IMG/VR virus record: IMGVR_UViG_3300024999_000030
Coordinates: 268,731-332,730 of that record
Length of the DNA: 64,000 nt
Strand: one strand, 5' to 3'
Of this stretch, positions 1-64,000 are shown one piece after another. Both the position numbers and the translations under genes were made by a program. A model generated the notes under the pieces. That model saw only the letters and a program-made list of their open reading frames with translations. It was not told where the DNA came from and did not search any database. Numbering within the stretch: position 1 is the first letter of the stretch; each line of letters begins with the position of its first letter.

Positions 1-846
1 GAGAATATAGAAACTGTTCCATTTCGAGTGGGTAAGATTATTAAACCTACTCAAATTTTCCTTGGCATTAATGATAAGGGAGAAGATTTAATACTTAATC
101 TTAATGAAATAACACATACTATTATTGCTGGGGCCACTGGAGCCGGCAAATCAATGTGCATTCATACCATTCTCCATTCCCTTTTAGTTAAGAGTGGGGT
201 TGATATTATATATTTGGACCCTAAAAAAGTAGAAAGCCAATTATATAGTGGTTTAATTAGTTCTAATGGAATTAACTTAGCTTCTAATTCCAGAGACATT
301 TTAAATGAATTGAATCATATTCACAATTGGATGGAAGATAGATATAAATATATGGCCCAGCAACGTGTGCGTGATGCTATGACATCGTGGCTTACTGTTG
401 GGGACCCTAAACTTAAACCAATGGTGTTGGTTTGTGATGAAGTTGGTGATATGATTTCTGAATCACCAGAGGTAAGAAACATTTTACTTTCTTTGTCGTC
501 TAAATCTAGAGCCGCAGGTTTAAGAATTTTTCTAGCTACTCAACGCCCTGACGTTAAAATTATTGACGGAGCAATCAAAGCTAATTTTACCACTAGAATT
601 TGTTTTAAAACTAGTTCTCGTGTAGACTCTTCCATCATATTAGGTTTTGGTGGTGGCGAACATTTAAGAGGAAAGGGCCATGGGATTTTACTTAAATCAG
701 ATGGTACTGTTATTACTTTTAAAGGGGCGATGGTTGATCAAGTTAGACTTAATAAATATAGTATATCTTCGGTACCAGAAGCAAATATTCCAACTCTGTT
801 GAATTCTTCCATGGAGAGATTAAACCAATTAAAGAAATTAAAATAG
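1..846 (+). CDS. ftsK: FtsK/SpoIIIE-family DNA translocase ATPase domain (probably 5'-partial)
   Basis: Walker A AGATGAGKS, Walker B LVCDE, and FtsK motifs RAAGLRIFLATQRP, KANFTTRICF, GGEHLRGKG. The frame is open from base 1 (ENIETVPFRV...), so the true start is probably upstream of the window. Confidence 0.85.
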   Translation, partial: ENIETVPFRVGKIIKPTQIFLGINDKGEDLILNLNEITHTIIAGATGAGKSMCIHTILHSLLVKSGVDIIYLDPKKVESQLYSGLISSNGINLASNSRDILNELNHIHNWMEDRYKYMAQQRVRDAMTSWLTVGDPKLKPMVLVCDEVGDMISESPEVRNILLSLSSKSRAAGLRIFLATQRPDVKIIDGAIKANFTTRICFKTSSRVDSSIILGFGGGEHLRGKGHGILLKSDGTVITFKGAMVDQVRLNKYSISSVPEANIPTLLNSSMERLNQLKKLK

Positions 847-854
847 GAGCAAAC

Positions 855-2081
855 ATGTGGTCAATATTTAAACAAGCAAAACCTGTTTCAAGAAATTTAC
901 CTGATTGGTGTTTTATAGAATATCCCAAACAACTATGTGAAACTTTACATCGCCTATACGTGAGAGCTTATGATAGTCAAATTCTTTCTGGTATGAATCC
1001 CAATGCATTTGTTGATAACATTGGTAAGTTGGGAAGGCTTGAAATTTTACCAAGCCAAAATATAATTTCATCTATCGAAAAATCAGCATATATATATGCG
1101 TCTCTTTTTGGAAATCGAGGTATAGATATACATCCTAATATTCTTAATTTTTTAAATTCTCCAGAACACATTGACACATATGTTCTTAATACTCTTTTTA
1201 GAAAGTTATCTGGAACTCGTAATAATTCTGGAACCCATCTTTTTAGAAGCGGCATAGCTCAAAACTTACTAGCTGATAATATAGCTATGTGCGTATCTGG
1301 ATTAAATACTAATGTGATTGACACTATTCCAAATGAAACATTTAATGGTCCATATTCGTCAATCAAAAAAGAACTTAGTGTGTGGTCTATGGCTGTATTA
1401 CCTTTAGTATATGAATATTTTGATGCGATGAAAATTGCAGATGAATATATAAGAGTAAGAGCTTTAGAATCAGAAGTTCCAGCATTATGTGTTCACCCTA
1501 TGTGTTTAAAAACTTTTAAAATAGATAAACGTATTGTTGATTTATTTAAGTTCTATGTTGTAGATGGCAATAAAATGATTGCTACTTTCTGTTGTGATGC
1601 TCACGCTACTGCCGCTAAAGATAATGGCATTAATTATTTAACTGAACACGTTAATTTTGTATCCGGTCTTAATAAAAATACTAATATTAAATTTGGGCGC
1701 ATTAATAAAAACATGTTTTCTGTGGGCTGGGATAAATGGAAAGAACGAGATTGTATTGTTACATATATAGAATACCCATTATGTCGTCAACCATTTGTAG
1801 CGGAATTAAATAATATTATTGCTTCGGTGTGTGATGATAATAAATGTAGTCCATATTACCCTAGGCTTTACACTCCATTGGAGATTTATAACACAATTTC
1901 TCAATGCACTGTAGCTGAATTATCTAGTTGGCGAGAGTTCTTCATGGCCCATGGTTTAAGCGTTGATGTTGTTGCGTCTAAAAATGAGCGTGAAATATTA
2001 CAGAGAATGAGAGAAACATGGGCTCAAGATAAAGACTTTGGGTTCTTTTCTATGGATGAAAAATTTAAGAAAAACTATTAA
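855..2081 (+). CDS. Hypothetical protein (408 aa) with a Cys/His cluster
   Basis: Long ORF with GGAG RBS. Contains CVHPMC...CCDAH; no recognisable family. Confidence 0.8.
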   Translation: MWSIFKQAKPVSRNLPDWCFIEYPKQLCETLHRLYVRAYDSQILSGMNPNAFVDNIGKLGRLEILPSQNIISSIEKSAYIYASLFGNRGIDIHPNILNFLNSPEHIDTYVLNTLFRKLSGTRNNSGTHLFRSGIAQNLLADNIAMCVSGLNTNVIDTIPNETFNGPYSSIKKELSVWSMAVLPLVYEYFDAMKIADEYIRVRALESEVPALCVHPMCLKTFKIDKRIVDLFKFYVVDGNKMIATFCCDAHATAAKDNGINYLTEHVNFVSGLNKNTNIKFGRINKNMFSVGWDKWKERDCIVTYIEYPLCRQPFVAELNNIIASVCDDNKCSPYYPRLYTPLEIYNTISQCTVAELSSWREFFMAHGLSVDVVASKNEREILQRMRETWAQDKDFGFFSMDEKFKKNY

Positions 2082-2083
2082 TA
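2075..2083 (+). promoter_or_regulatory. CTATTAATA motif (candidate phage late/middle promoter) upstream of the sigma gene
   Basis: Exact copy of the motif found in several other intergenic gaps. A TATAAT at 2090-2095 is an alternative -10. Confidence 0.4.
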
Positions 2084-2107
2084 AAACTGTATAATGTAGG
2101 AGGAAAG

Positions 2108-2926
2108 ATGGCTGGAGATTCCCTTTCTAAACTGGTTGAACAATATTCGCAAGTCTATGGCAGAAAACGCCTTACTAATCAGGAAATGTTCGACAAGATC
2201 AAAGAGTTTCAGGCTACTGAAGATGAAGCGGCTATGATTGAAATGATTGGTGCTAATATTGGTCTCATAATTAAAGACACCTATAGTATTGTTAAGGATT
2301 ACACTCAAGTTGAATCGTATATTGGTAGTGCCATCATTGGCTTTATCGAAGGTGTTAAACATTTTGATGTTGCTAAAAGTGCAGGTTTAACTAATCCAAA
2401 TGGTTATATTTTTGAATGGGTTAGAGCGATGATTCATAAAGATTTTTATAAGGATAAGGCATTTTTATCTGGTCTCACTGGTAAAAATAAAATGATTGTT
2501 AATGCTCTTATCCAGGCAGAGAAGTCTGGGACTCTTTCTACGCCGGATCTTATCGAATCTGTGGCAACTCAATTAAACGAGGATAAGAAAACCGTAACCA
2601 CCGTTCATGCCACCATTGGATCTAAAATTAGTTTGTCTCATATGGACGGTAATGACGTAGTTGATATTCATTATGTTGAACATAATCCAATGGCTGCTGT
2701 TAACATGGCTCATATTAAAACTTCTTTGATGCCTGTTCTTAAAGAAATTTTAACTGAGAGGGAGTTTGATACTGTTCTGTCGCGTATTATGGACGATGAA
2801 ACTTTAGAGACCATTGGTAAGCGTTATGGTGTGTCCAAAGAGGCTGTTCGAATTTATGAAAAGACTGCGTTTAAGAAGCTTCGTGGTGACCATCGGGTCA
2901 AGGCGTTTTTCAATGCCCTGGATTAA
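2108..2926 (+). CDS. Phage sigma-70-family RNA polymerase sigma factor
   Basis: Region 2-like IGANIGLIIK...IGFIEGVKHFD...YIFEWVRAMI and region 4.2 HTH ETLETIGKRYGVSKEAVRIYEKTAFKKLR. AGGAGG RBS. Confidence 0.88.
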   Translation: MAGDSLSKLVEQYSQVYGRKRLTNQEMFDKIKEFQATEDEAAMIEMIGANIGLIIKDTYSIVKDYTQVESYIGSAIIGFIEGVKHFDVAKSAGLTNPNGYIFEWVRAMIHKDFYKDKAFLSGLTGKNKMIVNALIQAEKSGTLSTPDLIESVATQLNEDKKTVTTVHATIGSKISLSHMDGNDVVDIHYVEHNPMAAVNMAHIKTSLMPVLKEILTEREFDTVLSRIMDDETLETIGKRYGVSKEAVRIYEKTAFKKLRGDHRVKAFFNALD

Positions 2927-3098
2927 ATAATGAAAAAGATATATAGTTCATGTGGGTTAAGTAAACCATTATCATGCTTAACTCGCATGACTATATATCG
3001 AATCATAAATAAAATTAAAATAGGAGGTTATATCTTACGAAAAGAAACCTCAAAGAAAGATAAAATAATAAAATAAATTTACCTAGAGGGGTACTCTT

Positions 3099-4352
3099 AT
3101 GCCTACTTATGTTGTTGACACTTCCGTCCTACTTGAAGATCAATCTGTACTTAATGACATGCAAGATTCAGAGCTTATTATCCCATTAGCTGTACTTCAG
3201 GAGTTAGATAATCATAAATGTGATTTAGGATTAGTTGGATATAACGCTCGAACTTTCGTTAAACAACTTGAAAAACTAAGACAAAATGCTTGCTTGACGG
3301 ATGGTGTATCATTCGGTTCTTCATGTTCTTTAAAAGTGGACGTTACAGAGTTTCCCAATGCCACAGCCGATCAAAAAATTATAGCCCTATGTGAGTCCCT
3401 AAAAAAAGAAGCCAAAGATAAAATATTCTTATTGTCTGAAGATATATCTTTGAGGTTAATTGCTGAAGCAAAAGGAATATCTGCTAAATCTGGAATGTAT
3501 ATGCAAGATGAAAGTTTATATAAAGGTGTTAGAGAAATTAGTCTTGAAAAGAATGAAATAGATTCTTTCTTCAAAACAAAACGGGCGCCTATTGATTTTG
3601 CATACCCTAATGAATATTTTATTATGAGGGGAAATGGAAATGGTGGTGCTGTTGGAAAATATAAACAGAAGTCTGGATGCATAGTTCCACTGGGAGATGT
3701 TGATATTGTAAATGATTTTGTGCGTGCTAGAAATGCAAACCAAAGGTTTCTTGTTGATGCTATTCTCGATCCGGATATTTCGATAGTAATGGCGGCATCT
3801 AAAGCTGGTTGTGGAAAAACTATTCTATCTCTTGGGGCAGCTTTATATCTCACTAGACACGCTAAAAGTTATCAACAGGTTGTAATTACCAAGGCCGTGA
3901 CTCCCGTTGGAGGAAAAGATTCCATTGGTTTTCTTCCAGGTTCTTTCGACGAGAAAATGCGTTTCTGGACTTTAAATTTTACTGATAATTTATCGGTGGT
4001 TTCTGATGAAAAGGGTGGTTATGGTTCAGATATTTTTACCTCAGATGACATTGAAGTTTGTTCTTTAATGCATATGAGGGGAAGGTCACTTCATCATGCG
4101 ATTATTATTGTAGATGAATTTCAAAACCTCACTCCAAAAGAAGCAAAGACAATTATCACGAGAGTGGGTGAGGGATCAAAAATTATTTGCTTAGGAGATA
4201 TAACTCAAATTGACGTATCGTATTTAAATGAATATAATAATGGCTTAACTTATATTACTAATAAATTTAAAGAACATGATATTGCAGCTAGCGTATATCT
4301 AGATAAAAATGAAAGATCTCGTCTGTCTAATTTAGCCGCAGAGATTCTGTAA
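3099..4352 (+). CDS. phoH: PIN domain-PhoH family ATPase (PhoH2/YlaK type)
   Basis: N-terminal PIN (YVVDTSVLL, ELDNHK, ADQKII, SEDISLR) and PhoH motifs KAGCGKT, GFLPGS, MRGRSL, DEFQN, GDITQID. Confidence 0.92.
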   Translation: MPTYVVDTSVLLEDQSVLNDMQDSELIIPLAVLQELDNHKCDLGLVGYNARTFVKQLEKLRQNACLTDGVSFGSSCSLKVDVTEFPNATADQKIIALCESLKKEAKDKIFLLSEDISLRLIAEAKGISAKSGMYMQDESLYKGVREISLEKNEIDSFFKTKRAPIDFAYPNEYFIMRGNGNGGAVGKYKQKSGCIVPLGDVDIVNDFVRARNANQRFLVDAILDPDISIVMAASKAGCGKTILSLGAALYLTRHAKSYQQVVITKAVTPVGGKDSIGFLPGSFDEKMRFWTLNFTDNLSVVSDEKGGYGSDIFTSDDIEVCSLMHMRGRSLHHAIIIVDEFQNLTPKEAKTIITRVGEGSKIICLGDITQIDVSYLNEYNNGLTYITNKFKEHDIAASVYLDKNERSRLSNLAAEIL

Positions 4353-4374
4353 AATAAATTACTTAGTTAAGTTG

Positions 4375-4404
4375 CTACTGCATGGTTATTTTATCATGCA
4401 GTAG
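4375..4404 (+). terminator. Stem-loop after phoH (terminator-like or processing hairpin)
   Basis: CTACTGCATG (4375-4384) / CATGCAGTAG (4395-4404) is a perfect 10-bp inverted repeat. The following U-tract is weak. Confidence 0.5.
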
Positions 4405-4425
4405 TGTCTTAATTTGGAGGCACAT

Positions 4426-4815
4426 ATGATAAGTACTGAAGACAGTGTAAGAACATTTTTGGAATGTATTTCTATACAGCCCACTGGAGATGTGGAACAA
4501 GACGCTAAGATTAAAGAAATACTTAAGAAAAGCATTTATGATTTATGTTTTGTTATGGTTCCCGATGTAGATTCTTTAGTTGATGATCGGGGTGTGTTTA
4601 AACCAAGCTCTCCAGAACATGCCGCTGTAATGAAAGCCTTTCTAGGAGAGCAACGTAAAGTTATTTTTTCTGTATTTAGTGGAATAGCTAAACTCAAAGA
4701 AGAAGATGAAAACACAAAATCTGAGCTAAAGGCTGAAATTAAAGAACTTAAATTAGATATGAATAAAATTATGACTAGACTTAAAGGTATTATGAAAAAT
4801 CAACTCACTTCTTAA
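4426..4815 (+). CDS. Hypothetical protein with coiled-coil C-terminus
   Basis: GGAGG RBS places the start at ATG 4426 rather than TTG 4414. Confidence 0.75.
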   Translation: MISTEDSVRTFLECISIQPTGDVEQDAKIKEILKKSIYDLCFVMVPDVDSLVDDRGVFKPSSPEHAAVMKAFLGEQRKVIFSVFSGIAKLKEEDENTKSELKAEIKELKLDMNKIMTRLKGIMKNQLTS

Positions 4816-4840
4816 TTTTTTTAATTGGCATGGAAGTTGC

Positions 4841-5130
4841 TACGCGCGTGCGCGCGTATTATTTAGTATTATTATATTATTATAATAATAAAACAATACG
4901 CCTCAATTGAGGACCACTATTGAGGGGCTCATATGAGGACATCATATGAGGTAAACATATTGAGGCAAACATAATGCGGCGAATATATTGAGACAAATAA
5001 TTAAATTATTAAATTATTCGTCTCATTTATGGTCTCATTATTCTATTGTCTTTGCTAAATAAGGGAGTATTATAGTTATATGTATTATATAATAATTTCT
5101 TTAAATAATTTCTTTATAAGAATGTTTTAA
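4841..5130. repeat. Non-coding iteron-like array with GC palindrome and AT-rich flanks (candidate replication origin)
   Basis: TGAGG-core units at 4908, 4921, 4934, 4947, 4961, 4975 (TGCGG) and 4989 (TGAGA), with 13-14 bp period. Inverted TCTCA at 5021 and 5033. TACGCGCG-TG-CGCGCGTA palindrome at 4841-4858. This is the largest intergenic gap in the window. Confidence 0.65.
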
Positions 5131-5186
5131 AGACATTACGGGAATCTTAAAAGTGTATTTGAAATACAGAGTAAGTTGGAGGAAAT

Positions 5187-5516
5187 ATGATAGTGCTAGC
5201 AATTCTTCTTGGGGCAATAGCAACTGAAGCTACTGTAAAAGTTCTTTTACGTGGATCTATATTTGAATCTCCTAGAAATTGGATTTATTCAAAAATATCT
5301 GATCAAAAATTTATTGGCAAATTAATTCGTTGTCCTTATTGCTTATCGTTTTGGGTATCAATGTTGATACTTATATCAGCATTACATTTACCTAGTTGGT
5401 TCTTGGTTTATGTTTCATGGATGTCTATATGTAGACTTAGCAATATAATTCATGACATCTCTGATAAGATTTATTATACGCAATATGGAACTGGAATCTC
5501 CCAGGATTCAAAATAA
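5187..5516 (+). CDS. Small membrane protein, DUF1360-like
   Basis: Hydrophobic segments and a LIRCPYCLSFWVS motif. GGAGG RBS. Confidence 0.6.
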   Translation: MIVLAILLGAIATEATVKVLLRGSIFESPRNWIYSKISDQKFIGKLIRCPYCLSFWVSMLILISALHLPSWFLVYVSWMSICRLSNIIHDISDKIYYTQYGTGISQDSK

Positions 5517-5530
5517 GAAAGAAGGCTGAC

Positions 5531-5812
5531 ATGCAACAAACTGAAATCAATATAACATTTCCTGTAATTATTGGAGCCCAAGACTATCATGAGTTTATGG
5601 ATTATAGAGATGTTTTAAAAGATATTACTGGTGAACCTATTAAATACATTGAAATACAATCGGAACTTTATGAAATAGAAAACTTTACAGGAAACAAAAC
5701 AGATAAAGATAAACTTATATTTGAACTTACAAATAAATTATCTGGATTAGTAGATATCAAAAAACTTCTTAAAAGAAACCATACTCCATATTGTGCTGTG
5801 TTTTATATTTAA
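5531..5812 (+). CDS. Hypothetical protein
   Basis: 93-aa ORF in a co-oriented run with an AAGG RBS. Confidence 0.65.
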   Translation: MQQTEINITFPVIIGAQDYHEFMDYRDVLKDITGEPIKYIEIQSELYEIENFTGNKTDKDKLIFELTNKLSGLVDIKKLLKRNHTPYCAVFYI

Positions 5813-5824
5813 CACTATTCTTGA

Positions 5825-5853
5825 TTGACTTTTTAATTTATGTATATTATATT
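5825..5853 (+). promoter_or_regulatory. Sigma-70-type promoter TTGACT-N17-TATATT
   Basis: TTGACT 5825-5830, TATATT 5848-5853. One of five exact copies. Confidence 0.85.
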
Positions 5854-5881
5854 TTATAAGCAATAAAAAGAAAGGACTAAA

Positions 5882-7309
5882 ATGATAAGTGAAAGCAAAT
5901 TAAAGTTTTGGATTGAAAACAATCAAAACGTTTTGTTCGTTGGTAAGCACGGAGTGGGTAAGACCGCTAGAGTTTTAAATGCCTTTGAGGAATCAAAACT
6001 TAAATGGTTATATTTTAGTGCTTCCACTCTAGATCCATGGGTGGATTTTATTGGCATTCCAAAAGAAGTAAAAGATGCAAATGGCAATAGTTACATAGAC
6101 TTAGTCCGTCCAAAGGCTTTTGCTGAAGACGATGTAGAGGCTATTTTCTTGGACGAATATAACAGAAGTCCTAAAAAAGTTAGAAATGCAGTAATGGAAC
6201 TCATACAATTCAAATCTATTAACGGTAAGAAATTTAAAAACCTTAGAATTATTTGGGCTGCTATTAACCCAGACGAAGAAGGAGATGGAGAAGAAGGTTA
6301 TGATGTGGAAAAACTCGATCCTGCTCAAAGAGATAGGTTTCATGTAATCGTGGATGTTCCATATAAACCAGATCGTGGATATTTTGTGTCTAAATATGGA
6401 AAGGAAATTTCAGAAGATGCTATTGGGTGGTGGACTGATTTAGATAAAGTTTCTCAAAATAGTGTGTCTCCTAGACGATTAGACTATGCATTAGATTTGT
6501 ATGTTAAAAAAGGAGATCTTAGAGACGTCTTACCAAGCAATGTTAACGTAACTAAACTCATACAAGAACTAGGAGGAAGAAGTACAAAGAAGGCTATAGC
6601 TGATTTATATTCCTCTCAAGACGTAGATAAGTCAAAAATCTTTTTATCGTCTAGAAATAATGTGGATGCTATTACTAAACTATTGAATATAAATGAGGGT
6701 TATAGAAAATTCTTTTTGCCTTTAATTGGAGAAGAAGATCTTGCTAGACTTATGTCAACTAGCAATATCATTTATGAAAACGTTATTCAAGATAGTAAGT
6801 ATGAAAGTATTATACAGGAAATTAAGAAAACAAAATCTTCATTAGCTAAAAGACTAATGAAAGATGTGCCACAAAAAATTAAAGGATATACTTTTTCTTC
6901 TGTGTCTTTAGATAATCCACCTAATGCAAAGCGTTCAAAAAAGTTTACTATAAAAACAGGGGTAGCTATAAGTTACGTTTTATCTAGCAAACGTAGTTCA
7001 TTATATGGAACGTACGATAGAGTATGTGCTATTAATTATATAATTCATAATATAAAATCAACAGATGATATTAAAACTTTTAAAGAATCAATTGAAATTA
7101 TGAAAACATTATTCGAGAGATCTAATTTTACTACAATAAATAAAATAACTCACATAGATCATATTTTTGGTTTTGTTATTAAAAAATTAAGTTTACTGAA
7201 TGGTAGAGATGCAGGTAAAGAACTTTCAATCTTTAATGCTAGCCTATCGGCTATTGGCAAAAATAAATTAAACTTATTCTTAGTAAGTAGGGGCATTATG
7301 TATGTTTAA
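5882..7309 (+). CDS. MoxR-like AAA+ ATPase
   Basis: Walker A GKHGVGKT, Walker B IFLDEYNR, AVMELIQ, sensor AAINP, LDPAQRDRF, SPRRL. Confidence 0.88.
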   Translation: MISESKLKFWIENNQNVLFVGKHGVGKTARVLNAFEESKLKWLYFSASTLDPWVDFIGIPKEVKDANGNSYIDLVRPKAFAEDDVEAIFLDEYNRSPKKVRNAVMELIQFKSINGKKFKNLRIIWAAINPDEEGDGEEGYDVEKLDPAQRDRFHVIVDVPYKPDRGYFVSKYGKEISEDAIGWWTDLDKVSQNSVSPRRLDYALDLYVKKGDLRDVLPSNVNVTKLIQELGGRSTKKAIADLYSSQDVDKSKIFLSSRNNVDAITKLLNINEGYRKFFLPLIGEEDLARLMSTSNIIYENVIQDSKYESIIQEIKKTKSSLAKRLMKDVPQKIKGYTFSSVSLDNPPNAKRSKKFTIKTGVAISYVLSSKRSSLYGTYDRVCAINYIIHNIKSTDDIKTFKESIEIMKTLFERSNFTTINKITHIDHIFGFVIKKLSLLNGRDAGKELSIFNASLSAIGKNKLNLFLVSRGIMYV

Positions 7310-8618
7310 TACAAAAGATGAAATCAGTTTATCTAACGAAGAATTTTCTACTATAGCTAGAGGATTAGATTCTCATCACGCTGTATTTTCTACTTTGTGG
7401 AATTTAGGGAAACCAACATTCACAAACTTAACAGATACAGCAATGGTGTCTTTTGAAGACAACAATGAAAACCGTGTTAACTTTTATTTTAATCCTTCCT
7501 TTTGGAATGAGCTAACAGAATATGAAAGGAATTTTGTAATATGTCATGAATGTCTCCATGTTATTCTTGGGCATGGAGCAAGATTAAAATCTTTATTGAA
7601 TGGTAAATCTAATGCTAGTATAGCTGCGAATGCTAATATAGCTGCGGATATAGTAGTTAATCATATGCTTACTGGGTCTATGGGATTTGATAGAACTAAG
7701 TTAGTTAAACTAAATAAGAATGGATGTTGGGTCGATATAGTTTTTAAAGAAACAGATAAGATTGAAAAGGATAGGTGTCTAGAATATTATTATAACCTTC
7801 TAAATAAATTAGATGAACAAAGTGAAAAAACAACCATAGACGATCATTCTAATCTTAGTGGAACCAATATAGACGGATCAAATAATAATCTTATTGAAGA
7901 TTTAGTAGACGATGTCATCAGGGATTTAAGCCAGGATGATATGAAGTCATTCTCTGATATGGTAGGCCAAAATAAAGAAGAGTCTAATTCTCAACAGCGC
8001 GGAACTATTGCTGGTAATATTACTCAAGTTATAAAACTTACAAAAGTAATTACCAAAAAGAAATGGGAAACAGTTATTAATAAATGGGCACAAAAACAAA
8101 TTAAAGATTCTAATAAAGACCACGAACAATGGGCTAGAACCAACAGAAGATTTAATGAGATATCTTTACTTTCAAATCTATTTCTTCCATCCGAAATGGA
8201 AGTGGATGAGAGGGAACAAGAAGAAACTAAGATAAAAGTTGTATTCTTTCAGGACACCTCTGGATCTTGCCGGGGGTTTGCTAAGAGATTTTTTACTGCA
8301 GCCGCCAGTCTTCCTAAAGATAAATTTGATATAGATCTTTATTGTTTCGATACTCAAGTATATAAAACATCTTTGGAAAGCGGTAAACTTTATGGTTTTG
8401 GCGGAACGTCTTTTTCGATATTAGAAAGTTATGTTTGGAATAATATAGCTCAGCGCGATGAAAAGAAATATCCCAAAGCTATTTTTGTAATTACAGATGG
8501 ATATGGAGATAATATTAATCCGAGAATACCTAAGAAATGGTATTGGTTTTTGTCTTCGTCTTATAGAAGTTGTATATCAAATAAGTGTAATATTTTCAAA
8601 TTATCTGATTTTGAATGA
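7302..8618 (+). CDS. Metallopeptidase-vWA protein (DUF2201-type), partner of the AAA ATPase
   Basis: HExxH motif CHECLHVILGH with ANIAADIVVN, C-terminal MIDAS DTSGS, GGTSF, ITDGY. Confidence 0.85.
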   Translation: MFNTKDEISLSNEEFSTIARGLDSHHAVFSTLWNLGKPTFTNLTDTAMVSFEDNNENRVNFYFNPSFWNELTEYERNFVICHECLHVILGHGARLKSLLNGKSNASIAANANIAADIVVNHMLTGSMGFDRTKLVKLNKNGCWVDIVFKETDKIEKDRCLEYYYNLLNKLDEQSEKTTIDDHSNLSGTNIDGSNNNLIEDLVDDVIRDLSQDDMKSFSDMVGQNKEESNSQQRGTIAGNITQVIKLTKVITKKKWETVINKWAQKQIKDSNKDHEQWARTNRRFNEISLLSNLFLPSEMEVDEREQEETKIKVVFFQDTSGSCRGFAKRFFTAAASLPKDKFDIDLYCFDTQVYKTSLESGKLYGFGGTSFSILESYVWNNIAQRDEKKYPKAIFVITDGYGDNINPRIPKKWYWFLSSSYRSCISNKCNIFKLSDFE

Positions 8619-8619
8619 T

Positions 8620-8648
8620 TTGACTTTTTAACATAATAATCTTATATT
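8620..8648 (+). promoter_or_regulatory. Sigma-70-type promoter TTGACT-N17-TATATT
   Basis: TTGACT 8620-8625, TATATT 8643-8648, followed by an AGGAGGAG RBS. Confidence 0.85.
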
Positions 8649-8669
8649 ATATAGGAGGAGTAAAAAGAT

Positions 8670-8891
8670 ATGGCTAAAGTGTATGTAAGAGATGGTGAGC
8701 CGATTGATAGAGCGTTAAAGCGTTTTACTAATGCAGTATCTAAAGATGGGATTCTTCGTGAGCTTAAGATGAGGGAATATTTTCTCACTGCAACTCAAAA
8801 GAAGAGAATTAAAAAAGAAGAAGCTAGAAAACGTTTCATGAAAAATCTTAAAAAGAAGTTTTCTAAGGAAGACTCACTAAGTAAACGCTAA
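8670..8891 (+). CDS. rpsU: 30S ribosomal protein S21 (phage-encoded)
   Basis: MAKVYVRDGEPIDRALKRF...GILRELKMREYF...KKRIKKEEARKR matches the bS21 pattern. 73 aa, basic. Confidence 0.92.
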   Translation: MAKVYVRDGEPIDRALKRFTNAVSKDGILRELKMREYFLTATQKKRIKKEEARKRFMKNLKKKFSKEDSLSKR

Positions 8892-9064
8892 TGGTTGATA
8901 ATCATATTGACGAAGTCAAACTTAAATTTGCTAATATAAGACAGGCTATCAAAAACTTACCAATCGATGAAGAAGTTAAGGAACAGCTAAATAAAATTTT
9001 ATTTTCTCAGCTAAGGACAATCATAGCATATGTCGGATCAACCGAAGAAAAGCAAACTAGATAA
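8891..9064 (+). CDS. Small hypothetical protein (57 aa, below the ORF-track cutoff)
   Basis: TAATG overlap with the rpsU stop. MVDNHIDEVKLKFANIRQAIKNLPIDEEVKEQLNKILFSQLRTIIAYVGSTEEKQTR fills the gap. Confidence 0.6.
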   Translation: MVDNHIDEVKLKFANIRQAIKNLPIDEEVKEQLNKILFSQLRTIIAYVGSTEEKQTR

Positions 9065-9695
9065 AAAATTAGTAGACGAAATAAAAAAAGAAACAGATAT
9101 CCTCAAGCTTGTAGAAGACTTGGGGCTTAGTGTTATTAAGTCTGCGGGTGATCGATGGATTACCCATTGTTTATTTCATGACGAACGGACTCCCAGTATG
9201 ACCCTATACAGGGAGTCAAATAGTTTTTATTGTTATGGGTGCACAGAAAGTGGTGATGTAATATCTTTACTGCAAAAAGCAAAGAACCTCTCATTTATGA
9301 ATGCTGTTAAATTTTTAGCCGAGAGAGGCGGCATAGATTTAGAATTCTCTAAAAAAGCCACGTTCAATTGGGACGGATACGGCGAATACTCTGAAGAGCC
9401 CGGTACCGCGCTCGACTACGAAGACATGTTTACTTTTGTTGCCATAGAAACTCGCAAGCTCATACAGCAAATCAAACAGACTTTCACAGAAGAATCTGTG
9501 GAGTTTAGCGAGGCTATGTCTTCGATGGAGAGTATTTACCAGAAGTTTGACAACGCCGATATGATTGGTGTAAAGACGATGGCACTCTCTCAGCTTGAAG
9601 ACTTAGCAAACGAGCTAAGGGAGATATTAAATGAAAGTGGGAGTAATCGGGGACATTCACCTCGGGGCATCGTATCACTTCGGACACACTCTTAA
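9030..9695 (+). CDS. Stand-alone CHC2 zinc-finger protein (DnaG primase zinc-binding domain plus acidic helical tail)
   Basis: CLFHDERTPSM...FYCYGC...GDVISLLQ...LSFMNAVKFLA. No TOPRIM domain follows. Confidence 0.85.
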   Translation: MSDQPKKSKLDKKLVDEIKKETDILKLVEDLGLSVIKSAGDRWITHCLFHDERTPSMTLYRESNSFYCYGCTESGDVISLLQKAKNLSFMNAVKFLAERGGIDLEFSKKATFNWDGYGEYSEEPGTALDYEDMFTFVAIETRKLIQQIKQTFTEESVEFSEAMSSMESIYQKFDNADMIGVKTMALSQLEDLANELREILNESGSNRGHSPRGIVSLRTHS

Positions 9696-10812
9696 AGATG
9701 GACTTAATTCCAGATTAACGGATTTCCGAAAAACTTTGGCGTTTTGTATCGATAAGGCTGGTGAGTTTGAAGCGAAGATAGTGGTTCTTGCAGGTGACTT
9801 ATTTAGAAATTCTAAACCAGGAACATTTGAACAAGATGCTTTGTGGGAAGAATTAAAACGTGGATACAAAGTGTATGGAATACAATATGTTATCGTGGCG
9901 GGTAATCATGATATGCCATCATATTGTCGTAAAACAATTAGCACCGTAGCTCACAACATCAATGATAATAGTTATATTACAGCTGTTGATACAATCCAAT
10001 CAATTGATTTTATAGATGACTTTAGTATTGTTGCTATTCCATTTTATAACAAAGTAACTGAAAAAATGAGTAGTACAGAAGATGTATTAGCAAAAATAAA
10101 ATCAGAGTTATCTATTTTAAAAACAAACAAGAAAACATTAGCAATATGGCATTGTATCTCAGAGGGAACTATGTTGGGTGATTTTGTTGGTATGGAAGTT
10201 GATGCCCTCAATGAACCAGTAATTCCACTAACCCTTAGTAAACAATACGATATTTCTGTCTTTGGACATGTGCATAGACATAGTGTTATAGCGAAGGGAA
10301 AGAAGTTTGTAATTAATATTGGATCCATGGAAGTTAATGATTTTACTGATTCAGATCAAAATAAGTGGATGATATTATTAGATACGACAGACATGAAACC
10401 ACAGTTTGTTCAGCTTCCAGTAATTAAAGCAACCACTTTACATCTTACATCTTTTGCTTCTATTCTTCCAGATATGGAAGAAACAATTAAAAAAGAGGAC
10501 GTAGAAAATAAAATAGTTAGAATTATAATAGAAACTAATGAAGACGCCCTTAGAACATATAGTGAACAGTTAGCTAAAGAACACATAGAGACACAATTAG
10601 GTGCATATAAATATATGGGGGCTACATTTAAAATAAAATCAGAAGATGAAAAAAATATCAATGTAGATGTTTCTTCGACCCTATCTGCTAGTGGCTCTAT
10701 ATTGTCTCACATAAGAACGTTCTTGGAGGGCCATGATAAAGAACTTATTGATGAGACTATTTCTTATGTTAAAGGCATCCTATCTCAAATTGAAACTCTA
10801 AACGAGGACTAA
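9631..10812 (+). CDS. sbcD: SbcD/Mre11-like metallophosphoesterase nuclease
   Basis: GDIHLG, AGDLF, AGNHD, WH, FGHVH motifs. Directly upstream of the SMC-like ATPase. Confidence 0.9.
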   Translation: MKVGVIGDIHLGASYHFGHTLKDGLNSRLTDFRKTLAFCIDKAGEFEAKIVVLAGDLFRNSKPGTFEQDALWEELKRGYKVYGIQYVIVAGNHDMPSYCRKTISTVAHNINDNSYITAVDTIQSIDFIDDFSIVAIPFYNKVTEKMSSTEDVLAKIKSELSILKTNKKTLAIWHCISEGTMLGDFVGMEVDALNEPVIPLTLSKQYDISVFGHVHRHSVIAKGKKFVINIGSMEVNDFTDSDQNKWMILLDTTDMKPQFVQLPVIKATTLHLTSFASILPDMEETIKKEDVENKIVRIIIETNEDALRTYSEQLAKEHIETQLGAYKYMGATFKIKSEDEKNINVDVSSTLSASGSILSHIRTFLEGHDKELIDETISYVKGILSQIETLNED

Positions 10813-10813
10813 C

Positions 10814-12964
10814 ATGAGACTAATATATCTTGAAATGACAGACTTTATGGCCTATCACCAGCAAAAAATAACATTCAATGAAAACGGATGCTATGTTATT
10901 TTAGGCAGGAATGTAGACCGATATGGAAAATCAAACGGCGTGGGTAAGAGTGCCATCTTTGTGGCTATCTATGCCGCATTATATAATCAGATTCGTGGTA
11001 AAACTTTAGCTCAGGCTATTCACGCAGGTGCAAAGGGATATAAACTTGAGTTGGTATTACAATCTACAGATGGAACATATTATCAGATTCTTAGAAGTCG
11101 TAGAAAGGATGGAACTTCTACAACATTTTTATTTTCGGATAAAACTGGGGAGTTCAAAGAAGACATAAGAATAGACTTAACGTGCCACGATCAAGATGAT
11201 ACACAAGAAAGAATAAATTCTTTATTAAAAATGAATGCAAAGTCTTTTAGTCATTCAGTATATTTTAAAGAGGATATGGCCTCAGCTTTTGCAAGGGCTA
11301 AAAAGGGAGAAAGATTTGAACTAATAAAAAATTCATTACAGATCGATCAATATGATAAGATAGTTAAAATAGCTAAGGTTGAATTAGATAAAATCAATAT
11401 CAGCGTGTCAGAAATATCAAGTTATGTTGTTGCTGCTGAATCTGGTTTAGCTGATATAGATAATAAACTCATTCAACAAAACATCCACAAAAACGATTTA
11501 GATACATATTATGCTAGCCTTTCAGAAATAGATTCTAAGTTAGCTGAAATTGCTGCTATAAAAATTGGAGTATCTGATTTAGAACAAATGAGGGTGACAT
11601 GTACTAATAAAGTAAAAGCAGCTCAAACAAATTTAGAATCCTCAAATAATAGATTCAATGATTTAAATAGAAAAATTAATGAAGCCAATATTAAATTAGA
11701 AGAATATAGAGGGGACCTTGCTAAACTTAGAATACATTATAAGACATTGTTTGATAATAAGAAAACTATTTCAATTCTTCCAGATGAAGAAGTTTCTAAA
11801 TTAAATGAAGCAATTGCAGTATGTAAGGCTGATATCAAACAGAATCAGGGGACAATAGAATCTTCCAATGAAATGATTATAGCTTTAGGAAAAACCAAAG
11901 GAACCTGTTGCCCTACATGTACAAGTACATTAGATAATAAAAAAAGAAATATACTGATTGATATTGCTAATAAAAATATAGAATCAGCTCATATGTCAAA
12001 TGCAGTTTCAAATAAGAAAATGAATGACTATAACATATTAATTCACGGCAACAATATAAATCTTGGTAAACTTAATGATACTATTAAACAACTTGATCAA
12101 CTCACTGCAAAAGGTAATTCCATTAAAGAAGCCGGAGAGGGATTAAAGAGTATTATATCTTCCCTTCAACCAGAATTAAATGTGGCAGCAAAGCATGTTC
12201 AAGATTATACAGAACAACTTACAAATGCTACAATTGAGTCGACGGGTGTTGAACAACAAATATCTTTAAAATATGACGATAAGATAGAATCACTTTTAAG
12301 TACACAGAAGCAGGAACTACTATCTCACATAGCCACTAGCAATCAAAAGATGGGTATTCTTGTGGAGTCTATTAGGGGTATTAGGGAATCCACTAAAGAC
12401 ATTGGTGCCAAGCAAGAAGCTTTATCAGCATTAAACACAAAGAAAATTGTTGTGGAAAATGTAATCGATAGTTGTTCTAAGAAAGGAGGTATACCATCCA
12501 TACTAATTGGTCAAGCATTAAAAGAAATTGAAAAATATGCGAATCAAGCTTTATCAAGTTTTGATGATTATGATACTTTATCTATTAAGTTTATAACATC
12601 TAAACCAGATGAAATAGACATTATGGTTAGAAAGGACCCAGAGTCTGACTTCAGAGAGTTTGATACATTTTCTGGAGCCGAAAGGTTTATTGTTTCATTT
12701 GCGATAAGAATGGCTATGTCTGAAATTCTATCACATAAATATGGCTCAGACCTTAAATTTATTTTATTAGATGAGGCAGGAACAGCTTTAGATGAATACA
12801 ACATGGGTTTGTTTGCTAATATGCTTAAGAGAATGTCTACAGATAAGTTAGTGTTATGTATCACACACCAAAGAGAGCTTAAAGATCATATTCCACAAAC
12901 GATTTTAGTTAAAAGAAGTGGGGGTAAATCAGAGATAGTGGTCAACAATAAGGAGGAAGTTTAA
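10814..12964 (+). CDS. sbcC: SbcC/Rad50-like SMC ATPase
   Basis: Walker A GKSNGVGKS, long coiled coil with CPTC zinc hook, signature FSGAE, Walker B LLDEAG, H-loop ITHQ. Confidence 0.92.
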   Translation: MRLIYLEMTDFMAYHQQKITFNENGCYVILGRNVDRYGKSNGVGKSAIFVAIYAALYNQIRGKTLAQAIHAGAKGYKLELVLQSTDGTYYQILRSRRKDGTSTTFLFSDKTGEFKEDIRIDLTCHDQDDTQERINSLLKMNAKSFSHSVYFKEDMASAFARAKKGERFELIKNSLQIDQYDKIVKIAKVELDKINISVSEISSYVVAAESGLADIDNKLIQQNIHKNDLDTYYASLSEIDSKLAEIAAIKIGVSDLEQMRVTCTNKVKAAQTNLESSNNRFNDLNRKINEANIKLEEYRGDLAKLRIHYKTLFDNKKTISILPDEEVSKLNEAIAVCKADIKQNQGTIESSNEMIIALGKTKGTCCPTCTSTLDNKKRNILIDIANKNIESAHMSNAVSNKKMNDYNILIHGNNINLGKLNDTIKQLDQLTAKGNSIKEAGEGLKSIISSLQPELNVAAKHVQDYTEQLTNATIESTGVEQQISLKYDDKIESLLSTQKQELLSHIATSNQKMGILVESIRGIRESTKDIGAKQEALSALNTKKIVVENVIDSCSKKGGIPSILIGQALKEIEKYANQALSSFDDYDTLSIKFITSKPDEIDIMVRKDPESDFREFDTFSGAERFIVSFAIRMAMSEILSHKYGSDLKFILLDEAGTALDEYNMGLFANMLKRMSTDKLVLCITHQRELKDHIPQTILVKRSGGKSEIVVNNKEEV

Positions 12965-12968
12965 TTGA

Positions 12969-12977
12969 CTATTAATA
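12969..12977 (+). promoter_or_regulatory. CTATTAATA motif (candidate late promoter)
   Basis: Exact motif in the gap after sbcC, heading the 13021-21565 operon. Confidence 0.55.
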
Positions 12978-13020
12978 AAGTTTCCTCCATATGGCGTATC
13001 ACTATGCCTGAGGAGATACT

Positions 13021-13629
13021 ATGACAATCTATATTTCTAGAATCCCTCTTACTGATGAAGAGATAGAAGAGAGAAGGACAGAAGAGGCCGCGTTAGCGGG
13101 GGTAAGAAGCCAGCACTGTGCTTGTGCTTCTCCTAAACCAGATGCCTGTGATGTAGCTTATGACGCCTGTGGAACCCCATTGTATACGATTACCGCTACC
13201 GAAAGAGATCCATATTACATAGATGATTTAGCTAAAGCAGTTCAAAATGGAAATGGCAGAAATACAATCAGAGTTACTGTAGATGGAAACATTCCCATTA
13301 TTAGAAATGTGGGGCACAAAGGATTTGTTTATCCAGGATATGACGGCATTCCAGATAGTGTTAGGAGTGATCACGCATTTAGATATTTAGCAGACGAGCC
13401 TGTAAACGTAGTGTCCACAATACCACAATACGACGGACTTAAGAGAGTGGTTGGGGTGATAGAAAGATCACAAGAATTTGCTAGGTGGTTTATTATTGAA
13501 TCAGAAATTCAAAGCACACCACCTCCAGCTAGATTAACACCCGCGTATTTCCCAAGAGGGAGAGGAGCAGCACCGTGGTGGAAGACCCAGTATCCTAACG
13601 GGTCACCGTCATCGGGCACAACAACATGA
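13021..13629 (+). CDS. Hypothetical protein (202 aa), Cys/Pro-rich
   Basis: GAGGAG RBS. HCAC...C...C cluster; no recognisable family. Confidence 0.75.
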   Translation: MTIYISRIPLTDEEIEERRTEEAALAGVRSQHCACASPKPDACDVAYDACGTPLYTITATERDPYYIDDLAKAVQNGNGRNTIRVTVDGNIPIIRNVGHKGFVYPGYDGIPDSVRSDHAFRYLADEPVNVVSTIPQYDGLKRVVGVIERSQEFARWFIIESEIQSTPPPARLTPAYFPRGRGAAPWWKTQYPNGSPSSGTTT

Positions 13630-14441
13630 TTGATAAAATTAAGAAAGAAAGATTATCATACTCAAAGATAGATTGTTATAAACAATGTCCTTTTAAATAT
13701 AAAAAGATACACATTGATAAGGATGTACCATTTAAAGAATCTATTGCCGTTAGATATGGACAATTTTTACATGGTATTCTTGAGGACTTAGGTAAGGCAA
13801 TCAAGGACAATGATAATGAGTTTCCAGATAATGTAAATGATATAGTATCTAAGTCTTGGAAAAAATATAAGTCGGCACAGAAGATTTTTGATGGTGCATT
13901 AATTAAAGAGGCTGTAGATATCATACATAACGTTGGTAAAAAATTTAGAGCTACGCCTGATGAAAAAATAGTTGAAGTCGAAAAATCATTCAAAATGGAT
14001 TTGGATGATAAATATTATATCCAGGGTAAAATTGATCAGGTTCTTAAAGTGGGAGATAGGTATTTAATTAGGGATTATAAAACAAATGCAGATACTAAAT
14101 ACTTATTAGCTGATCAATTACAACTTAAAATATATGCTATGGCATATAGTAGATTAAATAATATCCCGGCAGATAAGATTGATTGCAGTTATCTTATGTT
14201 AAGAATTGATTGCCAGGAACCTAAATCTAGTTTTGAACAAAAAGATATCGATGAAACAGAAATTTATTTAAAAACAATTATTAGGGAAATGGAAGTATCT
14301 AGATCCACAGGGACATATAAATGTGTAACTGGGGGTTTATGTCCATGGTGTCCTGTATTTGAAAACTGTCCTACAGCTAGTAAAAATCCTAGGTTCTTAA
14401 CTAAGCGAGCTGAATTAAGGAGCCTTGGTAAGGTAGATTAA
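13626..14441 (+). CDS. PD-(D/E)XK exonuclease (RecB/AddB/Cas4-like, probable Fe-S staple)
   Basis: SYSKIDCYKQCPFKY, HGILE, VEVEKSF, GKIDQV, RDYKT, QLKIYA, and C-terminal CPWC...C. Confidence 0.88.
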   Translation: MIDKIKKERLSYSKIDCYKQCPFKYKKIHIDKDVPFKESIAVRYGQFLHGILEDLGKAIKDNDNEFPDNVNDIVSKSWKKYKSAQKIFDGALIKEAVDIIHNVGKKFRATPDEKIVEVEKSFKMDLDDKYYIQGKIDQVLKVGDRYLIRDYKTNADTKYLLADQLQLKIYAMAYSRLNNIPADKIDCSYLMLRIDCQEPKSSFEQKDIDETEIYLKTIIREMEVSRSTGTYKCVTGGLCPWCPVFENCPTASKNPRFLTKRAELRSLGKVD

Positions 14442-17371
14442 TGAGACTCTACAAGTATTCCGATGATAACAAAAATGTTAATGAAGAAACTAAAGATGGT
14501 CTAGAAGAATCAAAACCTCAATCTTCATCAACAATCCCAGAGATAGAGCCTGGGGAAAATGATGAAATGATTGGGATACTTGTAGAGAGTTTTGCCGATA
14601 CTCTTATATCTTCTTTATGGTCAGATGATTTTCCAATTCCACTATCGGAATTGACGCATCACATAGGACAATTAGGAGAAAATAATTTTATAAGGTCCAT
14701 GGAAAATATTAGGACCTTTTTAAGTAAAATTGGGGCTTTTAAATATGAGGTGCCAATCAACAACAAGGAAGATGCCCTCCAATATATACAATCGTTTTCC
14801 CCTCAGATTAAAGATTTAGGTAAGTCACATGCGATGGCACTGTTACAATTACTTGGTATTAGCGGAAGTAGACCAGAGGAAATCTCATTAGAAACCCCTA
14901 TTGGTAGCCCATCAGCTAAAGGCGAAGAAGGTCGTCCAACTCTAGGTGGGACACTTACAGATAAAAATACACCTCTTAGTGAGTTATTAGATAAAGAAAC
15001 CTATGTAGATAATTTATCTAGGATAAAAGATGTTTATGAAGAAATAGAAAATTTAGATCAGTTGTCACCAGAGGAAGCAGATACAAAACGCGGTCAATTA
15101 CTTACACAATTAAAATCAATTGAAAAATCTTTTTCAGCTTTTGATGTGCCAGAACAAGTAGAAAAAAAAGTAGAACAGCTGTCTATTAAATTACAATCGT
15201 CAAACGCTTTTCAAAGTAGAGTAGAAGAACTTAAGGATAAATATGGTTTAGTGGATATGAAAGATCCTAAAATTTTAGCGTATGCTGCTCAGTTAGATAG
15301 GATGCCACCGATTAAACCAGGTGAGTTTAAAGAGGGGTTTCCAGTTGTTGACTTGTCTACTATTCCAGATATAGCTAAGACTGGCGCCAGCGACATAGCA
15401 AAGTTTTTATTGATAGCTAGATTATCAGAGTCTAAAGTCTTCTTAACGAGAAATCAAAATTCTGGTAGTCCGGTTGGTGGAGGAATGGCCACAAAGTGGC
15501 CCACTACTATATCTGGAACAGATACATTTATGGACCATAGATTTTCATCTAAGAAAGCATTCGTGAATTATTCTGGAAATATTAGCTCATTAAGTTCAGA
15601 AGAGTTTAGTAAAATATTAGATAAATATTTAGGGGGGGCAGAGAAAGCCGGTTCGGGTAGACAAACTTCTTATACATGGCCCATGGTGTTTAGTCAGGCC
15701 TTAGGGTCCTTTATAGGTATGCCCGAAGAAGCTATGTTAAACCTTGGTGCAGAATTAGCAGACGCAATAGAGACTGAAGATAAATCTCAAATTAAAGCTG
15801 TGTTATCAAAATATAAATATAATTCATATGGAGTATTAACAGATACTTCTCATGACTCTTTATCTAAAAATAATTATACTTTTAGTTCTATTTGTACTCC
15901 AACTCAAATGGTAAAGTCTTTAGCGGAAGCTAAGGGAACTAATGCTGAAACAATCCATGAAGAAATGAAAGGTCTTTTACCGAATAGTAAAACGCTTCAG
16001 GGGGCTATAGGACAACCAGTATTTGATAATAGAATGCCAATCATTCCAATGCCCCCAGAGGCACTAGTGGCCATTGCTTTCTATGTTGTGAGGTTATTTA
16101 TAGCCACATGTAGAGCTAATGTAATATCAACAATAGAAGAATATAATTCTAATGAAAAAGTTCAATCAGATATAGAATCTGTTATTAATAATTTAATGGA
16201 TAATTTAAATTCATCTTTAGATTCATCTGGCGATTTTCGTTTATCTGGTGTGACTAAAGCATTTACGAGACCTATTATACAAACCACTAAGCTTCAAAAT
16301 TTTGGGGTATCGGTGGATAAACTTAAATCATTAGCAATGGAAGGTATTAAATTATCATTGCAAAGTGGAGCATTATTATCTTCATCGGAAGCCTCATTCG
16401 ATTTTAAAAAACAGTCGTCATTTAATAGAGAGGCAATTTATAATATTGCCACTACTTTATCTAAAGCCACATTAGATAGTATCCAAGTTGGGGATAAAAC
16501 CATCCCGACCAATATGACTAGTGTAACTTCTGGAACTCGTCTTACGGATTTTAGTTCCAGAAGATTATTAGATGTAGAAAAAGCCGAACAGCATGGTAGA
16601 TATTCATTATCTCAGCCCGAGCAAATTAAAGCAAGCACATCTGAAACTGTTCGTAGATCTATGGGTAGAATGTCAAGTCTTGTTGATAATTGTAATCTAG
16701 TATCTATCATTGGAGTGGAACAAAGCGAAGATGCCACTGTATTTGCCATTCGGTCTAACTCTAGTCCCGTAATACAAAATGGCGGTAAGGGAGCAAAGAT
16801 TACTATCTATACAAATACGGATGGAAAAAGAGAAGAGGTATTATCTTCCACAACTGATAGAATTTCAGTTAAACCATCAATTGGGGACGATAGTGGTAGG
16901 CTGGCATACAAGTTGTTTATATCACCAGCAGTTGATTTTTCTATGGAAGACTTTGATTATGAGCTTAGTATAGGTCAAGAAATTATGTATCAAGCTAGAT
17001 TAGCCACTGAGAAAAACACTCTTGATGTTTGGATTAGAGAAGTTAACAAAGAATTATTTAAGTTTAATGAAATGAAGTCTGAAATGATTCAAGCTATTTC
17101 TTCTAATAATTTATCAAGGGCTATGGAAGTTATGAGAATTAATGAGCTATCTTTAAGGGTGGACCTAAATAGATTTAAAACACTTAATTCAGATTACAAA
17201 TCTATTGTAGATTCTGTAATGAATAAAATTAAAGATAAAGAAGACGTAGATGCATATTCTATTTTTATAAAAGATTATGTATTTAAATGTATAGTGGCTA
17301 TTAATCAAATCAGAACTCAAATTGTTGATTTTAAAAAACAAGCAGCTATTATTCTTGGGGTGGGTAAATGA
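14441..17371 (+). CDS. Large hypothetical protein (976 aa), candidate virion/internal protein
   Basis: Long ORF coupled at both ends (TAATG, ATGA), with an acidic N-terminus after MRLYKYS. No domain recognised. Confidence 0.8.
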   Translation: MRLYKYSDDNKNVNEETKDGLEESKPQSSSTIPEIEPGENDEMIGILVESFADTLISSLWSDDFPIPLSELTHHIGQLGENNFIRSMENIRTFLSKIGAFKYEVPINNKEDALQYIQSFSPQIKDLGKSHAMALLQLLGISGSRPEEISLETPIGSPSAKGEEGRPTLGGTLTDKNTPLSELLDKETYVDNLSRIKDVYEEIENLDQLSPEEADTKRGQLLTQLKSIEKSFSAFDVPEQVEKKVEQLSIKLQSSNAFQSRVEELKDKYGLVDMKDPKILAYAAQLDRMPPIKPGEFKEGFPVVDLSTIPDIAKTGASDIAKFLLIARLSESKVFLTRNQNSGSPVGGGMATKWPTTISGTDTFMDHRFSSKKAFVNYSGNISSLSSEEFSKILDKYLGGAEKAGSGRQTSYTWPMVFSQALGSFIGMPEEAMLNLGAELADAIETEDKSQIKAVLSKYKYNSYGVLTDTSHDSLSKNNYTFSSICTPTQMVKSLAEAKGTNAETIHEEMKGLLPNSKTLQGAIGQPVFDNRMPIIPMPPEALVAIAFYVVRLFIATCRANVISTIEEYNSNEKVQSDIESVINNLMDNLNSSLDSSGDFRLSGVTKAFTRPIIQTTKLQNFGVSVDKLKSLAMEGIKLSLQSGALLSSSEASFDFKKQSSFNREAIYNIATTLSKATLDSIQVGDKTIPTNMTSVTSGTRLTDFSSRRLLDVEKAEQHGRYSLSQPEQIKASTSETVRRSMGRMSSLVDNCNLVSIIGVEQSEDATVFAIRSNSSPVIQNGGKGAKITIYTNTDGKREEVLSSTTDRISVKPSIGDDSGRLAYKLFISPAVDFSMEDFDYELSIGQEIMYQARLATEKNTLDVWIREVNKELFKFNEMKSEMIQAISSNNLSRAMEVMRINELSLRVDLNRFKTLNSDYKSIVDSVMNKIKDKEDVDAYSIFIKDYVFKCIVAINQIRTQIVDFKKQAAIILGVGK

Positions 17372-18060
17372 AAGAGTTTGCATATGTAGTTTCCAGACTC
17401 AAAACAGCCGCTCAACAAACCGGTGAAACTTGCTATATAGTTGGTGGAGCCGTGAGAGATATAATATCTCTTAAGAAGATTAAGGATGTTGATACGGTGG
17501 TGGCAATAAATCCTGAAAAATTTGCCTCAGCATTAGCCTCTACAACGGAGGGAGCAACCGCAGAAGAGGTTCATGCTCCATTTCCATTGTGGTCAGTGGA
17601 TATTAGCGACGTGTCTGTAGATGTAGTTGGGTTAAGAGGAAAGAGTCTTCAAGAAGATATTCAACATAGAAATTTTACTATCAATACAATATACTATGAC
17701 GTAGTAAGAGATAGGTTTGAAGATCCAACTGGAAAAGGGTTTACTGATCTTTATAATGGAGTAATTAATACTGTTACTCCAGATTCTTTTGTTTTTTTTA
17801 GTTCTAGTCCACATGAAATTAATAGCATATTTATAGCAATAAGATTAGTAGCGGATTCCGGATTTAAATTAAGTGAACAATTAAAAAGCGGAATTAGGAA
17901 AGCCTTAGAGCATGGCCTCATTCCCGCTGAGTTATCTAAGAGATCTAAAAAGGAAATACTAAGAACTAGGCTTTCACATAATTTTAAGACCAAAGCTCTC
18001 CCCATAATTGAAGAGCTTGGTTTGGAGCATTTTTATGAAGCTGCCGCTGTTTCTCCATAA
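17368..18060 (+). CDS. Short class II tRNA nucleotidyltransferase/poly(A) polymerase-family head domain (divergent)
   Basis: YIVGGAVRD...DVD, EDIQHRNFTIN (canonical RRDFTIN), DPTGKGFTDL. Lacks the flexible loop and a clear EDxxR. Confidence 0.8.
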   Translation: MKEFAYVVSRLKTAAQQTGETCYIVGGAVRDIISLKKIKDVDTVVAINPEKFASALASTTEGATAEEVHAPFPLWSVDISDVSVDVVGLRGKSLQEDIQHRNFTINTIYYDVVRDRFEDPTGKGFTDLYNGVINTVTPDSFVFFSSSPHEINSIFIAIRLVADSGFKLSEQLKSGIRKALEHGLIPAELSKRSKKEILRTRLSHNFKTKALPIIEELGLEHFYEAAAVSP

Positions 18061-21000
18061 AACCGCCCAGGCGGGATTAAATCAAGCTGTATTTAATATG
18101 GTAGCAGCCGCCACTGATGCAGGATTTAATGCACCAATCTATTTAGCTGGTGGTGCCGCTAGAGATATCATTCTTGGAAAGTCTCCTAATGACCTAGATG
18201 TTATGATAGAAAAAGAAAATGGAGCTGAAGAATTTGGAAAAATTTATTTAAACTATTGTGAAAAAAATAACATTAAAGTTTCTACTCCAGGTAAAGCTGT
18301 GGGTGCTAATTTTGGTGTATATAAATTTAGGCACGATGGTTTAGAATTAGATTTTGCTACTTCGCGTACCGATACTTATACTGAAGATTCTAGGAAGCCT
18401 ACAGTTGAATCTGCAAGCCTTAATGAAGATGCGGAGAGAAGAGACTTCAGTATTAATGCTATGTATGTTTGTATATACGGCACTCCCTCTGTTCAACCAG
18501 ATGACAAGGTTGATATTGGAGGAAGAGAGTTTGGAGTTTATGACCCAACTCATAAAGGAATTAAAGATTTAAAAAATGGAGTTATTAGTTTTGTAAATGA
18601 TGATCATGATTTTACTTTAAGCGAGGACCCCATTAGGGCTCTTAGGGCAGTAAAATTTTCTGGTAGAAAGTTTGGAGAAAAAACTTTTACAATTGAACCA
18701 GAGACATCTAAAAGTATTAAAGATTTTTTAAATTCAGAAAAAGGTAAAGAGCTATATCTTAAAAAGGTTAAACCGGAGAGGCCCTGGAAAGAATTAAAAG
18801 ATATTCTAACTGCTCAGAATTTAAAAGAAGCTATGAAACAGTTTAAGGAAACTGGAGTCAGGGACTTTATTTTTGATTTACCAAAAGAAGAATTTAATAG
18901 TTGGGACATGGATCAACTTAACAAACATCATAATCTTAATTTATATGATCACACAATCTTTGCTATGGAAAATCTTGGAGAAGGACTTCATACTATGGGG
19001 GAAAATGGCCTTCCCATTTCCAAAGACACTGAAGCCACTATACAACTAGCAATGTTATTACATGATGTGGGAAAAAGACATAAAGAATTTAAACCTAGAG
19101 AAGATGGAACAGTTAAATATTTAAAGCATGAAAATAAATCTACAGATGTTTTAAAAAAATATGTTTGGCCGAAGCTGGCACAGTTACCACCAAAAACTCA
19201 AGAGATTGTTAATTACTTTGTGAAGAGTCATATGGATTTTCATAAGTATCCCAAGAAGGATGAGGGAGATATTAGATTTTTAAAGCAGATGATTTATAAT
19301 CTATTGCCTAAAACTTTTGGTGGTTCTCTTGGAGCAGATAAAGAAAAACAGATGGAGATAATGTCTTATGTTGTGAGTTTCTTTGGTAGCGCAGATTCTT
19401 CTGCAAAACAATTAGAGGATGAAGAAAAAAATAAACTAACAAAAGACTACGAAGACTTTGGTAATAGACTTAGATTGTCTAAACCAAGGAACCTTTTGTT
19501 TAATGTTGCTGCTCCAATCATCAAAGAAATATTGACTAATCATGGAGTTCAAATTTATAATAGTGCAATCGGATCTATATATGAATACTTAAATGTTTAT
19601 ATTATTAACGTTTCAGAAGAACCAAAAGATATAATTCAATTTGTATCTAAGCAGACAGAACAAATTCTAACCAATGTAAAAAATTTTGTTAAAGAATTTA
19701 TAAATGAGCATGAAGGAACAAATGAACAAGAGGCGCTTGATAAATATCTTGCCAATGCTCATAAGTTTTCTGGATCAATTAAACATAGGTTTAAAAAAGA
19801 TGCAATCTTTGAAGTGTTGTCGGATTTATATAAAGATAAAAAAATAAATGGAGATGTAAAAATGCCTAAGCTCGTTATTGCTAAATATAAATCTAAAAAG
19901 AAACTCGATACCGGTACAGTTGTATATGAGTATGGAGAAGCCGATAAAAAGAAACGAGCTAAAAAAAAGGCACGTCAAGTGAGAAAGGTGTTTCAAAATA
20001 TTAATAAAATTAAAAAATCTTTTGAAAAAGATCTAAAGTCCGATGATAAAAAAATACAAATGACGGCTTTAGCTGTGGGAATTATTTATCATATTTATGA
20101 GCGGGTAGGCGATAGAGCTAATGTAGGAACAGGCGTTACTTCATTTAGAAAGAAACATATTACAGTAAAAGGAAATAAAGTACAGTTTAAATATGTGGGA
20201 AAATCACATATGAAACAAGATAAAACATTAACAGATTCAACTATAGCCAAAATCATTAAGGAGAATTTAGAAGGTAAAAGTAGTAATGCATATCTGTTTG
20301 ACTATACAGATGAAAATGGTAAAAAATTTGATGTATATTCCAGTGACATTAATGAATATCTTAAATCTTTTAACATTACCGCTAAAGATTTAAGGGCCCA
20401 CGCAGCTAATGATATTTTAATTGCTAAACTTAAATCAGCTGGAAAAGCTAAAGGTGAATCTCCAGAAGAAAAAGAAAAATGGCGTAAAGAAAAACTCAAA
20501 GAATTAATTGAAGAAACAGCTGATGAAATTGGTCATACTCCCGGCATTTGCAAATCATCATATATAGACCCATCTCTTATGGATGAATATATAGCCAGTG
20601 GTAAAATTATTAAATTAGCTGCTGATTTTGATTTGACAGTAATAATTAAACTTGCGGATATTTCTGTTAATCCAAAGATTAAAGAGTTAATGGATAGAGA
20701 ATTCACACCAGAAGAACAATCAATCATTTCAAATCCACATGATGTAAGATCTACAATTAATGATGAAGTGTTCTTACAGGCCTTAAGTAAAGCTAAACAA
20801 CAAGGAACTTTATCTGGTTTATTAGAAATAGTAGAAGATAATGACCCTTCTGCTTTTGGAGTTACCCCGGTTATAGTTGGTGGTAAAGCTATTCCCATTA
20901 TTGGGCTCAATGTTAATAAAATTAAAGAAGAGGCAGCCCAGAAAGGTAAATCGATTGAAGAGGTGTTGTCAGAACAGGTTAAACAATTTTTAGGAGTCAT

Positions 21001-21565
21001 GGCCCATGAGAAAGAACATGTCGAAGGCAAAGGTGAACCTGAAGCTGAAAGAGTACAAAAAGATGAAGTGTCTAAACAAACTTCTCAAGAAGGGTCATCA
21101 TCTAAGCTAACAATGGGCTCTCTTAAGTTGGCATCTACAGATAAATCTCTTTTTCAAAAACTTGGTATTAGAGATATTAGTAATGATACCTTATTAAAAG
21201 TATCCAATAATGTTTTAAAAATTCTTGGAATCCCAAATACCAATCTTAATATAGGACTATTGTCTCTTGGGTATCTTGTTATGCTTGGTAATCACCCCTA
21301 TAGGTCAGAATGGAATATTAGACAAGCTACGGGTTTATCTGAACCAATTAATATTAAGGAAGCACAGACCCTATATAATATTTTAGATAACGCAATAGAT
21401 GAGAAACCTATTGAAGAAGATAAGGCAAAAGAATATTATTCTTTTTCCGATGAAGATAAAATGAATCTAGGTGAACTACAATCACTTAAGTGGGAATCTG
21501 AACCATCCTATGCGGCTGGAACAGGTATGGGATTTTATCCTCAAACACATCCTTTTAATTACTAA
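18035..21565 (+). CDS. Multidomain protein: CCA-adding tRNA nucleotidyltransferase + HD domain + type IB topoisomerase + HExxH segment
   Basis: LAGGAARD...DLD, DFATSRTDTY...SRKP, EDAERRDFSINA, EDPIRALRAVKF; HD domain DHT...LLHDVGK...HE; Topo IB motifs ERVG, VGKS, AKDLR, GHTPGICKSSYIDP; AHEKEH. A GGAG RBS favours the start at 18035. Confidence 0.9.
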   Translation: MKLPLFLHKTAQAGLNQAVFNMVAAATDAGFNAPIYLAGGAARDIILGKSPNDLDVMIEKENGAEEFGKIYLNYCEKNNIKVSTPGKAVGANFGVYKFRHDGLELDFATSRTDTYTEDSRKPTVESASLNEDAERRDFSINAMYVCIYGTPSVQPDDKVDIGGREFGVYDPTHKGIKDLKNGVISFVNDDHDFTLSEDPIRALRAVKFSGRKFGEKTFTIEPETSKSIKDFLNSEKGKELYLKKVKPERPWKELKDILTAQNLKEAMKQFKETGVRDFIFDLPKEEFNSWDMDQLNKHHNLNLYDHTIFAMENLGEGLHTMGENGLPISKDTEATIQLAMLLHDVGKRHKEFKPREDGTVKYLKHENKSTDVLKKYVWPKLAQLPPKTQEIVNYFVKSHMDFHKYPKKDEGDIRFLKQMIYNLLPKTFGGSLGADKEKQMEIMSYVVSFFGSADSSAKQLEDEEKNKLTKDYEDFGNRLRLSKPRNLLFNVAAPIIKEILTNHGVQIYNSAIGSIYEYLNVYIINVSEEPKDIIQFVSKQTEQILTNVKNFVKEFINEHEGTNEQEALDKYLANAHKFSGSIKHRFKKDAIFEVLSDLYKDKKINGDVKMPKLVIAKYKSKKKLDTGTVVYEYGEADKKKRAKKKARQVRKVFQNINKIKKSFEKDLKSDDKKIQMTALAVGIIYHIYERVGDRANVGTGVTSFRKKHITVKGNKVQFKYVGKSHMKQDKTLTDSTIAKIIKENLEGKSSNAYLFDYTDENGKKFDVYSSDINEYLKSFNITAKDLRAHAANDILIAKLKSAGKAKGESPEEKEKWRKEKLKELIEETADEIGHTPGICKSSYIDPSLMDEYIASGKIIKLAADFDLTVIIKLADISVNPKIKELMDREFTPEEQSIISNPHDVRSTINDEVFLQALSKAKQQGTLSGLLEIVEDNDPSAFGVTPVIVGGKAIPIIGLNVNKIKEEAAQKGKSIEEVLSEQVKQFLGVMAHEKEHVEGKGEPEAERVQKDEVSKQTSQEGSSSKLTMGSLKLASTDKSLFQKLGIRDISNDTLLKVSNNVLKILGIPNTNLNIGLLSLGYLVMLGNHPYRSEWNIRQATGLSEPINIKEAQTLYNILDNAIDEKPIEEDKAKEYYSFSDEDKMNLGELQSLKWESEPSYAAGTGMGFYPQTHPFNY

Positions 21566-21571
21566 TTATAT

Positions 21572-21612
21572 AAGTCAACACCATGTATGCTATTTATGGT
21601 GTTGACTTTTTC
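21572..21612 (+). terminator. 13-bp perfect inverted repeat plus U-tract, overlapping the next promoter's -35
   Basis: AAGTCAACACCAT (21572-21584) / ATGGTGTTGACTT (21596-21608), 11-nt loop, running into TTTTT, just after the 21565 stop. Confidence 0.65.
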
Positions 21613-21630
21613 TATTATAATAATTATATT
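21602..21630 (+). promoter_or_regulatory. Sigma-70-type promoter TTGACT-N17-TATATT
   Basis: TTGACT 21602-21607, TATATT 21625-21630. Confidence 0.85.
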
Positions 21631-21651
21631 TATCTTAGACGGGAGGAAAGA

Positions 21652-22002
21652 ATGAATAAACTTATTTGTAGGGGTGGTAAAACCTCTAATGTGGCTTTAG
21701 TAGCTGATGATATTCCTTATGGAAACTTAATTGATTTTAAGTGGACTATTTCCGTAGCTGATCAATATTCTAATTTTTTTGCTCAAGCAGAAAATAATCA
21801 AGATAGTGCTCCATACGTATGGATTGAAGGTCCCAATTGTGAATTAGAATATGAAAGTACCCATGGCCTATGGAAGGTTGTTAGTAATGGAACACCAGCG
21901 GGTACAGCAGTATATTTCAATGGGTCTAAATTAGATAACATGTTAATTCAAGTTTTAATTGTAGCGTACGGATTGTCAGCTGAGGTATCTCCTGGGTCTT
22001 AA
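21652..22002 (+). CDS. Hypothetical protein (beta-rich)
   Basis: GGGAGG RBS and the promoter position give a start at 21652 (MNKLICRGG...), not 21583. Confidence 0.75.
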   Translation: MNKLICRGGKTSNVALVADDIPYGNLIDFKWTISVADQYSNFFAQAENNQDSAPYVWIEGPNCELEYESTHGLWKVVSNGTPAGTAVYFNGSKLDNMLIQVLIVAYGLSAEVSPGS

Positions 22003-22031
22003 TGAATTCATTTTAATAATAGAGGATAGTC

Positions 22032-22316
22032 ATGCCAATTTATGAGTTTGAATGTCAACACTGTCACGAAGTAACAGAAAAAATTTGTTCTTACACGGAG
22101 GCTTCATCTATGGAAGGGGCCCCCTGTGAAAAATGTTTGGAAGGACAAATAAAAAAGAAAGCTAGTGTGCCAGCATTAAAATTTGTTGGTGGTGGCTTTT
22201 ATGAAACGGAATACGCAAGAAAAGATAGAGAGAATGCTAGAATAAGAAAAGACTTAGATACCGCCAGAGTCAATATTGACGAACAGGAAAGAGAAAAGAA
22301 AAAGAAATTAGGGTGA
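22032..22316 (+). CDS. FmdB-family zinc-ribbon protein
   Basis: MPIYEFECQHC...CEKC...FVGGGFYETEY. Confidence 0.85.
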   Translation: MPIYEFECQHCHEVTEKICSYTEASSMEGAPCEKCLEGQIKKKASVPALKFVGGGFYETEYARKDRENARIRKDLDTARVNIDEQEREKKKKLG

Positions 22317-22364
22317 TAATCTAGGAAGATTAATAAAACAAAATATTGATACAGGAGAGTAATT

Positions 22365-23648
22365 ATGAATGTAATGCACCACGCTATGGCTCAGCCCCAT
22401 AAGGTAATTGTAGTAATGGACGACAAGGAAGTTAAGACAGCCATCCATGATTTTTGGGCAGTTAATGGGGCCACTCTAATGAAAGACACCCCTGGCTCAT
22501 GGACCAAAGCTACTGCCTTGAGGGAATATTTGGAAAAACAAAAGGGCAGTAAATTATATTGGGACATGATGTGGGAGTGGATTAGTGATGGTATTAAGAA
22601 AGTACCATTGAAGGTTTATAGAATTTCATCTGTTAGTGTGGACAAATGGGACGAAAAGACTGGAGCAATTCTTTCTGTTGTTGTCGACATAATTCCCAAA
22701 GTAAAACTTGGAGACTATAAAAATATTAAGTTACAGATGCCATCATTTAAAGCCCAACCCAAAGAGGTTGAAGGACAAATCCTGTTAGCGCTTAATCATT
22801 CACCGTTAGCTACTACCGAACAACTTCATAAGGTAATTGAAGCTGGAGACACAGTAGAGATGTCTTACTCTTTAACTAGAGTGGACAACAATGAAGTGCT
22901 TCAAACTAATGTTCGTGATATGGTCCATCTTAGTTCAGGCGCATATGCACCACAATTTGTTTCCGCTATTATTGGGGAGTCTGCTCCAGATAAATTCAAT
23001 AAAACTATTATTTTTCCTGAAGACTATATTCACGAATCTTTACGTGGAGTAGAGGTTAATCTTCAAGTAGAGACCACTGGAGTAATAAAACGTACACTAC
23101 CCACTGAGGAAGCTGAAGCAGTTAGAGAGGGGATGTCGCTGGAAGATTGGCGAGCTAGGTTTGTTATGGAGATTGAAAAAAATAAAAAAGAGACATTTGA
23201 AATTAAAAAAAGAGATTTTATTAGAGCAGAAGCAGAAAAAATTCTGTTAGCTACTTCTGAAATAGATCCAATTCCAGATAGTATGGTAGAGTCAGAAGCG
23301 GAGGCCCTTATGCAAAATCTAGCTAAATCTAAAAATATGACAGTAGATGAATATGCAGCAGAGATGAAGGTGAGTAAAGAATCTTTGTTTGCGGAGCTAG
23401 CATATCTAGCTGTAAGGCGACTTATGGTTAGGTTTGTTGTGGATGCTATCTGTGAAATGGAAGATTTTAAAGCAGATGAAAATAAGACTGAAGAATTTTT
23501 AATTAAATATGCAGCCGAAGCTGGCGAATCAGTAGAAAAAATAAAGACAGATGTTGGAGAAAAAGATATTTCTTTCTTAGTTAAATCTTATATGGTAGAT
23601 GAATTTATTAATCAACATGTGGTTCTAGTGGAACCATCAGTTAGTTGA
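22365..23648 (+). CDS. tig: Trigger factor-like chaperone (divergent)
   Basis: About 427 aa three-domain layout: PKVKLGDYKNIK, FKBP-like IEAGDTVEMSY...APQFVSAIIG...FPEDY...LRG, and C-domain IPDSMVESE...AVRRLMVRFVVDAI. The GFRxG ribosome-binding signature is not recognisable. Confidence 0.82.
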   Translation: MNVMHHAMAQPHKVIVVMDDKEVKTAIHDFWAVNGATLMKDTPGSWTKATALREYLEKQKGSKLYWDMMWEWISDGIKKVPLKVYRISSVSVDKWDEKTGAILSVVVDIIPKVKLGDYKNIKLQMPSFKAQPKEVEGQILLALNHSPLATTEQLHKVIEAGDTVEMSYSLTRVDNNEVLQTNVRDMVHLSSGAYAPQFVSAIIGESAPDKFNKTIIFPEDYIHESLRGVEVNLQVETTGVIKRTLPTEEAEAVREGMSLEDWRARFVMEIEKNKKETFEIKKRDFIRAEAEKILLATSEIDPIPDSMVESEAEALMQNLAKSKNMTVDEYAAEMKVSKESLFAELAYLAVRRLMVRFVVDAICEMEDFKADENKTEEFLIKYAAEAGESVEKIKTDVGEKDISFLVKSYMVDEFINQHVVLVEPSVS

Positions 23649-23655
23649 TTCTTTA

Positions 23656-23684
23656 TTGACTTCTGACATAAAACTATTTATATT
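23656..23684 (+). promoter_or_regulatory. Sigma-70-type promoter TTGACT-N17-TATATT
   Basis: TTGACT 23656-23661, TATATT 23679-23684. Confidence 0.85.
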
Positions 23685-23710
23685 GTAACTGAATGGAGGC
23701 GTAGATGTAG

Positions 23711-24610
23711 ATGTTTGCAAACTTACATACTCATACCGATTATTCTGTATTAGATGGAATGATGACGGTAGATAAGGCTTTTGAAAAAGCCAAGCAGAAT
23801 GGATACTCCGCTCTAGCAATTACAGAACACGCAAATATGGCGTCTTTATTTGTTGCTTTAAAGGCGGCTGAAAAATATGATGTAAAATTTATTCCTGGTA
23901 TAGAATTTAATTTTGCAGATGACACGGGCGACGAGAAGGAATATCATCTCGTCGCTTTAGCTTCAACCCACAATGGACTTAAGTCTATTATGAAAGTTTC
24001 CTATGGGGCTTATTTTAAAGACTATAAGAATCCATATATCACATGGCAAGATCTAGATGAACTAGATAAAGATGGGGTATATCTTTTATCTGGATGTGAG
24101 GCAGGACTATTAGCAAGAAAAGCTTTATTTTTTGGCTCTTCTCGCGGAGGCCAAGTGTTAGATAGATTTTCATCTATGTTTGGTGATAGGTTCTTTGTTG
24201 AATTAAATGCCCCTTACAATGATAGGCAAAAAGATATCAATAGTATTTTATTAGATTTATCTAAACAAAAAAGTGTTCCAGCAATTATGACATTAGATAG
24301 TCATTATGCTAATGAAGCTGATGCGGAATTATTTCCAGTTTTTCAAGCAGTTCAATCTAAACGCACTATCTTTGATAAAGATAAATTTTACGATAGAAGT
24401 TCTTTAATCTCTGAGTCAGCGTTAAGAAATATGTGCGAGTCAGAATTTTCTTCCTCTATAGATAACGCCGCCGTATTAGCTTCTAGATGTCAGGACCCTA
24501 GGGAATATTTAAAAATTAGTGGCTCCTTTCTTATGCCAAAATTTGATGTGAGTTCAACGGACGACTATGAAGGATTTAAGAAGTGGAGGAAGGAAAACTA
24601 TGGAGTATAA
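23711..24610 (+). CDS. dnaE: DNA polymerase III alpha, N-terminal PHP domain (separate gene)
   Basis: FANLHTHTDYSVLDG, ALAITEH, FIPGIE, YHLVALA, LLSGC, DSHY, ending at the LMPKF linker. Confidence 0.9.
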   Translation: MFANLHTHTDYSVLDGMMTVDKAFEKAKQNGYSALAITEHANMASLFVALKAAEKYDVKFIPGIEFNFADDTGDEKEYHLVALASTHNGLKSIMKVSYGAYFKDYKNPYITWQDLDELDKDGVYLLSGCEAGLLARKALFFGSSRGGQVLDRFSSMFGDRFFVELNAPYNDRQKDINSILLDLSKQKSVPAIMTLDSHYANEADAELFPVFQAVQSKRTIFDKDKFYDRSSLISESALRNMCESEFSSSIDNAAVLASRCQDPREYLKISGSFLMPKFDVSSTDDYEGFKKWRKENYGV

Positions 24611-27122
24611 TGAAAGTCATGAATATTTGACTTATCTATGTGTGAAGGGTTGGGATAAAAAACTAGTTCCCTTAAACTTATCTGAAAATAAAAACATAGA
24701 ATATGCACAAAGACTTAAGCATGAATTACAAATGATTAATATGGCTAACTTAGATGATTATTTTTTAATTGTTTATGATATCATGAGATATTGTGATGAA
24801 CAAGGAATTCAAAGGGGACCCGGGAGAGGGAGTTCAGGAGGATGTTTAGTCGCATATCTAACCAATATTACTCATGTAGATAGTATAAAATATGAATGTT
24901 TGTTTTCTAGGTTCTTTAATATTGGTAGACTTCAAACGGGAAATCTTGCAGATATCGATGTGGATATTGATCCTAGATATATTAATGATGTAATTGGATA
25001 TATTAAAAATAAATATGGAGCAGATAAAGTCGCTGCCATTTCCACTGTTGTAAAGCTATTTGGTAAGTCTGCAATTAAAGATGTGTCCAGAGCGCTGGCA
25101 ATTGGAGAAAACGGAACAGGTAAAGCCGAAAACAAGAAAGAGATATTCTCTTTAAGTAATCGTATTACTTCTTTCTTTCCTGATGATCCTAAAGCTACGG
25201 TGGCATCATCCGTATCAACATCCAGTGAGCTTAAGAAATATCAAGAACAGTTTCCAGAACTTTTCGATAAAGCTATTAAATTGGAGGGATTGGTTCGCTC
25301 CAACTCTATTCATGCATGTGGGATGACTATTTCTAGTGTACCCTTAATTGAACATCTACCTATGAAACTTTGTAAAATTAAAGGCGATGAAGATTCAGAG
25401 GAAGAAGATAATAGTTATGGTCAACAGGTACAACTCCGAGAAGTTGTAGACGTGGACATGAAGGTATTAGAGTCTAGGAAATTTTTGAAGTTTGACTTTC
25501 TTAAATTAAAAACTTTGTCCGTGGTTAGAGACACCTTAGATATGATTAAACAAAATCATGACGTTGATATAAAGCTTCAAGATATTAACCTTGAAGATGA
25601 AAAAGTATATGAATATATGTGGAAGGCTCCTAATTTATTAGGTATTTTCCAGTTTGAAAGCTCTGGAATGAGAGATTTAGTCAGAGCAGTAAAACCTAGA
25701 AGTATTGAAGAGTTGGCGCACTGTAATGCTTTATATCGCCCAGGCCCAATCGATTCTGGTATATTAGCTCAGTATATTAAAAGACGACAGGGCAGAGAGA
25801 TGATAGCATATGATCACGTAGCTCTTAAACCTATATTAGAAAATACATATGGGCTACCGGTGTTTCAAGAGCAAAATATGAAGATTGCTCAAACTATCGC
25901 GGGCTTTTCAGAACAAGAAGCTGACATTTTAAGAGCAGCTATGGGTAAAAAAGATAAAGATAAAATGGCCTCTCTTCAATCTAAATTTTTAGATGGGGCT
26001 GCATCCAAGGGATATAATAGGGACTTAGCGGAATATCTATTTGATGCTATTGAAAAATCCAGTAGATATGCATTTAATAAACCACACTCTGTGGCATATT
26101 CTATTATGGCTTATTATACCCTATGGCTTAAATTTTATTATCCTACTGAATTTATTACTGCCAGTATTAATAATGAAAAAGATTGGGAAAAGATTTCTTT
26201 ATTTGTTTTTGACGCACAAGAACATAATATTAAAGTTCTTCCAGTGGATGTATCTAAATCTCAAATTGAATACACCGTTGCAGGTGATAAACAAATTCTT
26301 ACAGGCTTTAAATCTATTAAGGGAGTGGGGGCAATAGCTCCTCAGATTATCGTCGCCCGTGCCCCATACGTAGATTTTGTTGATTTTTTAATTAGAACCC
26401 ATGAGAAGGGTTCTAAGGTAAGCAGTGCAGTTGTTGATGCAGCTAATGCGGTAGGTGGATTTGAGTCTTTAGGTTTAAACAGGGCTACAGTAGAAGCTCA
26501 TTATGATAAAGTAGCAAGCCTACTTAGGGTTGAATATTTAACTAAGGAAAATAAAATTACGGAGATGGTGACAAAATACACTAAAGGCAATGAAACTATT
26601 GATATAGTGAAAGTTGTACAAGAATTAATTTCTAATTCCCCCACAGTTAGTTATGAGTTCGATAAGAGGCAAATGAGATATATTACTAAGGCTCTTTCCG
26701 CTGTATATCCAGAGAAGAAAGATACTGTGTCTGGAGTCCCTATCGAAGACCTACCAGATTGGCCTATGCTCAAAAAATGTAAACTTGAAAAAGCATACCT
26801 TGGATATTTTGTAAGTGGCCACCCCACTAAAGACGTTGCTATAAAACCCAAGAATCACCTTGGCTATGTGAGTAGTATGAATAACGGCGATAAAGTTGAA
26901 ATCGTTGTTTTTATAGAAAGATTAGTAGTAGATAAAATTGTGTCTGGTGGCAAAAGAATGTGTAAGTTTGAAATTTCAGACGCCAGTGGCTCTACAGACT
27001 TAGCGGTGTTTATGAAATCTCATGAGATGTGTCCGATTATAGTTGGGTCAGTATGTCATCTTTTATGTGCGGTCAACGTATTTAACGGCAGAACCTCACT
27101 ACAGTTTGTAAAGGTTTTATAG
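24600..27122 (+). CDS. dnaE: DNA polymerase III alpha catalytic part (palm/thumb/fingers/HhH/OB)
   Basis: GPGRGSSGGCLVAY, LADIDVDID, HACG, KFDFLKLKTL, GIFQFES, ALYRPGP, YAFNKPHS, LGYFVSGHP. GGAGG RBS before ATG 24600. Confidence 0.93.
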   Translation: MEYNESHEYLTYLCVKGWDKKLVPLNLSENKNIEYAQRLKHELQMINMANLDDYFLIVYDIMRYCDEQGIQRGPGRGSSGGCLVAYLTNITHVDSIKYECLFSRFFNIGRLQTGNLADIDVDIDPRYINDVIGYIKNKYGADKVAAISTVVKLFGKSAIKDVSRALAIGENGTGKAENKKEIFSLSNRITSFFPDDPKATVASSVSTSSELKKYQEQFPELFDKAIKLEGLVRSNSIHACGMTISSVPLIEHLPMKLCKIKGDEDSEEEDNSYGQQVQLREVVDVDMKVLESRKFLKFDFLKLKTLSVVRDTLDMIKQNHDVDIKLQDINLEDEKVYEYMWKAPNLLGIFQFESSGMRDLVRAVKPRSIEELAHCNALYRPGPIDSGILAQYIKRRQGREMIAYDHVALKPILENTYGLPVFQEQNMKIAQTIAGFSEQEADILRAAMGKKDKDKMASLQSKFLDGAASKGYNRDLAEYLFDAIEKSSRYAFNKPHSVAYSIMAYYTLWLKFYYPTEFITASINNEKDWEKISLFVFDAQEHNIKVLPVDVSKSQIEYTVAGDKQILTGFKSIKGVGAIAPQIIVARAPYVDFVDFLIRTHEKGSKVSSAVVDAANAVGGFESLGLNRATVEAHYDKVASLLRVEYLTKENKITEMVTKYTKGNETIDIVKVVQELISNSPTVSYEFDKRQMRYITKALSAVYPEKKDTVSGVPIEDLPDWPMLKKCKLEKAYLGYFVSGHPTKDVAIKPKNHLGYVSSMNNGDKVEIVVFIERLVVDKIVSGGKRMCKFEISDASGSTDLAVFMKSHEMCPIIVGSVCHLLCAVNVFNGRTSLQFVKVL

Positions 27123-27123
27123 G

Positions 27124-27152
27124 TTGACTTTTAGAATACTTTGAGCTATATT
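27124..27152 (+). promoter_or_regulatory. Sigma-70-type promoter TTGACT-N17-TATATT
   Basis: TTGACT 27124-27129, TATATT 27147-27152. Confidence 0.85.
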
Positions 27153-27173
27153 GTTATAGGATGAGAGGTATAA

Positions 27174-27530
27174 ATGAGGACAACTAAGAAATATTTTATT
27201 GATAAGATTCTTCATGATCCGAGACAGCGCTTTTATATGAAGAGATCTGAATGTGCAATTATCTTAGAAATTATAATGGAAGCAATTAAGGAATCAATTT
27301 TAAATCAACAGGTGGTAGAATTAAGAGGAATAGGTTCTATTGGTATTAAAGACGTTGGCCCAAAGAGTGTTTATGATTTTAAAGATAATAATACGTACAC
27401 TAAGGAACATATATTGAAGTTAAAATTTTCAGCTTCGCCAGTAATTAAAGAGGAAATTAGAAAATTAAATTCAGAATTAGATTCTGAGGATAAGATTAAA
27501 AGCGACTCAGGAGATGACAATGCAGTGTAA
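27174..27530 (+). CDS. HU/IHF-like DNA-binding protein
   Basis: IMEAIKESILNQQVVELRGIGSI...LKFSASPVIKEEI fits the HU/IHF fold pattern. Confidence 0.75.
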   Translation: MRTTKKYFIDKILHDPRQRFYMKRSECAIILEIIMEAIKESILNQQVVELRGIGSIGIKDVGPKSVYDFKDNNTYTKEHILKLKFSASPVIKEEIRKLNSELDSEDKIKSDSGDDNAV

Positions 27531-28119
27531 TAATTGTAAACATGATATTCCACTAAATATGGCCTTTGCTTATTCAAAGGGAGCCTGTCCATTTTGCGGT
27601 TCAGAATTTTTATCTGATTCAAAAGGATTAGCAATTCAACAGTTTTATAATAAACTATTTGAATGTTTTGGAACTAATCTGGAAATTGATAAAACTTTTA
27701 CTATTCTTGGTTTTCTTTATAGTCCCGGCTCAGAAATAATTATAGAATCTTTAAAGAATTATGGTGACGCTTTTAATGAAATTAGCAAAGAAATATCTAT
27801 TTCGTCAGCTTCCACAGTTGTTGATGTCCCGATAGCTGCCGATGAAGCCAAGGCTTCACCTCCAAATTCATTTAAGCCCCCTAAGCCCCCAGTAAAGAAA
27901 GTCATTAGGCGCTCTGATTCTTCTGAAGATGATTCAAATATCCCATCGGCACCAATGTCTAATACTGGAAAAGATTATTCTATTCCAGAATCAGAAATTA
28001 TAGATTTACCAGAACAATTACAGTCCTTAGCTCGTAATGTAAAAACTAAAGCTGATTATGATTTACTGATGAAGATGGTGGCTGAAACAATGGTGCTGGG
28101 AGATCGTAGTGGCAATTGA
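27520..28119 (+). CDS. Hypothetical protein with an N-terminal zinc ribbon
   Basis: CNNC...CPFCG, Pro/Ser-rich middle. GGAG RBS before ATG 27520. Confidence 0.7.
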   Translation: MQCNNCKHDIPLNMAFAYSKGACPFCGSEFLSDSKGLAIQQFYNKLFECFGTNLEIDKTFTILGFLYSPGSEIIIESLKNYGDAFNEISKEISISSASTVVDVPIAADEAKASPPNSFKPPKPPVKKVIRRSDSSEDDSNIPSAPMSNTGKDYSIPESEIIDLPEQLQSLARNVKTKADYDLLMKMVAETMVLGDRSGN

Positions 28120-28609
28120 ATTTATTAAAGAAGTTTTATCAGCTATAGGTGGAATAAATGAAACTTCATTCCTAGATAAATACACATATATAGATGAGGT
28201 TATTAATCGTATTCCAATGTATAGTTGCATAGATCATAATGTGGCTAAGGAACTGGCGGCTATGTCATTAGCTGGGGCTAATATTTGTTCTGATTTAATT
28301 GGAGAGTTAACCCAAAGATATCAAATGTTAAATATTCTAATGAAAGAAGAGGAGGGAAAAGCTGGATTATTGAGAAGTGGTAAGGGCACAGCTGCAGCAC
28401 AAAAAATGTTTGCCCAAACAGATAAGGGTTTCATTGATGCGGTTACTAAAAAAGCAAACGCAGAAACAATGTTAGAGGCATTAAAAAGAAAATATGATGT
28501 ACTAATGGCTTTACATTATTTGAGTCGAGATATAGTAAAAAGTTTAGCCAAAGCTCCGTCATCGGAATCTTATGATGCGGCAAGCGAAGGTTCTTACGCA
28601 AGGCTATGA
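28109..28609 (+). CDS. UvsY-like recombination mediator (tentative)
   Basis: Helical 166-aa protein with TAAAQKMFAQTD...DAVTKK pattern reminiscent of UvsY. Adjacent to SSB and RecA. Confidence 0.45.
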   Translation: MAIEFIKEVLSAIGGINETSFLDKYTYIDEVINRIPMYSCIDHNVAKELAAMSLAGANICSDLIGELTQRYQMLNILMKEEEGKAGLLRSGKGTAAAQKMFAQTDKGFIDAVTKKANAETMLEALKRKYDVLMALHYLSRDIVKSLAKAPSSESYDAASEGSYARL

Positions 28610-28634
28610 GCCTAAAATAAAAGGAGAAAACAAA

Positions 28635-29474
28635 ATGAGTAATATTTGGGATGAGTTTGAAAAATCTAGCACTGGAGCCGCTAATGGTTCTCAGGGATCT
28701 GCCTCCGTAAAAGACAAGCGTATTGAGTTCAATAAGCCGTCTACTCAGGTTAGATTACTATCCAACAAAGAAGGTTTGAAACGTATGTTTCATTTCATTC
28801 GTGCCGCTGGAACAAAAGGGCGCTCTGTAGTTTGTTGTGGGGAGGGTTGTCCAGTGTGTGCAGTTGGCGATATTCCACAACCTAAGTGGCTTATGGTTGC
28901 CCTAGAGAGGGAAACTCTACGAGTTGGAGTTGTTCAACTTACTAGGGGAATGATGAAGGGAATCTCGGCTCTCCGTAAATTGCAACCTTTTGGCCCAGAC
29001 ATGACGTCGTACGATCTTCTCGTTATTAAGAGCACTGAAAGAAATAAAGATGGAAAGGATCAGACGTCTTATATGGTACATGGTCTACCACAGGGAACCG
29101 TTCCTCAGGTAGACGAAGCGACTCGTAACCGCGTAATTGCGGAAGCTAAAGAGCTAATGGACCACCTTGATGATTTTGCTAAAATTTATTCTCCAGATCA
29201 AACGCTACGGTATCTTGGTTGGGCCACTCCAGGACAAACGGGACCCTCGACTAGTGTTCCCCAGCCATCTAAAGTCACCGTTGCCACTTCCACCTCGGCT
29301 CAGGTAACCCCTCCAACTTTTACACCAGCTACATCAGAAGCGTTCAGTGTTTCCAGCTTCCTATCTAAACCAGAGCCGGAAGCAGATAATACCTTTAAAG
29401 TTGATCCTAAAATTGCCGAGGCTGCGCCATCTGTTGAGCCGGAAGATGAGGATACTCCGCAGTTTAAGCTATGA
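28635..29474 (+). CDS. T4 gp32-like single-stranded DNA-binding protein
   Basis: VRLL...HF...VCCGEGCPVC zinc site, YDLLVIK, acidic C-terminal tail (EPEDEDTPQFKL). AAGGAG RBS before ATG 28635. Confidence 0.75.
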   Translation: MSNIWDEFEKSSTGAANGSQGSASVKDKRIEFNKPSTQVRLLSNKEGLKRMFHFIRAAGTKGRSVVCCGEGCPVCAVGDIPQPKWLMVALERETLRVGVVQLTRGMMKGISALRKLQPFGPDMTSYDLLVIKSTERNKDGKDQTSYMVHGLPQGTVPQVDEATRNRVIAEAKELMDHLDDFAKIYSPDQTLRYLGWATPGQTGPSTSVPQPSKVTVATSTSAQVTPPTFTPATSEAFSVSSFLSKPEPEADNTFKVDPKIAEAAPSVEPEDEDTPQFKL

Positions 29475-30001
29475 TTGTTTTAGCTTTAGATGTTTCATCT
29501 ATTAGTACGGGTTGGGCCAACTTAGCCATATTAAAGGCAAAGAAAGCCAAAGCTCCATTGGCCAAGGTTAAAGGCTTCGGTTGTATTATGCCGAAGTCTT
29601 CCTTGTCCACTGAAAGACTTATTATGTTTGAAAGTCAATTGAAGAGTTTAATTTATGAAGTCAAACCAGATATATGTGTTATCGAAGATCTAAATCATTT
29701 GAGAAATATGGATGTTGTTAAAGTCTTAGCTTCTTTTTTAGGTACAGCTAAAAAAGTGTGTTACGAATATCATAAACAAGAACCCATTTTGATTAGAAGA
29801 TCTCACGTTCTTAAGCAAACTGTTGGCAATGGGGATGCTTCCAAAGAAGAAGTAGTTAAATATATTGAAAAATTATTTAATCTTACCTTACCTGAAATTG
29901 GGAAGGAAGATATTGCCGATGCCATTGTTACTGGTTATTGTTATGTTATTGAAGCTGGAAAAATCCCAACAACAGAAGGAGATGGTAATGGCAAAAATTA
30001 A
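29471..30001 (+). CDS. ruvC: RuvC-like Holliday junction resolvase
   Basis: VLALDVS...TGW, VIED, GNGDASKEEV, DIADAI. Confidence 0.88.
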   Translation: MIVLALDVSSISTGWANLAILKAKKAKAPLAKVKGFGCIMPKSSLSTERLIMFESQLKSLIYEVKPDICVIEDLNHLRNMDVVKVLASFLGTAKKVCYEYHKQEPILIRRSHVLKQTVGNGDASKEEVVKYIEKLFNLTLPEIGKEDIADAIVTGYCYVIEAGKIPTTEGDGNGKN

Positions 30002-31127
30002 AGAGAAAGAGGACAATCCCTTTTCTGATACTAAACGCACTGGTATTCTTAAAAAGTTTTTCGAAGAAGCAGCATGGAATGAAGATAGAGATGCCAAAAT
30101 TACGGTTGTTCCAACATCTTCATTTGCATTGAATTATATTTTAGGAGTGGGTGGCCTTCCTCTTGGCCGTATTGTCCAACTTGCTGGAGCTGAATCTTCT
30201 GGGAAGACTACTCTCTGCATGGACCTCATGCGACATGCAGAGGATATGGGATACAGTTTTTTGTTTTTTGACGTAGAACAAACATATAGTGCTGATCTTG
30301 CAAACAAAATTGGTATTAAGACTCCTCCCTCTGAGTATATGGTTAAGGAGTCTAGGGCCGCTGTTATTTGGTCTAAGCTGATTGGGCCACATAAGGGACT
30401 TAAAAAACAAGAAGGAATTTTATGTCCAGATAGTGAAATTGGAAATTATTTCTTAAAGGAAAAAAATCTTAAACTTATTTTTATAGACAGTTTAAATTCT
30501 TTAATCGTTCCTAGGGTCGAAAATTCAGATTTAGGCACTCAACAAGTTGGAGCATTATCTTCTTTCTTATCTCAAAATCTTCCTTTGCTAGTGCCTAAGT
30601 TAGCCTTTGCTGGCGTTACCCTTGTTGGAATTCAACAGTTGCGCAGTAAGATTGGTGTAATGTATGGGGACCCCACAACAACTTCTGGAGGTCGTGCCTG
30701 GAAACACGATGTATCTGTTTCAATTAACTTGACACCAAGTGAAGCTAAAGACAATAAAATCTTTGATGGCGAGGGTGCGGTTATAGGTACATCAGTTACC
30801 GCTTATATTTCTAAATCTAAAGTTTCTAGACCATATATGAAGGGCCATTATAAAGTAATTTTTGGCCAAGGGGTTGTTGAGCAAGAGCGTGAGGTTTTTG
30901 ATATTGCACTTCGTCGTAGGGTAATAACTAAACCAAACACTCAAAGTTATGAATTTGAAGGAGCAACGTGGCGAGGAGAAAAAGCAATTCTGGAATCAAT
31001 TGCAACAGATGAATCTTTGCGTAATAAAATTATTGCTAGTATTTATGCTCGCCGTTATGAAACTCTAGATGGTGAATTTGATGTAGCTCCACCAGAGGGT
31101 ATGATTTCAGATGATCAAGATGTTTAA
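29988..31127 (+). CDS. recA: RecA/UvsX recombinase
   Basis: GGLPLGRIVQLAGAESSGKTT, FIDSL, IQQLRSKIGVMYGDPTTTSGGRAWKH. AAGGAG RBS before ATG 29988. Confidence 0.95.
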   Translation: MAKIKEKEDNPFSDTKRTGILKKFFEEAAWNEDRDAKITVVPTSSFALNYILGVGGLPLGRIVQLAGAESSGKTTLCMDLMRHAEDMGYSFLFFDVEQTYSADLANKIGIKTPPSEYMVKESRAAVIWSKLIGPHKGLKKQEGILCPDSEIGNYFLKEKNLKLIFIDSLNSLIVPRVENSDLGTQQVGALSSFLSQNLPLLVPKLAFAGVTLVGIQQLRSKIGVMYGDPTTTSGGRAWKHDVSVSINLTPSEAKDNKIFDGEGAVIGTSVTAYISKSKVSRPYMKGHYKVIFGQGVVEQEREVFDIALRRRVITKPNTQSYEFEGATWRGEKAILESIATDESLRNKIIASIYARRYETLDGEFDVAPPEGMISDDQDV

Positions 31128-31142
31128 ATCCAGGAGGATAAA

Positions 31143-31568
31143 ATGTTAACTACTTGTAATAAGTGCGGCTCACAAAAAGAAGTAAGGCTTAGAAAAAGTG
31201 ACAATAAACCAGTGTGTATTGAATGTGGAGCAGAAGTGCCCCTCTCCAATATTATGATTGAAAATATGAAGAGGACTAACGATTATATTACCGCTTCAGA
31301 TAATAAAGTACCATTTGGATGTAAGTGTGATAAGTGCGGAGCTATTGCTGAACTTATTTTTAACTCAACAACTAATAAAGCTGAGTGTACCATTTGCCAT
31401 AAGACCATGGACATTACACCGTTTATGATTAAAGCACTTCAGATTTCTGGTCATTATAATCCATCTAAAGATTCAGTGGTTTCTCTCGAAGAGAAAGAAG
31501 AGGTTAAAAAGAATGTGCCTGGACCCAATAAGCAAACTCGTGGAGCTGTGTCACGCAAATCTAAGTAA
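31143..31568 (+). CDS. Duplicated zinc-ribbon protein
   Basis: Two similar CxxC...CxxC modules (CNKC/CIEC and CDKC/CTIC). AGGAGG RBS. Confidence 0.75.
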   Translation: MLTTCNKCGSQKEVRLRKSDNKPVCIECGAEVPLSNIMIENMKRTNDYITASDNKVPFGCKCDKCGAIAELIFNSTTNKAECTICHKTMDITPFMIKALQISGHYNPSKDSVVSLEEKEEVKKNVPGPNKQTRGAVSRKSK

Positions 31569-32310
31569 CCTTCATAGAGATTATTTTATGAGACGTGGGT
31601 ATAGTTCTGACGCTATGGATTCTTTTAGTGTCGGAACTTTTCCCTTAGATTTAATTGTTGCCTCATTAAACTGTAATCAGTTAATTAATCTTAAGATTTT
31701 ATACGCACCTAAGCCAGGTTCCACATTATATTATTCGGAGTTCAGGGATAGAATTATTATTCCAGTACATGATGCATATGGTAAGGTAGTGGGTATTACT
31801 GGGAGATTGTTAACAGAGGATCCAAATAGAGGTAAATATTACAACAGCGATTACCCAAAGGTATCTACATTATTTAATTTACATAGAGCTAAAAATGAAA
31901 TTATAAAATCTGGATATGCCGTAGTAGTAGAGGGTAATTTAGATGTGGTGGCTATGTGGGATGCCGGAATTAAAAATGTTGTGGCCTGTACTGGGGCATT
32001 TATTACTCCAAAGCAAGTTCGTAAGTTACTTAGGTATACCGATAAAGTTTTAGTGGCAACTGATAACGATAATGCAGGTCACGCTTCTTATACTAAGTTT
32101 CTTAAAAATTCAGCGTATTATATTGAAAACAAATCGCTTAGCTCTATTAGAATTATTCCTCCATTCGGCTTAAAAGATCCAGATGATTTTATTAAAAAAT
32201 ATGGAGCTAACACATGTCGGGAGTGGGTTGCCGCAGGCGCCCGGCATCTCACATGCAACGATGGCAACGATACTACTAGCTTCAAAGGAGTGTGGAATGT
32301 CTGTAAATAA
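31513..32310 (+). CDS. dnaG: DnaG-type primase catalytic/TOPRIM domain lacking the zinc-binding domain
   Basis: FRDRIIIPV, GITGR, KYYNS, LFNL, VVVEGNLDV, ACTG, ATDNDNAG, KDPDDFI. Confidence 0.9.
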   Translation: MCLDPISKLVELCHANLSNLHRDYFMRRGYSSDAMDSFSVGTFPLDLIVASLNCNQLINLKILYAPKPGSTLYYSEFRDRIIIPVHDAYGKVVGITGRLLTEDPNRGKYYNSDYPKVSTLFNLHRAKNEIIKSGYAVVVEGNLDVVAMWDAGIKNVVACTGAFITPKQVRKLLRYTDKVLVATDNDNAGHASYTKFLKNSAYYIENKSLSSIRIIPPFGLKDPDDFIKKYGANTCREWVAAGARHLTCNDGNDTTSFKGVWNVCK

Positions 32311-32887
32311 AGGACGCAGTAAGCGTTATCAATATAAGTTTAGAGAAATACCAGTGGAATCTATGGATGTTTTTTCCGATAACATGGCCCTTCACAATGC
32401 AGAAAATATATCTAGTGCACAAAAACAAAAGCAAAAAGAAGGAATTCTAGGTGCTATTTTTGAAATAGCAGACGAACAATTAACACAAAGACAAAAAGAT
32501 ATTTTGTATTGTAGATATGTTTTGGGCTTAACTCAGGTTGAAATAGGTAAGCGACTCGGAATTACTCAGAGTTGTGTTTCCCTTCAAATTAATGGTATTC
32601 CTAATTATACTTATTCTAAGAAACATGGTGGAATTTTACCTAAGCTTAAGAAAATGTGTGTTGGAGAAGCGGCTGTTGCCTCTGGGTCGGCTACAACTGA
32701 AGAGACAGACGCCCTTCTTAAAACAATCAAGAGTAGAATTAAAAAAGCTCATCCCGAATATACAGAAATAGATTTAACTAGAAAGGCAGTAGAGAGCTTA
32801 TCAAACATGGGGAAAATATCAGATTTATTTGAAATGTTAGTTAAAGATGACATTGAGTATGACGAAGAGGATCTTTCTCACACATAA
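32297..32887 (+). CDS. Sigma-70 region 4-type HTH protein (no region 2)
   Basis: LTQRQKDILYCRYVLGLTQVEIGKRLGITQSCVS. AAGGAG RBS before ATG 32297. Confidence 0.8.
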   Translation: MSVNKGRSKRYQYKFREIPVESMDVFSDNMALHNAENISSAQKQKQKEGILGAIFEIADEQLTQRQKDILYCRYVLGLTQVEIGKRLGITQSCVSLQINGIPNYTYSKKHGGILPKLKKMCVGEAAVASGSATTEETDALLKTIKSRIKKAHPEYTEIDLTRKAVESLSNMGKISDLFEMLVKDDIEYDEEDLSHT

Positions 32888-32892
32888 TCTTC

Positions 32893-32901
32893 CTATTAAT
32901 A
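32893..32901 (+). promoter_or_regulatory. CTATTAATA motif (candidate late promoter) at the start of the head block
   Basis: Exact motif in the intergenic gap at the replication/structural boundary. Confidence 0.6.
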
Positions 32902-32948
32902 ATTAAGTATACCATTGGCGTGAGCCATATTCTTTTGTGGAGGACACA

Positions 32949-33437
32949 ATGGGCTACTGGGAAGAGTTAGATAAAATTGTAAAAAGAAGTACTGACAGGC
33001 AGGTAGAAGGGGGCCCTATTAATTTAAAGATTGGGTCTGAACTACCTGTCGATCAGTTTAATCTATATTTTGTTAAGACTGCTTTTGATCTTTGGCAGCT
33101 TGATCCAAACGTACAAATGGACGATGCATACTGGCGACTAGATAAGGATCGTGGTTGCTTTGTAAAGCTTTATGAGGGCCAAGCAGAATCACACGATCAC
33201 CGCTGGAGTGTATATGCGGACAATGATAATGATAAGATTTCTGTAGCATACAAGGGTGATGCCATTGCCACCATGGAGCTTAAGAGTTTTGGTTTCGGCG
33301 CGGGCATCGATTTAATTACTATTAAACGCAGTCTACTTAAATTATTAAGCACTAAAGAGGGACAGGATTCTGTTCTTAGTCTTGTAGCAGAAACTGAGCG
33401 TAAATTAATTACTCGCAAATATCCTGAGTTGTCATAA
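32949..33437 (+). CDS. Hypothetical protein, putative virion protein
   Basis: GGAGG RBS before ATG 32949. Contains FVKTA. Confidence 0.75.
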   Translation: MGYWEELDKIVKRSTDRQVEGGPINLKIGSELPVDQFNLYFVKTAFDLWQLDPNVQMDDAYWRLDKDRGCFVKLYEGQAESHDHRWSVYADNDNDKISVAYKGDAIATMELKSFGFGAGIDLITIKRSLLKLLSTKEGQDSVLSLVAETERKLITRKYPELS

Positions 33438-33445
33438 GAGATGAT

Positions 33446-34276
33446 ATGAGATTAACCACAGCTGAAACTAAAGCAGATATTTTTTTATTCCCCAGACTAC
33501 AGCTTATTGCTGCTAATTTAGAATTACAGGGATTATTACAAGATTTATTACAAGTGGCTTTAGATAATGAAGTGGAAGCTGAGGTAGAGGTTCCAGAAGA
33601 GGAAGCGGTTATGTCGGAAGAAAATACAATTCCCAATGAAAAAGCTCCCACTGAAACTAAATCTGAGACCTCTTCTGATTTATTAAACGTTCCCTCTTCT
33701 GAACCTTCGATTATGGAAAACAAGAGTGCCACCATTCAGGGTAAAATTAAAACAGCTGTTCAAATGGAATCAGCTTCTAAAGCTGAAGCAACAGATGCTT
33801 TAGCCAATGTGATAGTAAAATTAGCTAATTTATCAAAACAAATTGTTAGAGTTGTAGACGGGGCATCTGAAATAACATCTACCTTGGGACTAGAAGACGA
33901 TGAAGAGTTTTCAAATAAAATGTTAAAAATTCTTATATCTGGTCTTTCTTCAAAGGGAAATAATACAGCTGTAAAGAATTTTCTTAATCTTAAGGATGCT
34001 CCTAACTCTGTTCCATCAGATTTATATATTGTTATCGATGATGTAATTAAACAATATTTTGAAAAATCTGATCATAAAAAAGAAATTACGGGCCCCATTA
34101 GACAAATATTACAAAATGGATCAGCCCGAGCCCCCTCTGCTAGAGCCCTACATCAGCATTGGTTTTTGGTGAAACTTCAATCTGAACTTAGGAAAGTTAT
34201 TAAATGGACACCATCCACTACACCAACTGAGGTAGCTCCAGAGAAGAAACCAGAAGTACTTGAGGGCAATATATGA
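33446..34276 (+). CDS. Hypothetical acidic protein, putative internal head protein
   Basis: Acidic low-complexity segment with IKTA and VKLA motifs. Confidence 0.7.
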   Translation: MRLTTAETKADIFLFPRLQLIAANLELQGLLQDLLQVALDNEVEAEVEVPEEEAVMSEENTIPNEKAPTETKSETSSDLLNVPSSEPSIMENKSATIQGKIKTAVQMESASKAEATDALANVIVKLANLSKQIVRVVDGASEITSTLGLEDDEEFSNKMLKILISGLSSKGNNTAVKNFLNLKDAPNSVPSDLYIVIDDVIKQYFEKSDHKKEITGPIRQILQNGSARAPSARALHQHWFLVKLQSELRKVIKWTPSTTPTEVAPEKKPEVLEGNI

Positions 34277-35214
34277 AATACGATAAATTAATTAAGTTGT
34301 CTTTTTTATCTAGAAAGCTAGAGTTATTAAAATTAGCGGAACCAATGCCCGCAGTGTCGGCTACCCCTCCACCTAAAAAAAATCCACAACTAACAGTCAA
34401 ATTAATGCAAGCATTTAGTATGTTAAGTAGTTTGGCCGCCGGTGAGGATTTGAAAATTATTGAGCAGGGTATAGCTAAAAACCCCACTTTAAAAGAGTCG
34501 TGGGATAGAGTTAAAGGCATGCAATCTAAAATGTCGGGCAGACCAGAAATAATGAAAGATATAGAAGAGGCTAATCGCTTAGCTGTAATTTTTTGGCAAG
34601 CATTAAATAATCTTGAAACTTTATCTGAAAAAGATGTAACTGCTAGAACAAATAAAATTAAAGACTCCGTAGAGGCTTTAAAGAAAAGTGTTAATGAAAT
34701 TTTAAAAAAATCTGATACTAATTCTGCTGACAACAATGCTACCCTATCAATTATGTCAATACCAGCAACCCGTAAAACGTTGCAAGATATGGCGAAGATT
34801 TTAAATGCTAGTGGGGCGTTGGAAGATACTAGAACTAATGTTCTTAATGTCGTAGCTAAACCAGAATCTAAAACGGCGTTGGCTAACATTGCCACTGGAA
34901 TAACGGCCACTGATATATTATCAAAAATTGAATCAGTGGATAAGCCATTGGAAAGAAAACCGATAAGCACTAGAGTTCCAAGCTCTCGTACAAGAACAGA
35001 GGCAGAACCAAGAGCAAAATATAAATTTAAAGGAAAGGCGGCAGCAGCCCTTAATAATATATCTAAATGGTTTGATAATTATGCAAATTTAATTGCATCT
35101 AGTATTAGATCTAGTCAAACAGATAAACTTGTAAGAAGTGGGCTTGCCTCTAAGATAGGAGAGAATCAAGTCGACGCAGTTAAAAAAGAAATCAAAAAAT
35201 TAACTGGCAAATAA
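34273..35214 (+). CDS. Hypothetical helical protein, putative internal head protein
   Basis: N-terminal ...LELLKLA followed by a Pro-rich linker. Confidence 0.75.
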   Translation: MKYDKLIKLSFLSRKLELLKLAEPMPAVSATPPPKKNPQLTVKLMQAFSMLSSLAAGEDLKIIEQGIAKNPTLKESWDRVKGMQSKMSGRPEIMKDIEEANRLAVIFWQALNNLETLSEKDVTARTNKIKDSVEALKKSVNEILKKSDTNSADNNATLSIMSIPATRKTLQDMAKILNASGALEDTRTNVLNVVAKPESKTALANIATGITATDILSKIESVDKPLERKPISTRVPSSRTRTEAEPRAKYKFKGKAAAALNNISKWFDNYANLIASSIRSSQTDKLVRSGLASKIGENQVDAVKKEIKKLTGK

Positions 35215-35227
35215 AATGGAGGATTAC

Positions 35228-36358
35228 ATGAGTAACAATATTTTTAGATTAGCTAGTAAACTGGCGGCGGCGTATAAGGAAATTCCTTATTCTGTCTTGA
35301 ATCGCTTTCTATTAGAAAAGACAGCACAGTTCCCGCAAGATAGAGTTCTACAACACGCTGGCGCAATTATTGAACGTCGCACAGCCAGTCAGCCTTTTGG
35401 GGTTATTACTGTTAAAGATTTAGATACTTTAATTGGTGAGTTGGCATCGTTTGGAGATACAAATCATACACGTAATCTTTTTAGTGTATATTTAACCGAA
35501 GGGCCAGCTAACGCCCCTGCTCGTGCTGGTGAGGTTTTTACTGATGACACAAGAGAGATGAAAAATTCCAATAAAGAAGTAGAAGATATTGCTCCTGTTG
35601 CTGGAGTAGATCCAAAAGAAATTTTTTCTGAATATACAATATCTCGCAAATATGATGCCCAGACCATAGCTAAGGGAGCGGATGTTGTTATGAGATCTGT
35701 TCAGGCTTCCTTTGGAGCAGTTCCAACTTCTATTAAATTTGCCAAGGATACAGAAAAGGGTGTTTCTTATTTTGTTAAAGTTACGGCCAAAGTGGGTAAA
35801 ATGGAAATTGAGGTCCCTATCGAGAAAACAACTATGGGATTTCATAAACCTATTTCTTTTTTATGTAAGTCCGCAGCAGAAGAGGTTATAGAATATACTC
35901 TTAATGCCGATGGCGCCGAGAAGGCCACTAATATTATCGAGCAACAAGCCTCTTTTACTTTTGATGCTTCTTGGTTGAAAATGAATTTTGCTGAATTACG
36001 TAGTGAAATGTTGAAGTCTGCCATAAAGAAAGATTATAAACAAGCAGAAGAAGCTATTCGTCTTATTGGTTCTAAATTTCCTACTATGATGAAAGCTATT
36101 CTTGATGATTTTCAACATGTCTTAGTGGCTTTTCAAAAAGCCGAGAATACTCATTTTTGCAATAAGTGTTCCTTTTATCAGCCAGCTGGGGTTAAGTCAG
36201 CCAGTGTTGATAATTACTGTGCAAGGCTAAGAGCTTCCACTAAGCAAATTGTGAAGTCCGCTAATCCAGAAGAATGTGAAATGCTAGGAGCTTCTATGAA
36301 GCGCACTATCCCTGGGTTTGAGGGAACAATAAGCACAAGCAATATCAAGCTTACTTAA
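35228..36358 (+). CDS. Hypothetical protein with C-terminal Cys cluster, putative virion protein
   Basis: GGAGG RBS before 35228. Multiple K-x-A motifs and CNKC...C...C. Confidence 0.78.
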   Translation: MSNNIFRLASKLAAAYKEIPYSVLNRFLLEKTAQFPQDRVLQHAGAIIERRTASQPFGVITVKDLDTLIGELASFGDTNHTRNLFSVYLTEGPANAPARAGEVFTDDTREMKNSNKEVEDIAPVAGVDPKEIFSEYTISRKYDAQTIAKGADVVMRSVQASFGAVPTSIKFAKDTEKGVSYFVKVTAKVGKMEIEVPIEKTTMGFHKPISFLCKSAAEEVIEYTLNADGAEKATNIIEQQASFTFDASWLKMNFAELRSEMLKSAIKKDYKQAEEAIRLIGSKFPTMMKAILDDFQHVLVAFQKAENTHFCNKCSFYQPAGVKSASVDNYCARLRASTKQIVKSANPEECEMLGASMKRTIPGFEGTISTSNIKLT

Positions 36359-36370
36359 GTGGGAGCCGTT

Positions 36371-36691
36371 ATGAATAGTAAATTAGTGGTTGCCACTTTT
36401 ATAATGGCTAATGAAGTTCCAGCTCCAGGAGAACTGGAGCATGATATGATTTATGGTCCCACTTCGGTTCAAACCAGAAACTGTCCAGATATGCATGGGG
36501 TTCCTATGCAATATATAGGAGAGGGAACATATGTAAATCCTATAACTGGCCAGGTATATGATTTTAAAAATGGTTTTAGATTAGGAGATGAAATAATATC
36601 GCCAGCCAGTATAGAGGAACAACATATAGTGGATAATCCTTTTACTAATGGTGTCCCACATGACGTATATACATTTAGGAGACAGATGTAA
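36371..36691 (+). CDS. Hypothetical protein
   Basis: GGGAG RBS. TRNCPDMHGVPM...YVNPITGQVYDF. Confidence 0.7.
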   Translation: MNSKLVVATFIMANEVPAPGELEHDMIYGPTSVQTRNCPDMHGVPMQYIGEGTYVNPITGQVYDFKNGFRLGDEIISPASIEEQHIVDNPFTNGVPHDVYTFRRQM

Positions 36692-37452
36692 TGCGAGGCG
36701 CAAGTGTTGCTAGACATCCCGACATAGATCATATAATAAGGTTAGTTAAAGCCGGTCAAGGTGCACGCAACATTACGAGTATTATTAATCGTAAATATGT
36801 AGCGGCTCCTAGATATCAAGTCAATTGGATTACCGTAAATGATTTTATTAAAAATTACTTACATTTAGATAAAAAACAAAGAGAAGTTCTCCGGGCCGAA
36901 GCTAAGGCAAATGGAATGGTGGTCTCTAGTGGTCAAATGAAAGAATTAGCCATTCAATCAACCCTGAATCAAAAGACTGATATATTAGATATACAAGAGA
37001 TATTAGCTGAGCGTGAGTTAGATGTTAAAGAAGAACTAGAAAAACTTTACGGTACAGCTCTTTCTGAAATAGATTCGATTAATGCTAAAGTTACTTCAAT
37101 GGGAGATAGGGATTTTGTTGCTGGTAAGGCCACTTTAATAGCAGCTATTGATCAGGTGCGAAAAATTATTGCGGATGTTAGAACTGATCAGTTGGAAGCT
37201 AAGCTATCTAAACATAATGACAATAATCAGGTTGTCTTAAATTTTAATCAAGTTAATGCTCACGTAGATGCTATTAAGCAAGCAGTGGTAGAAACATTTA
37301 GGGAGCAAGGTATGTTACAACAATTGCCAGATTTTCTTAATAAATTATCTGGTAAACTATCTAAGTTGAGCGAAGTTAAGGTTACAACGGCAACGGGAGA
37401 AACGGTTACAATTCAACGACAGAGTTTATCCAATGGAGGGCACGATGAATAA
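36691..37452 (+). CDS. HTH + coiled-coil protein (possible terminase small subunit)
   Basis: N-terminal HPDIDHIIRLVKAGQGARNITSII HTH-like segment then long amphipathic helices. The functional call is speculative. Confidence 0.55.
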   Translation: MRGASVARHPDIDHIIRLVKAGQGARNITSIINRKYVAAPRYQVNWITVNDFIKNYLHLDKKQREVLRAEAKANGMVVSSGQMKELAIQSTLNQKTDILDIQEILAERELDVKEELEKLYGTALSEIDSINAKVTSMGDRDFVAGKATLIAAIDQVRKIIADVRTDQLEAKLSKHNDNNQVVLNFNQVNAHVDAIKQAVVETFREQGMLQQLPDFLNKLSGKLSKLSEVKVTTATGETVTIQRQSLSNGGHDE

Positions 37453-38302
37453 AGCTGGGTATCCTCAGCCGACTACATATAATATGAATGAGTTTACAAC
37501 TCAACCCACAGATTTAGAAAGATGGTCTGTGGCATATAAAAACATATGGAGGTTGGTTGAAATTACAGGCACTCCGTTAGGACAAGCTAAGTCTATTATT
37601 TTGCGTGGATGGAAAGATACTGAGATTTCTAGATTTTCATCTTGGATGTCTTATTATGAAAATAAAGATGACATTAAATATAAAAATGTAGATAAATTGA
37701 GTTATTTAGATTGTGATTTCAATATGATAAAACAGGCCGCGCTCAAGGTTGCTGATAACCAAAAATTGTCTACAGAAATGATTAGTCGTATTAAAGAAGC
37801 TAAAACAGTCCAAACTGTTGTTGATTTAATTTATGTGATGAAAAAAGATAAAGTAAAAACTGCAGCCGAAGAAGGCCCGCATAATAAAGAAAGAATGATG
37901 AAAATTTTTAATGTAGTTAGAGATGTTAATAATGAAGTGGCAAGAAAAAAGATAGTGCGTAACTTAGCTCGTGTCTTGTCAATGGATACAGAGGGTTTGT
38001 TTCCAGAAATTCCACAAGCGCTTTCTAAGCTTATTGATGCTTATTCATATTCCGCATCTCGAATTCAAGATGTAATGAATAGACTTGGATTACAAATTAG
38101 TATGATTCCATCTGAAGACGATGGCGAAGAGGGAGAAAAAATTTCACCCGAGGAAGCTAAAGAGAGTTTTTTAGCTCCTAAAGAAAACAAAGAAAAGGCG
38201 AAACCATCTTCCGCTCCAACTCCCGCCATCGCCCCTTTAAATAAACCTTCAACGAAACCAGAAACGCCAATTATTCCCAGACCAGAGAATAGAGGGGTAT
38301 AA
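37445..38302 (+). CDS. Hypothetical protein, putative virion protein
   Basis: GGAGG RBS. IKQAALKVA and VKTAA motifs, Pro-rich tail. Confidence 0.75.
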   Translation: MNKAGYPQPTTYNMNEFTTQPTDLERWSVAYKNIWRLVEITGTPLGQAKSIILRGWKDTEISRFSSWMSYYENKDDIKYKNVDKLSYLDCDFNMIKQAALKVADNQKLSTEMISRIKEAKTVQTVVDLIYVMKKDKVKTAAEEGPHNKERMMKIFNVVRDVNNEVARKKIVRNLARVLSMDTEGLFPEIPQALSKLIDAYSYSASRIQDVMNRLGLQISMIPSEDDGEEGEKISPEEAKESFLAPKENKEKAKPSSAPTPAIAPLNKPSTKPETPIIPRPENRGV

Positions 38303-39954
38303 TGAAAGACGATATTAAAGGGCCCATGGATATAGACATTAATGACGCATCAAATTCTCCCCCAATTGCGGACACCACAATGATTGGGGGTGGCGATGAT
38401 AATGTTCTTCCGTTGGACACTGACGTGAGAAAGTTAAAAATAAAACTACGAAAGATGGCAGAAGCGGATGAACCATCAAAGAAAACATCTGTATTAGGTG
38501 ACGATTTATTATATGCTAAAATATATGCTCCCTTTGATGATATGGTATCTAAAACTGTTATTTTTTTCTCTTCAGACAGATTCAAAAATATTATAGATAA
38601 TGATATATCATTATCTAATCACATAAGAGAAACATATGAAACTATAGAAAAAATTAGAAAACCTCAAGCCCAAAACGCAGACGTGTCTAAGTATTGGTTT
38701 ATGGGGACAATAAGTAAGGTATTTAAAGCCTATGTTGATTCGGTAGATGTTAAATCTAAATCTATGTTTTCAAATGCTAATATAGCAAGTGGTATGTTGT
38801 CAACTCTTATTGAAAAACATCATGACCCCGAAGCAGGAAGTTTATATGCGGGGGGAATGGAGGAGAATGCAATCGGGTCAGCTAAGCATGTTCTTGAATT
38901 GATTAAAGATCTTAATCCACAAGAACTTGTTCAAAATGCTTTATTACATCACGCCTTTGCTAGATTATTATATATTTATGTAACGTATCAGTGGTTCAGT
39001 TCACTTAAACGTTTGGAAGGTGGGCTATCATCTATCTATCCTACGGCTACTTTAATGTCAGTTAAATCAAAAAGAAAAATTATTTCCACTATTCAAATGG
39101 CGCTTGACTCTGCCGGATTTCTACGCCCACCTAAACCCTGGCCCTCTTCAGTGTCAGACGTTAGAATTATATCCTCTAAAGCTTATGAAGTTTTGGGAGA
39201 TTTTCCATTTTTAGGTGTTGCTATTGATAATGATGTAGCGGTGGCCCTTGAGCGTGCTTCTAAAATTAAAGCCATAGAATTTCTTCAAAGTAATTATGAT
39301 AACATTATACTAGAAAGAAAAGACAGAAAAGGAAAAGTAATATATGATAAATCTTTTTTTGACGATGTTAGTCAAATAGAAGAGATTAAAAAACAAGATA
39401 AACTTTTAATATATATGAAAATAGTAAATCAAATTTTAGCAATAAAATTACCAGAACTGTTAGATATCAATAGATATAATTTTAAAGAAAGTCGCCTCGC
39501 TCCTAGGGCACATACCCTGAGCACTATGAAGGCTATTTCCACATTACTTTCAGCGGTTAAAACTCGTCCCCTCGCGGAAAATAAAATTGACGAGTATTCC
39601 ACGTTTATTATGCAATTGATATGGGCAAAAATCCAATATGATTGGCGTACCTCTATGCAAGATTCTGATATAATTGATTCTCCTGTGTTTGTTTCTTTAG
39701 ATAAAGCTGTTTATCACGAATCTAAAGCCAGTCGAGCTAGATTTAATTTCTTTTTTAATCAACAAACAGCCCCTAAGCAAGACAAAACCATAGACACGGA
39801 GTGGTCAAAAACAGTTGTATACTCAGATAGAACAGATAAATCTTTTAATACAGCGGCAACCTGGAAGGAGACACATCCCCTAAAACCAGAAATAAAAATA
39901 CAAGATGTGGACTTAGTCGGATTGTTTAATTCAATGCTGAAAGAATTGAGGTGA
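38302..39954 (+). CDS. Hypothetical protein (550 aa)
   Basis: Coupled ORF with an acidic N-terminal extension ending LRKMA. Confidence 0.78.
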   Translation: MKDDIKGPMDIDINDASNSPPIADTTMIGGGDDNVLPLDTDVRKLKIKLRKMAEADEPSKKTSVLGDDLLYAKIYAPFDDMVSKTVIFFSSDRFKNIIDNDISLSNHIRETYETIEKIRKPQAQNADVSKYWFMGTISKVFKAYVDSVDVKSKSMFSNANIASGMLSTLIEKHHDPEAGSLYAGGMEENAIGSAKHVLELIKDLNPQELVQNALLHHAFARLLYIYVTYQWFSSLKRLEGGLSSIYPTATLMSVKSKRKIISTIQMALDSAGFLRPPKPWPSSVSDVRIISSKAYEVLGDFPFLGVAIDNDVAVALERASKIKAIEFLQSNYDNIILERKDRKGKVIYDKSFFDDVSQIEEIKKQDKLLIYMKIVNQILAIKLPELLDINRYNFKESRLAPRAHTLSTMKAISTLLSAVKTRPLAENKIDEYSTFIMQLIWAKIQYDWRTSMQDSDIIDSPVFVSLDKAVYHESKASRARFNFFFNQQTAPKQDKTIDTEWSKTVVYSDRTDKSFNTAATWKETHPLKPEIKIQDVDLVGLFNSMLKELR

Positions 39955-39957
39955 TAA

Positions 39958-42465
39958 ATGTCTAATATTTTAATTGCTGAGGATAAAACCGCTCCCTCGT
40001 ATGTAGAACAATTTAATTCTAAGATTGCTATAGATGTAGATCAAGCAGGACAATATAGTGGACTTAAGGTTTTATCTTCTGGTAAAGATTATTTTATTAT
40101 GACTCGCTCATCTAGATCGGAAGATATAACCGTTAATCTTATTTTAACAATAATGTCTGGAAATTTTAGCGGCTCCTCAATTAAAAGAATGGAAAGAGTT
40201 TCTCCAATGGTCCCCGGGACCCAACGTCTATCAGACCAAAAAATAGACACAACTTCAACCAATGTGTTTAAATCTACAGTAGGTGTGGCCCTGAATGATA
40301 TTTATATGAGGGCAATTGGAATGCATAAGGTTTTATCTGGAGAAGATGTAAACCTTTCTCCTCTTGGTGGTAAATCTATAAAAGATGAAATTGAGGAATC
40401 AAGAAGAGAGGTATCACAATTATTACAAAGTTATCTTCAAATATATAATAAACCATTAGGTTCAGTTTCAATTGATGTTAATGAAATTTTATCTTTTGCA
40501 ATGGCTAAGTATGCAATTGAATTGGAAAATTTAGCTATGCAAAATCTCAATAGTTTAATGATGCCAATTATGAGTAATGTTATAATTCCAGAAGCAAAAA
40601 AACTCACTAAAGATTTAGTTAACAAAACAATTCAAGAGTGGAAAGATGGTATTAAATCTGGAGATCCAAGAGAGATTTTGGGATCATCAGACTATCAAGC
40701 TTTAAGTTCCAATCTCTTTAAGCCCCTAGAGAACATGTATAGAGATATGGTAGTATCAGCTAACAAATCTGCGGATGTTATGATTAGTGTTGTTGAAAGA
40801 GTAACGGATGGATATAGCAAAGCTTTAGATAGCGTAATTAAAGAAGGTATTGATAATTATTTTATTTCTTCGACTCTTAAATTAGCCACAGATTCTGCAT
40901 TACAACCAAGTGTTATACATATGGTTTCTCAATATTCATCGATAAATGCAGTAGCACAGGCAATTCCCCGAGCAGCTAAGGTTTTTTTCCATGCCATAGA
41001 TGACAAAGTAAAAAACACTTCTGGCGAAAATAAATCGTGGAATGTTGTTAATATAGCTCCACATTTGATTCAAACAAAACCAATGGATACTTTTCAGGAT
41101 AGGGCTATGGCTGCTTCTCCATCGGTAAACTTATTATCATTAACTAAAACAGCTGCCCTTGAACTTATGGCTAATGGAAAAATTAATGATGCTTTGGTGG
41201 TTACTAAAATAGCAGCGAATTTATCCCGAGCTGATAATTTCAGTACAGATAATCTTAATTTACTTTATTTTGCTTTACAGGCAGTGGATAGTATAAGTAC
41301 GGGAGAGGGAGGAAGAGCTATTAAATTGACGGGTATTGTTTCTGGTCGTGCTAAAATAGGAGACTCTATTCGCAAAATAGCTTTTCCATTAACTAAAAAC
41401 ATTCCTATTCTACAAGACAATCTGAGAGTTATGACGAGTATAGATAAAGTAGTTTTAATGTTGGAAGTAAAAGATGAAATGCTTAAAGAATACAGTGAGG
41501 CTATAATGGCCACCCTTGACTTAGACTCAGTTAGAAAGAAAGAATTAAGTCAATTTGGGGAGTGGGGACAATTTGGTAAAGATGGAATAATGCTTAGAAC
41601 TTGTCAGTCTGTAGCGGATATTATAGAGGTTTTACAAGAGTTATTTATTATATCTACGGCCATTGCTGTGGGACCATATGGTAAAGATTTATTGATTTCT
41701 TTATCTGCTGCTAAACAGATGGAAGATTTAGATGAAAGAAGACAAAGTTTAGCTACTGAAGTTAAAAAATCTATAGATTGGTATAGTGCAACAGTTCAAA
41801 AACATAAGGGTCAACTTCCTCAATCAGCTTATACAAAAGACTGGATGAGTCAATTAAGGGCCCACACGATTACTTCTATGCGGGATATAGATGATTACTA
41901 TAATAGTGTATATATACCTTCCCTTGAGGCTGTGAGAGAGGCTGGCGCCTACATGGGACAGCTTATGAGGTCTGGTAATTTACCAAATAGTTTTGCTCAA
42001 TTGGTGTATGCAAAAGTTAGGTCTCAAACATTCGACTCTTGCCCATTCGGTTTAATAATTCCAAAGGGGTGTCAGTCGGCTGGGAGATTTATTGATAAAT
42101 TAGATCCTGTTTTGCAAAATGATAAAGAGGAAGAGGCTGCTAAAAAAGAAGCAAGTAATAGATATAAATTACATGAAGCAATAGAGGACAGTAAAATTGA
42201 ACCTTGTAAATGTAAATATTTACGTTCCCTTATGGAAGAACATAATGTACCCTCAGTGGTGTGTAATTGGGGAGAGGGGGACGGATTAGGACACGATTCA
42301 ATCGATTTTACTGAAGGTTTAGGAGCATACTATCCGAACACCTTCATGAGTGGCTTGTTCAGTTTGCCGTCTGCTTTGGGCCCAGAGGGTCGTGAATCTT
42401 GGTTTGCTAGGTCACCCGGCACCACCCCATTTGGGCAGACCTCATGGACGACTCCCGGCCTATAG
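39958..42465 (+). CDS. Hypothetical protein (835 aa) with C-terminal Cys-rich domain
   Basis: GAGGTG RBS. TKTAA and TKIAA motifs; CPFG...C...CKC...C. Confidence 0.8.
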   Translation: MSNILIAEDKTAPSYVEQFNSKIAIDVDQAGQYSGLKVLSSGKDYFIMTRSSRSEDITVNLILTIMSGNFSGSSIKRMERVSPMVPGTQRLSDQKIDTTSTNVFKSTVGVALNDIYMRAIGMHKVLSGEDVNLSPLGGKSIKDEIEESRREVSQLLQSYLQIYNKPLGSVSIDVNEILSFAMAKYAIELENLAMQNLNSLMMPIMSNVIIPEAKKLTKDLVNKTIQEWKDGIKSGDPREILGSSDYQALSSNLFKPLENMYRDMVVSANKSADVMISVVERVTDGYSKALDSVIKEGIDNYFISSTLKLATDSALQPSVIHMVSQYSSINAVAQAIPRAAKVFFHAIDDKVKNTSGENKSWNVVNIAPHLIQTKPMDTFQDRAMAASPSVNLLSLTKTAALELMANGKINDALVVTKIAANLSRADNFSTDNLNLLYFALQAVDSISTGEGGRAIKLTGIVSGRAKIGDSIRKIAFPLTKNIPILQDNLRVMTSIDKVVLMLEVKDEMLKEYSEAIMATLDLDSVRKKELSQFGEWGQFGKDGIMLRTCQSVADIIEVLQELFIISTAIAVGPYGKDLLISLSAAKQMEDLDERRQSLATEVKKSIDWYSATVQKHKGQLPQSAYTKDWMSQLRAHTITSMRDIDDYYNSVYIPSLEAVREAGAYMGQLMRSGNLPNSFAQLVYAKVRSQTFDSCPFGLIIPKGCQSAGRFIDKLDPVLQNDKEEEAAKKEASNRYKLHEAIEDSKIEPCKCKYLRSLMEEHNVPSVVCNWGEGDGLGHDSIDFTEGLGAYYPNTFMSGLFSLPSALGPEGRESWFARSPGTTPFGQTSWTTPGL

Positions 42466-42467
42466 TA

Positions 42468-42475
42468 TATTAATA
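42468..42475 (+). promoter_or_regulatory. TATTAATA motif (candidate late promoter)
   Basis: Core octamer in the intergenic gap. Confidence 0.45.
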
Positions 42476-42510
42476 AGTTTATATCTAAATTGCAATGTTG
42501 GAGGAGTAAA

Positions 42511-43251
42511 ATGAAATATGAGATTGCCACTGATCTTCAGGTAAAGAGCGAAGCTAAAGAGCCTGTTGTCGCAGCAGAACTTTCTATTAACGATAAAATA
42601 AAGAAAGAAGCTTCTGGCCGCCACGTTTATGATGTAGACTCTGCTAGTGGGAAAGAGGCATACGGTAGAAGTCTTGATTCCGCTATTGAATTTCTGTGGG
42701 AAAAGGTAAATCGTAGTGTTGACGTGAGGGCAGATAATAAACTCTCTATTCAACGTGCAGCTAGCTATTATGGTGAAATTGATAAGGCTATTTCTACCAT
42801 CGTTCGTTCTGATGTAGCTGGTATAATGTCTAATGAAGATCTATCTAAGTTTGAAGAAATCCGCATTGCTATTAATAAAAAACATGAGGATGTTCTTAAA
42901 ACCGCATTAGCAGTACACAACAAACCATCTAACGATGAGTGTTTGGAATGTGGTACGTTACTATATGGCGGTAAATGCATTGCCTGTGAGGGTGATGGCG
43001 ATATGGTTAAAGAGGCAGGTTCCCCCGCATTACAATTCTTTGAGAGTGGTTTTATTGTTGGAGTTGCCACCGACATTATGAATTATGTTGTTACTTCAGG
43101 TATGAACTTAACTGATGCGGTTAACACTGCCAAAGAATCATTCGGACTTACAAAACGTGAGGAATATCGTTTGCGTAAATATCTTAACTATATGGGAATG
43201 GTTGCGCCGCAAATGATTTGGCTTCCTCCTTCGGAAACTAGATTTTCTTAA
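42511..43251 (+). CDS. Hypothetical protein with zinc ribbon, putative virion protein
   Basis: GGAGGAG RBS before ATG 42511. CLECG...CIAC; KEA and KTA motifs. Confidence 0.78.
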   Translation: MKYEIATDLQVKSEAKEPVVAAELSINDKIKKEASGRHVYDVDSASGKEAYGRSLDSAIEFLWEKVNRSVDVRADNKLSIQRAASYYGEIDKAISTIVRSDVAGIMSNEDLSKFEEIRIAINKKHEDVLKTALAVHNKPSNDECLECGTLLYGGKCIACEGDGDMVKEAGSPALQFFESGFIVGVATDIMNYVVTSGMNLTDAVNTAKESFGLTKREEYRLRKYLNYMGMVAPQMIWLPPSETRFS

Positions 43252-43269
43252 AAATGGGGGCTCTCACAT

Positions 43270-43830
43270 ATGGCAATAAAAACCTGGAAGGAGTTGCTAT
43301 CTGCCATAGATCCAACTCTGGACGCATCTAATATAGCTTTAACACAAATTTCTGCTAGTTTAGAACTGCCCGACGGAAGAAAGATTGACCTTCCAATCCG
43401 GGCAGATTCTACTGTAGATAGTCTTAAAGCAGCCTTTACTCTTCCTTCTCCCCCAAAAGAAGAGCCTGAACCTGAATCTCAACCACAGATTTTACCAACG
43501 GCTCCTAAAATAACAAGTAAAATGCGTCAGTTCATGAGAGAGTTTTTTGAAACTGAAGCTGATCAAAAAGAATTTATAGAGTTTGCTGCTTTTGATGATA
43601 AGGCTAAGCAGTTTTTTGGCGACGTGTCTAATCCTATAGAGGCCTATGAAACTGAATATCAAGCTATTCCTGGTGTTACAGATTTAGAAAAATTTAAGAA
43701 TTTCTTATATAATAAACCCACGCCCGCATCCCAACCTACCCCTGAGGCAAAAGTTGAGACGCAGCCTATCCCAGCTCCCGCTCTTACTAATAAATCGGTA
43801 GGCAAGGGCCCCAAGAAAAAGAAACAGTAA
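43270..43830 (+). CDS. Hypothetical Pro-rich protein
   Basis: 186-aa ORF with Pro/Glu linkers and a Lys-rich tail. Confidence 0.72.
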   Translation: MAIKTWKELLSAIDPTLDASNIALTQISASLELPDGRKIDLPIRADSTVDSLKAAFTLPSPPKEEPEPESQPQILPTAPKITSKMRQFMREFFETEADQKEFIEFAAFDDKAKQFFGDVSNPIEAYETEYQAIPGVTDLEKFKNFLYNKPTPASQPTPEAKVETQPIPAPALTNKSVGKGPKKKKQ

Positions 43831-43866
43831 GACAGATTAGTCCCCTATTATAAGACGGAGGAACGT

Positions 43867-46800
43867 ATGGCTTTCACCCTGTATTCCGCTAAAGGTAAAG
43901 AAAAGGAAACTAAGACACCTAAAGGCCTAGAGGAAGTTGAAACTTTATTTCCAGGCCAGGGCTCTCTTCAGTCCGCACAAACCGCTCTGCAGGCTACCCC
44001 TAAAAAACCTAAGGCCGAAAAGAAAGAGCTGGTAAAATCCAAGGGTAAACCAAAATTAACAACTAAAGAATCTCCAGAGGCACTTGATTTAGAGGAATCT
44101 GAGCAACCAGAAGATACTTCTAGTTCTTTGGCGGAAACTTTTGAAAAAGCGGAATCGATTACCAGGAAAAAGGGACCATATAGTTTTAATGCTAACTCTC
44201 AATATGAAATTGATACGGACCCGTATTATAGAGTATTTGAACATCGTGGTAAAACTATTATTTCTAGTCAGCCAGACACATATATCGTTATGGATTATAA
44301 AACCGGTTCTTATAATGTGGGATATAAACTTGGGGATGGATCTGTATCTTGGTCTAGATTAACTTCACGCAGTAAAGTTTTAGTTGCTAAAATGGTTAAA
44401 GCTTTGGAAAATGTACCAAGTGATCCAGAAGCAATCAACAATCCCAATGAACCTCAAGGGTCCATGGATTGGGGACAAAGACTCGGAAAATTCTTACACC
44501 TCACTAAACGCGCAGTTGCTTATGGTAATGCTGCTATCTTTAATATTTATATTGCGTCTGGTGAAGGAATTATTCCAGAACCAGATTGGCAAAATAAAAC
44601 TTTTGTAAAATCTGGCGAGTATTATAAGCCGGTTGGGGAAACTTGGGAACCAGAAGAAGCCTTTGTGTGGTATAAGGTTATAGCTTCTGTTTTAGGAACA
44701 CCACAAGAGTGTTTACTTGGAATGGCTAAGCATCGTGGAACCTCTACATTTGACATATATATTGCTGATGTAGACGGTTCAAATTCTCATAAAGCCAGAA
44801 TAGCTGATATAAAATTGTTTAATTATATTTCTGGTGATCAAATTGATATCACGGAAATTAATGATTATTATGAAAAATTTTCCAATAAAGAATCAGCCAA
44901 GCAAGTTGTTTCGGCAGACACAATTGCTACAGATCTTGCCACTGAAGAGGTTAACAAACTTGATTCTTCTACATTCTTCTTTGTTGATGGAAACGCCCCC
45001 AAAAGAATTATAACAGGAACTAGATATGAAATTTTAAGAGAAGGAAGCAAAGCATATATTAAAGCAGCTAGTGGTCCAGCTAAAGCGTTTCATTCTGATC
45101 TTAATTTAAGAACAGCTTTAAATGCTGAATCTATTCCCCTTTCAGAAATAGACCAGGTAGCCAGAATCACCAATAGAAAATCAGGTTTTTACCATGCTGA
45201 TATGAAAGCGAAAATGGAAAATGTAATAGCCCAAGGACACGCTGTTCAGTTTGAAATAGGGTCTATGGGAGACGATGGGACTTTTTATCCAACAGGTAAA
45301 GATGAAGACGTTTTCTGGGCAATCATTCCTACAGGTAGGGATTTTTATATGGAGGTGTCTAAGATTGAAGGTGGTTCTGCTTCTATTACTGCTGACACTA
45401 AAACATTGGAAATGGTGTCTACCTCCCCTGCAAGTCCAGATCAACTTAAAGTAGTGTCTAAACTTATTAGTTCTGTGTATCCGGTTTTCTCTAAAGAAAC
45501 ATATGGGGATGAGGCCCTTAGAGAGCAATTCTCATCGTTATTAATTACACCCCCACCCAATCCATTATATGGTTTTGATTTAACTTCTAAGCATAAACAA
45601 TCTAAAGAATTGCTTTTATTATTTATAAATTATATGTTTAATAATTTAGAAGCTAAATTAACTAAAGACACTGATTATGCAATTACAAGTAAAGAAAATG
45701 TGCTCGCTAAAGTAGATTCTTATTTAGGTAGAGTCACTAAATTAGATGCAGATAGCTTAGCACAATTGTTTTTTGGATCTCCTATAACTCATATTAATGC
45801 TGATTATATTGATAAATTTTATGAAGATATAGTGGGCGCAGGTGCCGATCAAGACTTAGCCTCCACCGAAGAGGGTTTAGGTCAACTTCGCCGCCGTGGT
45901 AAATTTGTAGATTCATATATTCAAAGCCCCATGATAGGGCAGCAAGAAGCGGGTAAATGGTTTATTAAGGCTGTGGAAGCAGTTACTATTGAACCCAGTG
46001 GTATATATGTTATTGAAAAAACTAAACATGGTACGACTAAGAAAAAACAAAATATCTATTTAGCTGAAAGAAATCTTGATTTTGAAAGTGGTACAGACAC
46101 TAGTCGTTTACCTTTTGGTGCTGTGTCTTTCAGTATGATAGATTTTAGAACTGGAAATATAGTCGCCAATGTTATGGCTAAAGAATCCGGTAAATATAAT
46201 TTTCAAGAAATATCTAAAGATGATTTTATTAAAGCATTTTACTCCAGTAGGCCCACTCAAGAGACGCTTGCTCAACGCTTAACTTCCGATCTGAAGGGTA
46301 TCGGATTAACCACGCCTAAAGCAAAAACCGTGTCTAAGCAATTGGTTGGTCAATTAGCAGCCTTATTATCTGACCCAGAAATTATTGCTAATATTCTTGG
46401 TGTTCCAGAAGAAGATGTAGCAACCTGGTTACACGGCCCCGATAAACTAGATGAAAAAATTCTTGCAGAAACCATTGCGTATTTTTCTTCGTTGTTAGGG
46501 GAAGATAAATACATGGGCCCATCCGTGGCCCTAGAATTAGAAAAACTAGTTTCGCAGCTCACGACTAAAGCTAAAAAATTTAATGCTAAAGATTTTATAG
46601 AATCAGCTCCAACAATTGCTGCTGAACTTATGCTTATTGTTTTGAATAAATTACGTGGGACTGACCTTATGTATAAGGTGGCTACTGAGGCCCGCAGGTC
46701 CCTAGACGCTTACTATAATAATACTGGTACTGCCGCATTTGTTAAGGTGTCCACTGGCTTATATAGTGGTCCATGCGCAGTTTTTTCTGATAAAAAAGAT

Positions 46801-49800
46801 GAAAGCAAAATTATTCTTTATCAGGAAGGTAGAATATACAATATAGATAGTGAGGATGCAAAAGAAAGTTTAATTACAAATACCATATCTAGTAAAAATG
46901 TATTTTATGTTGCCTCTATGGGGCAAACGGCAGTAAAAGCTGATGTGACTATGGTTGATAAAGCTGACCGTCTTGCAGCTGAAAATATAGCAATCAAAGA
47001 TATTATGACGTTTGTAACTAGTTATAATGGTGACACTATTTCTCCTGCGGATTTTATAGAATTTTTACAAACCACTATTGTAACTAAACTCAATGTTAAG
47101 CTTAGTTCTAATATGCTTAATAAAGTTGGGCGTATGGCGGCGATGCCTAAGGATGCATTTACACAAGAAAAAGCCCAACAGATTGCAAAAATATTTTCTG
47201 CCGCTGCATTTATTCCTAGAATTTTAGGGCATATTATGATTTATGATATTGCTGCTGGAAAATCTGGACAAATGCTTAAAATTTACAGAGATGTGGTTAC
47301 CACAAATGGATTCTGGGCACCAGTTCCAAGCGATTGGTCTGTGGATCCTAAGGTAGAAAAAAGTGGTATTGTGGTTTATGGAAATTCTAGAGAGTCTTAT
47401 ATTAAAAATCTTATCACGGCCACTCGACCCGCTCCAGCGTTTGGAGATATGGAAACAACTATTGCTTCTATGGATAGAGATTGGGGTACTTCTCCAGAGT
47501 CTCAGGCAAAAGTATATGACTTTTTTAGAAAGGTTAACTATGTTTCTGGCATGTGTTTAGCTAAAGTGGTTTCCTTTGAGGATGGTGAGGAATCAGGTGA
47601 ATCTGAATTTCAAAACATTCAAATTGTAAATCAAAAAATTCAGACTTTCTTTATGGGTCCTAATAAGAAATCATTAGCTTCTAATCTTAGATATGTAATT
47701 GAATCTGGACATAAGAGACTTAGTAAAGATGTAAGACTATATGACCCATCCACTCTCGCCAGAAAGGTGGCATACTGGGCCATGCAGAATTTACATATCT
47801 CAGCTTCGTTTATTGGGCTGTCCTCTAATAGTACAGTAGAATTTAATCGATCTTCTTTTGTGGATTTGATTAATGCATACTTAGCAATGCCAGAAAAATT
47901 CAAAGCGGATAATTTATATACCGATGCTTTGTATGCCGCTATTAAGGTTTCTTTGAGTCGAGCGATGAATATTATTATGACAGATCGCCGTTATCAATTA
48001 GAAAGAGAGACTATCTTAGCTAGAATTCCAGAAGAATATCTTAGTGACGATGCGGTTAGTCGCAGCAAACAAGTTGAATTGGTTCAATATTTAACTCAAG
48101 CGCTTATGTCTTATTGGCTTTCTAATCTCGCAAGCATCTCAGCTCCATCTGGTAAAATGAAAGTAAATCAAAAATTTACTGGTTTTGAAGATTTAGTCCG
48201 TGATCCAGATGAAGTGGTAGCGGGTTTAGCGGCTGCTTCACCAGAATATCTTATCGGTATGTTGTTGTGGACTTTAGCGGATAATAAAGTACAACGTGCT
48301 GTTCGTTCATCCCTGGGTGGCGCCAATACTGGTATTACTTTCCAGGATACTATGCAGCCCGATAAACTCACATTAACCCAGATGCAACAGTTACTTCATG
48401 AAACGTTAGGTTCCTTTACTGTGTCACTTATGTCTATTTTAGATAAGTCTGGACATATTTTAAATAAATATTATAACGTTGCTATTTTAAAAGATTATAA
48501 TAAATCTAGGATTAAGAATAAAGATTTAAGTCTTAGAGCTTTTGCTGAGGCAACCATTAATGATGAATATAGGGCTGCTAAAATTGCCGAAGCCTGGTCT
48601 CCTGCATTTGAAGAAATGAAAACAAGGGCTACGGTTGCAGAATGGAAATCATCTGGTGTGAAGGGCGTTATGAGTCCATCTTTTGCATTGGCTTCTAAAT
48701 TTGGGGCAGGGGCAGTAATAGCTCAAGGTATGAGTGATGAATCTCATGTGAATAATGGTGTACCATTCCTCATTACTGCAATGCAAGCAATGACTAAAGA
48801 TCATAGATTCGCTTTTAAGATGACTGCTGATATTCTAGAACATGAAGATTTTTCAGAAACGCTTCCATTTGCAGCCCAAGAGATTAAACGAATTCTAGAG
48901 GCTGGTAAATTTAAGTATAATTATAAAAATAAATTAGACGCAGATAGTCTTAAAAAATATTTATTGAATGTTTATTTTGAAATCAGACGTCGTAGACAGG
49001 GTGCTTACTATGTTCGGCCAGAAGACTCTATGGCAACGATGGAGGGCCAGACCACTGCATTCGAGGAAGTTGTAAAGGAATTAGCAAATAAAAAAGATGG
49101 TCTTACTAAATATAGTTTTGGCGACATTCAGAAGGAATTTAATTTTGCTTCGCTTCCGCATAAAACTAAAAAAGAATTTACACCTATGGATAAATTCTTT
49201 GAGGTGTTTAAGAAACAGTTAACAGAAAGTGGAATGAATCATATGGGTGCGTTTTCTTCTATCATGCAAACGTTTAATTATAGTAAAAATTACGCCTCGT
49301 TTCCATTATTAGTTTATATGATGAAAAGAAATCTTGGTACTATTCCCAATCTTTCTGATATTCAATATAACAAAGATTTCTTTGAAACAATGGGCCGGGC
49401 TCTTGCAGCCACAGTTATGGATGTTTCTAAACTTAATACAATGACTGATGCTGCAGCTAGGGGAATGCAAAAAAGCTTTGTGTCTGGTGGTTTAAATATT
49501 TCGACTGTCATTTCTAATATTATGGCATTTGTATATTGTTTAAATAATCCAGATATTGGGCAACATCTTAGGGAATTAAATAAACTTGATTCAGCTGGAA
49601 GAGTATCTCTTAACAGGAAAATGATGTCTACTCGATATGGTATTTCATCTCACGCTAAAGAAGTATTAGGCGTTCCTAGTGTGTCTGTTTCACCGGATTT
49701 TGTTGGTATGTTAGATCAAAGTAGGGTAAGTAGTCTAGCGGAAGCAATTAGAGCCTTTAGTAGTAGGCATCAAGATATTGAAGATGTAGTAGACTACATT

Positions 49801-52800
49801 CATGGTGAAGCTACGTATATTCCAGAAGAAGCTAAAAAACTATTTGAAGTCTTCGCTTCTATGGCAGGGCACCAATTAAATTCTACATCTCAGGCAGTAA
49901 GAATTGGAAACGATGAAGCTATTGATAAAGTTACGTCTGGAAATTATGATGCTTCATCTGAGCCCAGTCACAACGCATTTGTTGTGGATGCTATAAATCA
50001 AATTAACGAAAATCTGGTTTATAATGTTTTTGGGGCCACTGAAGCTAAGATGAAGTTTAATCCTAAAAAACCATTTGACACCGGGGCCATTCCAGTAGAT
50101 CAATTTTCTAACTTTACAGATGCTATGAAGGCCGCCATGAAGGCTCATAATATTAACACTTCTGATGATTTAATCGGAATGATTTATAATACCCGTAGAG
50201 ATTTTCAGTCTAGTGGTGAACAGTTGTATGATATTATTTGCAAAATGGTAACGTCAATGTTACCAAAGCAAGCCCCAGATTCAGGGGCTATGCCAGCTTC
50301 TCCCTCTTCAGACGCTGCTTGGAACTTCTATGTAACTCAAGATGGCGTTGACTCACTAGTACCAAAAGCCCTTAAAGATGAAATTATTAATGCGGATGTA
50401 GAAGATATATCTGTAGCTGATGTATTAGCAATGGCAGAAAAGGTTTTTGAAACGCTTTCTATTAAATTAACGGGTAAGGCATTAGATGATTTAGCTACAG
50501 TAAAGCCTAAACTTTCTATTGGACAAAAGGCATTAGATAAAAACTTTTCTACGTTGAAGGCTGATATTTCAAACTTAATTAATAATAAAGAAGAATTAGG
50601 CGATGATGAATACGCCACACAGCTTTATAATATGTATAGTAAAAATAATCGTCTTGTGGTGTTAAAATTTGTGGCCGATAACTACCAAACTATTGGAACA
50701 ACTCCTTTGGAGGCTTGGGACAAAATTGCCGCCATCATGAATAATAAATTATATTTAACGGATAAGTCTTCACAGACTATCGTAGATAAATTTAAGAAAT
50801 CTTTACATAAAACAGGGGGTAATAAAGAATATCCATTTGCGTCCACTGGCTCCTTTGATAATGAAGTTCATGATTTAGCATATCTTGCCACAGAAATAGC
50901 TATTACTTTATCATTACCTCATGGTAAAGTTACTGAAACATTTTCAGTTCCCGTGGACATTCAAAACAATCAAATGGACGTACAACGATATTATCGTACG
51001 GTAATGGCTACAAATGCAGAAAAACATGTGGCCACATTAAGAACAGATATTAAATCATTAACTAGTAAATATCAAGACTTGGTAAATGGAGCACCTGTTA
51101 AAGATACGGTGTTAGCCCTATCTAAAATTATTTTAGATAAGAAACACCGCTTAGATTTAGAGGGAGTGGCGTGCAAGACTCTCATTAGGCCTATGCCGTT
51201 ATCAGAAAGAATTGAAACTAATGTTTTAGAAGATGTTGCTAAAACAGTTTTAGTTTTACCAGCCCGTGCCCTTAAAAGCAGTGATGATAAAACTACCCAT
51301 TATATTGTTATGCAAGATTTAACTTTTAAAAAAATTACCTTAATTCCATATAAAAATCTACCCACAGACATAGCAAAAGAGATGAAAGACTCAGGAAGCG
51401 TCGTAGTGGAATTATATCCTGGAGCTGAAAGCGATATAGCAGTTTTACCAAGTGTCATGGGTTCTGATATTTCTTCAGCCTCTTCAGCTGTGGCTTCACA
51501 TCTCAACGAAGCCTTGGGTGATAAAGTTCCCACAGACAAAGCAGAAGCCCTTCTCGTTTTATTTGGCTATCAACTTAGTTCAATTATAATGGCATTAACC
51601 GATACGCTTACGACTTTTGAATCATATCGCATGGCTATTATTAAAAGAATGGGTTTCAATAGTGGGTCTTATGCGGTTATCAGTCCTTCATTATTGGAAA
51701 TCTCAGAAACAGTTCCAATTATTCAAAAGAATGATTTACCTGTTTCTTTTAAAGAGTTTTTATCTGACATGGACATGGAAGATCAAAATATATATTTAGA
51801 TAAAGAATCTTTGAAAGATTTAGTTAAAACTGTAGTGCCAGTTAAAGTGTTAAAGGTAGATAGGACTTTGAGTGGACGAAAGTGTGCTATTGTTTCTATA
51901 GACATTCCAGGTGAGGTGATTAAATCAAAAAGTGTCCCAACTGTACAAAAACCACCTAGCAGAAGAATTATTGCAAACGTACCATATGAATATTTATCTT
52001 CAGCCGCTGCGGAAAAAACATTACCTGGAGTATATTTTGCTGTTAGGGAAAGGTTAATTTATTCACTCAGTCATCCTATTCCCGGTAAAGAAGCCCTTCT
52101 TAAAAAATTTGAAATCGGGCCAACAGATCCAGCTATGATAAATACTACATGGTTACGTAAACATTTGAATGGTATTCAACAAGCTGAAGAAGCTGGTGCC
52201 ATATTACCTGGAACCACAACCCAAGCTAAACGTCTTTTGGATCGAAAGTTTGCTGAGCCGGCGCGTACAATTGAGCCTTTAATTGGTAAACTTTCAAAAT
52301 CTCCAGTTATTATTGCGCGTGATTTACACTCAACCGTTTTGGATGTGTTAAAGAGAACTTGTAAGGGAGATGAACAAGCATCGATGGATATAGATTCGCA
52401 CTTAGCTCCAATTATGCCTAAAATGTATTCTCTTACACCAGTTAAAACCAGAACATTGGCAAATGCATCTGGACAAAAAAGCATTCGTTTTGATAGTGGA
52501 TCCGAATTGGTTAATGCATATTGGTTGCCTTCTACAAATGCTGACGCTGATTTTCAGAAGAATATCGGTAAATATTATGATACGGCTAGGGCGATATACG
52601 GGGTGAAGAAAACCAAATCTGCTGGCCTTATCAAAGCTATGTCTGAGGCGACGATTATTGCTCCCGCTGAAAAAGCGTTGGCTTTATTAAATGAGTCTTT
52701 ATTGGTTGCAGAAGAAGTAAACGACGATTCAATGATTAAAATTTTATCCGCTGCAATTGAATCCATCCAAGATCATTTTTCTGATGATTTAGTTTCCAAT

Positions 52801-55800
52801 CAATCTTTAGTTCTCTTGACTAGGGCTCCTCTTGGTGATCGCTCTATTATTATACCAGTAAGTAAAAATATGTTTTGTTCATTACAACAGCTGATGGCTT
52901 ATTATACAAACTGGAGTACATTAAAGAGTAAATTAGTTATGACTCCAAAGCTAGCAGAAGTAATGTCCGGCGGCCAAGAACTGCCATGCTCATTTACTTA
53001 TTTGGAATCGTATGCGGATGGTAGTGAAATCAAAGTGCGTATCGCAGATATGGGAGATGGTTTTAAAGTGGTCCCCCATAAATTCATTTTAAAAAGCCCC
53101 ACCACTGGAGCTGATTTAGGTGTAGCAACTGGCGGGTCTAACTCATATTTAGAAGATAGCTCTGCTAGAGCAGATAAAGACTTTGTTAAATCTAAGGACG
53201 ATAAGGCGATTAAGGTATTAAACCCATCTGCCCTTTCTCGTATTAGAAATGTAAATGGGCTTAGATTAGTTGTCTATAATGGTCAGTCTTTTACTAAGAA
53301 ATTCGAAGCACCTATTTTACCAAATGCAATTAGTGGTATTAAAATTAAATTTGAACCTCAGCGTGCAATTGTAATGTCTGGAGATAGATACGAAATAGTA
53401 TCTGATGCTTCTGTGTCTCTCAATCCAGACTTTTCATTGCGGGCAACCAGAGAGCGCGGTAAACTGAAAGGCGGTGGTTACGACCTTAAGGTTAGCGATA
53501 GTCGAAGTACATTTGTTAGAACTATTTCTGGTGACGAGCAGCTTAAACGTATTAGAAGTATGATGGATAGGGATGCCACTATTTATGAAATACTGGGTGC
53601 TGAATTTGGCAACTTGGGCGATATTATTAAAGAACAAATGAATCAAATTGCCATTACACAGAAAGCACATCGCACTGCCGAACTAAGGCAAGAACAGGGT
53701 GGAGATGCAGATCTCTGCGCAGATTTAAGGGCCCTTGGTAGTAAGTTCCAAACCAAAGGTCGTGGATCAGATGAGCGCGTTATTGAGATTCCAGACAATA
53801 CAATTTTTGATGATTTAAATAAACTTAAATGCATTGGTATTGGTACTAAAATACAACCCCTAATCCACCCCACGATAGAGGGGGTGGAAGATACTCCCGC
53901 AGTGAATGCTTCTATAGCATTAAATACGATTGATGTGGTAAAGCGTGCTAAATTCAAGAGGGCTGGATTTGCTTCGGGTGGGGGTGTAAATCTTTTAAAC
54001 GATTTAATTGGTAAGAGAAAACCAGGCGCTACATCATCCCCATTACAGGCTTCTTTACAACATGTATACAATACCGTTCTTAATGATGGATGGAATGAAT
54101 TTATTAATAAATATGAAATGTCTGCAAGTAAACAATTTGCTAAGAAAAATCCATATATAAATTTAATCGATAACTATAAGAAACTATTAGAAGCTAAACA
54201 AAATGGAGTTTCTCTTGGGACTGAAGCCGATAGGCAATTTAAAGCTTTGAGTGCTGTAATTGGCGCTGGTAAATCTTATTTAAATATGTCTATGTCTAAG
54301 GTAGAAGAACTAATTAAAGACGATACCCATAAAGCTGTTTTGTCTAGGTTCCACGATATTACAGACATAGAAAAAATGATTACGAATAGCCATAAAGATG
54401 GACGAGGACAACACGCTTCACGTGTTTCAAAACAATTATTTCTTTTGGGATCCATTCTAGCTTATTATATTTATTTAGCTAAACATGAACCAACAGTAGA
54501 GTCAGCCGATGCTCTTAAATGGTACGAGCGTTTTCTTAAAACTGAAGCCCAAGGAATAGTATTTAATTTTATTAAGCAATTTGGGTTGTTGGATGCGGGG
54601 GCTAGATTGGGTATCACGGGCGTTAGGGGCAAATCTAAGAATTTATTTATTGCTAAATCACCAGATCTTGCAAACGTTACTCGGCAGCTAGAGGAAAATA
54701 TTAAAATCATAACCGATAGTATTGCTGCTAACGATGGCACAACTGGCTATGTAATGGGATTATCTAATTTCTTTGGTTTGATGCCTTTAAGTAATCGTGT
54801 TTTAATTAATGTATTGTTTAAAGATATTTCTCCCTTTGGTGTGAAACGGGATGAAAAAAATCCACAGGTGAAAGAGGTATCTGAAGCATTAAATAATTTA
54901 TTTCAAGAAATAATGCTGGGAGATAGTTCTGTATTACAATTGGACGCTAGCACTAATATGGCTATTGGTGAATTACCAGCCACATTTCTTCCAGAAAATT
55001 TCCGTAAATTATTAGCCATTGAAGAGGAATATATTCCAGAAGAAGAACTAGAAATGGATGAGGGTGAAGATTTAACACCTGAACAAATTGAAGCTTTGGG
55101 GCGCAATGCCGATATGTTAATTATACAATTTAAGAAAGCTATGCCTATCCGATTTGCTAAATTAATATCTAAGCCTCGAAAACTTAAGGTGACCACTATG
55201 AAATGTAAAACTTTTGGAGATACAGACTTAGTTACAGAACCATCAAGTCCCATGAATATTCCAGAAGATAATAAACGTAGACAAGAACAAGCCTCGTCTA
55301 AACTGCTGTTGTTTAAATATGCAGATGAAAATGTTATTGATGCTCAAATAGAAGAATTACGCATTGTGTTAGCTGAAAACAATAAAAACATGCAAGAAAT
55401 GAAAGAACAATGGACTAGGGTTCTTGTTAATTCTATAGACTTAAAAGACATAGATGAAAAAGAAAGAATCAAATTTGCAGAAGACACATTTAAAGATTTT
55501 ACTAAATTTATTTATAAGCGTGATAATCTTTATAAGAATGTGGATCAATTACCAGCTATGCTAGAAAAATTGTATGAAATTATATCTGGCGGTCATAAAT
55601 ATGATAAAATACCAACAGCTTTTATGCAAATGTTTTTTAGCTATAGGTCTCCAGCGTATAGTTTAATGCGTAGTATGGTGTCGTTATTTAATGACAATAG
55701 TTTTCTAGCTGAACAAAATGCTTTAATTGAAGATGTTATTTCATCTAATAGTTTAGATACATTTGAAGATGGAAATAAATCGATGGAAGGAGAGGATGCG

Positions 55801-55833
55801 CCAGAAGGCACTTTAATGAATCCACACACCTAA
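43867..55833 (+). CDS. Giant hypothetical protein (3988 aa), candidate internal/ejected virion protein
   Basis: Uninterrupted 11.97-kb ORF with GGAGG RBS and a near-match late motif CTATTATAA at 43845. No catalytic motif recognised. Confidence 0.9.
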   Translation: MAFTLYSAKGKEKETKTPKGLEEVETLFPGQGSLQSAQTALQATPKKPKAEKKELVKSKGKPKLTTKESPEALDLEESEQPEDTSSSLAETFEKAESITRKKGPYSFNANSQYEIDTDPYYRVFEHRGKTIISSQPDTYIVMDYKTGSYNVGYKLGDGSVSWSRLTSRSKVLVAKMVKALENVPSDPEAINNPNEPQGSMDWGQRLGKFLHLTKRAVAYGNAAIFNIYIASGEGIIPEPDWQNKTFVKSGEYYKPVGETWEPEEAFVWYKVIASVLGTPQECLLGMAKHRGTSTFDIYIADVDGSNSHKARIADIKLFNYISGDQIDITEINDYYEKFSNKESAKQVVSADTIATDLATEEVNKLDSSTFFFVDGNAPKRIITGTRYEILREGSKAYIKAASGPAKAFHSDLNLRTALNAESIPLSEIDQVARITNRKSGFYHADMKAKMENVIAQGHAVQFEIGSMGDDGTFYPTGKDEDVFWAIIPTGRDFYMEVSKIEGGSASITADTKTLEMVSTSPASPDQLKVVSKLISSVYPVFSKETYGDEALREQFSSLLITPPPNPLYGFDLTSKHKQSKELLLLFINYMFNNLEAKLTKDTDYAITSKENVLAKVDSYLGRVTKLDADSLAQLFFGSPITHINADYIDKFYEDIVGAGADQDLASTEEGLGQLRRRGKFVDSYIQSPMIGQQEAGKWFIKAVEAVTIEPSGIYVIEKTKHGTTKKKQNIYLAERNLDFESGTDTSRLPFGAVSFSMIDFRTGNIVANVMAKESGKYNFQEISKDDFIKAFYSSRPTQETLAQRLTSDLKGIGLTTPKAKTVSKQLVGQLAALLSDPEIIANILGVPEEDVATWLHGPDKLDEKILAETIAYFSSLLGEDKYMGPSVALELEKLVSQLTTKAKKFNAKDFIESAPTIAAELMLIVLNKLRGTDLMYKVATEARRSLDAYYNNTGTAAFVKVSTGLYSGPCAVFSDKKDESKIILYQEGRIYNIDSEDAKESLITNTISSKNVFYVASMGQTAVKADVTMVDKADRLAAENIAIKDIMTFVTSYNGDTISPADFIEFLQTTIVTKLNVKLSSNMLNKVGRMAAMPKDAFTQEKAQQIAKIFSAAAFIPRILGHIMIYDIAAGKSGQMLKIYRDVVTTNGFWAPVPSDWSVDPKVEKSGIVVYGNSRESYIKNLITATRPAPAFGDMETTIASMDRDWGTSPESQAKVYDFFRKVNYVSGMCLAKVVSFEDGEESGESEFQNIQIVNQKIQTFFMGPNKKSLASNLRYVIESGHKRLSKDVRLYDPSTLARKVAYWAMQNLHISASFIGLSSNSTVEFNRSSFVDLINAYLAMPEKFKADNLYTDALYAAIKVSLSRAMNIIMTDRRYQLERETILARIPEEYLSDDAVSRSKQVELVQYLTQALMSYWLSNLASISAPSGKMKVNQKFTGFEDLVRDPDEVVAGLAAASPEYLIGMLLWTLADNKVQRAVRSSLGGANTGITFQDTMQPDKLTLTQMQQLLHETLGSFTVSLMSILDKSGHILNKYYNVAILKDYNKSRIKNKDLSLRAFAEATINDEYRAAKIAEAWSPAFEEMKTRATVAEWKSSGVKGVMSPSFALASKFGAGAVIAQGMSDESHVNNGVPFLITAMQAMTKDHRFAFKMTADILEHEDFSETLPFAAQEIKRILEAGKFKYNYKNKLDADSLKKYLLNVYFEIRRRRQGAYYVRPEDSMATMEGQTTAFEEVVKELANKKDGLTKYSFGDIQKEFNFASLPHKTKKEFTPMDKFFEVFKKQLTESGMNHMGAFSSIMQTFNYSKNYASFPLLVYMMKRNLGTIPNLSDIQYNKDFFETMGRALAATVMDVSKLNTMTDAAARGMQKSFVSGGLNISTVISNIMAFVYCLNNPDIGQHLRELNKLDSAGRVSLNRKMMSTRYGISSHAKEVLGVPSVSVSPDFVGMLDQSRVSSLAEAIRAFSSRHQDIEDVVDYIHGEATYIPEEAKKLFEVFASMAGHQLNSTSQAVRIGNDEAIDKVTSGNYDASSEPSHNAFVVDAINQINENLVYNVFGATEAKMKFNPKKPFDTGAIPVDQFSNFTDAMKAAMKAHNINTSDDLIGMIYNTRRDFQSSGEQLYDIICKMVTSMLPKQAPDSGAMPASPSSDAAWNFYVTQDGVDSLVPKALKDEIINADVEDISVADVLAMAEKVFETLSIKLTGKALDDLATVKPKLSIGQKALDKNFSTLKADISNLINNKEELGDDEYATQLYNMYSKNNRLVVLKFVADNYQTIGTTPLEAWDKIAAIMNNKLYLTDKSSQTIVDKFKKSLHKTGGNKEYPFASTGSFDNEVHDLAYLATEIAITLSLPHGKVTETFSVPVDIQNNQMDVQRYYRTVMATNAEKHVATLRTDIKSLTSKYQDLVNGAPVKDTVLALSKIILDKKHRLDLEGVACKTLIRPMPLSERIETNVLEDVAKTVLVLPARALKSSDDKTTHYIVMQDLTFKKITLIPYKNLPTDIAKEMKDSGSVVVELYPGAESDIAVLPSVMGSDISSASSAVASHLNEALGDKVPTDKAEALLVLFGYQLSSIIMALTDTLTTFESYRMAIIKRMGFNSGSYAVISPSLLEISETVPIIQKNDLPVSFKEFLSDMDMEDQNIYLDKESLKDLVKTVVPVKVLKVDRTLSGRKCAIVSIDIPGEVIKSKSVPTVQKPPSRRIIANVPYEYLSSAAAEKTLPGVYFAVRERLIYSLSHPIPGKEALLKKFEIGPTDPAMINTTWLRKHLNGIQQAEEAGAILPGTTTQAKRLLDRKFAEPARTIEPLIGKLSKSPVIIARDLHSTVLDVLKRTCKGDEQASMDIDSHLAPIMPKMYSLTPVKTRTLANASGQKSIRFDSGSELVNAYWLPSTNADADFQKNIGKYYDTARAIYGVKKTKSAGLIKAMSEATIIAPAEKALALLNESLLVAEEVNDDSMIKILSAAIESIQDHFSDDLVSNQSLVLLTRAPLGDRSIIIPVSKNMFCSLQQLMAYYTNWSTLKSKLVMTPKLAEVMSGGQELPCSFTYLESYADGSEIKVRIADMGDGFKVVPHKFILKSPTTGADLGVATGGSNSYLEDSSARADKDFVKSKDDKAIKVLNPSALSRIRNVNGLRLVVYNGQSFTKKFEAPILPNAISGIKIKFEPQRAIVMSGDRYEIVSDASVSLNPDFSLRATRERGKLKGGGYDLKVSDSRSTFVRTISGDEQLKRIRSMMDRDATIYEILGAEFGNLGDIIKEQMNQIAITQKAHRTAELRQEQGGDADLCADLRALGSKFQTKGRGSDERVIEIPDNTIFDDLNKLKCIGIGTKIQPLIHPTIEGVEDTPAVNASIALNTIDVVKRAKFKRAGFASGGGVNLLNDLIGKRKPGATSSPLQASLQHVYNTVLNDGWNEFINKYEMSASKQFAKKNPYINLIDNYKKLLEAKQNGVSLGTEADRQFKALSAVIGAGKSYLNMSMSKVEELIKDDTHKAVLSRFHDITDIEKMITNSHKDGRGQHASRVSKQLFLLGSILAYYIYLAKHEPTVESADALKWYERFLKTEAQGIVFNFIKQFGLLDAGARLGITGVRGKSKNLFIAKSPDLANVTRQLEENIKIITDSIAANDGTTGYVMGLSNFFGLMPLSNRVLINVLFKDISPFGVKRDEKNPQVKEVSEALNNLFQEIMLGDSSVLQLDASTNMAIGELPATFLPENFRKLLAIEEEYIPEEELEMDEGEDLTPEQIEALGRNADMLIIQFKKAMPIRFAKLISKPRKLKVTTMKCKTFGDTDLVTEPSSPMNIPEDNKRRQEQASSKLLLFKYADENVIDAQIEELRIVLAENNKNMQEMKEQWTRVLVNSIDLKDIDEKERIKFAEDTFKDFTKFIYKRDNLYKNVDQLPAMLEKLYEIISGGHKYDKIPTAFMQMFFSYRSPAYSLMRSMVSLFNDNSFLAEQNALIEDVISSNSLDTFEDGNKSMEGEDAPEGTLMNPHT

Positions 55834-55834
55834 A

Positions 55835-57817
55835 ATGAAATGTAGTGTTTGTAAATTACAATTTGAGCCATTAACTAGCCATGAAATAAGTATGTGTCCT
55901 GATTGTAAAATTTTTTTAGCCCGTTCTCCAAAAGACCATCAAATAGATGTTCCTGAAGAGGCAAAGGAAATTGCAGTTCCAGTAGCAAAAACATTTGCTA
56001 GAGATTTGGCTTCTGCTTTTGAAGATGTAGACGTAACTAGATGGTGTGAAAAATACGTTAGCTTACCCGATAGTGATGCTCCCTTTGGCGTTAATGATTG
56101 TGGAAGGGATTATTTAAAAGAACCTTTTTATTATATTACTGGCGAGGCTTTATCTAAGGAAGGTAAACCAACTGTTATTCTTAAGGGTCGTCAAGTAGGT
56201 TTTTCTGTTTCTTCTTCTGCTTTATATTTGTATCTTTTAAATTGTGGTTTATATACAGATCTAAGAGTCCTTCATGCTTTTCCATCTTTATTAAACTCAG
56301 CTTCTTTTAATGATGAAAAGGTGGAAGTAATTCTTTCTAAATCGGAACACATTAGACGCAGAACATATACATCAGAAACCATGTGGTTCGATGAAGATTC
56401 TAAACAGTTAAATAGTAAACCCAAATACATTGGTAAGTGGACACAACGTGTTAAGCAATTTCAGGGTAATAATTTTTTAGTAATAGATGCTACCTCTAAG
56501 GACTCTGGCCGTCTTCGTGGTCAAACTTTCCATATTATATTTTATGATGAAGTTCAGGATATGGCTAGGAAAGCTATAGAAAATCTAGAAGAAACATTAA
56601 CGACATCACCATATGGTCCACCAGGTTTAGGCGTTAAGGTGTATTTTGGTACCCCATTTAATGAAGGTACACATTTTCATGCTTTATGGCTTAAAACAGA
56701 TCAAAGGTATTATCATTTAAAATGCCATACTTGTAATGAAACATATCCATTTTATCAATATGGCTCTGATTCTTGGCGTGAAATATGGGTCGAAAAACAC
56801 ACAGTTAAATGTCCTAAGTGTGGAGCATTGGAAGATAAACGTAAAGCTGTTACGGGTGGACTTTGGGTTCCGCAAAACCCGACATCCCCAATGCGAGGAT
56901 ATCATTTTAATCAATTATATGTTCCGACACTTTCAAAGGAAAGTGTTCTTTCTAAAGAAATTGATAAAGCTCCCCAACAGTTTCAAAATGAAGTCCTTGG
57001 GGAATTTTATGTTGGCGCTATGTCAGGGGAATCTTATAGAGAACTAGTATTAAGTTGTGCTGATAATCAAGTATCATATCCTCAATATATTGAGCCTTAT
57101 ACTTCTACCACAGTAACATTGGGAGTAGATTGGGGAGGAAAGATAGATGAAAGGTCCCCACAAGGTAGTTATACGTACATATTAATACTTTCGCATAAAG
57201 ATGGGAAGATGCAAGTAGAAAGATTAGAAAGGGTGGACTCTCGTGACCCAAGCGAGCAAGTCCAAAGAGTGAAAGATTTGTTTATAAAGTACTCTGTTAT
57301 TCAGGGTGTAGGAGACATGGGTTATGGTTTGGCTCAAATCTATGAACTCCAAAAGGAATTCAATCGCAGGGTATTAGGCTGCCACTCCGTGTCAGCTAAA
57401 AATGTTTATAACTACAATGAATCATCTATTCCTCCCTTCGTTAGTGTAAATAAAGATATGGTTATAGATGAGGTTTTATCTCAATTTAGAAATTCTAGAT
57501 TTGTGTTGCCATATAAAACCACCGAAGATCAATTTTTAACAGAAGCCCTAGCAGAAGAAACAGCAGGTCTGTTGCCAGCTGAAAAGCTAGTTAATGGAAA
57601 TAGAATTAAAACATATGGAAAACGTGGATCAAAAACAATAGATGGTTTTATGGCACTTATGTATGCTTATATAGCCATGAGATATACACTATCTGGCGGT
57701 TTTTCTTCTGATGTGCAAACCACTTACGGCGCGGGTAGAGCGATGCCCCTTCCAAGAAAAGTTAGTAATTTACCATCTAGTTTAATGTCAAGAATGAAAT
57801 CGAGCGGTAGAAGATAA
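55835..57817 (+). CDS. terL: Terminase large subunit
   Basis: Walker A KGRQVGFS, Walker B IFYDEVQD, GTP, zinc ribbon CHTC/CPKC, nuclease LGVDWGG...GDMG...IDGFMA. Confidence 0.92.
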   Translation: MKCSVCKLQFEPLTSHEISMCPDCKIFLARSPKDHQIDVPEEAKEIAVPVAKTFARDLASAFEDVDVTRWCEKYVSLPDSDAPFGVNDCGRDYLKEPFYYITGEALSKEGKPTVILKGRQVGFSVSSSALYLYLLNCGLYTDLRVLHAFPSLLNSASFNDEKVEVILSKSEHIRRRTYTSETMWFDEDSKQLNSKPKYIGKWTQRVKQFQGNNFLVIDATSKDSGRLRGQTFHIIFYDEVQDMARKAIENLEETLTTSPYGPPGLGVKVYFGTPFNEGTHFHALWLKTDQRYYHLKCHTCNETYPFYQYGSDSWREIWVEKHTVKCPKCGALEDKRKAVTGGLWVPQNPTSPMRGYHFNQLYVPTLSKESVLSKEIDKAPQQFQNEVLGEFYVGAMSGESYRELVLSCADNQVSYPQYIEPYTSTTVTLGVDWGGKIDERSPQGSYTYILILSHKDGKMQVERLERVDSRDPSEQVQRVKDLFIKYSVIQGVGDMGYGLAQIYELQKEFNRRVLGCHSVSAKNVYNYNESSIPPFVSVNKDMVIDEVLSQFRNSRFVLPYKTTEDQFLTEALAEETAGLLPAEKLVNGNRIKTYGKRGSKTIDGFMALMYAYIAMRYTLSGGFSSDVQTTYGAGRAMPLPRKVSNLPSSLMSRMKSSGRR

Positions 57818-57831
57818 TTTAGGAGATCAGA

Positions 57832-60648
57832 ATGGACGATGCTAAATTTTACCAGGGTGACGTTAAAGGTTTCAACCCATTGGACGAGCTTTCTCCCGCT
57901 CGTCGTGACCAATTAAAAGGGGGGCCCAGTAAAAAGTCTACCGCCGGAGTTAAAACTGGTGATATTACTTTAAATATGCCCGCCGCCGCAGTTGATTCAA
58001 CCAAGTCTTTATCTGCTTATAAAACTGCTTCAGAAAACGGTGGAGGCGGATCTGTTAGAACAATTCCGAGAGTTTATTCACCTCTATTTGAACTTTCTAA
58101 TTTACAGCTTCCGAGGGATAGGCGTACTTTAAATGCGTGGTGTCGACATTTTTATTCCACTCATCCTCTAGTTAGAAACTGTGTTAATCTTCATGCAACG
58201 TTTCCAATTTCTAAATTTGAAATCACTTGTGATGAAAAAACTATTGAAACTGAAATGAATGAATTAGCTGAAGACATGAGACTAATTCATGTGTTGTATG
58301 GTGTGGCACTGGTTTATTGGATGTTGGGGGAAGCTTTTCCTTATGGAGATTGGAACGATAATGATAAGACTTGGCGCCGATGGGTTGTTCATAATCCTGA
58401 TTATGTAGATGTTAAATATTCTGCCGTTACGATGGAACCACTTATTGCATTGCAACCAGACGATACCCTTAAGCGATTAGTTAAAAGTAATGACCCTAAG
58501 GATAAATATATTAGAGCTACATTACCAAAAGAAATAGTATATTATATTTCTAGAGGTATGAATATTCCTTTGGATTCTTTTAATGTTACGCATGTTAAGT
58601 TTTTATCTGAACCATATGATCATCGTGGTACAAGTATTATTGCCTCTTGCTTTAAGGATTTAATGTTATATGATTTACTTAGAGAAAGTGAATATGCTCA
58701 AGCAGCCAATCTTATTAATCCATTAACTCACGTGAAGTTGGGTGATCCATTAGGTCGTTGGCGCCCTTCCGATGAAGACTTGGCTCAATTTAGAGACATT
58801 TTTGTTGATTTGCAATTTGACCTTGATCCTAAATTAATTACACATGGCGCTGTTCAAATTGAAAAGGTCGGCAATGCGGGCGGAATAATTGACACCACCC
58901 CCAAGCTTGATCGTATTATTAAAAATATTATGGCAGGTTTAATGGTTCCAGAGGGAGTTATTACTGGTGAAGGTCCAAATTATTGTTACGATGAAGAAAC
59001 AGAAACTTTAACTAAATCTGGATTTAAAAAATATAATGAAATTACTGACATAGATGAGATTGCTACGTTTAACCCCACCACCAAACTTATTGAATACCAA
59101 CATTATAATGAGAAGATTGTTAATCAATATGATGGGAACATGGTTCATTTTAAAACTAAATTCATGGATATAAAGGTTACCCCCAATCATAAAATGTATG
59201 TTAGGGATCGTAAATCTTTGGAGTGGGGAACCGTAGAAGCCTCAGATGTTAAGCTTAGAAGTAATATTCTAGATCATGGAGACTGGGTTGGCAATACCCC
59301 GTCTGTAATTGAATATGGTGGTTTTACTTTTACACCTAAAGAATTTATTAATTTAATTTTCTACACGTGGACCAGAAGTAGGGTAATCGAAGAAGCTGGT
59401 GAGAAAGTAATGATTTATAAATATGCTCAACGCGGTCCAGCAGTGGAATGGAAAGATGCCCTCGTGGTGCTTGGCGTTAAGTATGATGCAAAGTATAAGG
59501 GTTATGTAATGCGGGACCAAAACTTTATAAACCTATGTCAGAAAGAAATTAATAGTGAATTTGATCATTGGAAATTACCAAGATTAATTGGCGAATGGAG
59601 TAAACACGACATTTATGAAGTCCTCAATAGATTAGCGGGAAAACATGGCATTGCTAAAAAGAGTTATGTTAGTAGACGTGGTTTATTATTACGTGCTTCT
59701 TTTGCTTTATATTCTAAAGAATTGTTGGATTTTATTCAAGAACTATTCTTTAAGTGTGGATATTCTACTAGAATCGAAGCTGAATTTAAACCATGGAGAA
59801 ATAAAACTATTTATAGAATGAATTTTTCTCATGTTGCTAAACAGACGGCAAGAATTATTGACACTAGATCTAAGGGCAAGACTCGTAAAGATTGCAAAGC
59901 TGAAGTGCCCTACAATGGTATTGTATATTGTTTTGATGTTCCCCCTAATCATCTTTTTATCACTAGAAGAAATGGATTGGTTACTATACAAGGGAATAGC
60001 ACGGCTTCTGTGGGATTAGAAGTCTTACGTCAGAGATATTTAATGTTCCGAGACGAATTAGAACATTGGATTCGTAATAAGGTTATGAAACCAATTGCAG
60101 TGGCTAGAGATTGGACTGTGACCGAATCTAAACAGAAAAAATTAATTATTCCAAGAATTCAATGGAATAAACTTACGCTTAAAGATTTAAATGATTATAT
60201 GCAAAAGGTGGCAGAGGGACATAATACCGCTAAGGTTGTCTCACGCGATTCGTATTTAAAAAGCTTAGATTTAGACCCCGATGAAGAGCTTGAGAATAGA
60301 AGAAAAGAAATGATTGAAGATGCTATTCTTACAAAAGAAAAAAACATTCTTTATTCTCCCGCTTATACTTTATCTGAACTTCGTACGCTTAACACCGATT
60401 CTCTAATTGAAGATAGAGTTGTGCCTGGAGCTAATCAACCACCTTCTGGCCCTGGAGCAGGTGGCCAAGGTTCCCCAGATTTCTCTGGTGGTTTAGGTGG
60501 GTCTATGCCAGATTTAGGTGGTGGGCTTGGCGCCCCACCTGAAGGCGAAGCCCCACCTGGCGGCCCACCAGATATTGGTGGTCCTCCTGAAACGGGATCA
60601 CCAGCATCTCCTGGTGGCCCCCCGCCCCCCGCAGGGCCTCCTCAATAA
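57832..60648 (+). CDS. Portal protein containing an intein
   Basis: Follows terL. FYSTHPLVRNCVNLHATFP, RGTSIIASCFKDL, THVKLG, IMAGLMVP and IPRIQWNKL are portal-like, with a Gly/Pro-rich C-terminal tail. Confidence 0.85.
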   Translation: MDDAKFYQGDVKGFNPLDELSPARRDQLKGGPSKKSTAGVKTGDITLNMPAAAVDSTKSLSAYKTASENGGGGSVRTIPRVYSPLFELSNLQLPRDRRTLNAWCRHFYSTHPLVRNCVNLHATFPISKFEITCDEKTIETEMNELAEDMRLIHVLYGVALVYWMLGEAFPYGDWNDNDKTWRRWVVHNPDYVDVKYSAVTMEPLIALQPDDTLKRLVKSNDPKDKYIRATLPKEIVYYISRGMNIPLDSFNVTHVKFLSEPYDHRGTSIIASCFKDLMLYDLLRESEYAQAANLINPLTHVKLGDPLGRWRPSDEDLAQFRDIFVDLQFDLDPKLITHGAVQIEKVGNAGGIIDTTPKLDRIIKNIMAGLMVPEGVITGEGPNYCYDEETETLTKSGFKKYNEITDIDEIATFNPTTKLIEYQHYNEKIVNQYDGNMVHFKTKFMDIKVTPNHKMYVRDRKSLEWGTVEASDVKLRSNILDHGDWVGNTPSVIEYGGFTFTPKEFINLIFYTWTRSRVIEEAGEKVMIYKYAQRGPAVEWKDALVVLGVKYDAKYKGYVMRDQNFINLCQKEINSEFDHWKLPRLIGEWSKHDIYEVLNRLAGKHGIAKKSYVSRRGLLLRASFALYSKELLDFIQELFFKCGYSTRIEAEFKPWRNKTIYRMNFSHVAKQTARIIDTRSKGKTRKDCKAEVPYNGIVYCFDVPPNHLFITRRNGLVTIQGNSTASVGLEVLRQRYLMFRDELEHWIRNKVMKPIAVARDWTVTESKQKKLIIPRIQWNKLTLKDLNDYMQKVAEGHNTAKVVSRDSYLKSLDLDPDEELENRRKEMIEDAILTKEKNILYSPAYTLSELRTLNTDSLIEDRVVPGANQPPSGPGAGGQGSPDFSGGLGGSMPDLGGGLGAPPEGEAPPGGPPDIGGPPETGSPASPGGPPPPAGPPQ
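58984..59997 (+). mobile_element. Intein (338 aa) in the portal gene, with degenerate LAGLIDADG-type insert
   Basis: Block A CYDEETETLT, block B VTPNHKMY, block F/G VYCFDVPPNHLFITRRNGLVTIQGN, followed by Ser(+1). Confidence 0.9.
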
Positions 60649-60651
60649 TGG

Positions 60652-60660
60652 CTATTAATA
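60652..60660 (+). promoter_or_regulatory. CTATTAATA motif (candidate late promoter)
   Basis: Exact motif right after the portal stop. Confidence 0.6.
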
Positions 60661-60703
60661 TAGTTGTGTTGTTTTGGGTCTTATTACTTATGGAGTAGTG
60701 TAA

Positions 60704-61555
60704 ATGAAATTAGCTTCTAACACGAGTCGTACATATAGCCTTGAGGAAATTAAATCCTTAAAGGTTTTATCTTCTAAACTTAGTGACCATGCACGTATTA
60801 TTGCTTCATTTGTTTCTGGTATTAAAAATAGCGATGTTACTAGATTAATTGCTAGCGATGAATTGATGAAAAAATTAACTGAGCTGGATGGAGAAGTAGA
60901 TAAAGCTAAAGATATGAAAGAATTAAATGCTTTATTGAGCGGTTCCATCGACTTGAGGGTATCTAATCAACTTGATGTTCCACAAAAAGAGGTAGAATCG
61001 GTATCAGCTAAAGCTAAAGAACAGGCAGCAGGAACACTTTTACAGCCTACTGGAAGTATTAGGGAGAATAAATCTATGAAAAATATTATTAAAGAAGCAT
61101 TAAACGATGCCCCTCCAATGCCGGTTCCAGATTCTCCAGCGGCAGCTGCTCCTCCACCATCCCAAGAAGACAACACCCTTGTTGCTATTTTAAATACTGT
61201 TAACCTTGGTCAATTTGTAGATGCTATGCAAGGTCAAAAAAATACAAATGTTCTTGCTGTTATGCAAGATTTGAAACAAGAATTAGATAATGCAGCTAAG
61301 ACGGCTGGATCTGAAGCTTTATTTGCATATGATTTAAGAGGTAAAGCTGCCGCAGCTCAACAGTCTGCCGAAGACTCTATGCAGTCGGTTGCTGATATGA
61401 AAAAACAAATTAACGTTGTTTTACAAGCACTTAAGAGTTTTATGGATTTTGCTAAAACTAATTCTCCAAGTCAACCTTTACAGTCTCTTCAGACCAACGT
61501 TGAGGCACTTATCTCTGGTATTAATGATGGCATGAAAGATGCCGATGTGAAGTGA
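60704..61555 (+). CDS. Hypothetical helical protein, putative internal head/scaffold-associated protein
   Basis: Starts MKLA|S; also contains IKEA and AKTA, Ala/Pro linker, coiled coils. Confidence 0.78.
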   Translation: MKLASNTSRTYSLEEIKSLKVLSSKLSDHARIIASFVSGIKNSDVTRLIASDELMKKLTELDGEVDKAKDMKELNALLSGSIDLRVSNQLDVPQKEVESVSAKAKEQAAGTLLQPTGSIRENKSMKNIIKEALNDAPPMPVPDSPAAAAPPPSQEDNTLVAILNTVNLGQFVDAMQGQKNTNVLAVMQDLKQELDNAAKTAGSEALFAYDLRGKAAAAQQSAEDSMQSVADMKKQINVVLQALKSFMDFAKTNSPSQPLQSLQTNVEALISGINDGMKDADVK

Positions 61556-61564
61556 GGAGGATAT

Positions 61565-61717
61565 ATGTTAGTTAAAACTGCAATTGTTGGCGAGGTAATT
61601 CTTTGTGACAAATGTGGGCATTGTCATGAACTCGAATCCCCTTGTTTGTTTGAAACTCCTGTTGAAAAAATAAAAACAGAGGAAATAATCGATCAGAAAA
61701 AGGGCCAGAACGATTAG
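61565..61717 (+). CDS. Small Cys/His-rich protein (50 aa, not in the ORF track)
   Basis: GAGGAGG RBS. MLVKTAIVGEVILCDKCGHCHELESPCLFETPVEKIKTEEIIDQKKGQND. Confidence 0.75.
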   Translation: MLVKTAIVGEVILCDKCGHCHELESPCLFETPVEKIKTEEIIDQKKGQND

Positions 61718-61719
61718 GT

Positions 61720-61728
61720 CTATTAATA
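61720..61728 (+). promoter_or_regulatory. CTATTAATA motif (candidate late promoter)
   Basis: Exact motif in the gap before the 61775 and protease genes. Confidence 0.6.
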
Positions 61729-61774
61729 GTAATTCATTAAACAGGCACAAAAGTGTGCTGTAAAGGAGAGTAGC

Positions 61775-62137
61775 ATGCGAAAAAATTTTAGTTTTAGTGA
61801 GCTACAAGGGGCCCTTCGCACTACCAGCCTCACCAAGACGGCGTCGGCACTTAATCCTGGGGAGATGTCTCCAGAACAAGCGCTTGAAAACATTTGCACC
61901 GTTGGTGATACGCTGGATGCCCATGGCCTAGAGCAGGAAACCGAGAAGCTCACAGCTTCTATTCAGGTTCTTATGTCTCTGATTAAGACTGCTGCTAAAG
62001 AGAACAGTTTTGAGATGACATTTAAATGTCCAGACTGCGGAGCCGAGATTGAAGCTGAAGTTGAGATTGAGGGAGATGGAGAAGGAGAGACCGAAGAACC
62101 CAAGAAGGAAAAAGAGGATGAGGGCTCAGAGGAGTAA
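61775..62137 (+). CDS. Hypothetical acidic protein with CPDC motif
   Basis: AAGGAG RBS. TKTA and IKTA motifs flank the central segment. Confidence 0.78.
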   Translation: MRKNFSFSELQGALRTTSLTKTASALNPGEMSPEQALENICTVGDTLDAHGLEQETEKLTASIQVLMSLIKTAAKENSFEMTFKCPDCGAEIEAEVEIEGDGEGETEEPKKEKEDEGSEE

Positions 62138-62140
62138 GTC

Positions 62141-64000
62141 ATGCTTATTAAAATGGGCGAAGCCGCAGGACCCTCTTCAGCTTTTCAGTTTGTTACTCCA
62201 GATGAGGCTCTTGAATCTCAGATAGTGAGTGAGCGGTTCGCAAAGTTTTTAGAAAAATTTAAATCCGCTGCTGATAATCACTCTATCAAGGGCCCTTCTG
62301 TCGCTCCGTATCGTAGTGATGATTTTCTTTATTTTAAAACAGTAATTATGCACGCAGCAGAACGATCAAATTTAGATAAAGCTGGAGAACTTACTGGAGA
62401 TGGTAAGTTTCTTATTACAAAAGAAAGTGATAAAGAAATTTGGCGTTGGACATCCGATAAGGGAATCTATCCATATGCAAATGCTAATGGAGATATTTTT
62501 CCAGAAGATGAGCTAGTAAAAGCGGCAAGTACTTGGGTTGGCAAGGGATTATATTGTAATCATCAATCTAATGATGTTGAAAAGCTTAGAGGTATTATTG
62601 TTGATACCATTTATGATAAGGCTTCCAAAGAATTGTGGGGCCTGGTTGCATTAGATAAGAAAAATTTTCCCATTCTTGCTGCTCAAGTAAAAAACGGTAC
62701 TATTCGTAATGTATCTATGGGGACAGCGGTAAAGCGTTCCTATTGTACGCTTTGCGGAAACATGGCCGTTGTGGAAGCAGATTATTGTGATTGTATTAAG
62801 CGGGGAATGAAAAATCGTGTAGTTGGTAATACATTGGTTGGGGAAATTAACGTTGGGCTGACTGGTGTGGAATTATCGTTGGTGGGTGTTCCCGCAGATA
62901 AAGATGCAACGATTAGACACGTCTATGCGAGCTTACAAGCCCAACTTGCAGAAATTAACGCAGAACTTAGTACCGAAGCTTCTGATGATGGTATACAGAA
63001 GGTTGCTGAGTTGAAAGAACAGATAGATGCAGTTGAGCGCACAATTAAGCGCGATAAGGAAAAAAAGTCTATAGGAGGCATTACAATGCTTACAGTTGAA
63101 GAGAGGGAAAAGCGTGCGGCAGATCGCCGTAAGATTCTAACTGCTTATATGCAGGGTACGACTGAACCCAAACCCGGCCAGGTAAATTATCCCCCTGAGC
63201 CTATGAATGAGCAGCTTCGTGGTGAGGAGCTTGCTAAATCTAAGAGAGAGGAGTCTGCTACCGCCCCCCAAATGGGTGATAAAGGTGGAGACCAGAAAGT
63301 GCGCACCGAGCAACAGAGGACTGTTGCTGAGAGAAAGACTGATCGTGAACAGCTTCGTCAGGCATACATGCAGGGTACGACTGAACCTACCCCAGGTGGT
63401 CAATATACTCCTGAACCTATGAATGAAAAACTTCGTAATGAGGAGTTGTCTAAAGCCAAGGGCGAAGAGACAAGCACTTGCTCTGCTATTAATCAGACCA
63501 ACTCTATTAAAGAGAAGTTGCAACGCGCCTCTTATCTTGGCGCACGATTTGTGTATGCTAAAGATGAAGAAGGCACTGTAATTCCTGAGCAGTCTTTTTG
63601 GGCTGTACACGCCACTGATGCTCCTCAGGCAGAGTTCACCGAGGAAAATTCAATTCTAACGGTATCCGCTTCTGAAGCCTATGGTAATGACCTCCATAGA
63701 GTAGCTAAAGATGACACTGGTAGTGATGATCCTGAGGGACGTACTAATTGGCAGTTTATGGCTAGTAAAGCTTATGGTAATGAACTCGTAGCTTTTATTA
63801 AGGATGCTGGTATTGACACCGTGTTTGCAACATTTAAAGTAGCTGAAGATCCCGCTCTAGCGGCTGGGTTGGAAGCACCGCCTGAAAGCGAGCCAATTTC
63901 TGGAACGGATCCTTTGGCTGAGCCTGAAGCTCCTATCTCTCCTGAGCTTCCCGGTGAAGAGGGATCTGAGGAAGATAAAGATAAGGTTACAACTAGCGAA
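62141..64000 (+). CDS. Prohead (capsid maturation) protease-scaffold fusion, 3'-partial, missing from the ORF track
   Basis: GAGGAG RBS, frame open for 620 codons to the window end. NANGDIFPEDEL, LYCNH (His141), VSMG (Ser192), CTLC..CDC, ELSLVGVPAD fit the HK97/assemblin-fold protease pattern. Confidence 0.88.
   Translation, partial: MLIKMGEAAGPSSAFQFVTPDEALESQIVSERFAKFLEKFKSAADNHSIKGPSVAPYRSDDFLYFKTVIMHAAERSNLDKAGELTGDGKFLITKESDKEIWRWTSDKGIYPYANANGDIFPEDELVKAASTWVGKGLYCNHQSNDVEKLRGIIVDTIYDKASKELWGLVALDKKNFPILAAQVKNGTIRNVSMGTAVKRSYCTLCGNMAVVEADYCDCIKRGMKNRVVGNTLVGEINVGLTGVELSLVGVPADKDATIRHVYASLQAQLAEINAELSTEASDDGIQKVAELKEQIDAVERTIKRDKEKKSIGGITMLTVEEREKRAADRRKILTAYMQGTTEPKPGQVNYPPEPMNEQLRGEELAKSKREESATAPQMGDKGGDQKVRTEQQRTVAERKTDREQLRQAYMQGTTEPTPGGQYTPEPMNEKLRNEELSKAKGEETSTCSAINQTNSIKEKLQRASYLGARFVYAKDEEGTVIPEQSFWAVHATDAPQAEFTEENSILTVSASEAYGNDLHRVAKDDTGSDDPEGRTNWQFMASKAYGNELVAFIKDAGIDTVFATFKVAEDPALAAGLEAPPESEPISGTDPLAEPEAPISPELPGEEGSEEDKDKVTTSE
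63086..64000 (+). CDS. Nested in-frame scaffold-like gene (internal start at Met316 of the protease ORF)
   Basis: AGGAGG at 63073-63078, 7 nt before an in-frame ATG. The product MLTVEEREKRAADRR... is charged and acidic. Confidence 0.65.
   Translation, partial: MLTVEEREKRAADRRKILTAYMQGTTEPKPGQVNYPPEPMNEQLRGEELAKSKREESATAPQMGDKGGDQKVRTEQQRTVAERKTDREQLRQAYMQGTTEPTPGGQYTPEPMNEKLRNEELSKAKGEETSTCSAINQTNSIKEKLQRASYLGARFVYAKDEEGTVIPEQSFWAVHATDAPQAEFTEENSILTVSASEAYGNDLHRVAKDDTGSDDPEGRTNWQFMASKAYGNELVAFIKDAGIDTVFATFKVAEDPALAAGLEAPPESEPISGTDPLAEPEAPISPELPGEEGSEEDKDKVTTSE
63143..63469 (+). repeat. Two ~36-aa repeats in the scaffold region
   Basis: AYMQGTTEPKPGQVNYPPEPMNEQLRGEELAKSKREE (63143-63253) and AYMQGTTEPTPGGQYTPEPMNEKLRNEELSKAKGEE (63362-63469). 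Confidence 0.9.

What the first reader, a model, noticed from the sequence alone, without database searches (positions are those of the whole stretch)
62141..64000. Unannotated prohead protease with nested scaffold gene and an assemblin-like release site
Seen: the ORF is absent from the track because it has no stop in the window. The protease domain (His141, Ser192, ELSLVGVPAD, with a CxxC...CxC insert) is followed at once by IRHVYA|S (Ala263, 62927-62929). An internal AGGAGG-N7-ATG at 63086 is in frame. Established: lambda C/Nu3 and herpesvirus UL26/UL26.5 use nested protease/scaffold genes, and assemblin releases itself at a V/L-x-A|S site just after the catalytic domain. Inference: this phage combines both features, which fits the Ala-ending motif seen across the window.
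Basis: partly seen in the sequence, partly recalled or inferred. Interest (0 to 1): 0.72.

Follow-up and report, generated by a model that had tools for sequence, protein, structure and literature searches.

The report
Huge-phage protease with nested scaffold gene
A 947-codon gene of a 333-kb groundwater phage encodes a capsid-maturation protease fused to a long scaffold-like region, and a conserved internal ribosome-binding site and start codon very probably also produce the scaffold-like part on its own, as in lambda and herpesviruses; the proposed self-release cut at Ala263 remains unproven.

Summary
The ORF at 62141 runs off the window because the record is circularly permuted. It continues at the record's start and totals 947 aa.

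Residues ~57-263 are a prohead serine protease of the T4 gp21/HK97/herpesvirus-assemblin fold. His141, Ser192 and a Cys3-Cys/His insert are invariant.

The nested-gene idea is strongly supported by comparative evidence. The Met316 ATG is conserved across relatives. An SD core precedes it in 66 of 68 relatives, against 11% for other in-frame ATGs, and is maintained by synonymous codon choice. Local mRNA structure there is weak. Bacillus phage G encodes a homologue of the C-terminal domain as a separate gene.

The "assemblin-like release site" is only partly supported. Ala263 is 99% conserved and lies exactly where the folded domain ends, but neighbouring structural alanines are equally invariant.

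A different Ala motif, K-x-A-[S/G/A], is enriched in the scaffold tail, the linker, portal N-termini and other head-module proteins. It is the better candidate for the cleavage motif.

No expression or proteomic data exist. This is a new member of a known kind (lambda C/Nu3, HSV UL26/UL26.5, HFTV1 gp17/17.5) in a large clade of uncultured huge phages.

The parts
62141..64000 (+). First 620 codons of the 947-codon protease-scaffold gene. It continues across the circular junction to a stop at L003:1114-1116 (record bases 1114-1116).
   Evidence: P0002, 947 aa; L005 contiguous copy
62129..62134 (+). GAGGAG Shine-Dalgarno of the full-length gene, 6 nt before ATG 62141. It overlaps the stop of the upstream 120-aa gene.
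62309..62929 (+). Protease domain (about aa 57-263), assemblin/T4 gp21/HK97-type fold.
62561..62563 (+). His141, candidate catalytic His.
   Evidence: Invariant in 36- and 40-sequence alignments; aligned to T4 gp21 His85
62714..62716 (+). Ser192, candidate catalytic nucleophile (VSMG).
   Evidence: Invariant; aligned to T4 gp21 Ser140
62744..62794 (+). C-x2-C-x10-C-x-[C/H] insert (Cys202, 205, 216, 218), probable zinc-binding knuckle within the protease fold.
   Evidence: Cys202/205/216 invariant and position 218 Cys or His, also in phage G, Alice and E3; weak zinc-ribbon-like match
62927..62932 (+).
   Evidence: Ala 99% in 281 sequences, P1' Ala 43%/Ser 41%; last strand is aa 257-262 and pLDDT <50 at 264-268
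62930..63085 (+). Hypervariable acidic linker (aa 264-315) between the protease domain and the internal start.
62996..63007 (+). Q-K-V-A|E (Ala288): copy of the K-x-A motif in the linker, an alternative release site.
63073..63078 (+). AGGAGG internal Shine-Dalgarno. It encodes part of Gly-Gly.
63086..64000 (+). Nested in-frame ORF from Met316. The product is 632 aa, 68 kDa, pI 5.0, co-terminal with the protease, and continues to L003:1116.
63128..63565 (+). Two tandem copies of a conserved module (K.AY.QGT.EP.PG..Y ... K..L.RA), with AYMQG at aa 335 and 408.
63527..63841 (+). Small confident alpha/beta domain of the nested product (about aa 463-567).
   Evidence: AF2, pLDDT 83-88; no PDB match
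58021..58032 (+). K-T-A|S in the portal's N-terminal region (portal Ala66), candidate propeptide cleavage site.
   Evidence: Motif present in 65 of 106 portal relatives against 14 expected; the Ala lies a median 19 aa before the portal core
61835..61846 (+). K-T-A|S at aa 21-24 of the 120-aa protein encoded just upstream, candidate propeptide site.

Best explanation
The gene encodes a capsid-maturation (prohead) serine protease of the T4 gp21/HK97/herpesvirus-assemblin fold (aa ~57-263, His141/Ser192, with a conserved Cys-rich zinc-knuckle insert). A hypervariable acidic linker joins it to a 632-residue helical and disordered, acidic region. The same mRNA has a second, conserved ribosome-binding site and ATG (Met316). 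Two co-terminal proteins are therefore made: a 103-kDa protease-scaffold fusion and a 68-kDa scaffold-like protein lacking the protease. [Shown at sequence level; translation is inferred.] Both share a C-terminal helical domain and a tail ending in an aromatic residue. A minority of protease-bearing chains would therefore co-assemble with the scaffold-like protein inside the procapsid, as in lambda C/Nu3 and herpesvirus UL26/UL26.5. [Inferred.] After assembly the protease frees itself by a cut in the aa 263-316 region (Ala263|Ser264 or Lys-Val-Ala288|Glu). It also trims the scaffold tail (Lys-Val-Ala905|Ser), the portal N-terminus (Lys-Thr-Ala66|Ser) and small core proteins at K-x-A-[S/G/A] motifs. 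[Inferred from motif conservation only.]
Against: No transcript, ribosome-profiling or proteomic data exist, and only groundwater DNA metagenomes hold the locus. The relatives are not independent samples. Internal SD-like sequences can also act as translational pause sites. The nested product matches no known scaffold family or fold. Other unassigned genes, including a 626-aa one, lie between protease and capsid and could be the scaffold instead. Ala263 lacks the P3 Lys of the recurrent motif, and Ala252/Ala256 are equally invariant. The characterised giant-phage relatives of this fold cut after Glu, not Ala (PMC5694885, PMC10052503).
Confidence: 0.62

Rival explanations
1. There is one product only. 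The 947-aa protein is a P2 gpO-like protease-scaffold fusion made solely from the first ATG. The conserved purine-rich element and Met reflect a translational pause or a protein-level constraint, not initiation.
For: Fused protease-scaffold proteins without internal starts are known (P2 gpO, as summarised in the HFTV1 preprint). There is no expression evidence here. Distant actinophage members show no clear internal start right after the protease domain.
Against: Synonymous codon choice maintains GAGGA/GGAGG at the correct 5-9 nt spacing from an almost universal ATG, while the encoded residues vary. mRNA structure is reduced at that ATG and the SD is as strong as or stronger than the gene's own. 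Strong SD+ATG sites elsewhere in the window are confined to gene starts. Phage G encodes the homologous C-terminal domain as a separate gene.
Confidence: 0.15
2. The nested product is real but is not the assembly scaffold. It is an internal head (core or ejection) protein, or a portal- or capsid-associated factor that shares a targeting tail with the protease. The true scaffold is another gene between protease and capsid.
For: There is no similarity to any known scaffold. Several unassigned genes lie between protease and capsid, including a 626-aa protein that also carries 4 K-x-A motifs against 1.1 expected. Giant phages carry many internal head proteins with cleaved targeting peptides (PMC5694885).
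Against: Co-terminal nesting with the protease is, in every characterised case (lambda, HSV-1, HFTV1), the scaffold arrangement. The product is long, helical, acidic and partly disordered like scaffolds. It is conserved across the clade together with the capsid gene.
Confidence: 0.2
3. Ala263 is conserved for structural reasons, as the last residue of the terminal beta-strand. The protease is released elsewhere: at a K-x-A site in the linker (Ala288 here), after Glu as in T4/phiKZ/SPN3US, or not at all.
For: Ala252 and Ala256 nearby are 100% conserved, and P2/P3 of the 'site' are buried-type hydrophobics of a strand. Rhodococcus E3 has Val at this position. K-x-A-[S/G/A] is enriched in linkers, 36 of 69 against 14 expected. 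SPN3US gp245 removes its C-terminal propeptide after A-x-E.
Against: Ala263 is followed by Ala or Ser in 84% of sequences, and model confidence collapses exactly after it. The Ala-Ser pair is also present in phage G and Alice. The pattern fits the assemblin consensus (V/L/I)-x-A|S (own knowledge).
Confidence: 0.5

Closest known systems
Herpesvirus UL26/UL26.5 (assemblin plus scaffold; HSV-1, HCMV UL80/80.5)
   Different: Here the shorter product would come from an internal SD+ATG on the same mRNA, and no promoter-like site was found upstream. UL26.5 has its own promoter (own knowledge). The catalytic third residue is unknown. A Cys-rich zinc-knuckle insert is present. The recurrent motif has Lys at P3 (K-x-A) rather than V/L at P3. 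No cleavage has been shown.
Bacteriophage lambda C/Nu3
   Same: The scaffold is nested in frame inside the 3' part of the protease gene and translated from an internal start on the same mRNA. The two products are co-terminal (described; own knowledge).
   Different: Lambda gpC is a ClpP/S49-type protease (own knowledge), not the assemblin/HK97 fold found here. There is no sequence similarity.
Haloferax tailed virus HFTV1 gp17/gp17.5
   Same: A prohead protease gene with an in-frame internal start gives the scaffold, shown there by ribosome profiling and mass spectrometry (bioRxiv 10.64898/2026.09.13.751334).
   Different: The host is archaeal and the initiation signals differ. That case is experimentally shown, whereas this one is only inferred. 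No detectable sequence relationship was tested.
T4 gp21 and giant-phage proteases (phiKZ gp175, SPN3US gp245)
   Same: Same fold, with the catalytic His/Ser aligned. A C-terminal extension is removed by auto-cleavage in SPN3US. The portal and internal head proteins are trimmed.
   Different: Those enzymes cut after Glu (L/I-x-E, A-x-E), are 200-270 aa, and have separate or unidentified scaffold genes. They have no Cys-rich insert, as far as I know.
Bacillus phage G gp19 + gp21; Mycobacterium phage Alice gp90; Rhodococcus phage E3 gp77
   Same: These are the closest cultured relatives of the protease domain (33-43% identity). They share the Cys motif and the Ala-Ser after the last strand, except E3, which has Val. 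The gene order is the same. Alice gp90 (1511 aa) and E3 gp77 (895 aa) are also long fusions.
   Different: Phage G splits the functions. gp19 is 300 aa (protease plus a short tail), and gp21 is a separate gene carrying the homologous C-terminal helical domain. No conserved internal start was evident in the actinophage genes.

Membership tests
Prohead serine proteases of the assemblin/T4 gp21/HK97 fold (MEROPS S21/S77/S78 group) | Characteristic protease fold | tested here: met
Prohead serine proteases of the assemblin/T4 gp21/HK97 fold (MEROPS S21/S77/S78 group) | Catalytic His and Ser at the equivalent positions | tested here: met
   His141 and Ser192 are invariant. hhalign places them on T4 gp21 His85 and Ser140. 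That alignment is not significant on its own (E 0.059) but agrees with the structural match. That these are the T4 catalytic residues is my own knowledge.
Prohead serine proteases of the assemblin/T4 gp21/HK97 fold (MEROPS S21/S77/S78 group) | Match to a curated sequence profile of the family | tested here: inconclusive
   PHROGs matches: phrog_18299 'head maturation protease' E 1.4e-13 and phrog_4523 'major head and protease protein' E 1.5e-4. Pfam gives no hit at E <= 1 for S78, S77, S21 or DUF2213. The PDB sequence search gives no hit.
Prohead serine proteases of the assemblin/T4 gp21/HK97 fold (MEROPS S21/S77/S78 group) | Gene lies in the head module between the portal and major capsid genes | tested here: met
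   Portal at 57832-60648 (phrog_16240, E 1e-56). Major capsid at L003:6205-7221 (phrog_2522, E 6e-78). The order matches phage G, Alice and E3.
Prohead serine proteases of the assemblin/T4 gp21/HK97 fold (MEROPS S21/S77/S78 group) | Proteolytic activity on head proteins | not testable with these tools
   This needs recombinant enzyme or prohead proteomics.
Nested protease/scaffold genes (lambda C/Nu3, HSV UL26/UL26.5, HFTV1 gp17/17.5) | In-frame internal initiation site downstream of the protease domain | tested here: met
   AGGAGG-N7-ATG at 63073-63088. It is conserved in relatives with a synonymous-codon signature, weak local mRNA structure and a strong SD.
Nested protease/scaffold genes (lambda C/Nu3, HSV UL26/UL26.5, HFTV1 gp17/17.5) | The shorter co-terminal protein is actually made, in excess over the protease | not testable with these tools
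   No RNA or proteomic data exist for this uncultured phage. Indirect support: the internal SD is stronger than the gene's own (-7.8 vs -6.2 kcal/mol on average).
Nested protease/scaffold genes (lambda C/Nu3, HSV UL26/UL26.5, HFTV1 gp17/17.5) | The nested part can function as an autonomous protein | tested here: met
   Phage G gp21, a separate gene, is homologous to the C-terminal helical domain (hhalign probability 90.9%, E 1.2e-6), while phage G's protease gp19 lacks it.
Nested protease/scaffold genes (lambda C/Nu3, HSV UL26/UL26.5, HFTV1 gp17/17.5) | The nested product acts as the capsid assembly scaffold | not testable with these tools
   Only its character is consistent: helical and disordered, acidic, 632 aa. 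It matches no scaffold family or fold.
Assemblin-type self-processing (release and maturation sites, (V/L/I)-x-A|S) | Consensus motif immediately after the catalytic domain | tested here: met
   [I/V/C]-[I/V/L/F/Y]-A-[A/S] with Ala in 99% of 281 sequences, at the end of the last strand.
Assemblin-type self-processing (release and maturation sites, (V/L/I)-x-A|S) | Second site of the same kind near the scaffold C-terminus | tested here: inconclusive
   A conserved K(84%)-x-A(85%)-[S/G/A] lies a median 38 residues from the C-terminus in a disordered stretch. Its P3/P2 residues differ from the Ala263 context.
Assemblin-type self-processing (release and maturation sites, (V/L/I)-x-A|S) | Cleavage actually occurs at these Ala residues | not testable with these tools
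   This needs mass spectrometry or Edman analysis of processed protein.

The most novel reading that the evidence does not exclude
A large clade of huge phages, with cultured outliers phage G and cluster C actinophages, carries the complete herpesvirus-style maturation programme. That programme comprises an assemblin-fold protease nested with its scaffold, P1-alanine specificity (K-x-A|S/G/A), a release cut after the protease domain, a maturation cut about 40 residues from the shared C-terminus, and trimming of the portal and core-protein propeptides at the same motif. If so, alanine-specific assemblin-type processing predates the split between tailed phages and herpesviruses rather than being a herpesvirus speciality. 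The nested product would also be the missing scaffold of this huge-phage lineage.
Probability: 0.3. Interest if true: 0.7.

Novelty: new member of a known kind. Interest (0 to 1): 0.45.

Why it matters
Public annotation leaves this protein family largely unexplained. The long PHROG family it matches best is labelled 'unknown function', Pfam has no hit, and Alice gp90 is annotated 'hypothetical'. The family nevertheless has over 2000 cluster representatives, mostly from phages of 170-470 kb.

Recognising it as a protease with a nested scaffold-like gene gives a concrete assembly model for a major clade of uncultured huge phages. It identifies phage G gp21 as a candidate scaffold in the one cultured megaphage. 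It also predicts a specific, testable cleavage motif with alanine at P1. If confirmed, that motif would tighten the evolutionary link between phage prohead proteases and herpesvirus assemblin.

For genome annotation, it shows that a conserved internal start can be called from comparative data alone, using SD synonymous-codon bias and local mRNA unfolding.

Tried and rejected
- **Pfam:** scans of the whole protein, the protease part and the nested part gave no meaningful hit. PHROGs gave nothing for the nested part or for phage G gp20/gp21.
- **PDB by sequence:** a profile search of PDB sequences gave nothing significant.
- **hhalign against T4 gp21:** not significant statistically (probability 0.9%). 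I used it only for the register of His and Ser.
- **Phage G gp20/gp21 against the nested product:** BLASTP gave no similarity. The profile of the N-terminal repeat modules against gp21 gave no match (probability 1.3%). Only the C-terminal domain matches.
- **Phage G gp19 tail:** its last 13 residues align with the family tail only weakly (E 0.012). I treat this as suggestive only.
- **Complex prediction:** capsid protein against the last 105 residues gave no verdict (score 0.00). This is evidence neither for nor against binding.
- **Sequencing runs:** only groundwater DNA metagenomes hold the locus, with no RNA.
- **Promoter scan:** no promoter-like site lies just upstream of 63086. Such scans are weak evidence.
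- **Fold search of the nested-product model:** no match with E below 1.
- **Portal N-termini from locus flanks:** too few loci reached them, so I replaced this with a protein search.
- **Internal starts in Alice gp90 and E3 gp77:** in-frame SD+ATG sites exist at Met735 and Met449, but in GC-rich genes where the background reaches similar scores. This is inconclusive.
- **Ala263 as part of the K-x-A family:** considered and rejected, because it lacks the P3 Lys.
Full report
**1. The observation**

The ORF starting at ATG 62141 is open to the end of the window.
- His141 (62561-62563)
- Ser192 (62714-62716)
- the Cys202/205/216/218 cluster
- ELSLVGVPAD
- IRHVYA|S with Ala263 at 62927-62929
- AGGAGG (63073-63078), seven bases, then the in-frame ATG 63086, which is Met316

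The window is the last 64 kb of a 332,730-bp virus record. Its final 126 bases recur at bases 7-132 of the record, so the assembly is circularly permuted. Read across the junction, the ORF is 947 codons and stops at L003:1114-1116. Two independent records confirm the join. A 947-aa protein identical over the query is called on a 332,739-bp contig (P0002). The whole gene is also contiguous on another 26.9-kb contig (L005:4001-6841).

**2. The protease**

Pfam finds nothing. PHROGs matches a head-maturation-protease family (phrog_18299, E 1.4e-13, aa 116-252) and a long family of unknown function (phrog_2774, E 5e-21). tblastn against cultured phages finds the following, all over the protease domain only:
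- Bacillus phage G gp19 (43% identity over aa 113-264)
- Rhodococcus E3 gp77, annotated 'prohead protease'
- a Gordonia 'capsid maturation protease'
- about 200 cluster C mycobacteriophages

His141 and Ser192 are invariant. A statistically weak profile alignment places them on T4 gp21 His85 and Ser140. The C-x2-C-x10-C-x-[C/H] insert is conserved throughout, including in phage G, Alice and E3. It probably binds zinc.

The gene sits between the portal gene (57832-60648) and the major capsid gene (L003:6205-7221), as in phage G, Alice and E3. I regard the protease assignment as secure.

**3. The architecture is the norm for a large clade**

An exhaustive search with aa 1-300 finds 2058 cluster representatives at E <= 0.001. 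Most are 1000-1350 aa with the protease at the N-terminus. Many lie on contigs of 170-470 kb. Phage G is the informative exception: its protease gp19 is only 300 aa.

**4. The nested start**

In a 36-sequence alignment the Met aligned with Met316 is nearly universal. It is preceded by Gly-Gly or Glu-Glu/Asp. I fetched 80 relatives' DNA and located the aligned ATG in 77 of them, 5-20 residues before the first 'AYxQG' motif. Several independent lines then point to a real initiation site:

- **(a) SD core.** A Shine-Dalgarno core (GAGG/GGAG/AGGA) lies in -18..-4 in 66 of 68 dereplicated relatives, against 224 of 2036 (11%) other in-frame ATGs of the same genes.
- **(b) Synonymous choice.** The Glu-Glu/Asp pair is encoded GAGGA in 49 of 50 cases at the site, against 260 of 1316 elsewhere (Fisher p 4e-32, not phylogenetically corrected). 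The encoded residues differ between clades while the purine core persists. The nucleotides are what is conserved.
- **(c) mRNA structure.** Local mRNA structure at the ATG is weaker than elsewhere in the gene in 94% of relatives (mean z +1.35).
- **(d) SD strength.** The internal SD is on average stronger than the gene's own (-7.8 vs -6.2 kcal/mol, Wilcoxon p 3e-4).
- **(e) Specificity in this genome.** The window has only eight strong SD-spacer-ATG sites. Seven head ORFs and 63086 is the sole internal one.
- **(f) Robustness to shared ancestry.** The signal holds in 11 of 12 clusters at 70% protease identity.
- **(g) Conservation boundary.** The Met is the boundary between an unalignable linker and a conserved, twice-repeated module.
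- **(h) Gene fission.** Phage G gp21, a separate gene, matches the family's C-terminal helical domain (hhalign probability 90.9%, E 1.2e-6). The C-terminal part therefore exists elsewhere as an autonomous protein.

No RNA data exist; only groundwater DNA metagenomes hold the locus. No promoter-like site precedes 63086. The second product would therefore be translated from the same mRNA, as for lambda Nu3.

**5. The nested product**

It is 632 aa, 68 kDa, with pI 5.0. AlphaFold2 predicts the following:
- long helices separated by disordered stretches
- a small alpha/beta domain (aa ~463-567)
- a confident C-terminal helical domain (aa ~822-894)
- a disordered stretch, then a short terminal helix

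It matches no Pfam or PHROG family and no solved fold. An aromatic residue lies within the last four residues in 198 of 234 tails. 'Scaffold' is an inference from position, character and analogy. It has not been demonstrated.

**6. The release site**

Across 281 dereplicated sequences Ala263 is 99% conserved. P1' is Ala (43%) or Ser (41%), P2 is hydrophobic and P3 is I/V/C. In the model it is the residue straight after the last beta-strand (aa 257-262), and confidence collapses at 264-268. Phage G and Alice also have Ala-Ser here, while E3 has Val-Ser. This fits the assemblin consensus (V/L/I)-x-A|S (own knowledge). However, Ala252 and Ala256 are 100% conserved too, so structural conservation is an equally good explanation.

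**7. A second, better-supported Ala motif**

About 38 residues from the C-terminus, in a disordered stretch, lies K(84%)-x-A(85%)-[S/G/A] (VKVA905|S here; L003:985-987). The same motif occurs in the portal's N-terminal region (YKTA66|S here; 58021-58032). Counts of K-x-A-[S/G/A] against composition-matched shuffles:

| Region | With motif | Expected | z |
|---|---|---|---|
| Portal, 45 aa before the core | 65 of 106 | 14.0 | 15 |
| Scaffold tail, last 60 aa | 170 of 229 | 27.7 | 28 |
| Protease-scaffold linker | 36 of 69 | 14.0 | 6.6 |
| Control: tail helical domain | 94 of 233 | 68.4 | 3.9 |
| Control: nested product interior | 62 of 64 | 55.2 | 2.3 |

In the portals the Ala sits a median 19 residues before the conserved core. 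In this phage the linker copy is QKVA288|E.

In this genome's head module the motif occurs 18 times against 6.6 expected. The rest of the window has 29 against 24.6. Hits include KTA|S at aa 21-24 of the 120-aa protein just upstream.

These are the places where giant-phage proteases are known to cut: portal and core-protein propeptides and the protease's own C-terminal extension (PMC5694885, PMC10052503). Those enzymes, however, cut after Glu. The motif is a hypothesis. Homologous sequences are not independent, and nothing here shows cleavage.

**8. Comparison and novelty**

Nested protease/scaffold genes are established for lambda C/Nu3 and HSV-1 UL26/UL26.5. Ribosome profiling has recently shown one for the archaeal virus HFTV1, gp17/gp17.5 (bioRxiv 10.64898/2026.09.13.751334).

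The present case has the herpesvirus-type fold (unlike lambda's gpC) and bacterial SD-driven internal initiation (unlike UL26.5). I found no paper describing this arrangement, a scaffold or cleavage sites for this family. Phage G gp19 is merely listed as a head maturation protease (PMC12484599). The literature search was limited to open-access text.

I class the finding as a new member of a known kind. It is well supported for the protease and the internal start, plausible for the scaffold role, and open for the cleavage chemistry.

**9. Estimated likelihoods**

| Claim | Probability |
|---|---|
| Protease identity | ~0.95 |
| Functional internal start at Met316 | ~0.8 |
| Nested product is the scaffold or core protein | ~0.6 |
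| P1-Ala (K-x-A) cleavage motif | ~0.45 |
| Cleavage exactly at Ala263\|Ser264 | ~0.25-0.3 |

Noticed in passing
window 58984-59997 (portal aa 385-722): The portal gene (57832-60648, 938 aa) carries an apparent 338-aa intein. It starts CYDEETE and ends ...IQGN|S. Removing it leaves a 601-aa portal, like the 560-680-aa intein-less relatives. Other relatives' portals of 950-1380 aa carry Pfam intein and LAGLIDADG hits.
   Followed up: partly
window 63875-64000 = record bases 7-132: A 126-bp terminal overlap shows that the 332.7-kb record is a circularly permuted assembly, although it is classed 'linear'. The first 6 bases of the record do not belong to the overlap.
   Followed up: yes
L003:7283-8281 and L003:8241-8507: A GIY-YIG-type homing endonuclease (phrog_314, E 4e-32) and a small HNH-like ORF lie immediately after the major capsid gene. 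Together with the portal intein, this suggests heavy colonisation of the head module by mobile elements.
   Followed up: partly
P0060 (949 aa): A homologue of the protease-scaffold protein is labelled 'LAGLIDADG family homing endonuclease [Candidatus Portnoybacteria]' and carries intein Pfam domains. Some relatives therefore have an intein inside the protease gene. The label may also hint at CPR-bacterial hosts or at mis-binning.
   Followed up: no
L003:379-420 (aa 703-716 of the 947-aa protein): A second Cys motif, C-KK-C-x10-C, sits in a Lys/Glu-rich disordered part of the nested product. It is not conserved across the family.
   Followed up: no
window 43867-55833: A single 3988-codon ORF on the + strand lies upstream of the head module. 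All but one of the 59 non-overlapping ORFs in the window plus junction are on the + strand.
   Followed up: no
L003:6205-7221: The major capsid ORF opens at a GTG, but public gene calls start it at the ATG 12 codons in (326 aa, P0233). Compared with phage G's 282-aa capsid protein it has an N-terminal extension of about 40 residues with an invariant Tyr-Ala (aa 19-20 of P0233).
   Followed up: partly
L003:8583-9716: A 377-aa ORF carries a CxxxCxxC motif (CAMYCRFC) typical of radical-SAM aminomutase-like enzymes. This was read by eye only.
   Followed up: no
L085:5872-10407 (Alice gp90) and L086:4902-7589 (E3 gp77): The long actinophage homologues have in-frame SD+ATG sites deep in the gene (Met735 in Alice, Met449 in E3). 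These could be nested starts, but the GC-rich background reaches similar SD scores.
   Followed up: partly
window 60450-60648 (portal C-terminus): The portal ends in a Gly/Pro-rich low-complexity tail of about 70 residues.
   Followed up: no
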